Assembly: GCF_021028975.2 (NCBI RefSeq)
Contig: NC_059429.1
Coordinates: 67,270,001 to 67,334,000 of the forward strand
Reading direction: 5' to 3'
Source of the DNA: Sphaerodactylus townsendi
Lineage: Eukaryota
DNA: 64,000 bases
Shown: one piece after another, positions 1 through 64,000 of the stretch
Layout: the number at the start of each line of letters is the position of its first letter
Position numbering within the stretch: the stretch's first letter is position 1
The notes under the pieces: generated by a model
Seen by the model: the letters and a program-made list of their open reading frames with translations, nothing else
The model's database searches: none
What the model was told of the DNA's origin: nothing
Made by a program: the position numbers and the translations under genes

Positions 1-689
1 ACCAAACTAATTTCATTCTATTTTTTTAATTGCTTCATTGTAATCCATCATCAGGACATACTTACCCATATTTTTGTGACTTAAATACCTTACGTGACTT
101 AAATTTATGTGGAAACCTGAAGAGTAACTCATCACCAACTTGCAAGATCACACATATTATTAACTGTACCTTGCCTCCTAACAAGTGTCACCCTTCGTAT
201 TATTTTAATATAGGACAGACTACCAGCACAAAAGAAGTCAAATCAACCAAGAGTACTGCAGGTCTGCCCAGGTAAGACACCTTAGAAGTCAACAGGAATC
301 CTCTCAGACCATCAGGAGAACCTTCGGCTGTACACAAATGGGGCAGCCTCATAAACTAGTCAGGAAAAAAAGGATGCGTAAGTATATAAACAAATACACA
401 AGGAGTACGGAAGAAGTGGCATGAACTCTCCACGGGGCCTTGTCACCGATGGAGGGGAGCAGCTCTAGTAATTAGCAGCGAGGGGGGACAAGTTGGGCTT
501 TTGCCACGTCTCCTCTGCGGCCTCCAACAACCAGAGGCAAAGAACAGGGCGAGGAGCCATAAATTATGAGAGGGCAGCGGGGGGGGGGGGGGGGGGGGCT
601 CCATCAGAGCCAGCAACCCTGGAAAAAACAAACACAACAAGCAGAGGCACAACCCAGCCCAGCTCTTTTTCTCCAAGGTCTCCCACATG

Positions 690-1450
690 AACAAGGAGGC
701 GAGCGCACAAACCTACCCGGGCTTCCCCTCTGTGGAACCAGAGCCGAGATTTCTGCGCCCTCAGAAACAAACAGGTCGCTTTTCCCTCCCGCGCCGGCGG
801 CCCCTCTCCCCTTCCTGGCGTTTCTCGCTAAAAGGGGGGCATATTCATTCAGCCTTCGCAGCGCCGCCCTTCCAAAACGCAGCCCGCCGTCCCTTCACCG
901 GATCCCTCCCCAAACAGAGGAAACCGGAGACGCTTCACACCGCCTGCCTGCAGGGGCCTGGGAAGGGGGGGGGGGGGTCTTGAAAGCGAGGCCGGCGCAC
1001 ACTCACCTCGAAAGGCAGAGGCGGCGGCGGCAGCAGGGCCTGCATTGCTGAAGGGACCCCTGAGTGCCGATCACTCCACTGTCGGGCGGGCCTCTCACGC
1101 AGCAGCAAGGTCCAGCACGACGCCTGCCCGGCCTCCCTCCGTCCCCAACAGCCAGGACTGCTGCCCGCTGCTGCCTGGTTCGCTCGCTGACTCCGAGGGC
1201 CGCCTTCGCTCTCGAGAACCAGCGCCCTCTAGCCGGCTTTACAGGCAGCGCACAGCACTGCGGCACCAGCGAGAATCCTGCCCAGGCTCCGAGGGCCGCA
1301 GCGAGGCAGGCCCGGCCCGTGGTATACGCGCGTAGGGTAGCCGACCTCCCTCGGTGGTTTCTTTCCGCTACCGAGGTGGGCTGTTTGTCTGGCGAGCATA
1401 ATTTGGTTGGGGACCTGGTATACGAGAATACTACGCCAGGAGGTAGAGAT
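690..1450. promoter_or_regulatory. CpG island / promoter
   Basis: High GC and abundant CpG against an AT-rich, CpG-depleted background. Confidence 0.8.
1007..1300 (-). other. ZFYVE9: Probable first (mostly 5'UTR) exon in a CpG island, likely ZFYVE9 (SARA); gene continues off the left edge
   Basis: CpG-dense 690-1450. Consensus donor CGAG|GTGAGT on minus strand (ACTCAC|CTCG at 1001-1010). Identity rests on vertebrate synteny only (ZFYVE9 lies downstream of BTF3L4 on the same strand). The 5' boundary is approximate. Confidence 0.6.
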
Positions 1451-1639
1451 GCGACTGGGGGTTGGGTATGAATACAGGGGTACGGACAACTAAGCTTACT
1501 GTATAAGGATGCATGCTACCACGCAAAGCACCCGAAGCAGGGATGCTGTTGGAAATCACAATAGGACTTCAGTTGCACTGAAATAACAATACTCCTTGGA
1601 TTCCTTCAGAACTAATTTCTATTTGCTTTCTTCATTTAA

Positions 1640-1765
1640 ACCCCACCTTCTCCCCTGCATTTTTATCCTGACAACCTTGTGAGATAGGGTAGGCTAAGAG
1701 TGTGACTGGCCCAAGGTCACCCAGCAAGGGTTCATGTCCTGGGATTTGACTCTGAGTCTCTTCAT
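1640..1765 (-). mobile_element. tRNA-derived squamate SINE fragment (Squam3/MIR-like)
   Basis: ACAACCTTGTGAGATAGGGTAGGCTAAGAGTGTGACTGGCCCAAGGTCACCCAGC matches the reverse complement of the SINE body at 36212-36481 and similar copies at 24.9, 30.7 and 57.0 kb. Confidence 0.7.
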
Positions 1766-4214
1766 GTTGATATGTTCACATGTACTTTTATTTACTCAAG
1801 GCATAAATCTGCTTAAATCTGAATCCTACTTTGAGGTGAATGTGGTTTGAAACACTTATTTGGTCTGTACTTAATTAAATCATTGTGTTATCATTACTTT
1901 GGATAAGCCATGCTGCTATTGTCCTTTCTGTAAATTTGTCTAAGCATTCTTTTGCATGATAACTGTGGGAAATCATTACATTAAAACCAGTGGAATCATT
2001 TTTAGTGATTGCTCCTTAGCCACCGTCAGCTGGAATTTTTATCCATATGTTGTACAATACTGTGACTTGTCTGGAGCCTGATCTGCCTGCTAGTTACATC
2101 TGCACATGTATCACAACAGGAATCTGTTCCATAACCTGATTTCAAATCACCACCACAGAACTAGGCTTAATAACAATACGTAACAACGCCAATTTGTCAA
2201 GTCAGTTTACAGATATACCTGTAACAGTTTTGCATCCCTCCTGTAACAATCCTAAGGGGACTTGTTTACATATCTAATTATTATTCCAAATACATATAAT
2301 GTTTTGTTGTTATAAAGAGATATGTTTCAAACTTTTCTGATGTATTAATTGTGAGGTAGGAGCCAAGAAGTCCCTGGTTCAAATCCTTGTACTATATAGC
2401 CTGAGCTATGAAATGAATAATACTGCCTTAAATGGGTGCTTTTAAAAACAATTGCTAAAACTGTTAAACATACAAATTGTTACATACAAGTGTTGTGTGT
2501 TGTGTGTACTATGTGTATTTGTTACACCAAAACAACCCACCTCTGGGAAAATAATACACTTGTCCTAGATGCAAGTATTACATGGAGAGAAACAGAAGGT
2601 CTTAGTTGCCCATGCCTTTGCTGCTAGAGGCGCAACTCAGTTCAGCCTTTTGCCAGGATTTGGAAAAGAAAAACATGTTGCATTTGCTGGGCAATCTCTC
2701 AACATGACCCCTTTCCAAGCAATGGCAGCAGAAAGAAGAGATAACAATTGTAAAGTCAGAAAACAAGGGTCACAGATCTTGGGGGATACAAACAAATAAC
2801 ACATATATAGGGGGAATGTCCAACCTGAGCTCCATAAAATATGGGCAAAAACATCAACATTACAGACTAGTGCCATTCTCTTTAGTATCCTGTCTGATAA
2901 ATTGCTAAGTAAACAATAGTGACAATAAAAATTAAATCCATGTGTATCTGCCTTCTTCTTACAACCAGATTTGAAACCTTACTACCATCCTAGCCATACT
3001 TTCTTTCTATTTCTTTATTACTGTTATTGTACATGTTTGATTTATTTACTATAGTGGATATTTTCCATTGATTTCAATACATTTCTGCCTACAACAATTC
3101 CCACTGAACTAGTATGAAAATCTCAATTATAATTATAGCGCTCAACCAAAGGATCCTCCCTGCTAAATTTCAGGCAGATAGTAGAAATACATAAAATCTA
3201 AATTTTATAGACAGTTAACATCCCTGTTTGCAGCATAGAAACAGAGAATATATTTTCTAGATCAAAAAAGTAGAAGGGGACAGGTAATAGTTAACAAAAA
3301 GAGAAACTTAGTGTCTCATCTAGTTTGGCTGCAATCTGTCCATCTCTCTTTTGTTGCTGGCTATGATGCACAGACATGAAGATATTGTCCATCAGAGAGA
3401 GGTAATAATTTGGATTGTGAAAAGTATCAACAGAAATTGAAATGTACCTAGTATCAATCTGTCATGTCCCTCACCCCACCCCTGTCTGCAATGTTACCTC
3501 TCTGTATGCACATACAAACAAAATGTTTATCCCTGGGATGAGAAGGCACAGCCCTAAAGAGAACAGAACAGCAAGCAAACTGAAATCAATGCTGCTTGTA
3601 TTGAATCAAATCACAGTCCTTCCCCCAAGTAAAAGAACCAGCAGTATGATACTATTATGGAAATGCTATTTTTCAGTTTGAACAAGTTATAATAATATTA
3701 AAGAAGAGGATAGCTGATAGTTTTGTAGTTGATATGCATATCTCACATAAGCAGAAAAAGGAAATAATTGTTTGGTCTGATGTTTAACTAAAGTACCATT
3801 GAATCTTCACTGGGATATTTGCTTGCAGTTAAATAATCCTGTGAAGTTTGCTGCATAAAAGACCAGAATTTAAGACAATCGTAACAGAGAAGTTGCAAGC
3901 CTTCCCTCCTTTATAAGTGCTTGTTTGCACCTGTATAGGTATGCTCAACACCCTTCTAGTTATATTAATTTTTGAATGTTTAAAATAACTTAGCCTGGAC
4001 AGAAACCTGGTGTGTTCACAAACATTAGCTTCATCAGTATGCCAGGACTTAACTGTATTTATTTGACATATTTTTGCTCTGCAATCTATATGCTAAACAG
4101 CTTCTAGTAATAACTTTTGTAAAAGGTGACACAATACCGCTTGTTTGTCATGTCAGCAGTTACCAACAGTTACCAACAGGCATGCATTGATGGGCTATTA
4201 GGGCCAATAACCTA

Positions 4215-4468
4215 CCCTGTTTCTCCGAAAATAAGACATCCCCTGAGAATAAGATGTAGTAGAGGTTTTGCTGAAGTGCTAAATATAAAACATCCCCCAA
4301 AAGTAAGTCGTAGCAAAGTTTTTGTTTGGAAGCATGCCCGTCGAACAGAACGCCAGAGCATGCAACTGTGGAGCGGAAAAATAAGACATCCCCTGAAAAT
4401 AAGACATAGCGCATCTTTGGGAGCAAAAATTAATATAAGACACTGTTTTATTTTCAGAGAAACACAGG
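4215..4468. mobile_element. Tc1/mariner-superfamily (Tc2-like) MITE
   Basis: TA flanks at 4213-14 and 4469-70. Imperfect TIRs CCCTGTTTCTCCGAAAATAAGACA / TGTTTTATTTTCAGAGAAACACAGG. Internal repeated AAAATAAGACATCCCCTGA motifs. Confidence 0.8.
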
Positions 4469-5206
4469 TATATACTGCATGTTGGCTCTCCGTACAATGT
4501 GAGGCCTGAATAGAAAAGGGGGTACCTGGTTTGGCATATATAGATGTGAATGAGGGGAGCTTATTTAACATACAACGAGCTGTTTTGGACATACAGCATA
4601 CAGCAAGCTCTTTTAAACTCTTTTAACAAAATACAAGGCTTATAAACAATTAAAGGGTATGGAAAAAATAGAATAATCAAATAAAAAATTGTCATCTTGT
4701 ACATATTGTCTTATAAGATTTTTTCCACTGAAGAAGTTGATTTGCCTCTCAGCTGAAGCAAAGACATTGTTTTCAACAAATTTAAAATGGAAGAACAACT
4801 TGGTAGAGCACCTTAGCTACTGTCATTTGCATTTGATGTAAGCAGGTGCAGGGAATTGGCATTAACTATCCCAAGTGCTGTCATTTCATTGGCAGTTGTG
4901 CCAGAGGCCCTCTGCCCAACTTCAATCTTTACCTATGTCAATTAAAAACTTGTCTAAACTGAAACTTTCCAGCCTGATGAGTTATCTTTAAATGCCCTTA
5001 CAGTGATGCTCAAGGAGCTCAAGTATTCTATCCAGGGCTGGTTATCTTCTAGGAAGTCAGCAACCCTCAAGAATACAAGAATATGTTAAATAGTGTGTTG
5101 TGTCTCACTTCATGCAAGCAATTGTTATCAGTGCAACTAGATTTTTGTATGATGCAAAACAAAGATGTACATAAAACAGGTCTAAGAACCATAGTTGCCT
5201 TCTACC

Positions 5207-6238
5207 CACTGGCATAATGCCCATTGGGCAAGGTGGGCAGCTGCCCAGGGCATCACCTTGTGGGGGGCATCAAAATGCTGGGTTCGTTTTTGGGTATTTT
5301 TAGTGGTTTTCCATTTTTGGCCTGCAGGGGGCGCATTTTTAGGCTAGCGGCACCAAAATTTCAGCGTATCATCTGGAGACTGTCCTTATGCTACCCCCCA
5401 AGTTTGGTGAGGTTTGGTTCAGGGAGTCCAAAGTTATGGACTCCCAAAGGGGGTGCCCCTATCCCCCATTGTTTCCAATGGAAGCTGGTTGGAGATGAGG
5501 TTACAGTTTTGTGGGTCCATAACTTTGTCCCCCCTGAACCAAACTTCTACCAAACTTTAGAGCCGATTAGGGCAGTCTCCCTGATGAGATCCCGGAAGTT
5601 TTGAGACCGGTGACTCCAGAAATGTCCCCTCCACTATTACAGCCTTCATTTAACAGCAATGCAGAAAACTCAATGTCAGAATTAAAGATTCTTGGGCAAA
5701 TTTCGGGACAGCCTAGAAGGGAGCGCATTCTTGATCGTGATTAGCACCACTGTAGGCCTTCAGGGTATCATCTTGAGACTGTCAAGATGGCACTTCCAAT
5801 GTTTGCGTGCAGTTTGGTTCAGGGGGGGGCAAAGTTATGGACCCTCAAAAGGGTATCCCCCTTCTCCTTAGCAAAGAATGTGGGATGGGGTACTCCCTTT
5901 GAGGGTCCATAACTTTGGACCCCCTAAACCGAACTGCACCAAACATGCGGGGTCCCATCAGGACGGTTTCCACATGTTACCCTGAAATTTTGGTGCCAAT
6001 ACATCCAAAAAATGCGCCCCCTTCAGGAACATCCCAGAAATTTGCCCAAGAATCTTTGTTCTGCATTGAGTTTTCTGTATTGCTGTCAATGGGGGTTGCA
6101 GGCTGAGGGGGGCACATTTCTGAATGCACAGCCTCAAAACTTTCAAGGTCTCATCAGGAGACTGCCCTGATGATACCCCCCAGGTTTGGTGCAGTTTGGT
6201 TCAGGGGGGCCACAGTTATGGTTCAGGGGGGCCAAAGT
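5207..6238. mobile_element. Non-autonomous repeat with internal direct and inverted modules (possibly hAT-type)
   Basis: Modules such as GTTTGGTTCAGGGGGGCCAAAGTTATGGAC and GGGTCCATAACTTTG recur in both orientations (about 5410, 5515, 5815, 5905, 6195). Family assignment is tentative. Confidence 0.55.
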
Positions 6239-8559
6239 CATCATCATCATCATCATTATTATTAATTATATTTGTATACCGCCCTACCCCCGAAGGGCTC
6301 ATTACTGGGTCCCGGCCATCCTGGGTCATCTGCTTCTCCATGGTGCGATGAACCGGCTCTTGGAGGATTTAGAGGCTCCACCAGCTCATCCTCACCATAG
6401 GCACCTCGAGGAAGTGAGCCTGGTTGTGAAGCATCCAAGTTCACCAACTGTTCCCCTTCAACGTCCTCGTCTGGCCAACGGGCTTGTGCGCCCCTTTTGG
6501 GAGACTCGGAGTCAGAAGATTCTCGTTGGGGAAGCGCCATCTGGGTGGTTTTGGGTCGGGCCCCGTGCTCTGCCAATGGTTGGTCACCACGGGGCCTTCA
6601 AAATAACGATCCAGGAATCTTTCCATCGAGCCATGAGTCGTCCCGTGAATGGTGGACAAACCAATTTCCTTGGTCACCACTCTCATGACCGGTTTGTAAT
6701 TCATGCAGCGGCGGGTGGTGAAATGTGTTTCCACCGAAACACAATCCATGGCAGCCCCACCACCAACATCATAGGATTCACGTTGCAATGGAATGCAACC
6801 TGTTGATAGGGTCGCCATCGAGGTAGCCTGTTCGACCTGCTCCTGCAACCCGAGGAAAGCAGCACTCTGGCTGAGACAAGGTTGGGATAAGGCAACCAAG
6901 GACAGAGGCTCTGCTTCTAGGTCCAAGTCCTGTTCAGACTCCTCTGGAACAGCTGGGTCAGGGGGAGAATAGACGGGACTCTCTATGGGGGCCTCCGTCC
7001 TAATCTCATATTCAGAGTTGAATGGACCCCTGAACCCCAGCTTATCAGGATCCGTGGAGGGGAGTCCATGGCGAGGCATCAGGTAACCTTGTACAGCAGT
7101 CAAAAGTTACACTGAAAGGTGAGACCTCGCATAATGTAACGAACTAGCAAAGTCCAGGCCAAAGTAGCCGTTCTCAGTTATGCTGGCAGTCTTAGTCAGA
7201 TACAGGCAATGCGAGGTTTGAGAGCCTCAGAGCTCTGATAGTAGATTTTACACAGTGGCATTTCAAGTTCCCGCCAATACAGAATAAACAAAGCAAAAAA
7301 TCAAAGCCATACAGAATAAACAAAGCATAGTTTCACACAGGCAAGTGGAGATAACCTACAAGCAAAAATCCCCATCCCAGACAGAAAGCCAGAAGCAGCC
7401 GGCAGCCACCTCCCAAGGACAGATCACACACTAACCACATCCTGACAGCTGTAAGATAAAGTTCAGTGGTGTTTCTCCTGGACCTTCCGCCTCAAAGCCA
7501 CCATCCAGCACCAGAGCCACTGCTCACAGGATAAGTTCACAAATATCTTCACATAGGCCCCTGCCACTGGCCTCTACAGCCCGATCTGAAAGAGCATGAT
7601 GTAGTCCAGGAGGGCTCGACAAAGCTCAGCAGAAGTCAGCACCCTTCCAGGCGCACCCAGCTCCATCGGCACCACCTCTCACTTGCAGCACCGATTCTCG
7701 CTGTCCCATGGAGGCCTCTGCCACTGGCCTTCGCTGCTTAATATGGCTGTGTTTTGTTCTGCCTTTGATGTTTGCCTCGGTGTTCTCGAGCATCAGTCGC
7801 TGCTGCATAGAGGCCCCTGCCACTGGCCTCTGGCTCTCTGCCCAGCGTGGTCTTTCCCAGACACTTTCAGCTGCCGTTGCCATCCCTGCAGCTGCTTGTG
7901 GAGCTTTCCCTCTCACTTGTTGCCCCATGGGGGACCCTGCCCCCATCGATTGGTATAGCAAGGACTGCTTTGCTGAGGACAATGGGTCGCCAGGTGCCAT
8001 TCCTCCTGTCAGCTACTCAGTGTAAATGGCACACATAGCTGGTCATTCATGGAGCTTCCTAAAGGATGAACTGCTCCGGGAGACATCTTAGTTCCATGAG
8101 ATTGATTGACTCTATAGAGGCCATGGCCCTCAGTTTACAACACCTGAGCAAGGTTGTTAACAAGAAGACATTTTGCAGGGCATTTGAGAGACAATGCACG
8201 ATGTTGCCCATGCCTGAATAGCTCCGCGAGGGCTTAGGTATGATCTGGACTGGGCAGGTTTTTAGTAGGCTTAAATTTTAAAATTACTCTGTGTTTTAAT
8301 TATAGTTATATTTAAGTAGAATTTTAAAATGTTTGTGCTTGTGTACTGCCCTGAGGCCGCCTTTGGTCAAGGAGGGTGGGATATAAACTTAATACTTTTA
8401 AAAAATTAGTACATTTGGGTAGCTGTCCATGTCGATCTGAAGAGGCAGAAAAATGTTTGACTGCAGTGGCATCTTTAAGAAAGCTTATAGCAAGAATAAA
8501 ACATTGATTCATAGAAACTTAACACACACACATCCGCTTATATATTAAGCCACATTACT

Positions 8560-9075
8560 GTAGCACCATCTATGTGGGGCTGCCTTTGAAGACATCCTGA
8601 AGTCAGCCACACAGAATTCATAACTCCTGTGGCATGTCAACTGCACATATTTGTTCTGGGCACAATTCACCATGCTGGTTGTTACCTGTAGAACCCTTCA
8701 CAGCCTATGGCCCTTAGACTTTTTGAACCATGTGTCAGCTAAATCCTTCAGATAGCCTTCTTTTAATAGCCTCTATTAGGATAGTCCTATGACGACAATT
8801 AGAGGAGGGATTTTTTGTGTTGTATGTCCAGGCCTCTGCAATGGCCAACCTAAGTGGGTATGAAGGATACTCACTAACATTTAAGAAGACATTCAGAATA
8901 GTTCAGAGGGCATTTGATGGAAAAACATCTGGTGGATTTGGCTGTTTTTTAAATCTGTGTATTGTTTTTATCTTGTAAATGGAGCGTTGTGTTGCTTTGG
9001 GATCCTTGGAATTTGTTGCATTGTTAGCCACCTTGGGTCTCAACAGTTTAGGCAGGAGATAAAATTTTAAATAAA
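8560..9075 (+). mobile_element. Decayed L2-like LINE 3' end
   Basis: CTATGTGGGGCTGCCTTTGAAGAC... resembles the L2 ORF2 C-terminus also seen at 58220-58620; ends in TTAGCCACCTTGGG...AAATAAA. Confidence 0.5.
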
Positions 9076-9957
9076 GCTGCCAGTGCTACATAAGTTAAAT
9101 TTTAATGATTTGCTTTAATGTTTAACTTCTAGAGATGCTACATAGTATCAGAGCTAAATACATTGCTATGTAATGCTAGATGTGGTTTACACCGATATTT
9201 GACATGAACAAATCAAGAAATATCTTTAATATCACTGACACACATTGAACTCTTTACTATCTAGTTCAGATGAAATGTATGATTGTTTTGATGATATGTC
9301 CCAGGAGACTGTTGGTCATAAACACCAACAGAGAACTAGGAAATTGTACAGTATTCTTAATAGTTTACACCTTTGAGAGGCAATTCAGGGTACTGATTAT
9401 GGTCTATAAAGCCTTCATGGCCTAAATCTGTGTTCTGCGTGTGTGTATAAATATATATGTCTCAGTTGTTTTCTTCTGATTTTTTAAAAAGTCATTATTT
9501 CCAGCTTGTATTTTTTTAGGCAACAGGTAGGCTAAAAATGTCTTAAATACATTCCATTACCCTGTAAACTATCACACTTAAATCAGTTCTTTCCACCCAG
9601 TAAAATACACACACAACTATGCAAATTAGCTTGCTCTTTTCTAAGAGTTAAGTAACAAGTATTACAAATGAATTGACAAATGACAAATGAGTGTCTGAAA
9701 TGTTGATGAGTATTTTATAAGCAATTAAAATTATTCAGATTCTTACCTTTCTTCACCCTGAAGCGACTAATTTCCTATTTATAAGACGAAAAATGAAAGT
9801 GCCCCCCTCCCCCCATGACTTGGGTTCTATGCACCGCAAAACTATGCTACCTAAATAATTTTCCTGCTTACCCCTTCCTGCTGCAGTCTCCTATGCCCCA
9901 TTAGGAACAGGAACATCATAAAAGTGAAGAGTGGCTATCAGTAAAAACCACCTTCCC

Positions 9958-10050
9958 CATAAGAACAAGCCAGCTGGATCAGACCAGAGTCCATCTAGTC
10001 CAGATCTCTGTTACTCACAGCGGCCCACCCATCTTTGGGGAGCACAGCAT
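9958..10050 (-). mobile_element. CR1 LINE 3' tail fragment
   Basis: CATAAGAACAAGCCAGCTGGATCAGACCAGAGTCCATCTAGTCCAG, similar to 49141-49200. Confidence 0.6.
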
Positions 10051-10273
10051 GAATATAGGATAGAAGCCTAATTCTCACTTTCTTATGTTATGAATCAATG
10101 CAATCTCTTGGCAAAATGGTTTGCAAATGTTATTTTGCTGTTTCATGGCAAAGCAGTATCACAAGTGAATTGCTGGTTAAAAGCACCACCTGCATACATG
10201 TTTTGTTCTCTTATTAGCATCTTGGGGAGAAGGAAACGACACACAAGAGGGAGCATTGCCTCTTTTGCATTAT

Positions 10274-10279
10274 TTTATT
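10274..10279 (-). terminator. Candidate distal polyadenylation signal of BTF3L4 (about 2.1 kb 3'UTR)
   Basis: AATAAA on minus strand. Alternatives at 10856-10861 and 12012-12017. Usage cannot be determined from sequence. Confidence 0.4.
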
Positions 10280-12365
10280 AAGATCCATGAATTATATAAA
10301 ACAGAACAAGAAAACCGAACAAGTCTATAAAATCAAGCAAAAAGTTCTGATGACAAACCACTACAAGCTCTGCTTTTTGTGGTTCAGATTGATCACTAGA
10401 ATGAAACATACTGATAGCCTCACATTTAGTCAATGGGTGAACATATCTACACAGAAAGTGGATATGTTTCAGAAGAAAGCCAAAGTAACCTGTAAAGAAA
10501 GATGGCTTTCCCAAGTTATAATTGCCCTTGACAAAGTTTGCAATGATGCTCAACATCAAGCATCATTGAAGAATCTCTGCAAAGAGCTTCACATTGAGCA
10601 TTTTGAAGGAAGGTTCTGAAAATACTGCACTAGACCTTGTGATACTATCAGTAACCTCTGTATACAAGATGAGGGCTTCTATGTTTAAGGCTGAAAAGGG
10701 CTACACTGTAAGCCTCTTATGGTAGCTTGTACAAATACAACCAGTGACCTTTTCCTTGTTCATTCTGTATTGCCCAAATTACTGTTCCACATCCTGGTAT
10801 CCTGGAATAAAGCCAGCAGCTGACCTGCTCTTAGGAGTTGCATTAACACCCTCGATTTATTGTTTTTTTTAACAATGTGATGCAACTATGCATGATACAC
10901 TAGTTCATAGGGAACATCTGAGCAAACTTGAGTGTGCTACTCTCCTGTTAAAATGAAATACTACTGGAAAATATGTCTATAGGTCAAGAGGACAACAAAC
11001 TCCTCTGCTGAGCTGAGATTTTTAAAAAGAGTAAACCAGCATTCAGAACTTTGAAGAGGGCTCAACTTGACATGTTGTAGTTAATTATACTAAGAATCAC
11101 TTATCTTTCCCTTGCTCCCTGCCACCAAGCATTTCTGATACTAAGTTTATATCTGGAGTAGTGGGACTCATATGATCTAATAGCCATGCAGCCTAGGAAG
11201 ATACCTTCAGGAGAAGGGGTGAAGTTACCCTCTCACCTAACAGAAGCAGAAAGTGTGATTCTACCTCTTCACACTGCAGCCCCCTGCCATGCTTATCCAT
11301 GTATGTCCTATCATCCTAGAAAATCTTTCCCTAGGACAGAAAGAACTGCTGGAAAAATCTACAATGTCAGCACTTTCTGCCAACATATTCCATTCGACAA
11401 GGTAGTAGAATCCAGCACTATGCTTTAACATGCACTTGTTTTTCAACTAGAAGAAACTTAACTGCCATTGTTTATCAGTCACAACTATTATGGCCTTTTC
11501 TTAGCAAAGATGTACAAGCAGGATGGTGGCTTCTTACAGAGGTTAAGAAAGTCATGACATAGGTGAAGGCTGGCACTCACTCAGGTCAAACAGGCAGGAC
11601 TTCACATGGTAGTGCTTTTAACCAAGACAAAGTGGGTTATCCCTAGTATGTGAATGAAACTTAAGTTCAATATTAATGGTGGATAAGAGCAAAGAGCTTT
11701 AAGGAGGAAAAAAGCAATTTCTGTAAGTATATATTTTTCTAAATGTTGCAACAAACAGGCTTGTTAATATCCTGTCTTTGGTACAATTTGAAATCAAAAG
11801 GAGGCCAAAGAGAAGCTGCTGATAAACACTGTCAATATGGAAAAGAAAAAACATTTGCAAATACAATAATTAGCACAGAAAATTAAATCCAATTTGTAAG
11901 CAATATCCAGAGTTCATGAAATGTGGACAAGAAAGACTCAGTTTTCACTAGTTTGTGTGAACTATTTGATTGGAATAAGAAAAAATTACTTTAACCAAGT
12001 TAAAGACTTCTTTTATTTCATCTTTAGAGGGAGAGGGGGAAGTCAATAGAACTATTCTCCAATTTCCCTTCCACTGTACGTAAAGCCACATACATATACC
12101 CACACATGTGCACATCTCCTTTAATCTGTACTGAAAATTGCCCCCCCACACTTTTTTTTACCAAAAAAGGTTGAGTCTGAGTGTAAGTGCAAAATGCATA
12201 AATCAACTGACAAAAAATGCTGAACAAACAGCATAATTAAAATACAAAGTATTTTATATTATTGTACTATTAAACGAGTAATGTTTGCTGTTTTTGTAAA
12301 ACTTTGGAACCACACAGCTGGTTTCTTAAATCTAGTCCATGTCAATTTCCAGAACTATTACAGAA

Positions 12366-12412
12366 TTAATTAGCTTCATTTTTTGATGCTTCATCGAAGT
12401 TTTCTACAAGAT
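12366..12412 (-). CDS. BTF3L4: BTF3L4 last coding exon (DLVENFDEASKNEAN*)
   Basis: tttttcag acceptor; translation matches the BTF3L4 C-terminus; TAA at 12366-68. Joined CDS 54+114+202+60+47 = 477 nt = 158 aa. Confidence 0.97.
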
Positions 12413-13671
12413 CTGAAAAAGACAGAAATATTTAATACAGTTAACATTCACTGGTACAGTAAACATAACGTTTAATAATATTTCTCTTTGTAGCCTATTA
12501 TATAAGGAATACAATATCTGCATGATTATTTTTATTCAGAAAATACCTACCACCACCACCACCACTTTTATTAGTGCCTAGTACTTTAATTGATGATTTT
12601 ATGACTAACAATTACACCAAGGCAATGCTGGAGCAGTCATGATTGGCATCAGACAGTGAGTGAATTATTAAGTGGCCTATGCTCAGCCATCCCACAAAAC
12701 TCATCTAACCACCTCAGTATAGCAACCATAAGCTCTGGCTTACAGAAAATAGATTTCTGCACAGCAATGAACAAATGCAATCAGTGAGTTGAATCCCATC
12801 TAAATTCTGAGAATAAAAGAACAATTTTCCTGCCACCTGAAACACAGGAAGAGCAACATGAGGGAAGTGGGGCACTGCTACAGGACTGGGGAATTGCCCC
12901 TCTTCTTGCATGCCTTGATCCTTCTGACGAGATCCTGTACATTTCCAAAATTTACCTGTTGTTCTCCACCAATGCACAAAACACATGACATTTTTGGATC
13001 TCACTTGAAAAACATTCCACTACAGTATGGGCTAAATAGCTCAACAGTGATCCAAGCACTTACTTATAGATCCAGTGTCCCTGAATGACAAAAGATTATC
13101 TAACCAAGCCAGTCACTAGCACCCCACACCATTGCTCCGACTGACTTTGTTTTTAAAGGCTAATACTAACATAGAATCAATTGTTGACATTAAACATTAA
13201 TTTATGAAGACAAGAGTACAGAATATACATTCTTGGCTAAAATGACCAGCAACAGCAATATTTTGTAACAGCCCAGACACACTATAGTAGTGGCTAATAT
13301 GCATGGTACATTTCTGGCTATGAACAGTTCAACACAAAGTGCCATGTGGATGTAATTTCAAGCAGCCTCCATGCTAGTCAAGTGAAGGATTCCTTAGAAA
13401 GGGAGAAAAGAGACAGACTGAATCAAGTGCTGTCATTCTATCATCCCACCCTAACTTGGAGAGACCTCTGTCCTGTTATACCAATGACTCCCTGGAACTG
13501 TAGCCATGGCAGCACATGGATAAATGGAGGCAAAACTTGAGGTACTCTGGGCTGGGCCTTCTAACAACAATTTAAAGTTAAATGTTCAAAGCCCCCTACT
13601 GTGTTATTGTATTAAAATATATTTCCTGTAATATTTATTCTGAATTTTCAAATTAAACAAAAGAACCCTAC

Positions 13672-13731
13672 CAGGAACGTCATCATCTTCTTCATCGATA
13701 TCTTCTGATTTTGGTACTTTACTATCCAACA
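13672..13731 (-). CDS. BTF3L4: BTF3L4 coding exon 4 (VLDSKVPKSEDIDEEDDDVP)
   Basis: ttttacag acceptor, GTAGGG donor, phases match neighbouring exons. Confidence 0.96.
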
Positions 13732-15096
13732 CTGTAAAATAAAATTCTTAATTGATATATGGAATGAACAGAATTATTTCATTACAAAAGAACAGATCAC
13801 CCACAAGAAAAAGATCATGCCTTACAGTACAAAACCGAAGGGCAACCTTGCAAAGAGGCAGATTGTTACAAAAAGGTGGCAAAGCCACTGCCTAGAAAAC
13901 ACTGGGTTGTATGAAAGCAGAGCTTTACTCATGAACAGATTTTTCCCATCTTCTACAGTCCAAATATTGCCCAAAATGCTGCTGTTCAAGAACACTGTTG
14001 GTGTAGAATCAGAAGATACAACTTGCTTGGGAAAACCACACTTCCCTAATGCAAAGATACCGAATGTCAATTCTGTCCCCTTGCAGAGGCCTCTGTTCCC
14101 ACAGGTTCTTATCACCTTGGTGGATAGCCAGAACCCACACATACAGCAGCCAAAACCGGTAAGTGGACAACAAAGTTCCTCATTCCCAGGAACTTTGTTT
14201 TGCTTAACAGTTATAGCTACTGTCTTATACCTGTCTGGATACTCTAAACAATCATTGTTGGTCAATCAGAACTGACATCAACAATAACAGAGCCTGGGAA
14301 CAAGCAAAGTTCCCACTGATCTTTGATGTTAAATAGATGTGCATAATTTTGTATAACTGGATATTACATTCAAGATTGGACTTAGCCAATCAGAATGCCA
14401 AAGAGGGGAATATCAGTCTGGAACAGTTTTGGCATCCGATCATCCTATAAGCAGAGCTTCCATGTTGTTCAAATATGGAGACTCTACTCATGGGATAATC
14501 TGCCAATAGTGCACCAGACTAATACCTACTTCTGCAGGGCCTGTCATATCACTCAGGTATTTACAAACAACCTGTAATTCTGCTGTGCATTGCAAAAGAA
14601 AAAAATCACAATATAAAAATATTGCAGCTCTTGGCATGCTGCAGAATGAAAAAAAATCCAATTTCAACAAAATTCAAAGCAGCCCAGGATGCAATGATCT
14701 ATGTTGTATTTTTTAACCTTCTACGTTAACAAATAAGGCTGTGGTTGTGAATTTGGATGGGAGTGATGATACTGGAACAGTCCATATCAATGACATAACA
14801 AATGAATAAACAAAGCAAGTTTATTATAAAGTTATTTCCAAATTAGAGTAAATTGGTATATTTCCAAATTAGGGTAAATTGGTATATTTCCAAATTGGTA
14901 TATTGACTGAATAGTTAAGCCTTGGCTTTAGTTTTAGTTGCCTTACAGTACTTGACACTCCAGGGGTGTAACAGATATAAATTTACAAAGCCAAGTAAAG
15001 CTGTCCATTACAATTAGGGAATGAATTAGTTGATTAAATAAGCAACAAAAATTATTTGTTTCAAGATCTGCAGTGGTCTTGGACAGAGGTACCTAC

Positions 15097-15298
15097 CTTG
15101 CCTTGGGAACTGTTCGGCTAACTTTCTGAGGCTTGTTAAGCTATCAGCACCCAGTTGGCTTAAGATGCCAGGCAGCATTTCTGTGATTGGTTTGGCTTCA
15201 GCATGACCAGTAATTGCAAATGTGTTTGCAGAGAGCGAAGCCTGGACCTTGGGGTTGTTGAAATGAATAACTGTTCCATCATCTTTTATCATATTCAC
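15097..15298 (-). CDS. BTF3L4: BTF3L4 coding exon 3 ([27 protein letters not shown]...LAEQFPRQ), NAC domain
   Basis: Within ORF 15026..15310; AG/GT boundaries; recognisable NAC-beta sequence. Confidence 0.98.
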
Positions 15299-16610
15299 CT
15301 GTTTAAACATAGTTATTAATATATCTTAATTTTGTAATAGTGAGCATTCATAACGTATGAAGTTAAAATAAATGGAATGTATATAAATATTATTGTTAAA
15401 AATACAAAATATACAAATAAATAAGCCTCAATTAAAAGATGTTTCAATGCAATCAGTATTCAGTTTAACACAGATGATTTTATTACACTGTTTTGTTGAA
15501 AAATTAAGCAAAATATGGTCTCTTAATCCCAATACTCATAGAATTAAACCTCCCTTCCACCTGCAGCTAACTGTGTTCATTAAAATCCTGCACCTGGGGG
15601 GTTGGTAAAGTCCTGGAACAGTGTGAGGGGCCTGTTGGGTGAGGAGACATAAATATTATGCCGGTATCTTAATTTTATTAAATTTCTATACCACTCTTCC
15701 CCTTTCAGGCTCGTACTTCTTACACTAAACCAATGTATTGGACACAATACAAAATTGTCAATATTAGTGCCACCTATTTTGGAAATCATCAGAAAAACTG
15801 CCAAGCTTAATAACAAGTATTTTAAACACATGGTGGACCTTTCCTGCCCCCTCCCCAATTGAAAAAAACAGACTTAAATCATTCTTAGCGTTTGCAAAAT
15901 TACAATTCAGGGGAACACATTCAAGTTTTGAATTGATACCTAATTGGAATAAGTTGTGTATCTTGGCAGGTTTTTTTAGGTTGCAGTCAAATCAGCCCTT
16001 GGTAGAATATCTCATTAGGTGTGTGACATATCCCTAAATACAAAGTGTTGCAATGTCAAAGCAACCCATAATGTTACTCTGGCAAACCCTAACCTTTACA
16101 GAGTGCACTATTATCACATACCATCTGATGGTAAGCCAAACTATACAGTTCAGCGCCAGACCCGATCCAGCAGGGTTGAAGCAACTTTTCAATTTTCTCC
16201 AAAAGCTGTGAAAACTGATAGCTGCAGTAAGCTGTATCCAATAAACTATAGTAGCATTCTGAGTAGACCTGCTTAGGATAGCACTGCAAATTCCCAAGTG
16301 GAGCAGGCTACTTTTCATTCTGACATTCAGAGTTTTATGCAGATATTAATTTGAAAAATGCCAGTTATTTTCATGCATAATAAATATTCCTAGTAAAGAA
16401 GGATAAAGTTACCCCAAATTACCCTCTGTTTCTAAGTAACCTGGTCCCATCCAAATATGATGGGAATTTGAACACTGGTTTTGTAGCTAAATAATTGTCT
16501 GTTTCTCACAAAATTTTGTTTTGTAGGGAGATCTATGTGATTTTCTTCCTATCCTTGGTGCAACAAGTGATTTTTTGCATGAAAATAAACCTCAATAACT
16601 TATTATTCTA

Positions 16611-17065
16611 GTGTTCTGGGTCGTGTTCACTAGCCCTTTGCCGGCTTACTGAACACCACCCAGACAAAGGATGTCTCCAGGCAGTAAGTAGTCAAAGGGC
16701 TAGTGAACACCATCCAGAACACCACCCACCACTCTAGGCAGTAAGCAATCAAAGGGATCAAAAGGCCAGGCTACTACAATGCAGATGCCCTCACTAATTG
16801 ATTATGCTATCTTCATAGTTACTCACATGGTAAATGGGTGGATCCCACCCAAAACATGCAAATCAAGCTTGCTAATTGCACCCTTTACACTTGTTAACAG
16901 GCAATTGGCTCTTCCTCCCACCCTGGACATTCCACAGGTATATATACTCCACTTGCTTCACTACCATCAGATCATCTAAAGATGCCAGCCACAGATGCAG
17001 GCAAAACGTCAAGAGAAAATGCTACTAGAACACGGCCATGCAGCCCGGAAACCACACAACACTCC
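16611..17065 (+). mobile_element. Penelope-like element 3' fragment with 5' inversion and a degenerate hammerhead
   Basis: Inverted repeat 16611-16650 vs 16682-16722; GATGCCAGCCACAGATGCAGGC...GGCCATGCAGCCCGGAAACC is shared with copies at 45.9, 54.1 and 62.2 kb. Confidence 0.75.
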
Positions 17066-17097
17066 ATTGCTATGACTGTTTTTACTGTTTTTACTGT

Positions 17098-17330
17098 TCG
17101 CTGCCATTTCATTTTATTTTATGATTTTACATTTTATGTTTTTATTACTATTGATTGTTTCCTGATTGCTTACTAGACCTATATGACAATCATTAAGTGC
17201 TGTACCTTATGATTCTTGACAAATGTATTTTCTTTTATGTACACTGAGAGCATATGCACCGGAGACAAATTCCTTGTGTGTCCAATCACACTTGGCCAAT
17301 AAAGATTCTATTCTATTCTATTCTATTCTA
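17098..17330 (+). mobile_element. Rex1/Babar-like LINE 3' end with (TTCTA)n tail
   Basis: Near-identical to the reverse complement of 50771-50997, the tail of an RT-bearing copy. Confidence 0.85.
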
Positions 17331-18063
17331 TGAGCCTTGTGGGGAAGGGTGGGATACAAATTGAATAAATAAATAAATATTTTCCCAATTGGTTTTTAAA
17401 GTGCATCTATCAGCAAACTCTATAGCCCGCTTTGATTAAATATCACTAGAATTGATAAGGGTAGGTCAGATAAAATTGTTGGGAGGGACACAGCTAACAG
17501 GAGACCATTTGGACATCCTTGTTCTATGTTTAAACTAGAATGAAGTATCTAATTTCAACCTGTGCTTCTTACCTGCAGATATTTAAATCCACAGATAGGA
17601 GGCACACTCACCCCAAACAGAGGTTTCTTCAAACTTGGGTTACTCCTCAAGTTGGCAAAAAAATCTGAAAACTTTAAGAAAACGGTAGGTTTTTAATTCT
17701 CCTGGTGGGGGCAGAAAGGTGGGGGCACAAAGAGGAAGAGACTGCTGGAGTGGTGGAACAGAAAGAGAAAGGAGAGGGTGGGGTAAGGAGGCAGAAAGAA
17801 GAGAGCTGTGGTAGGTGGGCAGAAAGATAAGAGAGTTGGGGTAGGGGAGAGCAAGAGAGAACGAAAATAGGTGGGTAGAAAGAGAGGGAAGAATAAAAGG
17901 AACGGTAGGATAGAGTGGGCAGTAGAGAAGAAGGGGAACAGAAGAAAAAAACTGGGAGTAATTTCCACTCCCCGCAAGTTTTCTTCAGGTTCTTACTTGT
18001 TTCATGGGACTGCTGTGTATATCTAAAAACAAAGCTTTCAGAAAATGGTTTATATTGATTTAC

Positions 18064-18177
18064 CTCTTCAATTCCAGCGATATTGTTTACTGCCAACTTT
18101 TTGAGGGAACTTTGAAGTTTTTTGTCATCTGCTGTTGCTGTTCTATGAACTACCTTCTTCTTTCTACGAGCTGTACC
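18064..18177 (-). CDS. BTF3L4: BTF3L4 coding exon 2 ([38 protein letters not shown])
   Basis: ctcag acceptor, GTAAAT donor, phase 0/0; contains the RRKKK ribosome-binding motif of NAC-beta. Confidence 0.98.
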
Positions 18178-19082
18178 CTGAGACATACAACAAGAGAAAA
18201 ATTAGCATCACTTCTAGATGAAGTAAGTCTGTCCCATCAATTTTCCAAAAACAGTCTCAGTCCTGTGAAATTTTACAGATAAATGTAATTATTGTGGTAT
18301 GTGATTCTGCACCAACAATTGTTTCTAATACAGCACAATGAGATGAAGTAAAGGCAGAGCAGGGAACTCCAGGTAATAACAGCTGCTGACTGATAGCTGC
18401 TGATAGGGTGGCTTCTGATAGGGTGGCTTCATTCTACCACGAGTTCCATGTGGGAGAATACAGGCCAAGTGAAAATGCATGATCACACACGTCAATGTAT
18501 ATACAGCTGTTAGGACCAGATACACTACCAGCTCCATTTTTGTCACCTATTTTGCAAGCAGACATGGAAATGTGAGACTGAAGAGGGATTGCTTTAAATT
18601 ATTATAATACATTGTATTTATTTATTTTTTAAAATTACAGCTCATCTTTCCTCTAAAATAGCCTTCATGACAGTTTACAAATCCACACATCTTTAAAAGA
18701 TGAACAGTATATTTAAACAATACCACAAGGGAAAAATCACCCAGATAAATATCACTTACCATTAAAAGACCAGGGGAAAAATGGCATTAGGTTGCCTTTA
18801 CAAGATACTAACGATGGTTCCAGGCATACCTCCCTCGACCAGAGCATCACCACAGGAAATGCCACTCTGACTTCTCTAACCTCCAAAATCACCCCCATTC
18901 CTGTAGAAGGCTCTCAGATTATGATCTAAAATGGGACATTTACTGTGACTATGCTGAGTATAGGCATGCCTGCATCAGAATGGACAGTATGCTGTTGAAA
19001 ACAGTATTGTTCATCAAAACTTGCAACTATGGAAGGTAATGCCTCTTCATGAATGCAAAATAATATATCCTTCTATTCATAC

Positions 19083-19136
19083 CTTTCCACCTATTCGGAC
19101 CTGAGCCTGAAGTTTGGCCAGTTTTTCTTGATTCAT
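19083..19136 (-). CDS. BTF3L4: BTF3L4 first coding exon (MNQEKLAKLQAQVRIGGK); exon starts at 19147
   Basis: ctctttcag acceptor, AAGATG start context, GTATGA donor. Confidence 0.97.
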
Positions 19137-22100
19137 CTTGCTTTATCCTGAAAGAGAACATACACCAAATAAGATTAAAATTTTAAAAAAGAATAATTGC
19201 ATGTCTATGTTGTCAATATATATATACACATGCTAATTTATTTAAAAGAGTTATATTCCTGCTGTTCTCCTGGCCAAGTCGGAGACTCCAACAATGTTCT
19301 AAATTCTGGAACTCAAGCAACCAAGTAAAAATAATAGCATTTCCCCCGATTCTGAACCCAGCTCATGAATTTTCGACAACACATCATGTTATCTTGTGTC
19401 CCTTTCTACAACCTTCGAGTTCCTTCAGGCAGGAGAAGAGGGCTATTACTCCCTGCCATTAAAATGTCTCTGGCAGGTTGACCTCTAACTCCTTAACTTC
19501 ATCCCTAATTTCAGTGCTTACTTTTCTCCATAGGGAAAAGTAACAGCTATTGATAAAACAGAGAGAAATAAAAGTATGCACTGGATATGGACTAAATCTA
19601 CTTAAGAATTCGAATATCTTAAATCAGAAACAGTTTTCCTCCCCTATGGCCATGGCCAACACTGAAATCCATTTACCTTGTATCACAGAATTCAATGGGA
19701 GTCAGTGAGAGCTCAGCCATCTCAGTCTGCATATAACTCTACATCTTTATCTGACCAGCTCTGCCTCATGTATCATCTTAGTCATGTTAGTGTCAGAATG
19801 TCGATAAAGCGTAAGACAAAAAAAGAGAAACAGAATTTTGGAGACTAGTATTATACTTGAGTTGATCACATCTGACCACTTTCTAAGGAGCTAATGGACA
19901 ATTTAGCTTCATAACTCTCATGAGATGTAGGTTATACTAAGTAGAAGTAATTCACCCAAGATAACTTGGTGCGCTTCACAACCAAGTAGAGATTTTAACC
20001 TGAAGTTCCCATGCACTATACCCAACTAAAAGATTCATTAGTGCAGCATAGTCGTAAACACGTTTACTTCCATTTTTAAATGTGACCAAGTAAATATGCA
20101 CAGAATTGCCTCCTTACTTAAACAAACAAGCAAACAAAAAAAAAAACAGTCCTAAAACACACTTGCATACAACCAAAGACCAACAAACACTTTGCTGTTG
20201 GGTAGATTTTCATGGAAACGTATAAACGTAATAGTCAAATTGAAACATTTCTATATTGGGTTTGACATATATTTGGAAGCTAATCAAACCTTCATAATAG
20301 ACATATTTGGATGAAAACAAGCATATGGCCTTTCCTATATGTCCTCTATATAAACATGCAAGCAAAGCATTCAGATATCACAGTAAGCCACAATTTGCTT
20401 CTCATATGCTGAACGTTCACTTTGGTCCTTCCTTGTCACATGTAGCATAACTAAAGAGTTGTGGTTTGATACTAGATTCATTTCCTTCTGATGAACAAAC
20501 TGAGGCACCTATGTGAAGAACCTTCGACAGGAAGAAAAGGATGGGGTAAAAAAAAAGAAGAAAATGTTTTCTAATACTGGCAACTGCAATCCTACATCAA
20601 TGACTTGGTAGAGGAACCCCTACTCCTACATTTCATGTGTACCAATCACCCACTCCTAAGAGTACAAACAAGGTCAGATTATACAAGAAAGAAACAATAG
20701 GAATTGTCTTTCTTTCAGCCTTGAGAGATGCAACATTTACCTAAGGGGATAAAAATGGGGAAGAGAAGCACTTCCAGAGAGAATTATTTTCTAGAAGGGG
20801 GAACAGGAATGCACCTATACAGAATGATAACATCTAGGAGCACGTGCTTCCCTCTACTTGATGGCAAGTCCAACTGCAAGATTTGGAGGACGACATTAAT
20901 CTAGTATTCAGGGAGAGGAAGACATACCTTATGGAATAATGGGAGAAAGCATCAATTTTCCTAAGTAAAAGGAACATTATGTGCTTCAAAATACTAAAGA
21001 TTCCCATACTTTGTTCTATGATAACATGGTGCTCTCAAGGTCTCAAAATAAAAGGACACTAACAAAAATTCAGCAGATTGGATGAACTAGCCACAGTCCA
21101 TATTATAAAAGAAGCTATGTCCTACAGGAAAGGGGCAACCAAAATTAAAGTATCATCTCTACCTCAGAAAAAAAATCACAACGTATATACATAGGACAGT
21201 AATAATTTTACAGCAAAGTGAAAATTAATCCTATCAAGGTTCATATCAGTATTGTTCAGTTGCTGCCAGTGTTACTGCTTTGTTAATGTGTCCCACTCAA
21301 CTATCAGTTTTATGAATAACTTAGCTTTAGATGTCTGAAAAATGATCTGTCCTCATTAGGTTGCTCCCACCATCACTTGAACTACTTGAACATTTAATGT
21401 TTGGATGCTCAATTTGGACTATAGATTTTGAAGGGATATTTCCTCCCTCATGAACTTTCAGTTCATATGCATGTCTATCCATTTATATGTGTATATTAAA
21501 TGAGCACTGCATCTTTGCATTGTCATCTTAAAGACGATCTGGACCATTACTGTAGCCTATGGTATACTTTATAATTCTTTTTTGTAAAGTTATCTGGTCA
21601 TTATCTTGGGAAAATTAATATAAAAATGTAAATCAATAAGTGCGCAGAACTGTTTATAGTGAAGTGAAGAAGATAATTAACTCCACATTCCTAGGGGGAA
21701 ATGGGGACATTGTGGTGCAATGATTGGAGTGCTGACTTCAGACCAAGTGCAAATCATCACTCAGTCACAAACCGGGCCAGCCACCATTTCTCTGTTATCC
21801 TACATCCCACTGTTCCAGTGAGGATGAAAGAGGGAAACCATATAATGTCAAGCAGAGACTTCTGGAGGATAGGCAAAGTGTTAATCGCAGGATTGCTTGT
21901 GGTGCAGCCCACACACCCTAGCGGAACTCCTTCAATATCTAACACTGAAGGAAGAATCCCCTACTACCAAAGAAACAAAAATCAATTACATCAAGTGGAA
22001 CTTGAGTCAGAACCTCAGAAAATAATCTGAAAAAGGGAGCACAACACTCGCAGGAGTCCCGTAACGGCAAAAGTCCCCACGAGCTGTGCTTTAAGAAAGG

Positions 22101-22431
22101 GGGTGGAGCTAGTGCAGAAGCAATGGACCCCCGTCGGGGGGGGGGGGGGGTAGGTGTAACAGTATTCGCGAGAGCCAGGCCCGCTCGAGACTCAGCTGGG
22201 GTTGCACAGGTTTAACTGACACAGAAATGTCAGACCAGAGCCTATCACCCCTCTCCCCCATCAGCGTCGAGTTATAGGCCCATTCGCCTCCTCCTCGGTC
22301 CACCCGCAGCCCCTCCCACCATCCGTCGCTCTCTGCGCGAGAGAGGAAACTGCGGCCTTGACCTGTGGGGCCGGGGGGGGGGGGGTCATGAAGATCGCAA
22401 AGGCAAGAAGGGTCAAGCAAGAAGTTTTCAC

Positions 22432-22502
22432 CTAAGTCCGACGAGCCCTCCAAAGGCAACACGCGGCAAGAACAAGATGGCGCCTAGCTAGCCAAAGAGA
22501 GG
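22432..22502 (-). other. BTF3L4: BTF3L4 non-coding exon 1 (5'UTR)
   Basis: Lies in the CpG island; donor TTAG|GTGAAA; contains a YY1 motif; starts at a pyrimidine tract. Boundaries inferred. Confidence 0.55.
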
Positions 22503-22693
22503 CATCCAGAGAAAGGAGCCCCGGACCACGGGATTATTGCCCCGCCCCTCATCCCCGATTGGAAGAGAATAGGCCGTCTTTGCATAACACCAGGGTGACC
22601 GACGATGCTCCCTGTTTCTTCCGGTTTTCCTAATTCAGACAATAAAACCACAGGCCTCGGCGGACCGTGCTACGAGCGTGCCTATTAAATAAT

Positions 22694-22713
22694 GCATGCT
22701 GGGAATTGTAGTC
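22694..22713 (-). promoter_or_regulatory. ZNF143/THAP11 (SBS) composite motif GACTACAATTCCCAGCATGC
   Basis: Near-perfect match to the known ACTACAnnTCCCAnnATGC consensus typical of bidirectional promoters. Confidence 0.85.
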
Positions 22714-23402
22714 TTTACGAGGTTGGAACGGGAGGGTGGTTCTCCAATGCCTGGAGAAAATGAGATAGAGACTTTAGTTACGTGGTGATGTAACTTGCTC
22801 CCATATCGTAAAAAGTGTTTGCTGTCCATTTCCACCCACATTAGGACTCTCTTAAAGGGACATGATATTTTTCTGCAGTCCCGCTGCCAACCATTTTTGC
22901 AAGCTGTTCATCTACAGAACCGCCCCCCATACAGAAATCTTTTGTCCCTGGTGCTTTTCTACTATATTTTTCCAGTTAACGCTCGGAACATTATTAACTG
23001 GTGAAAATAAAACTGAAAGGATATGTGTAATTATTTTCTTTAGCGTTGGTATCGTCATGTAATAGCACGACAGGCAGAGGTTAGGATTACTCTTTATGAG
23101 CTATCGCCGAAGAGCTACACAGTTCCCTTGCGAAAATGCATACCACTTTTTCTCCCAGCATCTCTCTTAACAGGTTGAGATTTTTAAACTTCCGGGGAAA
23201 TTTAAAACAATTCGCTGTAAGATCTCCTGTCTGGAGTGTGTGAGTAGTATTTGTTCATTCACCCCGGACCAGAATCACTGGCGCACTCCTCACTTACGCC
23301 CGAAATCATCACTTCCTTTGAAGTAGAACTCGGATTTCAATTAATCGGATCTTGCTCCGAGGTCGGCGGTGCTGATCGCAATAACTGAGTTTGTGAAGCA
23401 TA

Positions 23403-23493
23403 ATGGGTCACTTAACAGCGTTCTGTACTTTTTTTCTTTGCTTCTTCTGTCGGTTATTTGTTACAGTTTCGGCTGAAGAAGGACTTGGAAAGG
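23403..23493 (+). CDS. TXNDC12: TXNDC12 coding exon 1, signal peptide (MGHLTAFCTFFLCFFCRLFVTVSAEEGLGKG)
   Basis: ATG at 23403 in ATAATGG context; hydrophobic leader followed by conserved GLGKG; donor G|GTCAGC in phase with exon 2. Confidence 0.9.
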
Positions 23494-23718
23494 GTCAGCT
23501 ATTAATTTTCCTTAATTTTAAAAATTTACTTGTATTTTAAATTACTGTGTTCTGCAACGAATAAGTGGCAAGAATTTCATTCATTCATCAATTGTAGTTT
23601 TTGAATAACCTTTCATGTTTTTGCAAGTATAAAGTCTTGTTTAAGTTCTCCATCCGAAAGAATATTTATTTATAGTCTGACTTTCTAACTGGGGTGCAAG
23701 GTGGGTTGTATAGACTGA

Positions 23719-23913
23719 GGATGCTTTCATATACGCTGAATAATGTGGTTTCAATGCACTTTGCAGCTGGATTTTATTGTGAATATGCTGAATAATGTAT
23801 TTGGTTGCAGCTGGATTTTATTGTGTGAAATAGCAAAATTCACTTGCAAATAATAATTAAAATGCATTGAAAGAGCACTGCATGTGCGTTATTCAGCATG
23901 CATGAAAGTTTCC
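23719..23913. mobile_element. Palindromic MITE (Harbinger-like)
   Basis: Imperfect TIRs GGATGCTTTCATATACGCTGAATAA / TTATTCAGCATGCATGAAAGTTTCC with an internal duplication. Confidence 0.6.
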
Positions 23914-24261
23914 AGCTGTTAATATGAATTAGTAGTTTCCTAGGCTGTAAATTAACGATAAACAGTGAAAAAAATGCATTCATTTCATAGGGGAAAAAGG
24001 GTAGAGGGATTTTAAAGTGCAGTGCAGATAATGTTGTTAACATTACAAGTGTATTTTTAAAAGGGTTTTGAGAAAAATAATTGTTATTCATTTATTAACT
24101 TCATACCCAATCACTGGGTTAAACTGATATTAAATATTGTACATTTTAGAATAAATTTTAAGCACCACTATGTTTAACTATATGAGCCACCATATACAGG
24201 CACAACAAAATCTGAATATCATGACCTGACAAAAACCTGTTTTTTTCCTTTGCTCATATTT

Positions 24262-24345
24262 GGCCTGATAAAGAGTTCTGGTGAACTCAAAAGCTTGAAC
24301 ACTGCTGTGTGTTGTTGGGTTGGTCCTAATAAAAGGTATTACATG
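24262..24345 (+). mobile_element. Ancient Penelope-like remnant with a degenerate hammerhead motif
   Basis: CTGATAA-A-GAGTTC-tggt-GAACTC-AAAA-GCTT followed by TTGGTCCTAATAAAAGGTATTAC. Confidence 0.5.
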
Positions 24346-25149
24346 GATTGTGTACTTGGTTTTTTGGTTTTTACTTTTGGACTGACACAGCTGTAACCAA
24401 CTTATCTAATTCTATATTTACATTAATACTCTGTCCTGAATTCTGTATTTTCTTTATTAAAATTTAGCTTAACATGATGGCACCTTTTCAGTTGTTTCAG
24501 CTTTGATATTTTGTTGCCACATAATTTTTGTTACACATACACTGCAACTTCATACATACATGCAAAGGGTTGGATTACATGCATTATTCTGTCTGTCACA
24601 GTTACCTGAGGCTCCAGAGAAACAGAACTTTTATTCCTTAAATGTGTCCCTTATTTCAGAACCGGCTAACTCCATATAATGGAGGCCAGTGTGTCATAGT
24701 TTTCCTTATTGCATCCTTTGGTCGATATCATTTCAAAATGTTAATCGTGACTACAAACTGTAATGCTCTTGTTTTATATATAATAAAACAGCTGTTTTAT
24801 ATATAATAAAACAGCTAAGAATTTAAAATGTGGTAGTTGTAGATTACTAACAACACTCGAGTAAGAAATAAACATTAAATGCATTTGCAAAACAAAAGTT
24901 TTTATTTCATATGTTTTTATCCTACCCTTCCTCCAAGGAGCTCATGGGAGCATATATCAGACTCCCCTAATCTATTTTACCCCCACAACTCTATGAGATA
25001 AATTAGGCTGAGAGAAAGTGACAGGCTCAAGGGCAGTTTCATGACAGGGTGGGAATTCGAGCCTAGTTCTTAAGGAGTGTTACATCCTTCTAAGTCCACT
25101 GTAGTCAATAGGTTTAGAAAGACATAACTCTCCTTAGGTTGGCACTATC

Positions 25150-25661
25150 GGGCCCTTTCTGCACAGGCCAATAAACCCAATATAATAATGGTTTAAAAAA
25201 CCATTTTGAGGGGGAAATTTGCATGGATCCCATCCCTAAAGTGAGTCTGCCCAGTGTTATTTCCCCCAAAATGGGTTATTCAAGAATCGCACTATCCGCG
25301 AGTCTTTTTAAAAATCCCAGGTTGCAGCTGCTTCTGAGCAAATGGCTGTGCAGGGAGCCGCTTTTTCAGCCCCATGTTCATTTTTTGCAAATCCCCGGTG
25401 CCTATCAGCATAACCACGCAGGCGCAAAGGGTTGTAACATCAGACAACATGGCTGTGGGTGTTCCGTTGTGCATGCCTGTGTAACTATGCATCAGTGGGT
25501 GGTAAATTTAAAAAAGAGAGACGTCTCCATGTGAAGGCGTGCGCCCTGGCCAATTCGCTCGCTAACCATGGGACAGCCAGCCATGCGAACAGCCCAGGGC
25601 CACGCTGGATTCATTTATCCTGGCTGCAACCCGCTTTACATTTGCTATGTGGAAACAGCCT
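25150..25661. mobile_element. PIF/Harbinger-like MITE
   Basis: Ends GGGCCCTTTCTGCACA... / ...TGTGGAAACAGCC resemble the TIRs of 37237-37715; a related inverted copy lies at about 30000-30303. Confidence 0.55.
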
Positions 25662-25808
25662 CATGCTGATTCAGATGTTCTAAGGAACATTATGATTACT
25701 TTTAAAAATAATTTATTCCATTATAGCTGGTGAGCAAAATATGAGTAATTACTTGTACCTCTTGTGATTAATATATGGTAAATTATGTATCTTATTTTTC
25801 CTTCAAAG

Positions 25809-25869
25809 GTTTTGGAGATCACATTAACTGGCGGACACTAGAAGATGGGAAAAAGGAGGCAGCAGCCAG
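25809..25869 (+). CDS. TXNDC12: TXNDC12 exon 2 (GFGDHINWRTLEDGKKEAAAS)
   Basis: AG/GT boundaries; matches ERp18. Confidence 0.97.
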
Positions 25870-27925
25870 GTATGTTTTACAATAATAGTTGTAGTTGTAA
25901 GTAGGCTGGCTCTGTAGAAAATACAATTGTTCTCAGTGAGACTGGCTTCTACAGAAATAGCACAAATGAAGCATACAACTCACAAGGCTAACCAACATTC
26001 TGTAATAATATTAAGTTGGTTATATAACTAAATAATAATAAACTTTGGTATACCAGAGTACTTCTGGTTGTGAATATTTGGTTGTCACCAAATACCTGTT
26101 TTCAACCTGTTTAAATGTGTAGTTCATTGATTTAATTAATTTTTTAAAGAAATGTGTTCCAAGTAAACTGCTCAGGGCAGGAAGCACAATACAAGTTCCC
26201 ACAATAGCAATTCCAAAGGTCCTCCTTGCGATGCAATGTCAGCCCAAACCACTACAAACATTAATCAGTATCTGTAAGAAAAAACAATATAGCCTGTGGG
26301 GAAAAACCTAGCATCTGCCAGGGAAGGTACAAGAAAATAAAATCATTATACCTGGTATCTGGGGGGTGGGGGAAGAGCAAGCATTTGGCACATCTGCTTG
26401 GAATGAGTGGTCCGGGTTTAGAAATGATGTAAGCTCCTAGCCTAGAACAAAGATGTCAAGTCATTCAGGACTGTTCAGTCTTATCTGTAACATGCAGATT
26501 TAAATAACTCTAACCTCTGAAATGGAAAAGACTGCCATCATCTTGACATAGAGAAGCTCCAGACATAAACTTCATTTCATCCCTCCTAGTCTTTACCACT
26601 GGCTTCCCCCAAAGTGCCAAACTGCCAATCCAAGAAGCTTCAGTATTTTATTAATTTACTCTTATCTAGGCGTATTGCTTGCATCACTCTCTTTAAAGGA
26701 GCCCTGCAGGAACTTCTCTGATTGTCTGATTCCTCCCTCCCTATGGGGTCTCTCTCTTTCTCGCCCCCTCCAAGTCAGAGGTCCTTGGAATTGCACATAC
26801 TCCCTAGCAGCTGGCAGGGCAATGCACCTGTGTGTGTATGTAAAAGCCAGGTCGACAAAAAGAAACAAACGGAGTCAGACGAATCAGAAGACCCATTCAG
26901 CCTATGTCCTTCATTCCTACTAATCCACAAAATCTAGGCCCTGGCATGTGACAAGCAGTGAGTAGGAATATTTGGTTGTCACCAAATACCAGAATATTTC
27001 TGGGTTTCCTCACAGTCCTTCAACATATATGAGGGCAGTTATGAGAGATAAAATACAATCTTTAATATATTTTTTAATTTTTAAATGTAGGTCATAGTAA
27101 ATTCAAAGGAACATGGATGGAGCCATAATTTTTTTTAAATCATTGGGCTTTACTCTGCACAGAATTGGGTTGCACAATACCATAGCAGTTCTAAGCAATT
27201 TAAAGATCTAAAGGGTGTGGAGCCTTTAATAATACTGGAATTTTGCACAAGCAGTTTTTATATTTACCTTTGAGCAGTTGAGTGTGTAAGAAGCACATAT
27301 TTAAATCCCACAATAACAGTGAAAGTTTACTTTGCTTTTGTAGTTAAGCTATAGCTTTATAGCTTATGCATGAGTGTGACTTGCTTTTAAAAGCATAGTT
27401 CTATTTAGACACAAATGCTTTTATCACAGTAAAACTTTTGGATTATTATGAATTAATCAGCTGCTAAAATTAAGTGGGGCTGTATACCTATACACATGAT
27501 TGAATTTCAAGTTGTGAGACTCACGCTCCGCCTTTCTATTTTGATGAGAGTTTTTGGTCGTTTTAAGTTTGGCATCCATTGCAGCTGGATCTGGCCTGGT
27601 GGACTTCAGATGTATGAGATTTTGGGGTGTAGTTATTTTGTGCTTGAGGTTGGATTTAATTTGATTTGAGAGACACGTCACTGTTGTAATTAACACTGAA
27701 TGTCTCAAAATGGCAATTACAGGATTTGTGTGTGCCACTGAACGCTGCTGTGTCCCAGGCCCTGGCGAAGTGGCGGGTCGGGCCTTTCTGTTACTGACAC
27801 TTTTGCTGCAAAGAGCTTTGCTTGGCCAGGCAACCTTTTGCTCGCTGCGCTCACTTCCCCTCCCCGGAAGAGACAGCCACATGCAACACCTATAAGTGCT
27901 CCCTCCGGGGGGAGACCCAGGAGCG

Positions 27926-28702
27926 ATGCCGCTGATCGTGCTATGTGGGCTGCCGGGGAGCGGCAAGAGCAGGCGAGCTGAAGAGCTGCGGGAAGCGCTG
28001 AGTGCCGAGAGCGGTGGCGAACGGCGGGTGTTCCTGGTGGCTGAAGTTGCGGCCGGGGAAGGCGGTGGCGGCGGCAGGGCTGCGTTGCGGGCGGAGGCCG
28101 AGCGGCTGCTGAGCCGACGGGACGTGGTGATCGTGGACGCGGGCAACGAGCTGAAGAGCTTCCGCTATGAGCTGTACTGCCTTAGCAAGCACACGGGGAC
28201 CCCGCATTGCCTCCTGCTGTGCCCCGGCGGCGCTCCCCGCCCCGACCGGCCTCCCTTGGAGGCGCCGGACTCGCGCAACCGCTGGGACTGGCCTCTCTTC
28301 ACCGCTCCCGAAGACCCCTCGGAGCCGCTGCCCCTGCCGGAGATCCGCGCCGCCCTCTTTGAGCGCCGCCCGCCGCCCCCCAACCAGTCCACGCGTTCCC
28401 AGCCCCTCCAAGCCGCTGGGTTTCTCCACCAGCTCGACCGCCTCACTCAGGACATGGTGGCCGCCCTCATGGCCGCGCAGAGGAATGGCGTAGGGCCCGG
28501 CCAGGTCATCCCATTGGCCGTCGAGGGCCTGGGCCAAGAACCTCCGGGGTTGCTGCTGAGCCGGGCTGTCAGCCTCGCCGAACTAAGCCGGCTCCGTAGA
28601 CAGTTCCTCAGCTATGCCAAGATGCATCCTGGAGAAGGAGAAGAAAATCTGCCCCAGCTGGGCAGCATGTTCGTACAGTACTTGAACAGCAACCTGCTGT
28701 GA
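27926..28702 (+). CDS. KTI12: KTI12 homolog (Elongator cofactor, PSTK-like P-loop ATPase), single exon, 258 aa, nested in TXNDC12 intron 2
   Basis: MPLIVLCGLPGSGKS P-loop, FRYELYC, EAPDSRNRWD.PLF, FLHQLD, ELSRLRRQF.SY.KMHP and MFVQYL motifs. The true ATG is at 27926; the ORF track starts 10 codons upstream at a non-ATG codon. Confidence 0.96.
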   Translation: MPLIVLCGLPGSGKSRRAEELREALSAESGGERRVFLVAEVAAGEGGGGGRAALRAEAERLLSRRDVVIVDAGNELKSFRYELYCLSKHTGTPHCLLLCPGGAPRPDRPPLEAPDSRNRWDWPLFTAPEDPSEPLPLPEIRAALFERRPPPPNQSTRSQPLQAAGFLHQLDRLTQDMVAALMAAQRNGVGPGQVIPLAVEGLGQEPPGLLLSRAVSLAELSRLRRQFLSYAKMHPGEGEENLPQLGSMFVQYLNSNLL

Positions 28703-29079
28703 GGAGGCATCTCCCCCCCCCAGGATCCTGGGGCCAGACCTATTCTGTTTAGCCGGCTATTTGCTTTATACACATGGAGCAACTGGGTCATTCACCAGCT
28801 TGCAACACAACCACAAGCACAAATTTGGGAACTTGGATCAGTGAATTATCAGTTTCTTCATAAACTTCATAAATTGAGAAAAATGGCAATGACTTAACAG
28901 GGTGCTGTGGCTGTCCTTTATGTATACAAGAACACTGTAGCAGAAGCTGAATACCACCAATAAATATAGCCAACAGCCTCTTTCCTTTAAACAATATATA
29001 TATTGGCTTGATTGATGTTTGTAACTGACCTGCCCTAATGTATGGTTGTGATTGAGAAGCATTTAGATGTTGACCTATT

Positions 29080-29085
29080 AATAAA
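29080..29085 (+). terminator. Candidate KTI12 polyadenylation signal
   Basis: AATAAA about 380 nt after the stop; a second one at about 29455-60. Confidence 0.45.
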
Positions 29086-30694
29086 TAGGGAGTCTGATAA
29101 ATAGCTATTCTGGTTTGAAATATGCACTGGAAGAAAACACGTCACTGTATTTTATTATGTTTATTTTCCTTATTACCCACTTTTCTCACTTAGATGCAAG
29201 GTCTTGAGCAGAGAGCAAAGTAGGAAACAGCTGCATCGACATCTGTTGAGCATCTAGAGTGGAGCAGTTACATATTCCTGAACACTTAAAAGACTTTTTA
29301 ATGGGCAAATAAGCTAGAACAAGGAAATTCCAGAATAGAATCACATGGTATTGAATCTGTTTTTCCCAAAAGGAAAACATTCCAAAATTAAAATGGATGC
29401 ACACATTCTGGAAGAAGTTTACATTTTTCCTTTAGTCAGTATTGTGGCTCATTGAATAAAACTGTTTCTAAACAGACCTGCCTTTCTTTCCAGGGTAAAC
29501 AGATTGGGCACTAATCTTAGCAGTGGGCAGTCTATGTAACTGCATTCTATGTAACTATTATAATTCCTCTGCTAGTGATGTTTTTCATCAAATCATTTTG
29601 TTAATATGTTCTCTGAGCTTTCATGAGAAAACATAAGATCAAGAAGTCTGTAAATAAGGGACATGATGAAGATACAGGAAATGGGAAGGATTAAGGGAAT
29701 TACTTTATGTATTTACACAAAAGGAAGACAATGATGACTGTGACAGTCCTCCTAAAATTTTATGTAAAAGGTTTACCATATAATTGTAATTTGTATGCTT
29801 ATTTAAGATGGACCCCTCATTTTCTTGAAGGAAATAAACTAGATTTTCATTCTGCTAAACAGGATTTTTGGTCATGAAGAAAGTTTGGAATGTAGATCTT
29901 AGTCTTCACATTTTTGTCTAGCCACTTAGAACTGCAAAAAAATTTTCTGCTAATCTCTAGTGAATTCCAATGACTGAGAAAAATTATTTCTCACACATAC
30001 ATAGCTATGCAGGCATGCATGAATGAGCCCTCACAGCCATGCTGATGTCCCACAATACCACCATCTGCACCTGTGTAGCTATGCAGTAGCAAGCTGCAAA
30101 ACAATTTTTAAATTTAATTTTTTTATTTAAATTTTTTAGCAAGCAGTTGAAACCTGGGATTTTTGAAAAGGATCGCTTGTTTCGGGATTTTCAAAAAATC
30201 CAGTTTGGGGGAAATAACACAGGACAGACTCATCTGTGCAAAGCCCCCCCTCCCAAACAGGTTTTTTAGTGACTTACATATATTGGTCTGTGTGGAAGGG
30301 GCATAGGCCTTGCAAGTTACTTGAACATCTGCAGACTGATTCATAGGATAACATTTTTAGGTATTTGGGACCTTACACTTACTTACACAGGTTTAATATA
30401 TTTATGGTAGCCCTTGCCCATTAAACCTGATTGTGTTTGCAGTATTTACTGAAAGATTCCTTCTTAACTATTGCCTGTTATAAATAAATTTACCTCATGG
30501 TAGGGAAATGTGGTGTGAAAAGGTACACATGAGGAATTATTTAATAGCAGCACAATCCAGAAAGTTAAATGTTGGAAATAGTTTGTATTTAGTATGGCTA
30601 TATGTTCAAGAAAAAGAGCCTTTCATACTTCAGCATTTTAGTAGCTTTACTATCTTTGTATTAGTCAGGAAATAAAAGAAAATAGTTTTGTTCA

Positions 30695-30910
30695 TTGCAC
30701 TTGATTTATAACACACTTTCCCCCAAGTGGAAACCCAGAGCAGCTAGCTTATGTCATTCTTCATTTTATTCTCACAATAGCCTTGCGAGGTAGGTCAGAC
30801 TGAGAGTGTGTGACTGACCCAAAGTCACCTAGAAAGCTTCTGCAGAAGAGCGAGGATTCAAGTATGGGTCTTTCCTATCCTAGTTTGACACTGACTGCTA
30901 CACCACTGGC
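30695..30910 (-). mobile_element. tRNA-derived SINE (Squam3/MIR-like)
   Basis: Same family body as 36212-36481, reverse orientation. Confidence 0.7.
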
Positions 30911-32112
30911 CCAAAACATATGATTTATTAATAACATCTCACAGAATGTTCCTGTGACAGACCCCCCCCCCTCCTTTCAACTCACTGAGGCAGGCTAACC
31001 ACTTTCTAACCAGACTTGTCATATTTCCTGCCTTTTGTCAGGAACTGAGCTGCTTCAGATAGTGCTATGTAGTGAAATGAAAGGTCTATTGCTTAGCCCT
31101 ATAACTGTTCCAAAAAGTAAAAGGTGCCTTTCTGGCACACTCCTTCTCCAGGCACAAAATAATATTGAGGCAGGTTCAACCAAAACAAAATTAAAGGGAT
31201 GGGAATATAAGAATAGATAGAAGAAATAGAAGAATAGATAGAAGAAAAACAGGCAGGATAAACACACACTTGTACACAAGAGCTATAGTTTCACAATCAG
31301 TTTTTAGTTTTAGGCACAGGCTTATTACGTTTCCGTAGTTGTTTTTTAGATGGTAGAGATTCATAAGATGTTTCAGATGTTCTGGCTTAAGGATTGTTTC
31401 ATGGGGTCCTCACACAGGCTAGTACTTTACCAAAGTACCCTCACAAACATCTTCACTGTTAGAAACAACACATAAACATAACTCTCTCTGGAAGAAAATA
31501 AAGCAAAACCTCAAATGCTTCAGCCTAACTGGTCCCAGGAATTCTTCTTACTCTCAGAAGATCTGTTCCTATCTGGGTTATTTATTTGGCCCCTGTGGTA
31601 AGCCTATCTTCTACCTCTCTGTGGCCACTCAATAAACTTCCACAAGTTCTCTCTGGATATAATTTTGCTTTCAGCTTAGGCTGACACAGTAAAACCAGTC
31701 AGATTCACACATTCTGAACTACTCAGAGAAGATATGTTTTGCGCAGTTAAATGTTTACTCACAGGCAGTTAAATGTTTACTCACAGAAATCCAGATCAAA
31801 CTCTTTCTTGTCAGATATCATCCTCCTTCTCTATGTCGTCAGGTTGTTACACAAATCAGAGTGCAACTAAAAGCATCCAATCCAGGTTGCTTCCCCTGTT
31901 CCTAGGCATTTCTTCCCCACTCTGACTTGTAAACAGACATGCACTTTACAAACTGTGTAGTCCATCACAGATGCTTTTCACTATTTATTGTAGAGATGGC
32001 ACAGGATGGCTGGAGTGTTTGGAAGAAAAATGGCTGCAACTAGCTAGGCATTAGTGAAATCACTTGACATCTATTGCTGCACACAGAGCTATCTTCAGCA
32101 TAAGGCAAAGTA

Positions 32113-32352
32113 CAGTGAAACCTCAGTTTTCGTAGATAATCCATCCGAAAACAATTGGCGAAATCCGAAACCGGCGAAAACCGAGGCAATGATTTCCATA
32201 AATAGGAAATTAGCAGCGAGGTCACGTGGCATGGCACGGAAGCAGTGAAATCCGAGGCAACCAACGAAAACTGAGACAACATTTTCACGCAAAAAATCGA
32301 CGAAGACCAAAAACGACGATAACCCACGTCAACGAAAACCGAGGTTTCACTG
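32113..32352. mobile_element. pogo/Tigger-type MITE (240 bp)
   Basis: TA TSD; TIRs CAGTGAAACCTCAGTTTTCG / CGAAAACCGAGGTTTCACTG; CpG-rich interior with repeated CGAAAAC motifs. Confidence 0.88.
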
Positions 32353-32573
32353 TATTTATGAACTGAACTAGAGGAGGAAGACACACCATGTAGATTGAAT
32401 ACTTTTGCCATTGTAGGGAGACCTAGTAGGGGCTCCTACTCCACAATTCCCATTTTGATAAGATATTTTGATAAGAGATGTAATTTCAACTTAACTGGGT
32501 TCTTACTGCTGGCCTAAAACAAATAGATAAGGTTGGAAAAAATCACATTCCAGTCTGAGATATAATTCCAAGC

Positions 32574-35500
32574 GGCCCGGCCGTCCTTCTGGTGGTCTCT
32601 GCATTTTAATTTCTGTCTCTCTGCCAGCAAAAATTCTATCAACCCCCTCCCACTTAATTCAAGCATTGCTGATTAATTGGGGCAAATCATCACTGATATT
32701 CATTAATACGTATATCCGCCCTGGTGCGAATAATAACGTTCGTGATGACCCGTGGCAGAATTTATCCTCGTTTGTTGAGGAGCTAGAACTAAAATATCCT
32801 TCAACTGAAATTACTATATTGGGGGATTTCAATGCGAGAGTGGGTAATAATCTAACCTCATATTTGGAACGTGAAGGTTATGATGATAACGATTATGTCT
32901 ATTCACTCTTACTTCCATCAGAGCGTCATTCTGAGGATACCCAGACCAATTACACTGCTAGGAATCTGATCGAATTTGCTATCAAACATAACATGTTATG
33001 GCTCAATGGTCTAAAATGCTACGACTGTTCTAATAATTTCACATTTGTTAGTACGCTGGGGAACAGTGTTATAGATTATTGTTTTATGTCACCAAAATTA
33101 AGAACTTCAGTCCAGTCTTTTAAGATAGGAGACCTTCTACTAGGAGATCACCTCTCACTTAACCTTGTTCTCCATCAGGAAGAGGGGGTGGACGTTCCTA
33201 TGGATACATCTAAAGAGTATTTACCTACGCTTTTCTGGACATCCCATTTGGCCCTTACCGCCAATGAGCTAATTAATTCTCAGCATCTAGGTAATCTCTT
33301 AAGTGCTTTTTATAAGGCAGGTTCGCCTTGTGTGGCAATTGGCAATTTTGAAACATTAATCAAGTATATCACAGACTATCTTGTAAAGTCCGTTAAGCAG
33401 AAACCTCCATTCAGCACTAGAGGTGCCCCCTGGTTTGACAAAGAGTGCCATGAATTAAACAAACTAATTCGTGCATCTTACCAACAGTTCAAGAGATTTA
33501 GAAATCCTGTGTCGCGCAATCAGCTAGTTCAATATAAAACTACTCTTCATTCTTTAATGAAAGAGAAACAGGTCCAGTATGCGCAGAATCAGTGGGATCG
33601 CTTATATCAAGCTGTAATCTCCAATGACTCAAGACAGTTTTGGGCCTTGACAAACAGACTTGACTCCAATAAAATGAGGGCGTTTTCTTCTATTCTCCCT
33701 GAGGTTTGGATAGATCATTTTGCGAAGCTGTTCCAAAAGGAAGAGACCAGTAACATTTATCATCCATCTCCATCATTAGATGATTCCAAATGGCCTCCTG
33801 TTTTAACTCAGGAAATCATGGATCTAATAACTGGGTTGAAACCCCGTAAAGCTTCTGTTGATATACTCCATTTCCCCAGAGATACTGAAGTGGCATAGAG
33901 GGTGGTGGGCACCGCTGTGGGCCCATCTATTCTCGCAGGTCAATGACTCAGGCCGCATTCCTAAGCCGGGGCTAGCGGCAGTCATTGTACCTATTTATAA
34001 AAAAGGTGACCCGCTGGATCCTGTCAACTTCCACCCAATTAATGGTTGACATCAGTCATTGGGAAAATATATGCTAAGACACTTCTGCCCAAACTACAGG
34101 CCTGGGCGATTCATCCAGAACATCATTGGCCCAGAGCAAATAGGCTGCACGAGGGGGAAATCCACGGTAGCCCATGCGTATGCTTCTTACGCATCCTGGT
34201 TAATAAATGCTCAAAGAGGAGTCCAAGAAGCAGAGCTTTATGCCTGCCTTCATGGATTTGAAGGCAGCTTTTATTTGTGACAGTCTCTAGAGAATGTCTT
34301 TGGAATAAATTGGCTATACAAGGAATAGAACCAGTAAACTTCTTTTTCTAATCAGGCAGCTTTAGATACTTAAACTGCAGAGTTGTGCTCACGTGAAAGG
34401 ATCATGACTGATTCTATTTCTACCTTTAAAGGTGTAGAGGCAAGGCTGTGTGTTAGCTTTCAACCCTTTTCAATTTATTTTTTGAGTGACCTTCCATCAG
34501 CCTTGTTAGAAATTAATAACCAATGCCCCTAAGTTAGGCTCAAGGCATATTCCAATACTTCTATATGCTTTGATGATACCATCCTTCTATCTCGCATCAA
34601 AAGTTGGACTTAATTAGGCTGCTGAATAGATGTGGGCAATTGCTGTGCGGATATGGTTAGTCATCAATTATCAAAAGACCAAGATTTTGATCTTTGCCAA
34701 ACAATACAAGAAACATAACTGAAGCGATTAATAAAGAGTGCCAGTGGGTGGAGGTTAACCAATACAAATATCTTGGAATTACATTTTCTTATAACCTCTC
34801 CTGGTGCCCACAAAAAAAAGCTGCTATTGCAGCTGCTGCCATCAGATTATTCACCCGTGCCATTGCACGCTTCTTTTATGGAAAGGGGCACTCCCTTGTC
34901 CCAGCAGCACTAAAAATCTTTAACTCTAAGATAGAAGCGCAGTTACTTTGTAAGATTACCTATCCTGGCTCCAAGCAGTTGACGACTCCTTGAATACTGT
35001 CCAATCCAAATTTTTCATTAAAATTATGGGCCTGCCAAATTATGTATTATCGCGGCCCTCTGTTTCTAGAACTGGGCCAAAATTCATTAGTTTATTGGGC
35101 TTGGATTTGCGAGGCTTTTAAATTTTGGCTTCACCTGCATTTCTAGCGCAGTGATGAGCACTTTTCGCTGACTCACCTACTTTTGTCTGATACTCCAGGC
35201 TAATCCATGGTTCTCTCTGATCGAAAGAAAGGTTGAATCACTTGGTATATCTCTAGAGCTACCGCTTTTCCCGCTATCTAGTTCCAATCCTACAACTTGT
35301 TAAAACAAAAATTGTTAGAAAGCGAATGGCGTAATTTATTTAGGGCTGCTATGAAAACTTGTTCACCCTTACATCTTTCAATACTACCCTATATATCAAA
35401 ACAGGATGGCTCCCTATTTGTATTTTTTGACTAATTCAGTGATACGCAGAGAAGAGCCCTCACACTTGCTCGCTTCGGTATTTTCCCCTCCGGCTTTATT

Positions 35501-35901
35501 GCATTAGTATAGATTTAACAACTTGGAAATTAGCGAAAGGGTATGCTCTTGTAATTTGGTTTTAACAAATTGAAACTGATGGCACATCAACTGCTTTGCT
35601 GCCCTAAATCTGCTAATATCAGATCAAAATATTCCAACATTCTTTCTAGGATACCTAGTGAAATGGAAGAATCAGGTAGACTTCCTTTTCTTCTGGACAA
35701 TTCTGACAATGCCTTATTGAATTAGTTTGCACAATTTTTACTGGAGGTGATGCACAATCAATAATTTATATTTTATCTTAAACCTTTGTATTTGTATACC
35801 TTTTATCTTAAACCTTTGTATTTGTATACCTTTTATCTCAGGTTTTTTTATTGTGTTATGATTATTGTTATGCCAAATAAAGGCTTATTATTATTATTAT
35901 T
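32574..35901 (+). mobile_element. 5'-truncated LINE (APE endonuclease + RT; RTE-X-like) in TXNDC12 intron 2
   Basis: 14-bp TSD ATATAATTCCAAGC (32560-73 / 35902-15); 410-aa ORF with GDFNARVG, SVIDY, GDH and PWFDKEC; frameshifted RT (IVPIYKKGD, YKYLGI); AATAAA + (TTA)n tail. Confidence 0.9.
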
Positions 35902-36093
35902 ATATAATTCCAAGCTAACATGCATGGTACAATGCAAGTCTGTTACGAGATTTGAAACATGATAGATGTCTTGATTTAGAAATAAAACATCAATGAGATT
36001 TTCCTTACAGAAGTCATATTTAGAAATCGCACATCAAAGTAGCTGAAATACATTAACTTTGTGTGTGTGTGTTTTCTTGGTTTTTTCTTCCAG

Positions 36094-36146
36094 TGGATTG
36101 CCTCTCATGATAATCATTCACAAATCTTGGTGTGGTGCTTGTAAAG
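36094..36146 (+). CDS. TXNDC12: TXNDC12 exon 3 ([17 protein letters not shown]), CxxC active site
   Basis: Polypyrimidine + cag acceptor, GTAAGG donor, WCGAC motif. Confidence 0.98.
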
Positions 36147-36211
36147 GTAAGGAAAACAAGCTTTTCTTCAGCTATGCGCTGTACACTTCCAGTTGAGCAG
36201 CATTGGTGTAA

Positions 36212-36481
36212 AGAGCAGCAGTGGCGTAATGGTTAAGAGCAGGAGTACTCTAATCTGGAGAAGCTGGGTTTGATTCCCCTCTCTGCTGCTTGGGCTGTGG
36301 AGGCTTATCTGGGGAATACAGATTAGCCTGTGCACTCCAACACATGCCAGCTGGATGACCTTGGGCTAGTCACAGTTCTTCTGAGCTCTCTCAGCCCCAC
36401 TACCTCACAGGGTGTTTGTTGTGAGGGGGGAAGGGCAAGGAGATTGTCAGCCCCTTTGAGTTTCCTATAGAAAAGAAAGGG
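36212..36481 (+). mobile_element. Near full-length tRNA-derived SINE (Squam3-like), running into an assembly gap
   Basis: Pol III A box GTGGCGTAATGG and B box GGGTTTGATTCCC; body TGACCTTGGGCTAGTCAC...CCTCACAGGGTGTTTGTTGTGAG. Confidence 0.8.
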
Positions 36482-36661
36482 NNNNNNNNNNNNNNNNNNN
36501 NNNNNNNNNNNNNNNNNNNNNNNNNNNNNNNNNNNNNNNNNNNNNNNNNNNNNNNNNNNNNNNNNNNNNNNNNNNNNNNNNNNNNNNNNNNNNNNNNNNN
36601 NNNNNNNNNNNNNNNNNNNNNNNNNNNNNNNNNNNNNNNNNNNNNNNNNNNNNNNNNNNNN
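36482..36661. other. Assembly gap (N run)
   Basis: 180 N. Confidence 1.
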
Positions 36662-37236
36662 TCTAAGTGGAAAATCTTAACAGGAATTTTAGTTGATGTC
36701 TAAGTTCATATTATGCTCTGGTTTCATTATTAATATTTGTTATATAACTTGGTAGTTTAACTTGATAAAGTGTCTCCCCATGCCAATACAGTAGTTATAT
36801 TAAGAACTGTCTCTTAATTCTGTGTAGTGGATTGAGATATAAAGTTTTTTTCCATTTAGCATAGACATTTTTCACTAGAAATGGTGCTCAGCACTTAACC
36901 TCGACAATACAGAGAGCATTGCCCTATTAAGTTCAAGTTACTCTTTGCTAAACAGTTTGGGAATTGCCCTTTTTGTGTGTGTGTGCTGAAAAGATTGAAA
37001 CAACTATGCTTATAGTAGTTTTGAAATCATTGTTCAGGAAATATCTAGGTTGGTTTTTCTAAAAGCTCAAAGCAGTTCACAGTTTTTTTAAAAACACACA
37101 CATCAGCATCAACTGGTACTGAAGTCAGACCTCAGATTTTATGTCAAAAATCAAAACTTGCTGTCTAATTTACAGAGATGTCCTCTGAAATTAATCAATC
37201 TTGATGTTCCAGAAAGGTGATCTTGCCTGAAATTCA

Positions 37237-37715
37237 GGCTGTTTCCGCACGGGCGGAATACAGCAACTCAGGGACGCTAAAAACAGCGTTCCTCGGCGGC
37301 AGCGGCCTCGCAACCCACGAGCAGCGCAAAGCCGCTGTTTCTGAACCTCACTTCCTGGGCGAGGTTTTACAGAAACAGTGGCTTCCAACAGCGGCTGGAA
37401 GGCACCATTCCCCCCCCCTTTCCTGAATGCCTTACCTTCCCTCCGACCTTCCGGCGCGTCGCCCAGGCCTGGGGACATGCCCCCCCCCTGCTCTGCGACT
37501 CCAGAGCTGTCGCACAGGGCAGGGGGCATGTCCGCTGGCCTGGGTGACAACATAAGGTCGGAAGAAAAACAAGAAGCGTTCAACGATAACTTTCGCTGCG
37601 CCGTCTTCCCGCCCCTACCGGGACCGATTACATTGCAAGCGGTCAGTCTCTTTGTGCATCAGCGTTGTATGCCGGCACCCAATTGTGAGGAGAATTGCGG
37701 TTAGTGGAAACGGCC
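37237..37715. mobile_element. Young PIF/Harbinger-type MITE
   Basis: 3-bp TSD TCA (37234-36 / 37716-18); TIRs GGCTGTTTCCGC / GTGGAAACGGCC; CpG-rich; internal hairpin at about 37447-37564. Confidence 0.85.
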
Positions 37716-38066
37716 TCAGATTCTGTCACACCATTACATAGAAATGGTGCCACATTGAGATGGGTACTGACTGACTGCCAAGAAGCATGTGAGAACCAAC
37801 CTACCAAGTAGAACTGACAAACAGATTTGTTGCGGAAGAGACAGTCAATCAATAATTGAATTTCTTTTAAAATTAATCAGTGACAAATAATCATGCTTGT
37901 GCCCCACGATAACAATTAGACAAGCCAGTCACAACTCATTTATGTTCTGTTGATTTCAATAGGATGAGCACAGCTAACAGTTAAAGATAATGTGTGTAGA
38001 AATTCTGTCATTCTGTCATTGCTTCCACTTTTGTCTAATTTAATGTCCATTCTCTAATCTTCTTAG

Positions 38067-38140
38067 CTTTAAAACCAAAGTTTGCTGAATCAAAGGAAAT
38101 ATCAGAGCTTGCCCATAACTTTGTGATGATCAACCTTGAG
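38067..38140 (+). CDS. TXNDC12: TXNDC12 exon 4 ([25 protein letters not shown])
   Basis: AG/GT boundaries, phase consistent. Confidence 0.97.
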
Positions 38141-38486
38141 GTAAAGTAAAATCCTTGCTGTGACACTAGAATGGAATAGTTTTCCATGTTTTATTTCCCT
38201 TTGAATAAGGTTTCTGAGATTCACAAAGTGGCAGAATGGAGATATAAAGTACTGTTTGAATTGCTTTAAAAAAACCCTGTTATTTGATCTTTTTAATTAT
38301 TTTGCACTGTTGTCAGAGTTGTGTCTGTTTTACAAAAGAACATTGGACACATATAAACAATTGCAGTAATTTGTCTTCTTTTCAAGGCATTTGAAAACTA
38401 AGCAACTAATTTTTTTTAAGGCAGGTAGTTTGAAACTTTTAACTGTATATATGTAAGCAGTGGTAATTGTCACCATTTATCTGCAG

Positions 38487-38556
38487 GATGAAGAAGAACC
38501 AAAGGATGAAGCTTTTAGTCCTGATGGTGGCTATATTCCCAGAATCCTTTTCATGG
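38487..38556 (+). CDS. TXNDC12: TXNDC12 exon 5 ([23 protein letters not shown])
   Basis: AG/GT boundaries; [11 protein letters not shown] motif of the AGR/ERp18 family. Confidence 0.98.
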
Positions 38557-38638
38557 GTAAGGCATATCAATATTATTGCTTTTTGTCTTGGGGTTCCATT
38601 GTTACCAATGCATAATTCAATTTTTCCCCATTTCACAG

Positions 38639-38722
38639 ATCCCAGTGGAAATGTCCATCCAGAAATCATAAATGAGAGGGGAAACCCAAGTTATAAGTAT
38701 TTCTATACCAATGCTGAACAAG
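38639..38722 (+). CDS. TXNDC12: TXNDC12 exon 6 ([28 protein letters not shown])
   Basis: AG/GT boundaries after an 82-nt intron. Confidence 0.97.
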
Positions 38723-39415
38723 GTATGAACGGATTGGGTTCAAATTGCATTTCAGATCAGTTGACTACAGCAATGGGTAGCTTTCTGATGTATTTTGCCA
38801 AGTACTAGATTTTCTTTTTAACTAGAAAGGAGATAGAGATTGTACCTTGACCCTGGCCTAACTAAGGATAATAATCAGATATTGCTATGGGGAAAACCCT
38901 GGCCATGTTGCCTTTGGCTTCTGTAGTATAGCAACTGGAATATAAAGGGCCACAGATGAATATCCAGGCATATGGCAGGTCTTCAGGATCTCACCACAGG
39001 AGTCTTAATATTTAGAATAACTACTTCTGGAGCCTAGAGGAATTTTTAAGAGGTTTCCAGTTCAGCAGTGACAGATTGGAGTCAGAAATAAACATCACTG
39101 AGGCCTCCTTGCCAGTGGAGAAATGCATGGGACTCTTTGGATCTCAGCTGATCTTGTACATGCCTTCTCTTTCCAGTGCTAACAAAAAGGGTAAGGACAA
39201 TCTGACATACCACTTAAATTTTCTCTGCAGCTGGTCCACCACAGATGCATTTGAGCTGGATGCTTTGAATTGTGGTATGATATTCTGTTACAGTGACCTG
39301 GGCTTTGAGATCTTTCCTGCTCAGCTGGATAGATAGATAGGTTTCATGTGAGTTATTTAGAGCCAGCTCTTATTAAGATATTATTGAAACTGTGGACCTA
39401 AATTATGCCTTGGTG

Positions 39416-39885
39416 TGATGTAGGGGTGAGCCCGCGAACCCAGCAGAACCGTAGAAAGAGCGCCTGGAATGCCGGTGCCAGCTACGGCCTTCTGGGCGCA
39501 CACACTCCCCCAACCCCCGCTCCCCCGTGAGTCACGGGTCATGAACTGCCTGACTCGCGGTCACCAGGTGTCCCATACAAAGGGACAAAAGGGCCCTTGC
39601 CCTCAGGTGAGGATTAGACCCAGACGCGGATGCTTCCTCCTGCACGTAGCAGCCCGATGAGATCATGCATCACATGATGATCTCCCGTTCTCCCGGCCTC
39701 CCGCTCTCCCGCCTGTCCGACCCCTTTACACGCCCCTAGTGAAACCCTAATAAAAGGTGCAAGAGACGAGCACACGGCAGAGTTGCCAGGATCACGGGAT
39801 CCTGCGCTTCCTGTTGCTGGCTCTCTCCACCAGATGATATCTCCGCGTCTCGTCTCTTCCTTGCGACGCCGCGGGCACGACTTCA
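39416..39885. mobile_element. Solo LTR (about 470 bp) in TXNDC12 intron 6
   Basis: TGATGT...ACTTCA termini (TG..CA, imperfect inverted); GTG on both flanks; abrupt CpG-rich block; TAATAAAAGG at about 39748. Confidence 0.6.
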
Positions 39886-40462
39886 GTGTAGCCCTGTAAA
39901 TATTTGCTTAATATCTAATAATGTTCAAATGTATAAACCTGCATGTATGCCAGATTGCTTGTTTTTATGGAGCTGATTCTGAATTAAGATACTGAAGAAC
40001 CTGAGTGAAAGCAGAAGAACTTGGGATTCATTTTATATACCACCTTACTTTGAACTATTAGGACTATGATGTTGTTTTCTTTAAAAGGCTGTTCGTGTTA
40101 CCAGTTTTTCAGGGAAAAAGACACAATGAGACATGTAGGAGTCTTTCCAAAACTTAAAAGCTACATGAAAGGGCTAACACTAGACAGTAAATTTTCCAGT
40201 CCTGTTCTCTTCTTTTCTTATGTTGGGTAAAAGGATAGACAATGGCTGACCTTAAAAATATAAATAATGAAAGGGGAAAATGAAAAGGGTTGTATTGGCA
40301 CATTTGCTTAATCTATAATCATGCATTCAGACTATTTACTTTTCATCCATGTAGTCACGCTGTAAGCTTCACTTAGTTCTTAATGGTATTAATATCTTCT
40401 GTTATTCATCTGTTATATGAAATGAACCAAGCATGAAGCATCTTTTATTCTTAATATTACAG

Positions 40463-40542
40463 TTGTCCAAGGAATGAAGGAGGCTGAAGCAAAGCTGACG
40501 GGTGATGCTTTCAAGAAAAAACATCTTGGAGATGAATTATAA
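40463..40542 (+). CDS. TXNDC12: TXNDC12 last exon ([26 protein letters not shown])
   Basis: ttacag acceptor; KDEL-like end; joined CDS 91+61+53+74+70+84+80 = 513 nt = 170 aa. Confidence 0.97.
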
Positions 40543-41774
40543 TACAGCGGGAATGTGTTTTATATAAATTTGAAATCTAAGATAATGATTCCTTATCCTT
40601 CCTAAATACTTATCAGATATGGAATTGTAGCTGCACTGAGAAGACCTTTTCCTTATGGTAACTTCTTAGATCAAATACTCTCTAATTTTTTCACATAGTA
40701 AAATAAAGTAAAGCATTGTTTTCTCTCTTGTTTATACTGAAATGCCTATTTATAGGAGAAATAAAGCTAAATTACTTGCATTATTTAATAAAACAATGCC
40801 TTGATCCTGACAGTATTTAAAAAGAGTTTCACTGGTGTTTAACAGTGCAACCTTGAGGTGGGGGGGGGGACTCCTCAGGAGGTGGCATGACCCCGATGCT
40901 GGTGTACATGCCACTTGTGCCAGCATAATGGACATTGATGCTTTTGCAGAGGCACGTTGGTGCTGGTGAGCCTCAAGGCAGCACAATGCTCAAGTGCCAG
41001 TATCACTGCGACATCAGCACTGCTTTGGTTGGCCCGTGAGCCTTTTTGGCCTGGGAAGTCCCCATATCCAGACATAGACTTATAGGTGCAAAAAGATAGG
41101 TGCAGCCCATGGAACTGCATAGAACAGTTCTACAGGGGTTTGGGAAAACATCCCTGTTGGCTTACTAGACGCAGCGCAGCTAGCATCTTTGGAGGCAGTG
41201 TGGCTACCCCGGCATAACTACCCCCACCTCCTTAACTCTCCTTTATAAATTGCATTCCTTAACTGTTAGGAAATGGCTGATACATGATTTGTAGTGGGGA
41301 CATCAGTTTTACAGAATAATCCCCATACTTTTACTCTAAACATGCTTCCTATGAAGTGCTCTCTTTAGGGACTTCCAGGTAAGAATTTCAGGATTCCACT
41401 CTAGGGTTTTAAATCTTTCCCTGTGAATTATAATCACACATATGAGCCTTTGTACAGAGCCAAATACAGTGACAGTTCTGCTGTGGACAGTTCATTAAGT
41501 CGTTTTCTGGTCAGTTCAAGAAATAGCATGAAGAATATTGGATGTATAAATGCATCTCTCTTGTTATAGAACTACCTGTTCTCTTGCTTGTGTTTAGCCA
41601 GAAATATAACTCTTGCATTGTACGTTCATCTTTCTGTTATTTTGTAAGCAGAAGAGAAAGCACATATTTAAGTATTTTGTGCGTTAATCTACTCTTATTT
41701 GTTAAATGTTCTGGGTGAATACTTTGTCTCATCACACTGTACTGTATTTTTGTACCTGGGTTTTAAAAAAGTAC

Positions 41775-41780
41775 AATAAA
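41775..41780 (+). terminator. Candidate distal polyA signal of TXNDC12
   Basis: AATAAA with upstream TGTA elements and a downstream U-rich tract; proximal AATAAA cluster at 40702-40792. Confidence 0.5.
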
Positions 41781-42834
41781 ATTGATTTTTGATTTTCTTA
41801 TTTTTCACTTTTTTCTCAACTTCAGTGTCCTCTTTTTAGAAATCATGGGTTTAGTGTTGAAATTGTAGATTTCCTATTGAGTGTCTCTTCTTTTTCCTTC
41901 TCCCTTATGAAATTCATGCATAGGATATCTGTAGTCTTCATATCCAGTACTGAATATTAAGTGATCATAGTTGCAATGCTGAGAACACATTCCTGGGAGA
42001 AAGTCCCATTGACTAACATATGACCTACTTCAGAATAATCCTGATTTATGTCACTAAAACTTCTTGTTAGAATTTTATGACTCTTCAGTTGTTCTGAAGC
42101 TATACTTTAGCAAAATTAATAGAAAGGTCATTGTCTAAAAATTATTCATTCTCATGTGTAAAGAAAATATTCTATGGTTATAAAGAAACTTTCACCTCTT
42201 AAACTAAAAACTATTGTTCTTTGAACACCTAACATGTTTATTGCACATAAAGCAAGCTGTACTGTATACTAGCCAAATGGCGACACCTGTGAACATACTA
42301 TAATTTTTCAAAGGCTAAATTTTAAGAGGCATGTTCTGTGGTAAATGTTATGTTCAACATCCCTCTTAATATTATCTAATAAGGATTAAGGCTTTTAATG
42401 TTTTGTTGCTTAAAGAAAAAATCCTTTCTGGTTAATTTAGCAGCGTTTTAGTTTAAAAGGCAGTTTCTCCTTTTTTTCAGTGGCTTTTCATGATCTCTCT
42501 CGAACTCATTTCTTTTCATTTGAAGATCTGCTGACATTGAGTCAAATGTGCAATGACCTTCCCAAGAAGGTGCACACAAGCTCTGCAACATTAATTCATT
42601 CAGAGTGCTGCATTAATGTTTTCTGATGTTGTCTCTAAGGGCTAGTTTACACATGAATACCCTCCCCTTTGCAATTTTATCATAACAATGTGAACCTGCC
42701 AGAGCTGAACTTATCTGGAGGCACTGTTTATGTAAACTAGTAGTTGCACATGATATACACATAAGTACACATATACACGGGCCATGAATTGCAAAAATGT
42801 TGAACCTAAACTTCGGGTGTGTGTGTGTGTGTGT

Positions 42835-43803
42835 TAGTGATGCTGCCCACGGGTTGGATTTGGCCCCTTGAGAGGGCTTATCAGGTCCATGAGTCAGATG
42901 AGGTAACCTCCCTCACCTCTCATCTGACCTGGCAATCCCACTGCAGGCTCATCAGCTAAGGTAGCTGCCACCACCTAATGCTGGCCACCTCCAGCATTAT
43001 TCTGGACTGGTGAATCTGTTGCAGGATCCCAATTGATATATCAGTTCAGATTACCACACCCTACTCCCAATCTGCCCTGGCAAGACTGTTGTGGGCTAGC
43101 CAATTTAGGCACCCCGCTCCCAATTCAGCCTGGTGAGACTGTTGTGAGCTGGCCAGTCCAGACACCCACCCCACCTTGCTTCCAATCTGTCCTAGTGAAC
43201 CCCCCTTCCTGCAAGTCACACTTTGAGCACACCAGCTAAGACAGCCACCATGTCCTAGTGCTCATCTGGGCTAGCAAGCCTGCTGTGGGCTCGCCAGCCA
43301 AGGCAGCCACCCCTTCCAGTGCCAAGGATCACCCCCAGTGCCAATCTAGGCTGGCGAACTTTCTTCAGAATTACCCACTACTGCAGCCACACACACACAA
43401 ATACCCATGCTGATCTCGACTGACAAGCCTCCTGTGGGCCCCTCAGCTGAGGCCCCCTCCCCAGTGCTGATCTGGGCTGGCAAGGCTGCTGAGAACTTGT
43501 CGGCTGAGGAAGCTGCTCTCCCCCCTAGTGCCACCCACCTCCCTCAGTGCTGATCTGGACTGGTAAGGCTGCTGCAAGGTTGTCAGCTGAGACAACTACC
43601 CCCCACCCAAGCCAAGGTAGCCATCCCATCCCCAATACAGGATCAGCAGCCAAGGCAGCCACGCCTCCCCTAGAACTGATCTGGGCTAGTGAAGCTGCTG
43701 TGGACTTGCCAGCAGAGGCAGTCTCTTCCCACCAGTCCCCGCCCAACCAAGTAACATTTATGTCATATCCGGCCCTTGTAACAAATAAGTTCAACACCCT
43801 TGC
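42835..43803. mobile_element. Decayed hAT (Charlie-like) non-autonomous element with internal ~70-bp degenerate tandem repeats
   Basis: Recurrent GTGCTGATCTGGGCTGGCAAGGCTGCTG...TCAGCTGAGG units (43255-43720); right end AAGTTCAACACCCTTG-CTCTA resembles a hAT TIR and target site. Confidence 0.5.
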
Positions 43804-45329
43804 TCTATTGGAATGGTTGCCTATGGATGTATTCTCTAGAGGTGATGGTACCCACAAATGTACTTGCATATGAGTTTGGCCCAGAACAGTTCTTTGGGAA
43901 CTAGGGGACCAGGCCATTAGTTGGTTGTTGTTACTGGTTTCAGTGTGTGTAATATGCTAACATCATTTTTTGCATTTGCTGCAGTATGTTTCTACTGTAG
44001 TTCTTTCTGTCATGCCTATTGGTTTAAATTCTTATTGAGAAGAAAGAATGAATGTTGTGGAAATTTCTCTGGATTTATTTACATTATGAAAAATTACTTC
44101 TTTACAAAAATGTATTTTGCAAAACTGCATAAATGCATAGGCTTGGAAAGTTGTTTAAAGCAACTTTAAAAAGTGCATACTCTTCTGTTTACCACTAGGT
44201 GGAGTAGCTTGTCTGCTCATTGTAGGTATAATGTGTAATTTAATAAACCAACAGATTTATTTTATGTCCTGTATCTATGGTTTCCTGTACTGTTGAGCCT
44301 GTTCACAGTAATCTAGAATTTAGAAACACTCATTTTTAAAAAATGAAAAAACCCCAAGAATAAGATTTTGATAGTCTATGGAGGTGTAGTACCTAAATGT
44401 TGTCTTTTCATCTTTTCTGAAGAGTGGTAAAAATGTACCAACTATGTTTTCCTAAGTAAGAAACAGCTGTTTACAAGTGAAATACGATATATCTATTGTC
44501 ATGAGGTACAGTCACAGTGATGTTTTTGTATGGCTTGTGTTTGAATTTAAAGGGAAACAGTAGGTTGTGGGGTTCAGGATGTTGCAAATTCAGTAGTAGT
44601 ACAGTAAATGGGTGTGAAAAACAAATTACTTGTAGTTTACAATATAGGTTCTATCTGACCACAGGAAAACTCAATCACGTACATACCTGGAGCTGCATTT
44701 GCTGAATGTGAAGGACTGGGTGAATAATTTGCTGAAATCTACTGGAAACGGGAAATGTGTACACACCTAGGTTGCTAGGTTTCATATAGTGAAGCTCAGC
44801 ATGTTGAGTATGCATTAAGTATACAGAGGTTGCCAGCGTCAGCTGGTGGCTCAAAGTGTATAGCTCTTATTCTACATAAATGTATATGTGTGCCTGGAGA
44901 TCATGGTGGGATATATACAAGGGAGATACATAATGGCTGTTGGTTGCCCCCATACTTCCTCTTTTCGAATCAGTTTTTGTGGGCTCCTTAAAGACTTTAC
45001 CTTTTAAGGCAAGGGGTAGCTACAGTTTAGTAGCCAGGAAAGGACACTCTGCACATGTTCAAAGGCACTGCATTCTTTTGTTGGACATGTGACAGCCTAA
45101 ACAAGACTGCACTGGTTGTGGTAGGAATAGTGGGGTGTATCTGTTGGGAGAAGTATGAGTAGGACCAGTTGACAGGTGAGAGGAACCCCCTCAGCAGTGT
45201 GGGCTGCTGGGCTCAGACCGATGCTGTCGCTTGCCCTCTCTGCGATGATTTCTTCTGATCTCGACACATAAGAAAAAAAGGACGAGGGACTTTCCCCCCT
45301 TGATCTGCTAAACTCCGCCCCCTGAGGCG

Positions 45330-45486
45330 GTCCTCTGTGCCAGGCGGGGAGGATCCACTGCAACTGGACAGATACTTTTCCCTGAAAAGGTCTGTGCAGC
45401 CAGCGGCGCTGCTTGGGAGTCTCCAGCCCCTGTTCCTTGTCTATTCGCTCCTTGTGTAGCCAGCGGCTCCATCACCTGCGGCTCAG
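45330..45486 (+). other. RAB3B: Probable non-coding first exon, likely RAB3B; intron 1 would extend beyond the window
   Basis: Local CpG-rich block 45200-45780, GC box CTCCGCCCCC 45314-23, strong donor CAG|GTAAGA. Identity from synteny only; no Rab coding exon seen. Confidence 0.5.
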
Positions 45487-45884
45487 GTAAGAGCACGAAT
45501 GGTAAGGCTGGCTTCTGCCCAACTTCGTCCAGCCAGCGGGTGGTCCCCGGCATGGCTCCTCTCTCGATCTCCCCTTTAGGATCGTGGTCCATCCTGACAA
45601 GCCCACTGGATCCTGTGCCGTTACTGCGAAGGAAAGGAGAGCTGCAGAGCGCTTGGGAGAGTGCGGGGTTTGGGAAATAAAAGGCAGCAGAAGGGTTTAT
45701 CGAAGCTCAACTTCAGTAATGATTTAGCTCGGGAAGCTCCTTCTAGTGCCGTCCTGGAACTCCTACAGAAACAAGAGCGCCTCTGAGTAATATGCAGAGG
45801 ATATTTTCCTTACCACTGACTTGTCTTGATCAACCCCTTCTCCAGATTTTTCCAGTTAAAGTTTTGGCATATTTTATTTTAGAA

Positions 45885-46121
45885 TGTGTTGTCGAAGGCT
45901 TTCATGGCCGGATTCAACTGGTTGTGGTGGGTTTTTCTGGGCTGTGTGGCTGTGGTCTGGTAGATCTTGTTCTTAACGTTTCGCCTGCATCTGTGGCTGG
46001 CATCTTCAGAGGTGTATCACAGAGAGAAGTCTGTTAGTGTACCTCTGAAGATGCCAGCCACAGATGCAGTATAGATCTGTTCCACAGGCTCGCTGTCAAG
46101 ACAAATCTGAACCACAACCAG
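45885..46121 (-). mobile_element. Penelope-like fold-back insertion with hammerhead core
   Basis: 12-bp TSD TTTATTTTAGAA (45873-84 / 46122-33); inverted partial duplication; hammerhead-like core on minus strand 45971-46013. Confidence 0.85.
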
Positions 46122-46478
46122 TTTATTTTAGAAATTGGTAATTTTTGCCTCTGAAATACGGGAGGAGGAAGAACTTGGAGAGGGTTTTTTTGGCTTTCTC
46201 CTACCTAGTACCATGCAAGGTCTAGAAATGCAAGGGTCCAGGTGAATTTCATTCAGAATCTAAAATACCAATACAGAATGGGACAGTTTCTTTTTGCTTT
46301 GTTCTAAAGGGCATTTTGAATTAAATGGGTTACATGTGTAAAAAGACCAAGCTTTCCTGTTTTAATTCAAAGGTGATGTAAAGACTCAGCAAGTTGTTAC
46401 CTCCAGTATCTTATATTAATCATCTCTCTGCAAAAGTATATACTTTCATAACAAATGGGAAAACATAATGAATTATGT

Positions 46479-46575
46479 ATTGTCGAAGGCTTTCATGGCC
46501 GGATTCAACTGGTTCTGGTGGGTTTTCCAGGCTGTGTGACCAGACCACAGCCACACAGCCCAGAAAACCCACCAG
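46479..46575 (-). mobile_element. Very short Penelope-like fold-back insertion lacking the hammerhead core
   Basis: Direct flanks AACATAATGAATTATGT (46462-78 / 46576-92); same terminus TTGTCGAAGGCTTTCATGGCCGGATTCAACTGG as 45889; internal inverted repeat. Confidence 0.85.
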
Positions 46576-49002
46576 AACATAATGAATTATGTTTACTTTT
46601 AATTTAGAGTATGGTCCTTTGCTTTGCTTTATACAGTTATTCTATTAAAATGTACACCAGAAGTGCTAATTGTGAAGATATTTGCTGATTCTTGAATTTT
46701 CTACGTGAACGAATCAACTGGTTTAATTTTTGAAAACGCAAATTATTTTAATACTCTGTCTTCATTATTTTGAATGGGACTTTTGATTTTGGCTGATCTG
46801 TGGTATATTGGACAGTAGCTCATAATGTGTAGACTTTAACTTTGTGTGAAATAAATAAGGGTTTTGTGTGTTGCATAATAGGAAATAATGAATGGAAAGA
46901 GCAAGATATGCTAGAGAGAGCATTGTGTGGGTATGCTAAACATTAATGCAGCACTAATGTTGAACGATGTTTCCACATGAAGCGATTGTAGATATTATGG
47001 AGCATCATAGGATTACTATACTAATTTTTTTAAGAATAACAAGTTACTTGGAACTGGGAAGACTGTTTTGGGAAGCCACTGGGTCCTGAAATGAAGGACA
47101 AATTTGAACTGACTGTCAGTGATCAGTTGGCAGTCAGTGATCATGATTTAATATGCTTCTCTGAATACACAGATATACACTGAATTCTCAGATAGTAGCC
47201 ACCCAGAATTGCCCACTTTAATCAATAAAATAAAGGATAACTGGCAAGCTTTGTGAATAGGTTCTATTACTATTGCACCAAAGCAGCTTTTGCAAAATGC
47301 AGAAACTAAATTTACAGCCAGGAAATCCAGGTTACAGTTTCAGAATATATTATAATGAAAAATGATGCAAATGAGACAGATTTGTTGGTTAGGTACTATG
47401 CTAAGCAAGCAACTGATTTGCATGTATACAATGAGGATTTCGTTGTAGGGGCTGAGCAGTGAGAGAACAGGGACACAGTGAGCAATAGAAGCCTTGGAGC
47501 ATTTCAAATATAGAGGCACTTCTGACGGGGAGGGGAATAATGGAGGAGCATTGACCTGGGTCAATAACAACCACTGAGCTCCAGATTAGTCTGGTAATGT
47601 TCTGTAGACAAAAATTCATTCTGATTCTTTGGACATTGACAAATTTTTCCTAGAGGCCATAAATGCAATATAAATGCATGTTTTAAAAATCTTTGGTAAG
47701 AGAAACCAAGCTTTACTGGTAGACAAATTGTTTTTAGAGTTGAAAGAAAGATGATTTGAAGGAGCACAGTTTGTTTTAGCTTTTCTTCAGATTTTAACCC
47801 TTATTTTGTAATATGTTGACTGATTTTCCCATAATTTCCTGTAAAGTGTGATAGACTAAGAAACAGACAAAATGATAACAATGGACTGTTGATATTTCAA
47901 TCTTTTGTTGGGCTTCTTATTTTGTTTTCATTAATAATCCATTTTAAGGTAGTTTGAAATACATAAACATTCAGCCCAACCCAATCTGTCTCATCTGCTA
48001 AAATCTTGTTGTGTATAAAATCATCAGCATATCAGCTTTGCATCAAACGATCTCTCAGTGCACACACTTAAAAGTAACAGTACTTCGAATACTTCTCAGT
48101 AAAGTATTTCTATGATGAATTATCGCAGTGATGGATTTTGCCATTATTAATTACGAAATATAACAGGCTTCCTGTTCTACAGCATACTTAAAGGCACCAG
48201 CTTTAAAGTCTAGATACACCCCCTCAAATTTAAAACTGTTTATAATCAGAGCATTTCGTAGCACCACACAACTTGTATTTCAACTGCATTGATTAAAAAC
48301 ATATACCATCAGCAGACTATGGGATCAGAAAATACCTTGTTTTCAGAATTGCTTATATGTTTGTGACAGATGTGAAACATTGACATTGATACAGTTGGAA
48401 AGAGGGCAGCTGCTGAAAGTTTATTCTTTCCGCCTCTCTTTTCTGATGCTCCAGAACAAGAACTGCAGAGATTTGGTTGAGGTTGGAGCATTGCCATACT
48501 GGAGAGCAAGACAGCAAGGGTGGGTTATAAACAGTTACTGAGACTGAAGTCTATTTAGGCACCTTGTGCCGTGTAACTCATGTTCTGGTGAACAGCACTA
48601 TTACTACATGTCTCTCCTCAGTAACTGATTTTTAATATCAATCTTCAATACAAATTCATTAATCTTATGGATGTACAGGCATCTGATGAAGAGTTATGAT
48701 TCATTGAAACCTACTCTGGAATAAATGTTGGTCACCAAAATTGCCACTGGATGCCTGCTTACAGGTCTGTTTACCCCCTTACTCCAAAAGTAGTGTATGA
48801 GTTTTCCCCTTATGTTCTGTCCATTTTCATTTGCCTATATCTTAGCTTCCACAGGGGACTCGGCAATAGATTGTTTAAAATGCATTTGATAATGCATATG
48901 TCACCTTTCCGCCATTGTTTTGAAAATGGTTTACAATTCAAAAGAATGCCTTTAACATACAACACCTAATAAAGAAAAGGATAGAAAATGAAGAAGATAG
49001 CA

Positions 49003-49141
49003 AATTTGGGTACTAATTGTACAACAAGAACACAATTGTACAATTTGGGTACTAATTGTACAACAATTAGGTACAAATTGTACAATTTGGGTACTAATTG
49101 TACAACAAGAACACAATTGTACAACAAGAACACAATTGTAC
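49003..49141. repeat. Irregular tandem repeat (~39-bp unit, about 3.5 copies) abutting a CR1 tail
   Basis: AATTTGGGTACTAATTGTACAACAAGAACACAATTGTAC repeated with variants. Confidence 0.9.
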
Positions 49142-50605
49142 ATAACAACACAAGAAGAGCCCTACTGCATCAGACTAGTGGTCCATCTAGTCCAGCAACC
49201 TGTCTACATAGTCCCCCTAGATGTCTGACAGAAGGGTACAGAGGCCAAAACCTTTCCCAGATCTTTCCTTCTGGCATTGGGATTCAGAGATTGTCTTAAT
49301 GTAGGGGTTCCCTTTAGCCACTGTGGTCAGTAGACACTGTTAGATCTATCCTCCATGAATCTATGTAATCTCCTCTTAAAGCTGTCTGTGGCCACAATTC
49401 CATCTTCTGGCAGTGAATTCTGCCATTTTAATCACTCTCTGTGTAAAGTATATATTTATTTATTTATTTTATTAAACTTTTATACCACCCCATCCCCGAA
49501 GTGCTCTGGGCGGTGCACAACATATAAAATACAATATAAAATGATAATATATAAAAGCAGCGATAAAAATTTCCAAGTCTTAGTCCAATTTTAAAAATTC
49601 AAAATTTGAATTTAAATTTGAGTGTGAGGTGGCATCCAGCAATCCAATAACATAAAGTCCCTCTATATGACTCTACTGCTCAATAGCTTCACTGAACGCC
49701 CTCAAGTTCTAGTATTTTTGGAGAGGGAAAAATGATATTTTTGTCAATTCTCTCCACCAGGTGCATAGTTTTATAAACCTCGATCATGTCCACTCCTAAT
49801 CACCTGCTTTCTAAATTAAAAAGTCCCAGACTCTTCAGCCTTTCCTCATGGGGAAGGTACTCCAACCCCCAATCATCTTGGTTGTCTTTTTCTATACTTT
49901 TTTCAGGTCTACAGTGTCCTTTTGCTTAGAACTGTGAACAGTATTCCAAATGAGGCTTCCTCATAGATTTATACACAGGCATTATAATATTGGCTGTTTC
50001 ATTTTCAATCCCTTCCCTAACTGTCTCCAACACAGAGTGTGCATTTTTCACCACTGCAGCACGCTGGGTTAACGCTTTCATTGAGCTACCTGCTATGACC
50101 CTAAGATATTTTTTCCAGTCAATCTCAGCAAATTCAGGCCCCTCCTCGACCAGTACACGAAGTTAGGGGTGTTCCAATGTGCTTCACCTTACACTGAATG
50201 TCTCCTGCTTTGTTGTTGCCCACTCACTCAACATGTCCAGGAGCTCTTCACAGTCAGACTTAGTTTTCATCTTCCTGAATAATTTGGCATCATCTGCAAA
50301 CTTGATCATTACATTGCTCATCCCTAGTTACAGATTAGTCATGAACAAAATTAAAGTCCCAGCCTCCATACCAATCTTTGTGGGGCCCCACTGATGACAT
50401 CACTCCATTGAGAGAACAATCCATTTATTCTTACTTTTTGCTTCCTGTCATTAATGAATGTTTGATCCATGAGAGAACCCATCCTCTTATCCCACGAGGT
50501 ACCTTGTGAAAACCCTTTTGAAAGTTCAAGTATATGATGCCTACTGTGTCACTATTGTCTAGATGTTCACTTTCTTAAAGAACTCCAAAATGTTGGTGAA
50601 GCAGT
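49141..50605 (-). mobile_element. Decayed CR1 LINE (RT and 3' end), interrupted by an L2-like tail at about 49450-49670
   Basis: Reverse-complement similarity to the CR1 at 62.7-64 kb (e.g. GCATCATCTGCAAACTT = KFADD; CAGTATTCCAAATGAGG = PHLEYC). Confidence 0.75.
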
Positions 50606-50769
50606 TATAATTTATAACTGATAACGAAATGGGACAGCTGCTTCGAGGCATAGTTTGGGGAGGGGTGGAGGCAAATGGTAGTGTGGTTGGTCCTATCCAG
50701 GCCCATGGAGTGAGCATCACTTTTCCCTCTGATGTATTCAGTAAAATAGTTGCTAGTAGATGCAGTTTG

Positions 50770-53028
50770 GAATAGAATAGAATAGAATAGAATCTTTATT
50801 GGCCAAGTGTGATTGGACACACAAGGAATTTGTCTCCGGTGCATATGCTCTCAGTGTACATAAAAGAAAATACATTTGTCAAGAATCATAAGGTACAGCA
50901 CTTAATGATTGTCATATAGGACTAGTAAGCAATCAGGAAACAATCAATAGTAATAAAAACATAAAATGTAAAATCATAAAATAAAATGAAATGTCAGCAC
51001 AGGCTATAGTCATACAGTCATAATTGGGAGGAGATGGGTAATAGGAATGATGAAAAAAGTAGTGCAGTAATTATATAATAAATATATAATAAATAGTTTG
51101 ACATTATCGAGGGAATTATTTGTTTAACAGAGTGATGGCATTCGGGAAAAAACTGTTCTTATGTCTAGTTGTCTTGGTGTTTTGGCAGTGCTGTGTAGCG
51201 GCGTTTAGGAGTAAGAAGTTGAAACAGTTTATGTCCAGGATCACGAGGGTCAGTAAATATTTTTCACAGCCCTTTTTGACCCGTGCAGTATACTGAGGTC
51301 CTCCAATGGAAGGCAGGTTAGCAGCAATTGTTTTTCTGCAGTTCCTGATTATTCTCTGAAGTCTGTGTCGATCTTGTTGGATTTGCAGAACCAAACCACA
51401 CAGTTACAGAGGTTACTTGAATGGCTGAATCCAATGATTCCTCTGTAGAACTGTATCTTGTAGCATCCTTGGGCAGTTTGGAAGCACCTGAGTTGTAGCA
51501 AGAACAGTGCTGTTGTATTAGCTTTTGGCAATGACATTTTCTTTGATATTAGGTGTCCATTTTTAGGTCATGAGATATGATTGGGCCTAGAAATTTAAAG
51601 GTCTCTACTGTGTTGATACTGTGTTGTCTAGTATTGTGAGGAGGAGGGTAGGATGGGAGGAGTTTCTCCTGAAATCTACCACCATTTTCTCTGAGTTTAA
51701 GTGTGTTCAGTTCTAGATTGTTCCAGTGGCACCACGAGGCTAGTTGTTCAACCTCCCGTCTGTATCACGGTTTCATGGAATTTGTCTCGAATGAGACCAA
51801 TCACTGTTAATATCATCTGCAAATTTCAGTATTTTTTAACAGATGGATGGATTTTGAATGCAGTGGTTGGTATACAGAGAAGAGAAGTGGTGTAAGTCTT
51901 ACACAGCCAGGGGCCCTGTGCTCATTTACAAGTGTCTGATACCTTAATTTTTCACAACTTCACCTGCTTGTTTCCTATCTGTTAGGAAGCTTGTGATCCC
52001 CACTTACAAATATGCTCAAGGTACTGCTAGCTGGTTTAGTTTGGTTAGAAAGAACCATAGAGTCTGATAGTATTGAATGCTGAACTAAAGTCAACAAAGA
52101 GGACCCTTGCATAGGTCTTTGGCTGATTCAAAGATGCTGCTTGGATATAGTGCAAAGCCATATTAACAGCATCATCTGTCGATCTATTTACTTTCGGTAT
52201 GCAAATTGCAAGGGGTCCAACAGTGGATCCATTGATGGTTTTCAAATGGTACATCACTAGCCTTTCAAAAGTTTTCACTTAACTACAGATGTTTAGAGCA
52301 ACTGGTCTTAGCCAGTGGATGCGTTCAGTTCCTTGATGGAAGCTTCTTGGCACTGGGAGACTGATAGTGGAAGGTGTTTGAAACGAAGGAAGGAACATAA
52401 CACATCTCTATTGATTTGTTAAAGATTTGGGTGAAAGATAGAGAGGCCCAGTGGACAGCTTCAGACTTTTAGGCAAGAAGGTGTTGCTTGTCTGGAGCCT
52501 GGTGCTTTTCCAGGCTTCTGTCTGTGAAATAGATCTTGCACTTCCTTTTCTGAGATCACCAGGGATTCACCAAACCAATAGAAATGGAGTTCAGTTGTAG
52601 GAAGTTTGGCTATTGTTGAGTGCATCTGAGATAGGGTTGTGGAGAAAGGTGACTGTAGATTGTTTTCAAACCTACAGTAGGAACCGTTCAGGTCGTCTGC
52701 CAATTACTGATTTCCTTCAGCTTGGGAAGATGGTTTACTGTAACCCGGTGATATTTTGAGAGTTTTCCACATGTTTGCTGTTTCGTTTTGGTGAAAACTG
52801 ATTTTTTAGCTTTTCAGAGTAGTTTCTTTTTTGCTGCTCTGATCTCGCTTTGTTAATACATTTCTGGCCTGATTGTACAGCATTCTATCACCCGCTTTCA
52901 CCTGTAGGCCTCTTCTTTGGAGATGGCCTTAACTGCTTAGGATTTAGCTGTGAACCAAGGTTTGTTGTTACTATATATACGCAAGTTCCTGGTTGGTATA
53001 CAAAGGTCTTCACAGAAGCTGACATAGG
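50770..53028 (-). mobile_element. 5'-truncated Rex1/Babar-like LINE
   Basis: Frameshifted RT peptides MKTFERLV, NRSTDDAVNMALH, YARVLFVDFSSAFNTI, KPGKAPG, TTRHKNSFFP; AATAAA + (TTCTA)n tail. Confidence 0.85.
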
Positions 53029-54053
53029 AGCCTAAGGATGAGCATCAGAGAAGAACCTGGAGAGAGCCTGTGTTGCTTGGTGCGGGGTGGAGAAAGGCTG
53101 GAAAAACTATGTGCCAGTATCTCAGTTTGTATAACTGGAAGCAGTTAGATCAAAACAAACAAACAAAAAACAGAAGTTATATTATGGGCTAGACATGAAG
53201 ACCCTGGGTATGGGTATGGCTTTGGGCTTCTAGTTCATTATCCCTATTGTGTTCCATACATGATTCCACAAAAGGCAATTAGGAGACATGTTGACTGGCT
53301 GAGATGCAAGGCTGAGTTGGCTGAGCAGCAGAAACAAGGCATCCTGCCACATCCTTTGGATCCCTGAGTGAGATGATGTTTTGTCATTAAAGATCTTCCC
53401 ATAGGCTTTGGCAATATTGGTATCCTTTGTCATTCCAGACAAAATATCTTTGCATTTTTATTGAATTAAGTTAGTCCCAAAGCATCAGAAATGCAAATTA
53501 GTCTGATAGGGCTGACAGTGGTGACCTTCCACCAAGGCAGCTTGTTGTGCAATAGCTTCCATCATGTCTTTTATGAATAACCAAGGGTAGATTCAAATGT
53601 GCAGAAAGAGCATATGGTACAGTGCTTCCTGGAATGTACTTCTGCAGACTGTGGGTGAGGGTCACATGTTGAAATATTTGGCCATGTTTGAGGAGGAAAA
53701 ATAGCTTTCTGTTTGCAGGATGCTAGCATATCAGGGATTGACCTAAGCTGAAACCTTCTTGCAAGGCTAGTGTCTTTGTAGTTAAGGAGTTAATTATGAA
53801 ATATGCAGTTCCATGCTGTTTGCTGTTTGTGCAAAGCCAGAATGCATCTAGAATTCATAATTAGCACAAAAAAACTGTGGACATCTGCCATGTATGATTA
53901 GGTAAATTATATTGTCAGATTTGGGTTCAGAAAACATCTGCCTGGGCTTGGACAAAGTCATGGCTAAGACCGAATAAGAAATTTTGGTTGGGAAAGCATT
54001 TTTGCTCACACTTACAATCTTTTGCCTTCAAGAAGTAATTTATAATACAGACT

Positions 54054-54262
54054 TGGGTGCTGTGTGGTTTCCGGGCTGTATGGCCGTGTTCTAGCAGCAT
54101 TCTCTCCTGACGTTTCGCCTGCATCTGTGGCTGGCATCTTCAGAGGATCATTCTTCAGATCCTCTGAAGATGCCAGGCACAGATGCAGGCGAAATCTGCC
54201 ATTCTGTTCTAGCATCTGAAACAGCTCTACCTGTGATTCGACACGATGAAAGCCTTCGACAA
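54054..54262. mobile_element. Penelope-like fold-back insertion with two head-to-head hammerhead cores
   Basis: 13-bp TSD TATAATACAGACT (54041-53 / 54263-75); inverted duplication centred at about 54153. Confidence 0.88.
54105..54147 (-). ncRNA. Minimal type I hammerhead ribozyme, consensus-intact
   Basis: UCCU-CUGAAGA-U-GCC(a)GC-cacagau-GC(a)GGC-GAAA-C-GUC^-AGGA: helix I UCCU/AGGA, helix II GCC/GGC, palindromic ACGU helix III, GUC cleavage triplet. Confidence 0.8.
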
Positions 54263-55788
54263 TATAATACAGACTGTAAATGGCAACTAATCCAATTTTG
54301 TAATCAAGTTTGTCTAGTAAACCTAACAAAGCTGGAAGTCCTCTCTATTTCAAAATGCTCTGGATCTGTAATAAATTCCAAAGATTTTGGTTTTTTAAAT
54401 AAATACAATAATCTTTTCTTGCTTATAAGAAACTCCCTGTTCCTCTAATTCTAGGCATATAGACAAAACTTTGTCAATACTTGACAAAACTTGTCGAGCG
54501 TATAGACAAAACTTGTCAAAACTATTAAAGAATCTATTCAGAGTGTATGTAGAACCCGCATTTTCATTGGGTGTTCTATACCAGAACCAAACTGCATTCA
54601 AAGAATCCTTCTAATTAATAAAACCCGACACAGCTGGTTGCATAGCTTGTGCATGTGTGTGTTTCGACATTCATTGCACACAACGGTTTTTCGAGATGGC
54701 CAGTAGATGGTGTGTATTTAGACACTCACTGCACACAACAGTTTTTTGAGATGATTGTAAGGAACAGGTTTTTTTCATATTAGGTTAACCAAATTCCCCT
54801 AGGTGTGAGGATGGAGCATAATACTTGGATGCTGGCACTTTGCAGCCAAAGTGAAGTGTTGAAAAAGATAATTCCTTCAGTAAAGAAGGACGATCTCAAG
54901 GAAATCAAAACCCTTGAAGCATGTCAGTCTCTTTAGTATGGCTGCTGAGACCTTGGTTGATTCCCCAAGGTCAATTTATTATGTGATACTCAAACGAAAA
55001 AACATGGCTTAAGCAAGAACTCCCCACCGCTTAAGTGCCCAACACGGATTCATCCAGGTTCTGGCACGCGTTCCCCCCATCCTGCATTTTTTCAGAACTT
55101 GCATTGAAGTGCACCTTTTTTCCAATCACGCTCCGAAGCTGGATCAGTGGGGAGAAACAGGAGACAGACGTGGCTTATTGTTTCCGCCCTTCAAACCTTC
55201 AGCCAATCAGAGCGCAGAGCGCAGCCTTTTTTTGTTTGCTGGGCATGGCTATGAAGGAACATAAATACAAAACTACAAAACAATGATTTTGATAAATTGT
55301 TTATGCGTGGCTACATTCAAACATAGAAACAAGAAGAAGAATAACATGAATTTTCATTCATGGATGGAGTAGTGTTCCCGCTCCAGCACAATAGCCAATC
55401 AGAAGGTGGGGAAATTCTGCCTATGCATCTACGTAGTGAAATAGCTGCATGAAAAAAAGTGTTTTAAAAAGTTCCCACCTCAAAACAACAGCCAATCAGG
55501 ACGAGGAACAACAGATCCGCCGAGCAAATCATGTGTTCGTGGGGAGTGTTACATTGTTTGAAACTGCGATAGACATCAAGGTCTTCACTAGACACCTGCT
55601 ACAGTGGGGAGGGAGAAACCGTGATGAAAAAGGTGCTATTTCTTTTGGAACTGGGATGTATCTGGCTTAATTTCTCAGTAGGGATTCTACCCTTGATGAC
55701 TGTTTCCTGCATAACTCTGCAGAAACTTCCACATTCTGCAAAAGTATTCCAAGAAGGCAAAATCCTGAGGTCATATAACAGAAGCAGT

Positions 55789-55899
55789 GGGTTGGATCCA
55801 AAGAGGCCCTTCTTATGAAAGGAGTCTTCCATTGATGTAAGAATTTCTTCTATAAATAGAAGATTCCTGTGAGCAGAAGGGCCTCTTTGGATCCAACCC
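55789..55899. mobile_element. 111-bp hairpin MITE
   Basis: Perfect 25-bp TIR GGGTTGGATCCAAAGAGGCCCTTCT / AGAAGGGCCTCTTTGGATCCAACCC. Confidence 0.8.
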
Positions 55900-56741
55900 T
55901 TGGGAAGAGCGTGAAACAGTGAGTCTCACCAATTATATCCTGACATATATAATGTACATTATGTACTAATTCACATGCTAGTTTGGAGCCTTCCTTTATG
56001 CAGAATTTTTTTTCTATACATACATGTATAAACAGCAATCGAGTCAGGTATGTTGTGAGTGATAGGAGAGAATTCACAAGCATACCCAGTTGTTTGCGTG
56101 TGTTGTAGTGGGATTCATGTATATGTCAATCATCATCGATTTGTTAGCAAGCGTTGCTTGTATAAGTAAATATAAATGAGGCATAAGTGGGATTTATTTA
56201 TGGATTTCATTCCTGGCTTTTTTCAGCTCTGACCTTACTACCACTTGCCTTGCTTTTGTGTGATTAGGGTGATGTCGACTGCAGAAGTGCTGTATTTGTT
56301 TGGTTGAAGGAAAATATGTTGACACACTGGATACTGCATCCTCAGTCTAATTTGTTTTTATCATTTGCCCTCTTGTACAAAAATGTTGGATGTCAAATGT
56401 ATTTTATGACTCACTGATGTACCACAGAACATTCTGAGCAGTAGTTTATTTCTCAGCTCATTTCCCAAGCTAGAATAAATGTTCCCTTAAGCAATCCCTA
56501 TGTGCTTGTTATTAGGGGACTAGTTTGTGTGCTGAATCCTTAACAGGTGGGTCTCATAAGTTTATGCAAGACAGGCTCAACACTCACAGTTGCTGATCTC
56601 AAACACATATTCACCCAGATGTTGCCCATCATATAATTTTAATTACACTTTATCCTGCCTTCCTGTGGATGCATTTGTTGCCACACTTGAAGCTATTGAG
56701 GGCAATGCACATGGTTCCTCCTGTCCCCCAATATTTGGTCA

Positions 56742-57004
56742 NNNNNNNNNNNNNNNNNNNNNNNNNNNNNNNNNNNNNNNNNNNNNNNNNNNNNNNNNNN
56801 NNNNNNNNNNNNNNNNNNNNNNNNNNNNNNNNNNNNNNNNNNNNNNNNNNNNNNNNNNNNNNNNNNNNNNNNNNNNNNNNNNNNNNNNNNNNNNNNNNNN
56901 NNNNNNNNNNNNNNNNNNNNNNNNNNNNNNNNNNNNNNNNNNNNNNNNNNNNNNNNNNNNNNNNNNNNNNNNNNNNNNNNNNNNNNNNNNNNNNNNNNNN
57001 NNNN
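56742..57004. other. Assembly gap (N run), followed by a reverse SINE fragment 57005-57120
   Basis: 263 N. Confidence 1.
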
Positions 57005-57142
57005 CTCATTGCAACCTTGTGAGGTAGGTTAGGCAGAGAGAGAAAGAGAGAGAGAGAATAGTCCAAAGTTATCCAGTGATCTTCATGACTGAGGGTGATT
57101 TGAACCTAAGTTTCTCCATTCTGTTTTCCCCAACTTGGACAG

Positions 57143-57711
57143 CTCTCACTTCCTGTTTGTGCAGGTCACATCTGCCATCTTCTGTTACTTCAGGCTTCTC
57201 TGTGCTGCCCACCCTTTGCAGAAGGTTCCCATGAACCTTTGCTCTACTTGCAGCTCATCCACCTGCCATTTTCGTTTTTGAAGCACATGAATTTTGAAGC
57301 ACATGAATTTTCACTGCTGATTCTGTGCACTTGTAGTTTTTCCTTCTTTTTTCAATGTATCTTTATAACTTCCAAGATACCCCATTGGGAACAAAGGAAA
57401 AATAACACATCTGGGGAATCAGCAGTGAAAATTAACTTTATTCATGTACTTTACAGAACGAAATGGCAGCTTCAAAGACACCCATCATAGCTTCAAATAC
57501 ACCTCATTGAGGAAAAAAGGAAAAACAACACGTGCAGAATTGGCTGTGAAAACTAACTTTATTCATGTACTTTACAAATGGAAATGGTGGGCAGATAAGC
57601 TGCAAGCAGAGCAAATATTTTTGGGAACCTTTTGCAAATGGTGGGTGGCATGGAGAAGCCTGAAGTGGCAGAAAATGGTGGGTGTGAGCTGCACAAACAG
57701 AAAGTGAGAAC
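57143..57711. repeat. Long imperfect palindrome (old fold-back MITE)
   Basis: CTCACTTCCTGTTTGTGCAG...ACTTCAGGCTTCTC...TTTGCAGAAGGTTCCC mirrored by GGGAACCTTTTGCAAA...GAGAAGCCTGAAGT...CTGCACAAACAGAAAGTGAG. Confidence 0.75.
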
Positions 57712-58189
57712 TGGGGGTGGGGTGAAGCATTCCCCTGGAATGATTTTTTCCCCACACTATGCAGACAAAAAAACCAAAGCGGTTCTTTTTAAAAATTTGC
57801 AAGACATTTTATTTGTGTTGTGTGGAATGGACCCTAGTCTAACATTCCACAACATTTGGGGGAACAGAAGCATACTGATGACACCCCAGCCTGAAGCTCC
57901 TGGCTAGATGGGTGAGGGTTTCACATATAGCACATCAAAGGGTGTAATGGTGAGACTCTCTTCCCTAGCGACATGCTCAGTCCCCTGCCTTGGAGGAATG
58001 AGACCATTCACTGAAGGACTGTCCCCTGAACTCCAGTATTAGCAAGAGGTAGGTCAAAAGATTGTGTTCACTTTGTCAAATGCTGCTGATAAATTAAGTA
58101 ACATCAGCAGCACTCACCCACCTTGATCCAACTGAGTATGGAGATCATCTGTGAGGGCAACTAGCACAGACTCCACCTGTGGCTGGGCC

Positions 58190-59570
58190 AGATCAGATCA
58201 GACTACTGTCACTTGTTCTACACAGGGCTGCCCTTGAAGTTGCTCCAGAAACTCCATCTGGTCCACAATGTGGCAGAGTGAATTCTTATAGATACTTGAA
58301 GAGTGCATAATCAACCAGTGCTCCACCAGCTGCACTGGCTCTAGGCTGAGTATTGGATCAGGTTCAAAGTTTTGGTTTTTACCTTCAAAGCTCTCAATGA
58401 TTTGGGACCCTTGAATCTATGGGACTGCCTTTCTTGATACATCTGCCAGAGAGTGTTCAATAGAAACAAACTCCCAGAACTGTCAAGCTGTCCTCAGGCA
58501 GAGCCAGAGCTTCTTCAGCCATGGCCCAGCCTGGTAAAACTCTCTGTTAGGTGAGACTCAGGTCCTGCAGGACCTTGTTCAGTTTGCAGGGCCTATAAGA
58601 CAGAGATGTTCTGCCAGGGTTGCAATGACTTCCATACCAGCTCATCTCCCTTCCCCTTTCCCCTCTCTTTTTCTTTGCTTTCCACTGTTAAATTTTTGCT
58701 TAACCCTTTTTGTCTCTAAACCTTCCTACTGGCATCTCTACCCAAACCAAAGTTACCCAGCAGTGTTATGGCTTCCTCTTTAAAGCATTCACATAACTAT
58801 CCTGGCTGATAAAATCATGCAAGAATCACATTAGTGACTCTTCAGGGCATGTTCCCTCAACCATTCAAAGAGGCAATTATTTGTCCATTACTTAAAAAAC
58901 CATCCCAACAGAAAAATAATGTGACCAATTATCACTCAGTCTCCAATCTATGCTTTCTGAGCAATGTGATTTAAGGAGCAGTATCAAATCAACTCCAGAT
59001 CTTTATGGATAACCCATCTGTTCTAGAACCATTCTTGCTTCAGGCCAAGCTGTTGGACAGAAAAAACTTTGCTAGCTTTCGTTGTCAACCTTCATCTGAG
59101 TGTAGTCAAAAGCCAAGAGTCCCTGTTGCTATTTTGAATTTATCTGCAGCCTTCAATACAAGATCATCCCATCTTGCTGAGGCACCTGGAGGCAGAAGTA
59201 GGTATCAGGGGAGGTTCAAATAGTTTCTCAAGTATTTCTCAAAGGTTTTCAGAGGGAAGCCAGAGACCTATTTTGTGGGGTTCCACAGGGTGCAAGTCTA
59301 TCCACAGTGCTTTTCAATCTCTGTGTAAAGCCTTCAGGATAAATTATTCATTGCTTTGGAGTTGGCTGTCATCAATATACTGATGATATTCAGCTGTATA
59401 TATCCTATCCAAACCTCCTGATGATCCAATAGAGGTCCTGAATTGCTGTGTGCCTGTGGTGCTTAATGGGCTAAAAGTGAACAAGTAAACCCTGAAGAGT
59501 AAACCTGAAGTGAACCCTGAAGAGACAAAGGTAATGCTGGTTGGGGAGGAGGACGTCTTGAAGGACATTG

Positions 59571-59640
<70 letters not shown>

Positions 59641-59950
59641 ATTTATTGGACTTTTTAACCGCCCTCCCCCTAGGTGCTCAGGGCAGTGAACAACAGTAAT
59701 AAAACATACGTTAAAAACAGTAAAAAAACAAGTCAATATAATCAATAAAAACCAGAACCATAAAGTGCAGATGAGGTATTCCTTTCCCCTCCCCACCCTC
59801 GTACCCATGGGAGGCCAGATGTAATGGTAGATGTAATTAACCAGGCTGGCCAAATGCCTGGTGGAACAGGTCCGTCTTGCAGGCCCTGTGGAAGCTCTGC
59901 AAGTCCCCTGATCTCCTTTGGGAGCCTGTTCCACCAGGTGGGGACATGGC
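58190..59950. mobile_element. Cluster of decayed L2-like LINE fragments (58190-58630 +, 58850-59570 +, 59640-59950 -)
   Basis: Remnant peptides such as LHWL...RFKVLV.TFKAL, LSAAFNT, CHQY.DD.QLY and LKVN; reversed tail TTTATTTATT...ACCGCCCT. Confidence 0.6.
59575..59638. repeat. (CT)n microsatellite
   Basis: About 32 uninterrupted CT units. Confidence 0.98.
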
Positions 59951-62143
59951 CCACCCACTCTAGCGGAGGGAGGGGAGGGGTGGCATGCAAGGGAGGAGAG
60001 GGAGGGGCCCCGGCATCGGGACATGGCCCACCCACCCTAGCAGAGGGAGGGGGAGAGGAGGGATTGAGGGGTGGCATGCAAGGGAGGGGCGGGAGGAGTA
60101 TATACTCTGAATATGGAAGCAGAAGCTGTGGTCTCATGACCTTTATATGACCATAAATGTATAGGACCATTGGAGTTATTTGTGTCTTAATTCTGTGCAC
60201 TGGTTGTGGGTAACTTACAATGAACTGTTTTACTGTGAGGGTGCTTTATCTGCTATTCAACCTCTCACAGTAGAGTTTAGCATCTGGTGTAAGGTCCCTT
60301 TTAAGGTTATAACCTCACAATGAAGATCTATTGATTCTGGCACATGGCATGAGTACAGGTATGAAACATGTGTAACATATACATGCATATACTTTGCATT
60401 GCAAAACATCCTATGGATGCACAAACACTAATGAGCTATGTTTTATTATTTCAGTTGAATTTACATCTATGTACTTATATACTCTAGAGCAAAGAACTGT
60501 TTCCACTCTCTAACTTTAGTTTAAACATTTATGGTTCCAACCATGTTATGCTTCCATGCATCTATGATGCTTTTTGTACAGTTGGTTGGTAGCATTATTA
60601 CCTTATTAAATAGTCCTGTTCTTTGTTTACATTGTTATATTACTACTGTTATGGATTATTGGTTTTATGATTAGGTTACTAAAAGGGCATAGTGCTTTTT
60701 CCTAAGGAAAAATATACAGGCAAAGAACCTTGCCCTAACCATTTAGAGTCAAACTGACAGAGTAAATGGGGAAAGGCTATATTGTCAAGAACTAATGAAT
60801 TTTGCCTTGGGGAATGGTACAAGGAACAAATTGAGAATAAGTGCCAGAATTAAATTGGTTAGGTAATTGGCAGGATCGTTTTTAATAGCAAACATTATTC
60901 TCAGTCACACTGAGGTTTCTCAGATTAGTCTCCTGTAAGTCATTTTGACTGTACTTAAGATCTCTACGACCAAAACTACTGTGGAGAAAAATTCTTTCTC
61001 TTTGTATCAACTTGACCAGAAGAGTTGTATAATTTAATCTTAGGCCCTTTATGCATGCAGAATCCACCCCAAGGCTGTTTGCTCTGTAGTGGGATTTTCC
61101 AGTGTTTTTTCGTTTACACAGTATTCTTGCTGAGCTGTGCCACCATTTTCTCACTCCCCCCTTCCCACGCTTCTTTGTTGTTTCTGCAACTTCCATTTTT
61201 TTCTGGATTTGGAAACCTTGCAGAGAATCTGATCTGAAGCATGGTGAGTTCTGAAATGTATAACAATCTAACTGATGCTCTTAAGATACCTATGCTTTTG
61301 AACAACATGGATCCCACAGTGTGTGAGAATGTAGCAAAATTTCTGCTAACAATAATAGACGTAAGTCTAGATGAATACCAACCAATGTCTATGTATTATG
61401 ACCACATATAGCCAGCAGTAATTTTTCTAGCTTCTGTCAGTATCCGATGACGTTTAAGTGAGTTAACTTAGCTGAAGGAATGTCCTATAGTTACAGAAGG
61501 ACCATGTATATATTTTAGTATTTAGTATTTTAGTACCAGTGTCTATAATTGTGAGCAATAATGGGCAAATTTTGTATGCTGATTTTGTATGTTTATTTTA
61601 TGCCAATAAAGGCTTGTGACTGAGTTCTGAAATGTGCATAACTGAGAATCTAACCTGAAAGGAATGTATGCTGAACTCGAAGGAGACCACGAGTGCGTAA
61701 ACGGCCTTAGAGAACTTTGCAAAACATAACAATAGAACCATTTTGGTGCTTGACTTATAAGATGTGACAGAATCTCCCCTCACTGAAAGTGTCACAAGGA
61801 AAGTTTCTCCTCCACCCAGGGTTCTCACTTAAGTAGACATATGTCATTTTAGTCACTGTTCAGGAAATTATACAACACTTAACACAATCTGGAAGCCAAG
61901 TGGCTCCATCTAATCTTGGTACAGTGAAGGTTCCCCTCTTTGTAAAATGTTAAGACAATTCTAGTAAATTCTAATGATGAAACCTCCCCACCCAACCATA
62001 CAAGCACCTAATGTAGGCAGATTGATTATCTCTAAAATGTGCTCAATATTCATAACCAGTCTTAGAATGAATGTGGTATACCATTATTAACTAAAAACAG
62101 CACACTCTGTTTCTAAGGTAGTTTATCTGGAAATTATAGTATT

Positions 62144-62308
62144 GGGGTGTTGTGGAGTTTCCAGGCTGTGTGGCCAGAGGATCCTCTGAAGATGCCAGCC
62201 ACAGATGCAGGTGAAACGTCAGGAGAAACTGCTACTGGAACACGGCCATACAGTCCGGAAACCCTACAGCTTCCCGGTGATTCCAGCCGTGAAAGCCTTC
62301 GACAATAC
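62144..62308 (+). mobile_element. Penelope-like insertion with 5' inversion and hammerhead core
   Basis: 12-bp TSD AATTATAGTATT (62132-43 / 62309-20); 62144-75 is an inverted copy of 62244-75; terminus GAAAGCCTTCGACAATAC. Confidence 0.88.
62182..62224 (+). ncRNA. Minimal type I hammerhead ribozyme, core intact with a G-U pair closing helix II
   Basis: TCCT-CTGAAGA(62186-92)-T-GCC...GGT-GAAA(62213-16)-CGTC^AGGA; predicted cleavage after 62220. Confidence 0.7.
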
Positions 62309-62704
62309 AATTATAGTATTTTTTAAAACACGTATACATCACTGCTAAATCTAGGAATAAGGAGCCAACTTTGTCTATATAAATGTCTTTTCAGAGAACA
62401 ACTGTGCTCAAACAGGTTTTCATTTAGAGAAAACAATGCATTGTTGTATCCACTTACTGAGTCCAACAAAAAAAGTACTGAGCTGGCACTTGGTCTATTC
62501 GACTTCTGCATTTGCTAGCAATATGTTTAATTCTCAGCCCTGTCAAATCTGTGAATATTTAAATCCAGAGACTGGAGGCATGAATAGAAAAGGCAATGCT
62601 ATGTACTGTTCTGGTCACCACATCTCAAAAAACAAAAAAGGCAAAGCTGGAAAAAGTACTGAAGAGGGTAACCAAGATGATTGCAAGATGGTTGGAGCAT
62701 GTTG

Positions 62705-64000
62705 CCTATCCCACGGTATTAAAAGAACTGGCAGAAGTCCTCTGAGAACCACTTGCTATAATCTTTGAGAACTCCTGGAGAACAGGAGAACTCCCAATGG
62801 AGGGCTAATGTTATCCCCATTTTCAAAAAGGGGAAAAATGAGGACCCTAATAATTAATGTCCAGTCAGCCTGACATCAATACCAGGGAATATTCTGGAGC
62901 AGATCATTAGACAGACAGTCTGCCAGCACTTGGAAGGGAATACTGTGATCACAAAAAGTCAGCATGGGTTTCTGAAAAACAAGTCATGCCAGACCAATCG
63001 TATCTCTTTTTTTGATAAAGTGACAAGCTTGGTAGACTAAGGGAATGCTGTGGACGTAGCATACCTGGATTTTAGTAAAGTTTTTGACAAGGTGCTCCAT
63101 AATATTCTCGCAAGTAAACTAGTGAAATGTGGACTAGACAATGCTACTATTAGATGGATTTCTAATTGGTTGTCTGATCGAACTCAAAGGGTGCTAATTA
63201 ATGGCTCATCTTCATCCTGGAAAGAAGTGACTAGTGGGGTGCCACAGGGTTCTGTCCTGGGCCCAATGCTATTCAATATTTTTATCAACGACTTGGATAA
63301 TGGAATAGAGGGCATGCTAATAAAATTTGCAGATGACACCAAATTAGGAGGGGTAGCTAATACCCCAGAGGACAGAGTCAGAATTCAAAATGACCTAGAC
63401 AGATTAGACAGCTGGGCCAAAACAAACAAAATGAGTTTCAACAGAGATAAATTTAAGATACTACACTTAGGCAGAAAAAATGAAATGCACAGATATAGGA
63501 TAGGTGACACCTGGCTTGACAACACTACATGCAAAAGGGATCTGGGAGTCTTAGTTGACCATAAACTAAATATGAGTCAGCAGCGTGATGCGGTGGCCAA
63601 GAAAGCCGATGCGATTCTGGGTTGTATCAATAGAAGTATAGTGTCAAGATCGAGGGATGTAATTGTACCTCTCTATTCTGCATTGGTTAAACCTCACCTG
63701 GAATAATGTGTACAGTTCTGGACACCACAGTTCAGGAGGGATATAGACCGGTTGGAGTGGGTCCAGAGGAGGGCAACCAAAATGGTAAAGGGTCTGGAGT
63801 CTCTACAAAGAGAGGCTTAGGGAGCTGGGGATGTTTAGTCTGGAGAAGTGTAGGTTAAGGGGTGACATGATAGCCATGTTTAAATATTTGAAGGGATGTC
63901 ATGTCGAAGAGGGAGCAAGCTTGTTTTCTGCTGCCTCAGAGACTAGGACACGGAGTAATGGATTCAAGGTGAAGGAAAAGAGATTCCACCTAAACATTAG
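62705..64000 (+). mobile_element. CR1 LINE ORF2 (RT), 5'-truncated, runs off the window edge
   Basis: ORF 63050..63706 with YLDFSK.FDKV, SGVPQGSVLGP.LFNIFINDL, KFADDTKL, RDLGVLVD, LYSALVKPHLE; in-frame stops on both sides. Confidence 0.95.

What the first reader, a model, noticed from the sequence alone, without database searches (positions are those of the whole stretch)
45885..62308. Recurrent architecture: four independent 97-237 bp insertions, each with long TSDs and a fold-back; three invert just upstream of the ribozyme
Seen: the insertions at 45885-46121, 46479-46575, 54054-54262 and 62144-62308 share the terminus ...GAAAGCCTTCGACAA(T/C)A. Each has its own AT-rich 12-17 bp direct flank and contains an inverted partial copy of itself. 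In three of them the inversion junction is within about 5-30 nt 5' of CTGAAGA. Two subfamilies are visible (GUC/AGGAG type and GUU/AAGAAC type). Inference: a stereotyped mechanism such as fold-back or template-switch priming on a short, possibly ribozyme-processed RNA yields a retrozyme/SINE-like class of ORF-less elements mobilised by a Penelope RT/GIY-YIG protein.
Basis: partly seen in the sequence, partly recalled or inferred. Interest (0 to 1): 0.7.

Follow-up and report, generated by a model that had tools for sequence, protein, structure and literature searches.

The report
Mirrored stubs of Penelope retrotransposons
These four short hairpin-shaped inserts are real, but they are front-end stubs of a very abundant, known kind of jumping gene (Penelope/Poseidon), likely made when both cut DNA strands copy the same RNA until its predicted start, rather than a new ribozyme-based element.

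Summary
Observation confirmed: four inserts with exact 12-17 bp flank duplications and inverted partial copies. A contig from another organism lacks one insert plus one flank copy exactly. The inserts are 5'-end fragments (hammerhead motif, first ~39 codons, 'tail') of Poseidon-type Penelope-like retrotransposons. The genome has 16,145 exact termini and an intact 819-aa RT/GIY-YIG copy with the same ends. The inverted-pLTR-plus-tail layout is published (PMC8557442, PMC3846280).

Across 234 copies, one arm ends at the tail end (+118 from the ATG) and the other at the tail start (~+84). Inner ends pile up about 30 nt downstream of each family's TATA-like box (-12 in family A, about -45 in B; replicated on held-out copies). 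Only 7 of 395 lie at the ribozyme cut. So 'just upstream of the ribozyme' most likely marks the RNA 5' end.

Best mechanism (inferred): both target strands prime on one RNA at two start sites, run off its 5' end, and are end-joined. The retrozyme/SINE reading is not supported. No RNA data were available. Earlier scan notes reached the same reading on other DNA of this genome and in sharks.

The parts
45873..45884 (.). Insert 1 target-site duplication, left copy (12 bp)
   Evidence: exact match to 46122-46133
45885..46036 (-). Insert 1 forward arm, family B, element positions -33 to +118 (hammerhead motif, ATG at 46003, tail)
   Evidence: 95% to family B reference
46041..46069 (+). Insert 1 inner piece of inverted arm (-10 to +19)
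   Evidence: 100% match
46070..46110 (.). Insert 1 unmatched 41-nt filler replacing the middle of the inverted arm; origin unexplained
   Evidence: no hit to either family reference
46111..46121 (+). Insert 1 outer piece of inverted arm, ending at about +84 (tail-less end)
   Evidence: sequence read directly; TSD placed at this outer end
46122..46133 (.). Insert 1 target-site duplication, right copy
46462..46478 (.). Insert 2 target-site duplication, left copy (17 bp; last 3 nt also match the element end)
46479..46541 (-). Insert 2 forward arm, family B, +53 to +118; no ribozyme motif
   Evidence: 94%
46539..46575 (+). Insert 2 inverted arm, +43 to about +80; 3-nt overlap at the joint
46576..46592 (.). 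Insert 2 target-site duplication, right copy
54041..54053 (.). Insert 3 target-site duplication, left copy (13 bp)
   Evidence: empty site in run X5 skips 54041-54262
54054..54149 (-). Insert 3 inverted arm, family A, +84 to -12, with a complete minimal hammerhead motif (CTGAAGA at 54137-54143)
   Evidence: 100% to family A reference
54155..54262 (+). Insert 3 forward arm: -15 to +25, then a scrambled 52 nt (54195-54246), then the tail end +99 to +116
54263..54275 (.). Insert 3 target-site duplication, right copy
62132..62143 (.). Insert 4 target-site duplication, left copy (12 bp)
62144..62179 (-). Insert 4 inverted arm: about +84 to +53, then 4 nt completing a GATC-centred palindrome at -12
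   Evidence: joint crossed by an X2 contig with no differences
62180..62308 (+). Insert 4 forward arm, family A, -12 to +117; hammerhead core 62186-62220 (predicted cut after 62220), ATG at 62192
   Evidence: 90%; motif by homology to PAc
62309..62320 (.). Insert 4 target-site duplication, right copy
16750..17062 (+). Fifth copy outside the finding: tail-less arm from about -236 to +81/83, including the TATA-like box; no TSD found

Best explanation
The inserts are head-to-head 5'-end fragments of two Poseidon-type Penelope-like retrotransposon families, likely made when the element's protein makes a staggered cut and primes reverse transcription from both target strands on the same RNA. Shown: identity with the autonomous element's 5' end, the TSDs, one outer end at the tail end (+118), the other at the tail start (~+84), and family-specific inner-end clusters. 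Inferred steps: (1) the GIY-YIG domain nicks the two strands about 12-14 nt apart, giving the TSD; (2) one 3'-OH primes at +118 and the other at ~+84, matching the two start sites that flank the tail in PAc; (3) these sites lie only ~130 and ~100 nt from the mRNA's predicted start, so both cDNAs usually run off that 5' end (about -12 in family A, about -45 in B, each ~30 nt downstream of a TATA-like box); (4) the two cDNA ends are joined by microhomology (often the self-complementary GATC at -12) or with short fillers. The ribozyme is a passenger in most copies. The stubs are predicted to be dead on arrival.
For: Autonomous link: L151 has an intact 819-aa ORF starting at the ATG in CTGAAG|ATG, with the same tail-less inverted arm (RVT_1 E=1e-12). 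A family-B arm is contiguous with a homologous ORF end, 69% over 204 aa (L327). Positions +1..+118 are about 84% identical to PAc (99/118, counted by eye). Layout: an inverted arm with an outer end at +76..+120 in 68/96, 42/60 and 60/79 copies of three sets; a TSD at that outer end in 50/96, 26/60 and 51/79 (null 1.0% of 3,650). The first base after the TSD is +82..+86 in 38/51 held-out copies. A tail on both arms in only 3 of 136. Genome-wide, 21,415 arms reach +84 and 9,529 go on into the tail. Inner ends: A 53/111 at -17..-7 vs 8 at -52..-38; B 4/154 vs 40 (windows chosen after looking). Held-out: A 42/93 vs 1; B 2/39 vs 11; p=6e-9. TATA-like boxes at -43 (A) and -75/-73 (B). Uninverted, TSD-flanked family A copies also stop at -11..-15 in 5 of 9. 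Direct-orientation re-entries start at -10..-19 in 11 of 24. So the cluster does not need the palindrome. The forward arm is the tail only (+79..+90) in 13/175 copies vs 3 in each neighbouring 12-nt bin (p=0.005; two are near-duplicates), as expected if a second primer sits at +84 on the same RNA. Arms share subfamily variants (B +79: 53 of 60 concordant; A +36, +43, +78 p<=5e-5). PAc cleaves and extends both strands, starts at two internal sites flanking the tail, and inserts without ribozyme cleavage (PMC11167929).
Against: No RNA 5' end was observed; the start site is predicted from motif spacing (recalled ~30-nt rule) and from copy ends. D. virilis Penelope has a TATA-less promoter and a 5'-UTR intron (PMC2377424), and the family A cluster sits at a polypyrimidine-CAG that resembles a splice acceptor. 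Both clusters also contain short self-complementary words that could bias joints or alignment ends. Off-cluster inner ends of the two arms are not significantly correlated (10 of 40 within 8 nt vs 6.7 by permutation, p=0.10). 7 of 60 family B pairs disagree at +79 against 0.8% background for that change, so some inserts used two templates or were later converted. In most copies both arms cover the same RNA stretch, which needs one cDNA to displace the other (not shown). PAc showed no strand preference for its start sites in vitro, whereas the genomic pairing is strongly one of each. The numeric position of PAc's upstream start site was only in a figure I could not see. Pfam did not call the GIY-YIG domain; it is read from the motif in the translation.
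Confidence: 0.68

Rival explanations
1. Fold-back: one cDNA primed at +118 snaps back at a short palindrome, copies itself, and the endonuclease then cuts the second arm at ~+84. This is close to the published ideas of self-priming and endonuclease-mediated resolution.
For: 1,278 perfect GATC-centred palindromic joints genome-wide. Arms mostly share variants. Arkhipova 2013 read junction palindromes as self-priming (PMC3846280 Discussion); Craig 2021 ascribe the tail to EN-mediated resolution (PMC8557442 passages).
Against: The inverted arm reaches more than 10 nt further upstream than the forward arm in 57 of 133 vs 24 the reverse (p=3e-4), sometimes by hundreds of nt (L252 -758 vs -17); a fold-back cannot give this without later deletion. 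Tail-only forward arms peak at +79..+90. Most joints carry overlaps or fillers rather than clean loops (63 overlap, 6 blunt, 67 insertion of 136).
Confidence: 0.15
2. Both strands prime as in the best explanation, but on two separate RNA molecules held by a protein dimer.
For: The arms overlap fully in most copies without needing displacement; 7 of 60 discordant pairs at B +79; no significant correlation of off-cluster ends; PAc is predicted to dimerise.
Against: Strong one-of-each pairing of the two start sites (3 of 136 double-tailed) and the tail-only peak; high arm concordance; no cross-family hybrid stood out among held-out adjacent inverted arms (own-family score higher in all but one short, weak arm). 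Co-expression of one source locus could still give concordance.
Confidence: 0.1
3. One reading: a self-propagating retrozyme/SINE-like class templated on a short ribozyme-processed or circular RNA.
For: Very high copy number; a small excess of ends near the cut site; a rare head-to-tail array of 182-nt hammerhead-bearing units exists (L146); animal retrozymes are proposed to derive from pLTRs (10.64898/2026.07.22.740005).
Against: The four window inserts are head-to-head, not tandem. Inner and outer ends vary copy by copy rather than being inherited as a unit. 7 of 395 inner ends at the cut; most copies extend about 40-75 nt upstream of it. One window insert lacks the ribozyme. The sequence is the autonomous element's own coding start.
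Confidence: 0.04
4. The mechanism is as in the best explanation, but the inner-end cluster marks a splice acceptor or an RT-stalling hairpin rather than the transcription start.
Against: No shared upstream exon precedes -11 in 86 family A arms. None of the 4 UTR deletions found in family A has GT-AG ends. 27/204 (A) and 18/191 (B) ends read through the cluster with unspliced sequence. Family B was not scanned for spliced forms.
Confidence: 0.1

Closest known systems
PAc, Poseidon from Anolis carolinensis (Frangieh et al. 2024, PMC11167929)
   Same: About 84% identical over +1..+118 (by eye); ORF starts at hammerhead stem II; cut site 26 nt after the start codon; element end at +111-118; tail between two RT start sites; AT-rich targets; ORF of similar length.
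   Different: Another species and two further families. The paper's text that I read does not tie the two start sites to opposite target strands, to the inverted copy, or to run-off at the RNA start.
Inverted-pLTR-plus-tail insertion units of endonuclease-bearing Penelope-like elements (Pen2a_Av, PMC3846280; Fig. 2 legend of PMC8557442; D. virilis Penelope, PMC2377424)
   Same: An inverted 5'-truncated copy adjacent at the 5' end, a 30-40 nt tail at one end only, palindromic joints, TSDs around the whole unit (8-10 bp in Adineta).
   Different: Here most units are only the two short arms (median 224 bp; 105 of 126 TSD-bounded units <=300 bp) and TSDs are longer (median 13). The published explanation is self-priming or EN resolution.
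Non-LTR retrozymes (PMC7229834; 10.64898/2026.07.22.740005)
   Same: Type I hammerhead motif, pLTR-related, no complete ORF; one locus here (L146) is a small tandem array of the kind.
   Different: Retrozymes are head-to-tail repeats that yield circular RNAs; the window inserts are dispersed head-to-head units with one-off joints.
LINE-1 twin priming (recalled from Ostertag and Kazazian 2001; not read here)
   Same: Both target strands prime on the RNA, giving a 5'-inverted segment between TSDs and joints with microhomology.
   Different: In L1 the second priming site is variable and the two segments barely overlap; here the second site is fixed (~+84) and the arms overlap, giving a palindrome.

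Membership tests
Endonuclease-bearing Penelope-like elements, Penelope/Poseidon clade | Single ORF with RT and C-terminal GIY-YIG, contiguous with these ends | tested here: met
   819-aa ORF in L151; RVT_1; GIY-YIG motif seen in the translation but not called by Pfam; family B link via L327
Endonuclease-bearing Penelope-like elements, Penelope/Poseidon clade | pLTR overlapping the ORF start, with minimal hammerhead and 30-40 nt tail | tested here: met
   motif and tail +85..+118 collinear with PAc; Rfam gave no hammerhead hit at E<=1
Endonuclease-bearing Penelope-like elements, Penelope/Poseidon clade | 5' truncation, inverted adjacent copy, tail at one end, partial tandems, TSDs | tested here: met
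Endonuclease-bearing Penelope-like elements, Penelope/Poseidon clade | Placement in the Poseidon clade by RT phylogeny | not tested
   assigned by nucleotide likeness to PAc only; no tree built
Endonuclease-bearing Penelope-like elements, Penelope/Poseidon clade | Ribozyme cleavage and TPRT activity | not testable with these tools
   shown for PAc in PMC11167929; local folds here were not better than shuffles
Non-LTR retrozymes | Head-to-tail tandem units each with a type I hammerhead | tested here: not met
   window inserts are head-to-head and single; L146 elsewhere in the genome is tandem
Non-LTR retrozymes | Unit-length linear or circular RNAs | not testable with these tools
   no RNA holder listed
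SINE-like non-autonomous family | One fixed unit copied as a whole from master copies | tested here: not met
   inner ends and fillers differ between copies; the recurrent GATC joint is explained by position, though no phylogeny of those 1,278 copies was run

The most novel reading that the evidence does not exclude
These copies record the whole unexplained Penelope insertion cycle. One RNA is primed at two dedicated sites from opposite target strands; the RT runs off the RNA 5' end as a strong-stop-like cDNA; it then either is joined head-to-head (inverted pLTR with one-sided tail) or jumps back onto the same RNA and copies it again, which would create the partial tandems (pLTRs) and seed retrozyme-like arrays. 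Support for the jump: 23 read-through loci re-enter a direct copy, 13 repeat the same 5' end within 6 nt, 6 of them away from the main cluster against 1.0 expected (0 of 20,000 permutations); L146 repeats -12..+170 three and a half times.
Probability: 0.45. Interest if true: 0.58.

Novelty: new member of a known kind. Interest (0 to 1): 0.3.

Why it matters
As an object it is ordinary: debris of a known retrotransposon group in a layout already drawn in reviews. Its value is as a natural experiment. How Penelope-like elements form their tandem/inverted ends and one-sided tail is called undefined in PMC8557442, and the one in vitro study (PMC11167929) stopped at first-strand initiation. Two co-resident families whose joints shift with their own TATA-like boxes give testable predictions: which strand uses which start site, where the RNA starts, and whether the RT re-enters the same RNA. 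Practically, such palindromes can be mistaken for MITEs, microRNA hairpins or retrozymes.

Tried and rejected
RNA evidence: no RNA holder listed; all runs were contigs, so starts, ends and circles could not be examined. Rfam: no hammerhead family at E<=1, only 7 weak microRNA-hairpin matches. Folding of four stretches gave z-scores of 0.61, 1.26, -0.28 and -1.11, so the ribozyme is assigned by homology. PDB: only distant RTs.

A C-to-T difference between arms seen in the first 30 loci was dropped: those loci were chosen by a query bearing T, and in the unselected sets 0 pairs shared it and 4 of 60 had it on one arm. These loci (set Q, 21 parsed) were left out of all breakpoint counts. An apparent inverted-arm-only A-to-G excess at B +59 (9 vs 0) weakened to 10 vs 3 with more copies; not pursued. 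Correlation of off-cluster inner ends was not significant. An extra cap-derived G was looked for by eye and cannot be told from the genomic G at -12. Splicing as the cause of the family A cluster was not supported. The automated TSD search missed insert 4, so TSD fractions are lower bounds.

Rows dropped: 3 of 99 (two tandem repeats in L080, one double count in L081), one more near-duplicate (L210), 11 of 90 duplicates, and L150.

Literature searches found no paper that ties the inverted copy to two-strand priming or to transcription-start run-off; subscription journals are mostly not covered. Figures and legends S1-S2 of PMC11167929 were not seen (0 hits in 3 supplement texts) and may bear on this.
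Full report
1. Observation. The four inserts exist as described. Their exact direct flanks are 12, 17, 13 and 12 bp, each present only twice in the window; chance gave 1 in 200,000. The shared 15-mer terminus occurs four times in the window, and each insert matches itself on the opposite strand. A contig of run X5, from another organism, passes from 54040 to 54263 without a break, lacking the 209-nt insert and one 13-nt flank. Contigs of runs X2, X3, X5 and X6 enter insert 4 from both flanks, and an X2 contig crosses its inversion joint unchanged. X2 may be the source sample, and only contigs were available.

2. What it is. The window lies in a 1.8-Gb genome (G000:C5) with 16,145 exact copies of the terminal 18-mer and none of the reversed control. 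Locus L151 carries an intact 819-aa ORF whose ATG is the one in CTGAAG|ATG of the inserts, preceded by the same tail-less inverted arm. It has an RT domain and a GIY-YIG motif visible in the translation. The RT region has at least 147 matches in the genome. A second family (3,250 exact tail matches) is contiguous with a homologous ORF end. With that A as +1, the inserts comprise a minimal hammerhead motif (predicted cut at +29/+30), the first ~39 codons and a tail (+85..+118). This stretch is about 84% identical, by eye, to PAc of Anolis carolinensis (PMC11167929; parts 1-3 of 4 of the text read). The layout, an inverted 5'-truncated copy plus a 30-40 nt tail at one end and palindromic joints, is the typical one for these elements (PMC8557442 passages; PMC3846280 passages and Discussion; PMC8969392 passages; PMC2377424 passages).

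3. Anatomy across copies. I parsed 96 exact-terminus hits from the first 7.5 Mb of contig C1, 60 family B hits, and 79 held-out hits chosen by two flank letters. An inverted arm with its outer end at +76..+120 was found in 68, 42 and 60, and a TSD at that outer end in 50, 26 and 51; a TSD at the forward arm's own 5' end in 6, 3 and 4 (null 1.0%). Over 234 copies, 126 TSD-bounded units have median length 224 bp and median TSD 13 bp, 65% A+T. The inverted arm begins at about +84; a tail on both arms occurred in 3 of 136. Genome-wide, 9,529 of 21,415 family A arms reaching +84 continue into the tail, close to one tailed arm per tail-less arm.

4. Why the joints lie upstream of the ribozyme. Inner ends cluster at -17..-7 in family A (53/111) and -52..-38 in family B (40/154), with 8 and 4 in the other family's window. 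The same windows, fixed beforehand, held on the held-out set (42/93 and 11/39 vs 1 and 2; p=6e-9). The offset of about 30 nt equals the offset of their TATA-like boxes (-43 and -75/-73), each about 30 nt upstream of the cluster (spacing rule recalled). A ribozyme-anchored cause would give one position in both families, at +29/+30: 7 of 395 ends lie there, with a modest excess at +27..+33 (23 of 129, about 12 expected). Uninverted TSD-flanked family A copies stop at -11..-15 in 5 of 9, and direct re-entries start at -10..-19 in 11 of 24, so the cluster does not depend on the palindrome. I infer it is the RNA 5' end. No RNA data could test this. A splice acceptor is a weaker alternative for family A.

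5. Mechanism. PAc nicks and extends both strands, starts internally at two sites flanking the tail, and does not need ribozyme cleavage. The genomic pairing here is one end at +118 and the other at ~+84 on opposite strands. The inverted arm goes further upstream than the forward arm in 57 of 133 copies and the reverse in 24, which a fold-back of the forward cDNA does not predict. In 13 of 175 the forward arm is the tail alone, as if blocked by a second primer at +84. Arms mostly share subfamily variants (53 of 60 at B +79), but 7 do not, and off-cluster inner ends are not significantly correlated (p=0.10); these two results keep a two-RNA variant alive. Joints show overlaps in 63, blunt ends in 6 and fillers in 67 of 136, resembling microhomology-mediated end joining (recalled); 1,278 joints are perfect palindromes on GATC. 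Steps shown: ends, TSDs, clusters. Steps inferred: staggered nicking, strand-to-site assignment, run-off, end joining.

6. Beyond the finding. Only 81 copies match a 37-mer that reads past the tail into the ORF. Of 42 such loci examined, 24 stop at +151..+1206 and restart as a direct copy. After dropping one near-duplicate, 13 of 23 repeat the same 5' end within 6 nt, 6 of them off the main cluster against 1.0 expected. L146 repeats -12..+170 head to tail three and a half times. This suggests the RT can leave the RNA 5' end and re-enter the same RNA downstream, a route to partial tandems and retrozyme-like arrays. The 2026 preprint (10.64898/2026.07.22.740005, parts 1-3 of 5 read) gives 176 bp as the mean reptile retrozyme unit; PMC7229834 (passages) defines these as tandem repeats giving circular RNAs. 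The window's inserts do not meet that definition.

7. Verdict. Real, abundant, and a new member of a known kind. I found no paper stating the two-strand, two-site, run-off model, but earlier unreviewed notes of this scan state it for other DNA of this genome and for sharks. My reading was noted before I saw them, and they are not independent support. Interest 0.3; 0.58 if the full cycle, including template re-entry, is confirmed.

Noticed in passing
window 16750-17062: Fifth copy of the family, tail-less (about -236 to +81/83), with the upstream TATA-like box; no TSD found.
   Followed up: partly
window 50761-53026: Run X5 contig 21 also skips this 2.27-kb stretch, so it is another insertion absent in that organism; high repeat depth.
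   Followed up: no
L146:1390-2035 (G000:C4:158576340 region): Head-to-tail array of 182-nt units (-12..+170), each with the hammerhead motif, behind a double-tailed inverted arm; a retrozyme-like tandem. +170 is close to the 172-nt minimal RNA reported for PAc.
   Followed up: partly
L126, L135, L146, L167 and 7 of 86 family A arms: A non-genomic T or AT often stands just 5' of GATCC at the -12 end, in both direct and inverted joints; possibly non-templated addition by the RT. Unexplained.
   Followed up: partly
L011, L016, L047, L150: Long runs of a G-rich 16-mer repeat abut element ends; may be assembly artefacts at palindromes.
   Followed up: no
L151: about 3500-3700 and 6400-6650: The intact copy lacks its 3' pLTR and is flanked by a duplication of more than 200 nt of host DNA instead of a short TSD.
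   Followed up: no
L050, L112, L263 (element -104 to about -48): A family A subfamily lacks about 55 nt of the 3' UTR; the ends are not GT-AG.
   Followed up: partly
window 27896-28702: Intronless 268-aa ORF that looks like a KTI12 homolog (name recalled from the P-loop and C-terminal motifs; not searched).
   Followed up: no
window 32531-33898 and 63041-63706: LINE-like ORF fragments: an endonuclease-type N-terminus and a CR1-like RT piece (recalled motifs; not searched).
   Followed up: no
window about 18060-18200 (- strand): Exon-like frame resembling BTF3/NAC-beta (recalled; not searched).
   Followed up: no
window 17100-17328 and 50770-50998: Two 229-bp copies, 99% identical, in opposite orientation 33 kb apart: a very young repeat of another family.
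   Followed up: no
element +50..+101 (L151:3787-3916 fold): A hairpin pairs +50..+66 with +92..+101; the upstream start site (~+84) falls in its loop side and the downstream one just 3' of it.
   Followed up: partly

What the first reader, a model, noticed from the sequence alone, without database searches (positions are those of the whole stretch)
54054..54262. TSD-flanked fold-back mini-retroelement carrying an intact minimal hammerhead ribozyme and its inverted twin
Seen: the minus strand of 54105-54147 reads UCCU CUGAAGA U GCC..GGC GAAA C GUC AGGA. That supplies every hammerhead core nucleotide, helix I, helix II and a helix III reduced to the palindrome ACGU. A second copy lies head-to-head on plus (54160-54194) but loses the cleavage triplet after GAAA. 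The 209-bp unit sits between 13-bp direct repeats. Established: Penelope-like retroelements carry minimal type I hammerheads whose palindromic helix III favours dimeric cleavage. Inference: this is a recent non-autonomous insertion. A read-through transcript would fold the two copies against each other, which could silence the ribozyme.
Basis: partly seen in the sequence, partly recalled or inferred. Interest (0 to 1): 0.8.

Follow-up and report, generated by a model that had tools for sequence, protein, structure and literature searches.

The report
Penelope retrotransposon stub carrying hammerhead
This 209-base insert in a gecko genome is an ordinary dead, two-armed stub of a Poseidon/Penelope-like retrotransposon; its hammerhead ribozyme motif is real but is the one already described and tested for this element type in the green anole.

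Summary
The minus strand of 54105-54147 carries a complete minimal type I hammerhead. A head-to-head twin (54160-54194, +) stops after GAAA. The 209-bp unit lies between perfect 13-bp direct repeats.

It is not a new ribozyme device. The motif has the same layout as the hammerhead of Poseidon_Ac (PAc), the Penelope-like element of Anolis carolinensis that Frangieh et al. 2024 tested in vitro. In both, the element's ATG starts at A9 and the cut falls 26 nt after the ATG.

The two outer ends sit at the two published internal reverse-transcription start sites: about +85 without the "tail", and +114-116 with it. An inverted 5'-truncated copy with a tail at one end only is a published hallmark of Penelope-like insertions (Craig et al. 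2021). Three further two-armed stubs in this window share the plan.

The genome is Sphaerodactylus townsendi. A read-through transcript is predicted to form a -70 kcal/mol hairpin that buries the ribozyme.

Follow-ups of this scan reached the same verdict on four other pieces of this genome. No reads, empty site or genome-wide copies could be examined.

Known kind, low interest.

The parts
54041..54053 (.). Left target-site duplication TATAATACAGACT
   Evidence: 13/13 identical to 54263-54275. AT-rich, as published for PAc target sites.
54054..54149 (-). Arm A: 5'-truncated, tail-less Poseidon-type stub. The sense strand is the window minus strand, and it covers about -12 to +85 relative to the element's ATG.
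   Evidence: A 33-nt piece of the published Poseidon_Ac consensus matches 54087-54119 (-) with 2 mismatches. The translation from the ATG is 64% identical to the PAc N-terminus over 28 aa, E=1e-12. The outer end aligns with the tail-less ends of the other copies.
54105..54147 (-). Complete minimal type I hammerhead. The predicted cut lies between 54109 and 54108.
   Evidence: Read directly from the sequence. Descriptor scan against simulated sequence. Same layout as the experimentally tested PAc hammerhead.
54135..54137 (-). ATG of the PLE ORF stub; its A is hammerhead position A9
   Evidence: There are 26 nt from the end of the ATG to the cut, as stated for PAc. An open frame of 28 codons runs to the end of the arm.
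54150..54157 (.). 8-nt spacer between the arms. Its right half may still belong to arm B.
54158..54262 (+). Arm B: 5'-truncated, tail-bearing Poseidon-type stub. The sense strand is the window plus strand, and it runs from about -15 to +114/116.
   Evidence: It ends in CGATGAAAGCCTTCGACAA, one mismatch from Poseidon_Ac positions 96-114. Aligned with the other tail arms.
54160..54194 (+). Truncated hammerhead twin: helix I 5' strand, CUGAAGA, U, helix II and GAAA, but no CGUC cleavage site and no helix I 3' strand
   Evidence: It is 36/37 complementary to arm A.
54195..54232 (+). Middle of arm B that does not align with the usual family sequence. About 36 nt that would include the cleavage site are replaced by about 19 nt.
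   Evidence: unexplained
54233..54262 (+). 30-nt 'tail', present on this arm only
   Evidence: The published tail spans about +85 to +119 of PAc and is often present at one end only. Position.
54263..54275 (.). Right target-site duplication TATAATACAGACT

Best explanation
The unit 54054-54262 is one dead-on-arrival insertion of a Poseidon-type Penelope-like retrotransposon in the gecko Sphaerodactylus townsendi. It consists of two heavily 5'-truncated copies of the pLTR/ORF junction placed head to head, with their 3' ends facing outward, inside a 13-bp target-site duplication. Each outer end is a reverse-transcription start site of the element: about +85 (no tail) on the left and +114-116 (with the 30-nt tail) on the right. 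The hammerhead is the element's own ribozyme, which overlaps the start of its ORF, so any insertion that reaches back past +1 carries it. Arm A keeps all of it. Arm B lost the cleavage site.

Shown here: the anatomy, the homology to PAc, and the end positions.

Inferred: the element's endonuclease cut both target strands with a 13-nt stagger, and each 3'-OH primed a cDNA, as PAc does in vitro. The two cDNAs were then joined near a GATC palindrome 12-15 nt upstream of the ATG, possibly with a short snap-back copy that produced the near-perfect 37-bp inverted repeat.

The stub has no ORF and no second cleavage site, so it cannot move or release a unit-length RNA. In any read-through RNA of either strand the 37-bp hairpin should out-compete the hammerhead fold. 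Its most likely present function is none.
For: 1. Same layout as the published PAc hammerhead: CUGANGA, extra U, a 6-position stem II, GAAACGUC^AGGAG, ATG at A9-U-G, and the cut 26 nt after the ATG.
2. Published consensus pieces match arm A with 2 mismatches in 33 nt and the arm B end with 1 in 19. The N-terminal peptide is 64% identical, E=1e-12.
3. The published tail spans about +85 to +119 and RT starts at +111-118. In this window all five tail-less arm ends align at about +85 and all four tail ends at +114 to +118.
4. PAc protein cleaves and extends both DNA strands in vitro.
5. Craig et al. 2021 describe an inverted 5'-truncated copy next to the main copy, with the tail at one end only, as typical of PLEs.
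6. All four two-armed stubs in the window (45886-46125, 46478-46577, 54054-54262, 62143-62309) have one tail end, one tail-less end and their own AT-rich TSD of 10-15 bp.
7. [quoted passage not shown]
8. Folding: the hairpin is -70.5 to -72.7 kcal/mol, and hammerhead pairs have probability ~0 in the full transcript.
Against:
- No repeat library (Dfam/Repbase) was available. Assignment rests on about 130 nt of homology to one published consensus, at roughly 80-94% identity depending on the segment.
- No full-length element of this gecko family was seen in the window.
- The middle of arm B (54195-54232) does not align with the family and is unexplained.
- Arms of one insertion are near-identical only over -12 to +25 and unlike each other beyond that. 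A simple two-cDNA model does not predict this.
- In vitro, Frangieh et al. saw no difference in start-site choice between strands. Here 4 of 4 two-armed stubs pair one tail end with one tail-less end.
Confidence: 0.9

Rival explanations
1. A distinct non-autonomous mobile family (a fold-back 'mini-retroelement' or a retrozyme-like element) that is itself copied and spread by the PLE machinery and uses its hammerhead for processing.
For: Several short units with the same general plan occur within 17 kb. Animal non-LTR retrozymes are proposed to derive from PLE pLTRs.
Against: The units differ in length (about 100-240 bp), in inversion point and in arm content, as independent truncations would. 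Arms of one unit are not copies of each other: the 62k arms are 24/33 identical although the TSD is intact. There are no direct tandem repeats and only one cleavage site per unit, so no unit-length RNA can be excised or circularised. Only 2 of the 6 hammerhead-bearing arms are intact.
Confidence: 0.05
2. The insertion has been taken over by the host as a hairpin RNA source (miRNA/siRNA-like) or as a cis-acting ribozyme in a host transcript.
For: A 37-bp near-perfect hairpin gives sub-threshold matches to miRNA precursor models, the best at 50 bits. The neighbouring KTI12 gene and the thioredoxin-domain gene around it lie on the plus strand.
Against: All miRNA matches are far below the gathering scores (50 against 100) and only reflect hairpin shape. 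The intact hammerhead is on the minus strand, opposite to the known neighbouring genes. Sister copies decay freely: G5A and G12A in the 17k copy, C17U and a broken helix I in the 45.9k copy. There is no conservation or expression evidence.
Confidence: 0.03
3. A chance motif, or a cut-and-paste fold-back/MITE DNA transposon.
For: Internal inverted repeat plus TSD.
Against: The descriptor is expected 0.007 times per window. There is clear homology to a published retroelement. The outer ends are not inverted repeats of each other, because the tail is on one side only. TSD length varies from 10 to 15 bp among copies, unlike a transposase family.
Confidence: 0.01

Closest known systems
Poseidon_Ac (PAc), Penelope/Poseidon-clade PLE of Anolis carolinensis, and its hammerhead (Frangieh et al. 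2024, PMC11167929; Repbase consensus in their File S1)
   Same: Hammerhead layout: core, extra U, GAAACGUC^AGGAG, ATG at A9, cut 26 nt after the ATG. Homologous first ~114 nt of the ORF. 3' ends at about +85 and +111-119 (the tail). AT-rich targets.
   Different: The host is a gecko, not an anole. Sequence differs: N7 is A instead of G. Stem II is GCCAGC/GCAGGC with an A-A mismatch, against GCCUGC/GUGGGC with two G-U pairs. Helix I is 4 bp against 3 bp. The N-terminal peptide is 64% identical. Here only a 209-bp stub is present, with no ORF.
Minimal hammerheads of metazoan PLEs (Cervera and de la Pena 2014, PMC4209133; the dimer-cleaving variants of Lunse et al. 2017 are cited from memory)
   Same: Type I topology, no helix III hairpin, palindromic 15.2-16.2 (ACGU) that can pair in trans, unpaired nucleotide after A9, G10.1-C11.1, short helix I, long helix II, location at the pLTR/ORF junction.
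   Different: Nothing essential. That paper lists turtles and snakes among reptiles, not geckos.
Complex tandem/inverted PLE insertions with a one-sided tail (Craig et al. 2021, PMC8557442)
   Same: An inverted 5'-truncated copy abutting the main copy, a 30-40 bp tail at one end only, strong 5' truncation.
   Different: Here both copies are cut down to about 100 nt, so the whole insertion is just the two end pieces.
Animal non-LTR retrozymes (tandem hammerhead repeats giving circular RNAs; Li et al. 2026 preprint, 10.64898/2026.07.22.740005)
   Same: PLE-derived sequence with a type I hammerhead.
   Different: Retrozymes are direct tandem repeats with a cleavage site in each unit. This unit is inverted and has a single cleavage site.
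Canonical type I hammerheads (Rfam hammerhead families)
   Same: All 13 core nucleotides and the helix order.
   Different: No helix III hairpin and no loop-loop contacts. No Rfam hammerhead model reports it at E<=10.

Membership tests
Hammerhead ribozyme (catalytic core) | C3 U4 G5 A6 N7 G8 A9 ... G12 A13 A14 ... A15.1-U16.1, H17 at the cleavage site | tested here: met
   CUGAAGA, GAAA, A15.1/U16.1 and C17 read at 54143-54109 (-).
Hammerhead ribozyme (catalytic core) | Self-cleavage at H17 | not testable with these tools
   Needs an in vitro assay. The homologous PAc motif cleaved only with the element's protein present, and C3G/G8C mutants behaved as expected.
PLE minimal hammerhead (Cervera and de la Pena 2014) | Unpaired nucleotide between A9 and G10.1 | tested here: met
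   U at 54136.
PLE minimal hammerhead (Cervera and de la Pena 2014) | G10.1-C11.1 pair closing a long helix II | tested here: met
   GCC-A-GC / GC-A-GGC: 5 pairs and one A-A mismatch, with a 7-nt loop. Helix II pairs A-U/C-G change on both sides between the gecko copies and metagenome variants (small sample).
PLE minimal hammerhead (Cervera and de la Pena 2014) | No helix III hairpin; palindromic 15.2-16.2 allowing a dimer | tested here: met
   A-CG-U is a 4-nt palindrome. The ACGU/ACGU duplex is -1.7 kcal/mol. Dimer cleavage itself was not tested.
PLE minimal hammerhead (Cervera and de la Pena 2014) | Short helix I (4-5 bp) | tested here: met
   UCCU/AGGA, 4 bp. Predicted occupancy is only about 0.02 in the isolated arm.
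Rfam hammerhead families | Score at or above the gathering threshold of a hammerhead covariance model | tested here: not met
   No hammerhead match at the gathering threshold or at E<=10, on the whole window, on 400 nt or on the isolated arm.
Penelope/Poseidon-clade PLE insertion | Homology to a PLE pLTR/ORF junction | tested here: met
   against the consensus.
Penelope/Poseidon-clade PLE insertion | 3' ends at the internal RT start sites; optional 30-40 bp tail, often at one end only | tested here: met
   Ends at about +85 and +114-116; 30-nt tail on arm B only.
Penelope/Poseidon-clade PLE insertion | Inverted or tandem 5'-truncated partner copy; variable TSD at an AT-rich target | tested here: met
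Penelope/Poseidon-clade PLE insertion | RT plus GIY-YIG ORF of the same family present in this genome | not tested
   No PLE ORF lies in the window. The RT fragment at 63050-63703 has the motif FADD and is LINE-like. The genome could not be searched.
Non-LTR retrozyme | Direct tandem repeats, each with a cleavage-competent hammerhead | tested here: not met
   Only an inverted pair and one cleavage site.

The most novel reading that the evidence does not exclude
These very short two-armed stubs may be natural end products that record the unresolved late steps of PLE integration. In 4 of 4 two-armed stubs here, one end starts at the tail site and the other at the tail-less site. Arms of one insertion come from different templates (24/33 identity inside an intact TSD). 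Three arms stop 12-15 nt upstream of the ATG at a GATC palindrome. This would point to coupled priming on both DNA strands by a two-RNA complex, with the cDNAs joined at a short palindrome and a limited snap-back copy. The long hairpin might then feed small-RNA silencing of the family.
Probability: 0.2. Interest if true: 0.45.

Novelty: already known. Interest (0 to 1): 0.15.

Why it matters
It matters little as a discovery. The ribozyme, its place at the start of the Poseidon ORF, the internal RT start sites, the tail and the inverted truncated partner copy are all published. The case is useful for annotation: mirror-image hammerhead motifs in this gecko genome should be masked as Penelope-like stubs and not read as ribozyme switches. 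It also shows that the PAc-type hammerhead and RT-start module is shared between a gecko and anoles. Minimal two-armed stubs could serve as a cheap genomic read-out of how PLE integration is completed.

Tried and rejected
No RNA, empty-site or polymorphism test was possible, read laying was not used, and I did not try another route.
- Rfam at the gathering threshold and at E<=10 gave no hammerhead. It gave only hairpin-shaped miRNA look-alikes far below threshold and a meaningless RydC match.
- A 47-nt piece of the PAc consensus had no match within 3 mismatches. Shorter pieces matched.
- A search for RAB-type P-loop and switch II exons found none in the window. The host-gene context of 54 kb (intron or intergenic) is therefore not established; only the plus-strand orientation of KTI12 and the thioredoxin-domain gene is.
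- The metagenome scan with the core pattern gave 15 contigs. About ten carry a same-layout minimal hammerhead. The two contigs checked (L004, L016) have no long ORFs nearby, and the origin of the contigs is unknown, so they serve only as weak comparative support.
- Unconstrained folding does not recover the hammerhead even for the isolated motif. This is usual for this ribozyme and fits the protein- or dimer-dependence reported for PLE hammerheads.
- A MITE or DNA-transposon reading and a chance motif were rejected.

Full report
**Observation**

On the minus strand, 54147 to 54105 reads UCCU CUGAAGA U GCCAGCCACAGAUGCAGGC GAAA CGUC AGGA.

- All hammerhead core nucleotides are present: C3-A9 at 54143-54137, G12-A14 at 54116-54114, A15.1/U16.1 and C17.
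- Helix I is 4 bp (UCCU/AGGA).
- Helix II is GCC-A-GC/GC-A-GGC with a 7-nt loop.
- Helix III is reduced to the palindrome ACGU.
- The predicted cut lies between 54109 and 54108.

The plus-strand twin (54160-54194) has the same 5' half and GAAA. It then continues with U instead of CGUC, so it has no cleavage site.

The repeat finder gives inverted arms 54113-54149 / 54158-54194 (37 nt, 97% complementary, 8-nt spacer). It also gives a perfect 13-bp direct repeat, TATAATACAGACT, at 54041-54053 and 54263-54275.

A full structural descriptor written in Python hits only this site and 62182-62224 (+) in the 64-kb window. The mean was 0.007 hits per simulated window.

No Rfam hammerhead model reports the motif at the gathering threshold or at E<=10, even on the isolated arm. 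The region gives only sub-threshold miRNA-precursor look-alikes, which reflect the hairpin.

**What it is**

A literature search led to Frangieh et al. 2024 (PMC11167929). They purified the protein of Poseidon_Ac (PAc), a Penelope-like element (PLE) of Anolis carolinensis, and tested its hammerhead.

Their supplementary consensus, read as a tandem, gives CUGAGGA U GCCUGCCAUAGAUGUGGGC GAAACGUC^AGGAG. The ORF's ATG begins at A9 and the cut falls 26 nt after the ATG. The gecko motif has exactly this layout (ATG at 54137-54135, minus strand).

Three sequence comparisons tie the unit to the published consensus:
- A 33-nt consensus piece matches 54087-54119 (-) with 2 mismatches.
- The 19-nt piece ending at consensus position 114 matches 54244-54262 (+) with 1 mismatch. 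It also matches three other places in the window, always at the edge of an insert.
- The 28 codons after the ATG are 64% identical to the PAc N-terminus, E=1e-12.

**The ends**

Frangieh et al. showed that reverse transcription starts inside the RNA, at +111-118 of the ORF. They also showed that the optional "tail" of genomic copies spans about +85 to +119, between two start sites.

In the present unit the right end (plus-strand sense) is at +114-116. It carries a 30-nt tail (54233-54262). The left end (minus-strand sense) is at about +85 and has no tail.

So the unit is two 5'-truncated copies of the pLTR/ORF junction. They lie head to head, with 3' ends outward, inside one target-site duplication.

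Craig et al. 2021 (PMC8557442) describe exactly this as typical of PLEs. They note strong 5' truncation, an inverted 5'-truncated copy abutting the main copy, and a 30-40-bp tail often present at only one end.

**Other copies in the window**

| Position | Plan | TSD | Hammerhead |
|---|---|---|---|
| 62143-62309 | two arms | about 10-11 bp | intact, plus strand |
| 45886-46125 | two arms | 12 bp | C17U, broken helix I |
| 46478-46577 | two arms | 15 bp | none (inverts downstream of it) |
| 16940-17064 | one arm, tail-less, runs into the pLTR | not examined | dead (G5A, G12A) |

All four two-armed units, including the one under study, pair one tail end with one tail-less end. Of the six hammerhead-bearing arms in the window, two are intact. 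The motif therefore decays after insertion, as neutral DNA does.

**Hammerhead class**

Cervera and de la Pena 2014 (PMC4209133) list the hallmarks of PLE minimal hammerheads:
- a G10.1-C11.1 pair;
- palindromic positions 15.2-16.2;
- a short helix I and a long helix II;
- low activity as monomers.

All the sequence hallmarks are met here.

A scan of public metagenome contigs with the core pattern, leaving helix II free, found 15 contigs. About ten carry the same layout with helix II GAAGG/CCUUC. Against the gecko GCC/GGC, two pairs change on both sides, and 86% of helix II cells pair. This sample is small and selected, the origin of the contigs is unknown, and the two contigs checked (L004, L016) have no long ORFs nearby. 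I use it only as weak support for what the literature already shows.

**How it most likely arose and what it does**

Shown: the anatomy and the end positions.

Inferred: the element's GIY-YIG endonuclease cut both strands of an AT-rich target with a 13-nt stagger, and both 3'-OH ends primed cDNA synthesis. PAc protein does cleave and extend both strands in vitro.

The arms of one insertion are not copies of each other:
- In the 62k unit they are 24/33 identical although the TSD is intact.
- In the present unit they are 36/37 identical only from -12 to +25 and cannot be aligned for the next ~35 nt.

This argues for two templates at the outer ends. The near-perfect inner repeat suggests an added snap-back or cross-copy step. 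Three arms of two independent insertions stop 12-15 nt upstream of the ATG at a GATC palindrome, which may be where the cDNAs were joined.

I give roughly equal weight to two models: pure two-ended priming, and two-ended priming plus a short snap-back. Neither can be settled here.

The stub has no ORF and a single cleavage site, so it cannot move or release a unit-length RNA.

ViennaRNA predictions:

| Structure | Result |
|---|---|
| Inverted repeat, either strand | -70.5 to -72.7 kcal/mol |
| Hammerhead pairing alone | -7.6 kcal/mol |
| Hammerhead pairs in a full-length transcript | probability ~0 |
| Helix I in the isolated arm | probability about 0.02 |

The low helix I value fits the protein-assisted cleavage reported for PAc.

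**Host and context**

The KTI12 protein encoded at 27926-28699 (+) matches exactly a gene on CM037618.2 of assembly GCA_021028975.2. A published paper names that assembly as Sphaerodactylus townsendi.

KTI12 lies inside a thioredoxin-domain gene on the plus strand. I found no RAB-type exons in the window. Whether 54 kb is intronic or intergenic is therefore open.

If a plus-strand host transcript covers the site, it would carry the truncated twin and the antisense of the intact motif, not the ribozyme itself. This is an inference.

**Age**

In favour of a fairly young insert:
- the TSD is intact;
- the inner arms differ at 1 of 37 positions;
- the unit keeps 8 CpGs, nearly half of the 17 in its kilobase.

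Against a firm date:
- the closest copies in the window differ from it by about 9%;
- no empty site could be checked.

"Recent" is therefore plausible but unproven.

**Earlier notes of this scan**

Four follow-ups on other pieces of the same genome reached the same verdict: Poseidon/Penelope-like stubs, a known layout. Two first-reader notes on this window describe the recurrent architecture and the 62k hammerhead. I confirmed the architecture and the 62k motif myself, but not its claimed gene context.

**What could not be done**

- No repeat library or eukaryotic genome search was available, so copy number, family structure and core-versus-flank conservation remain untested.
- The two N runs (36482-36661, 56742-57004) were left untouched.

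**Verdict**

This is a real feature, correctly read as a PLE hammerhead. It is an ordinary, already described kind of retrotransposon debris. Interest is low.

Noticed in passing
window 62143-62309: A second two-armed Poseidon-type stub. Its TSD is ATACTATAAT. The long tail arm on the plus strand carries an intact minimal hammerhead (62182-62224, helix II closed by G-U). The short tail-less arm is only 24/33 identical to the long arm, so the two arms came from different templates.
   Followed up: partly
window 45886-46125 and 46478-46577: Two more two-armed stubs, with TSDs TTTATTTTAGAA and ACATAATGAATTATG. Each has one tail end (+116/118) and one tail-less end (about +85). The first has a degenerate hammerhead (C17U, broken helix I). 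The second inverts downstream of the hammerhead and has none.
   Followed up: partly
window 16940-17064 (+): A single-armed, tail-less copy that runs back into pLTR sequence. Its hammerhead is dead (CUAAAGA; GGCAAAAC, a CpG-type change).
   Followed up: partly
window 54195-54232 (+): The middle of arm B does not align with the family. About 36 nt that include the cleavage site are replaced by about 19 nt containing TGTTCTAGCA, which also occurs in direct orientation at 54087-54096 on the other arm. It may be filler or a template switch at the junction; unexplained.
   Followed up: partly
window 54146-54161 and 62176-62186: Three arms of two independent insertions end 12-15 nt upstream of the element's ATG at a GATC palindrome. 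In the 62k copy the arms abut as GAGGATCCTC. This could be a preferred RNA 5' end, an RT stop, or a microhomology joint.
   Followed up: no
window 27926-28702 (+); L001: An intact single-exon KTI12 gene (Pfam KTI12, E=1e-52) lies inside a thioredoxin-domain (TXNDC12-like) gene on the same strand. An exact protein match places the window on CM037618.2 of GCA_021028975.2, Sphaerodactylus townsendi.
   Followed up: yes
window 17677-18186 (-): An ORF with a partial NAC domain (E=2e-6). It may be an exon of a BTF3-like gene, upstream of and divergent from the thioredoxin-domain gene. A CpG-rich stretch at 22-23 kb may be their shared promoter.
   Followed up: no
window 32666-33895 (+) and 63050-63703 (+): LINE fragments: an endonuclease-type domain (Exo_endo_phos_2) and an RT fragment with the motif FADD. 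Neither is PLE-derived.
   Followed up: partly
L002, L003, L004, L010, L012, L013, L016 (also L006, L008, L015): Metagenome contigs carry a repeat with a same-layout minimal hammerhead (CUGAAGA U GAAGG...CCUUC GAAACGUC AGGAG). L015 shows several tandem degenerate copies. They are probably host-animal PLE or retrozyme-like DNA within host-associated metagenomes; the origin was not established.
   Followed up: partly
window 36482-36661 and 56742-57004: Runs of N (gaps or masked). Left as they are.
   Followed up: no
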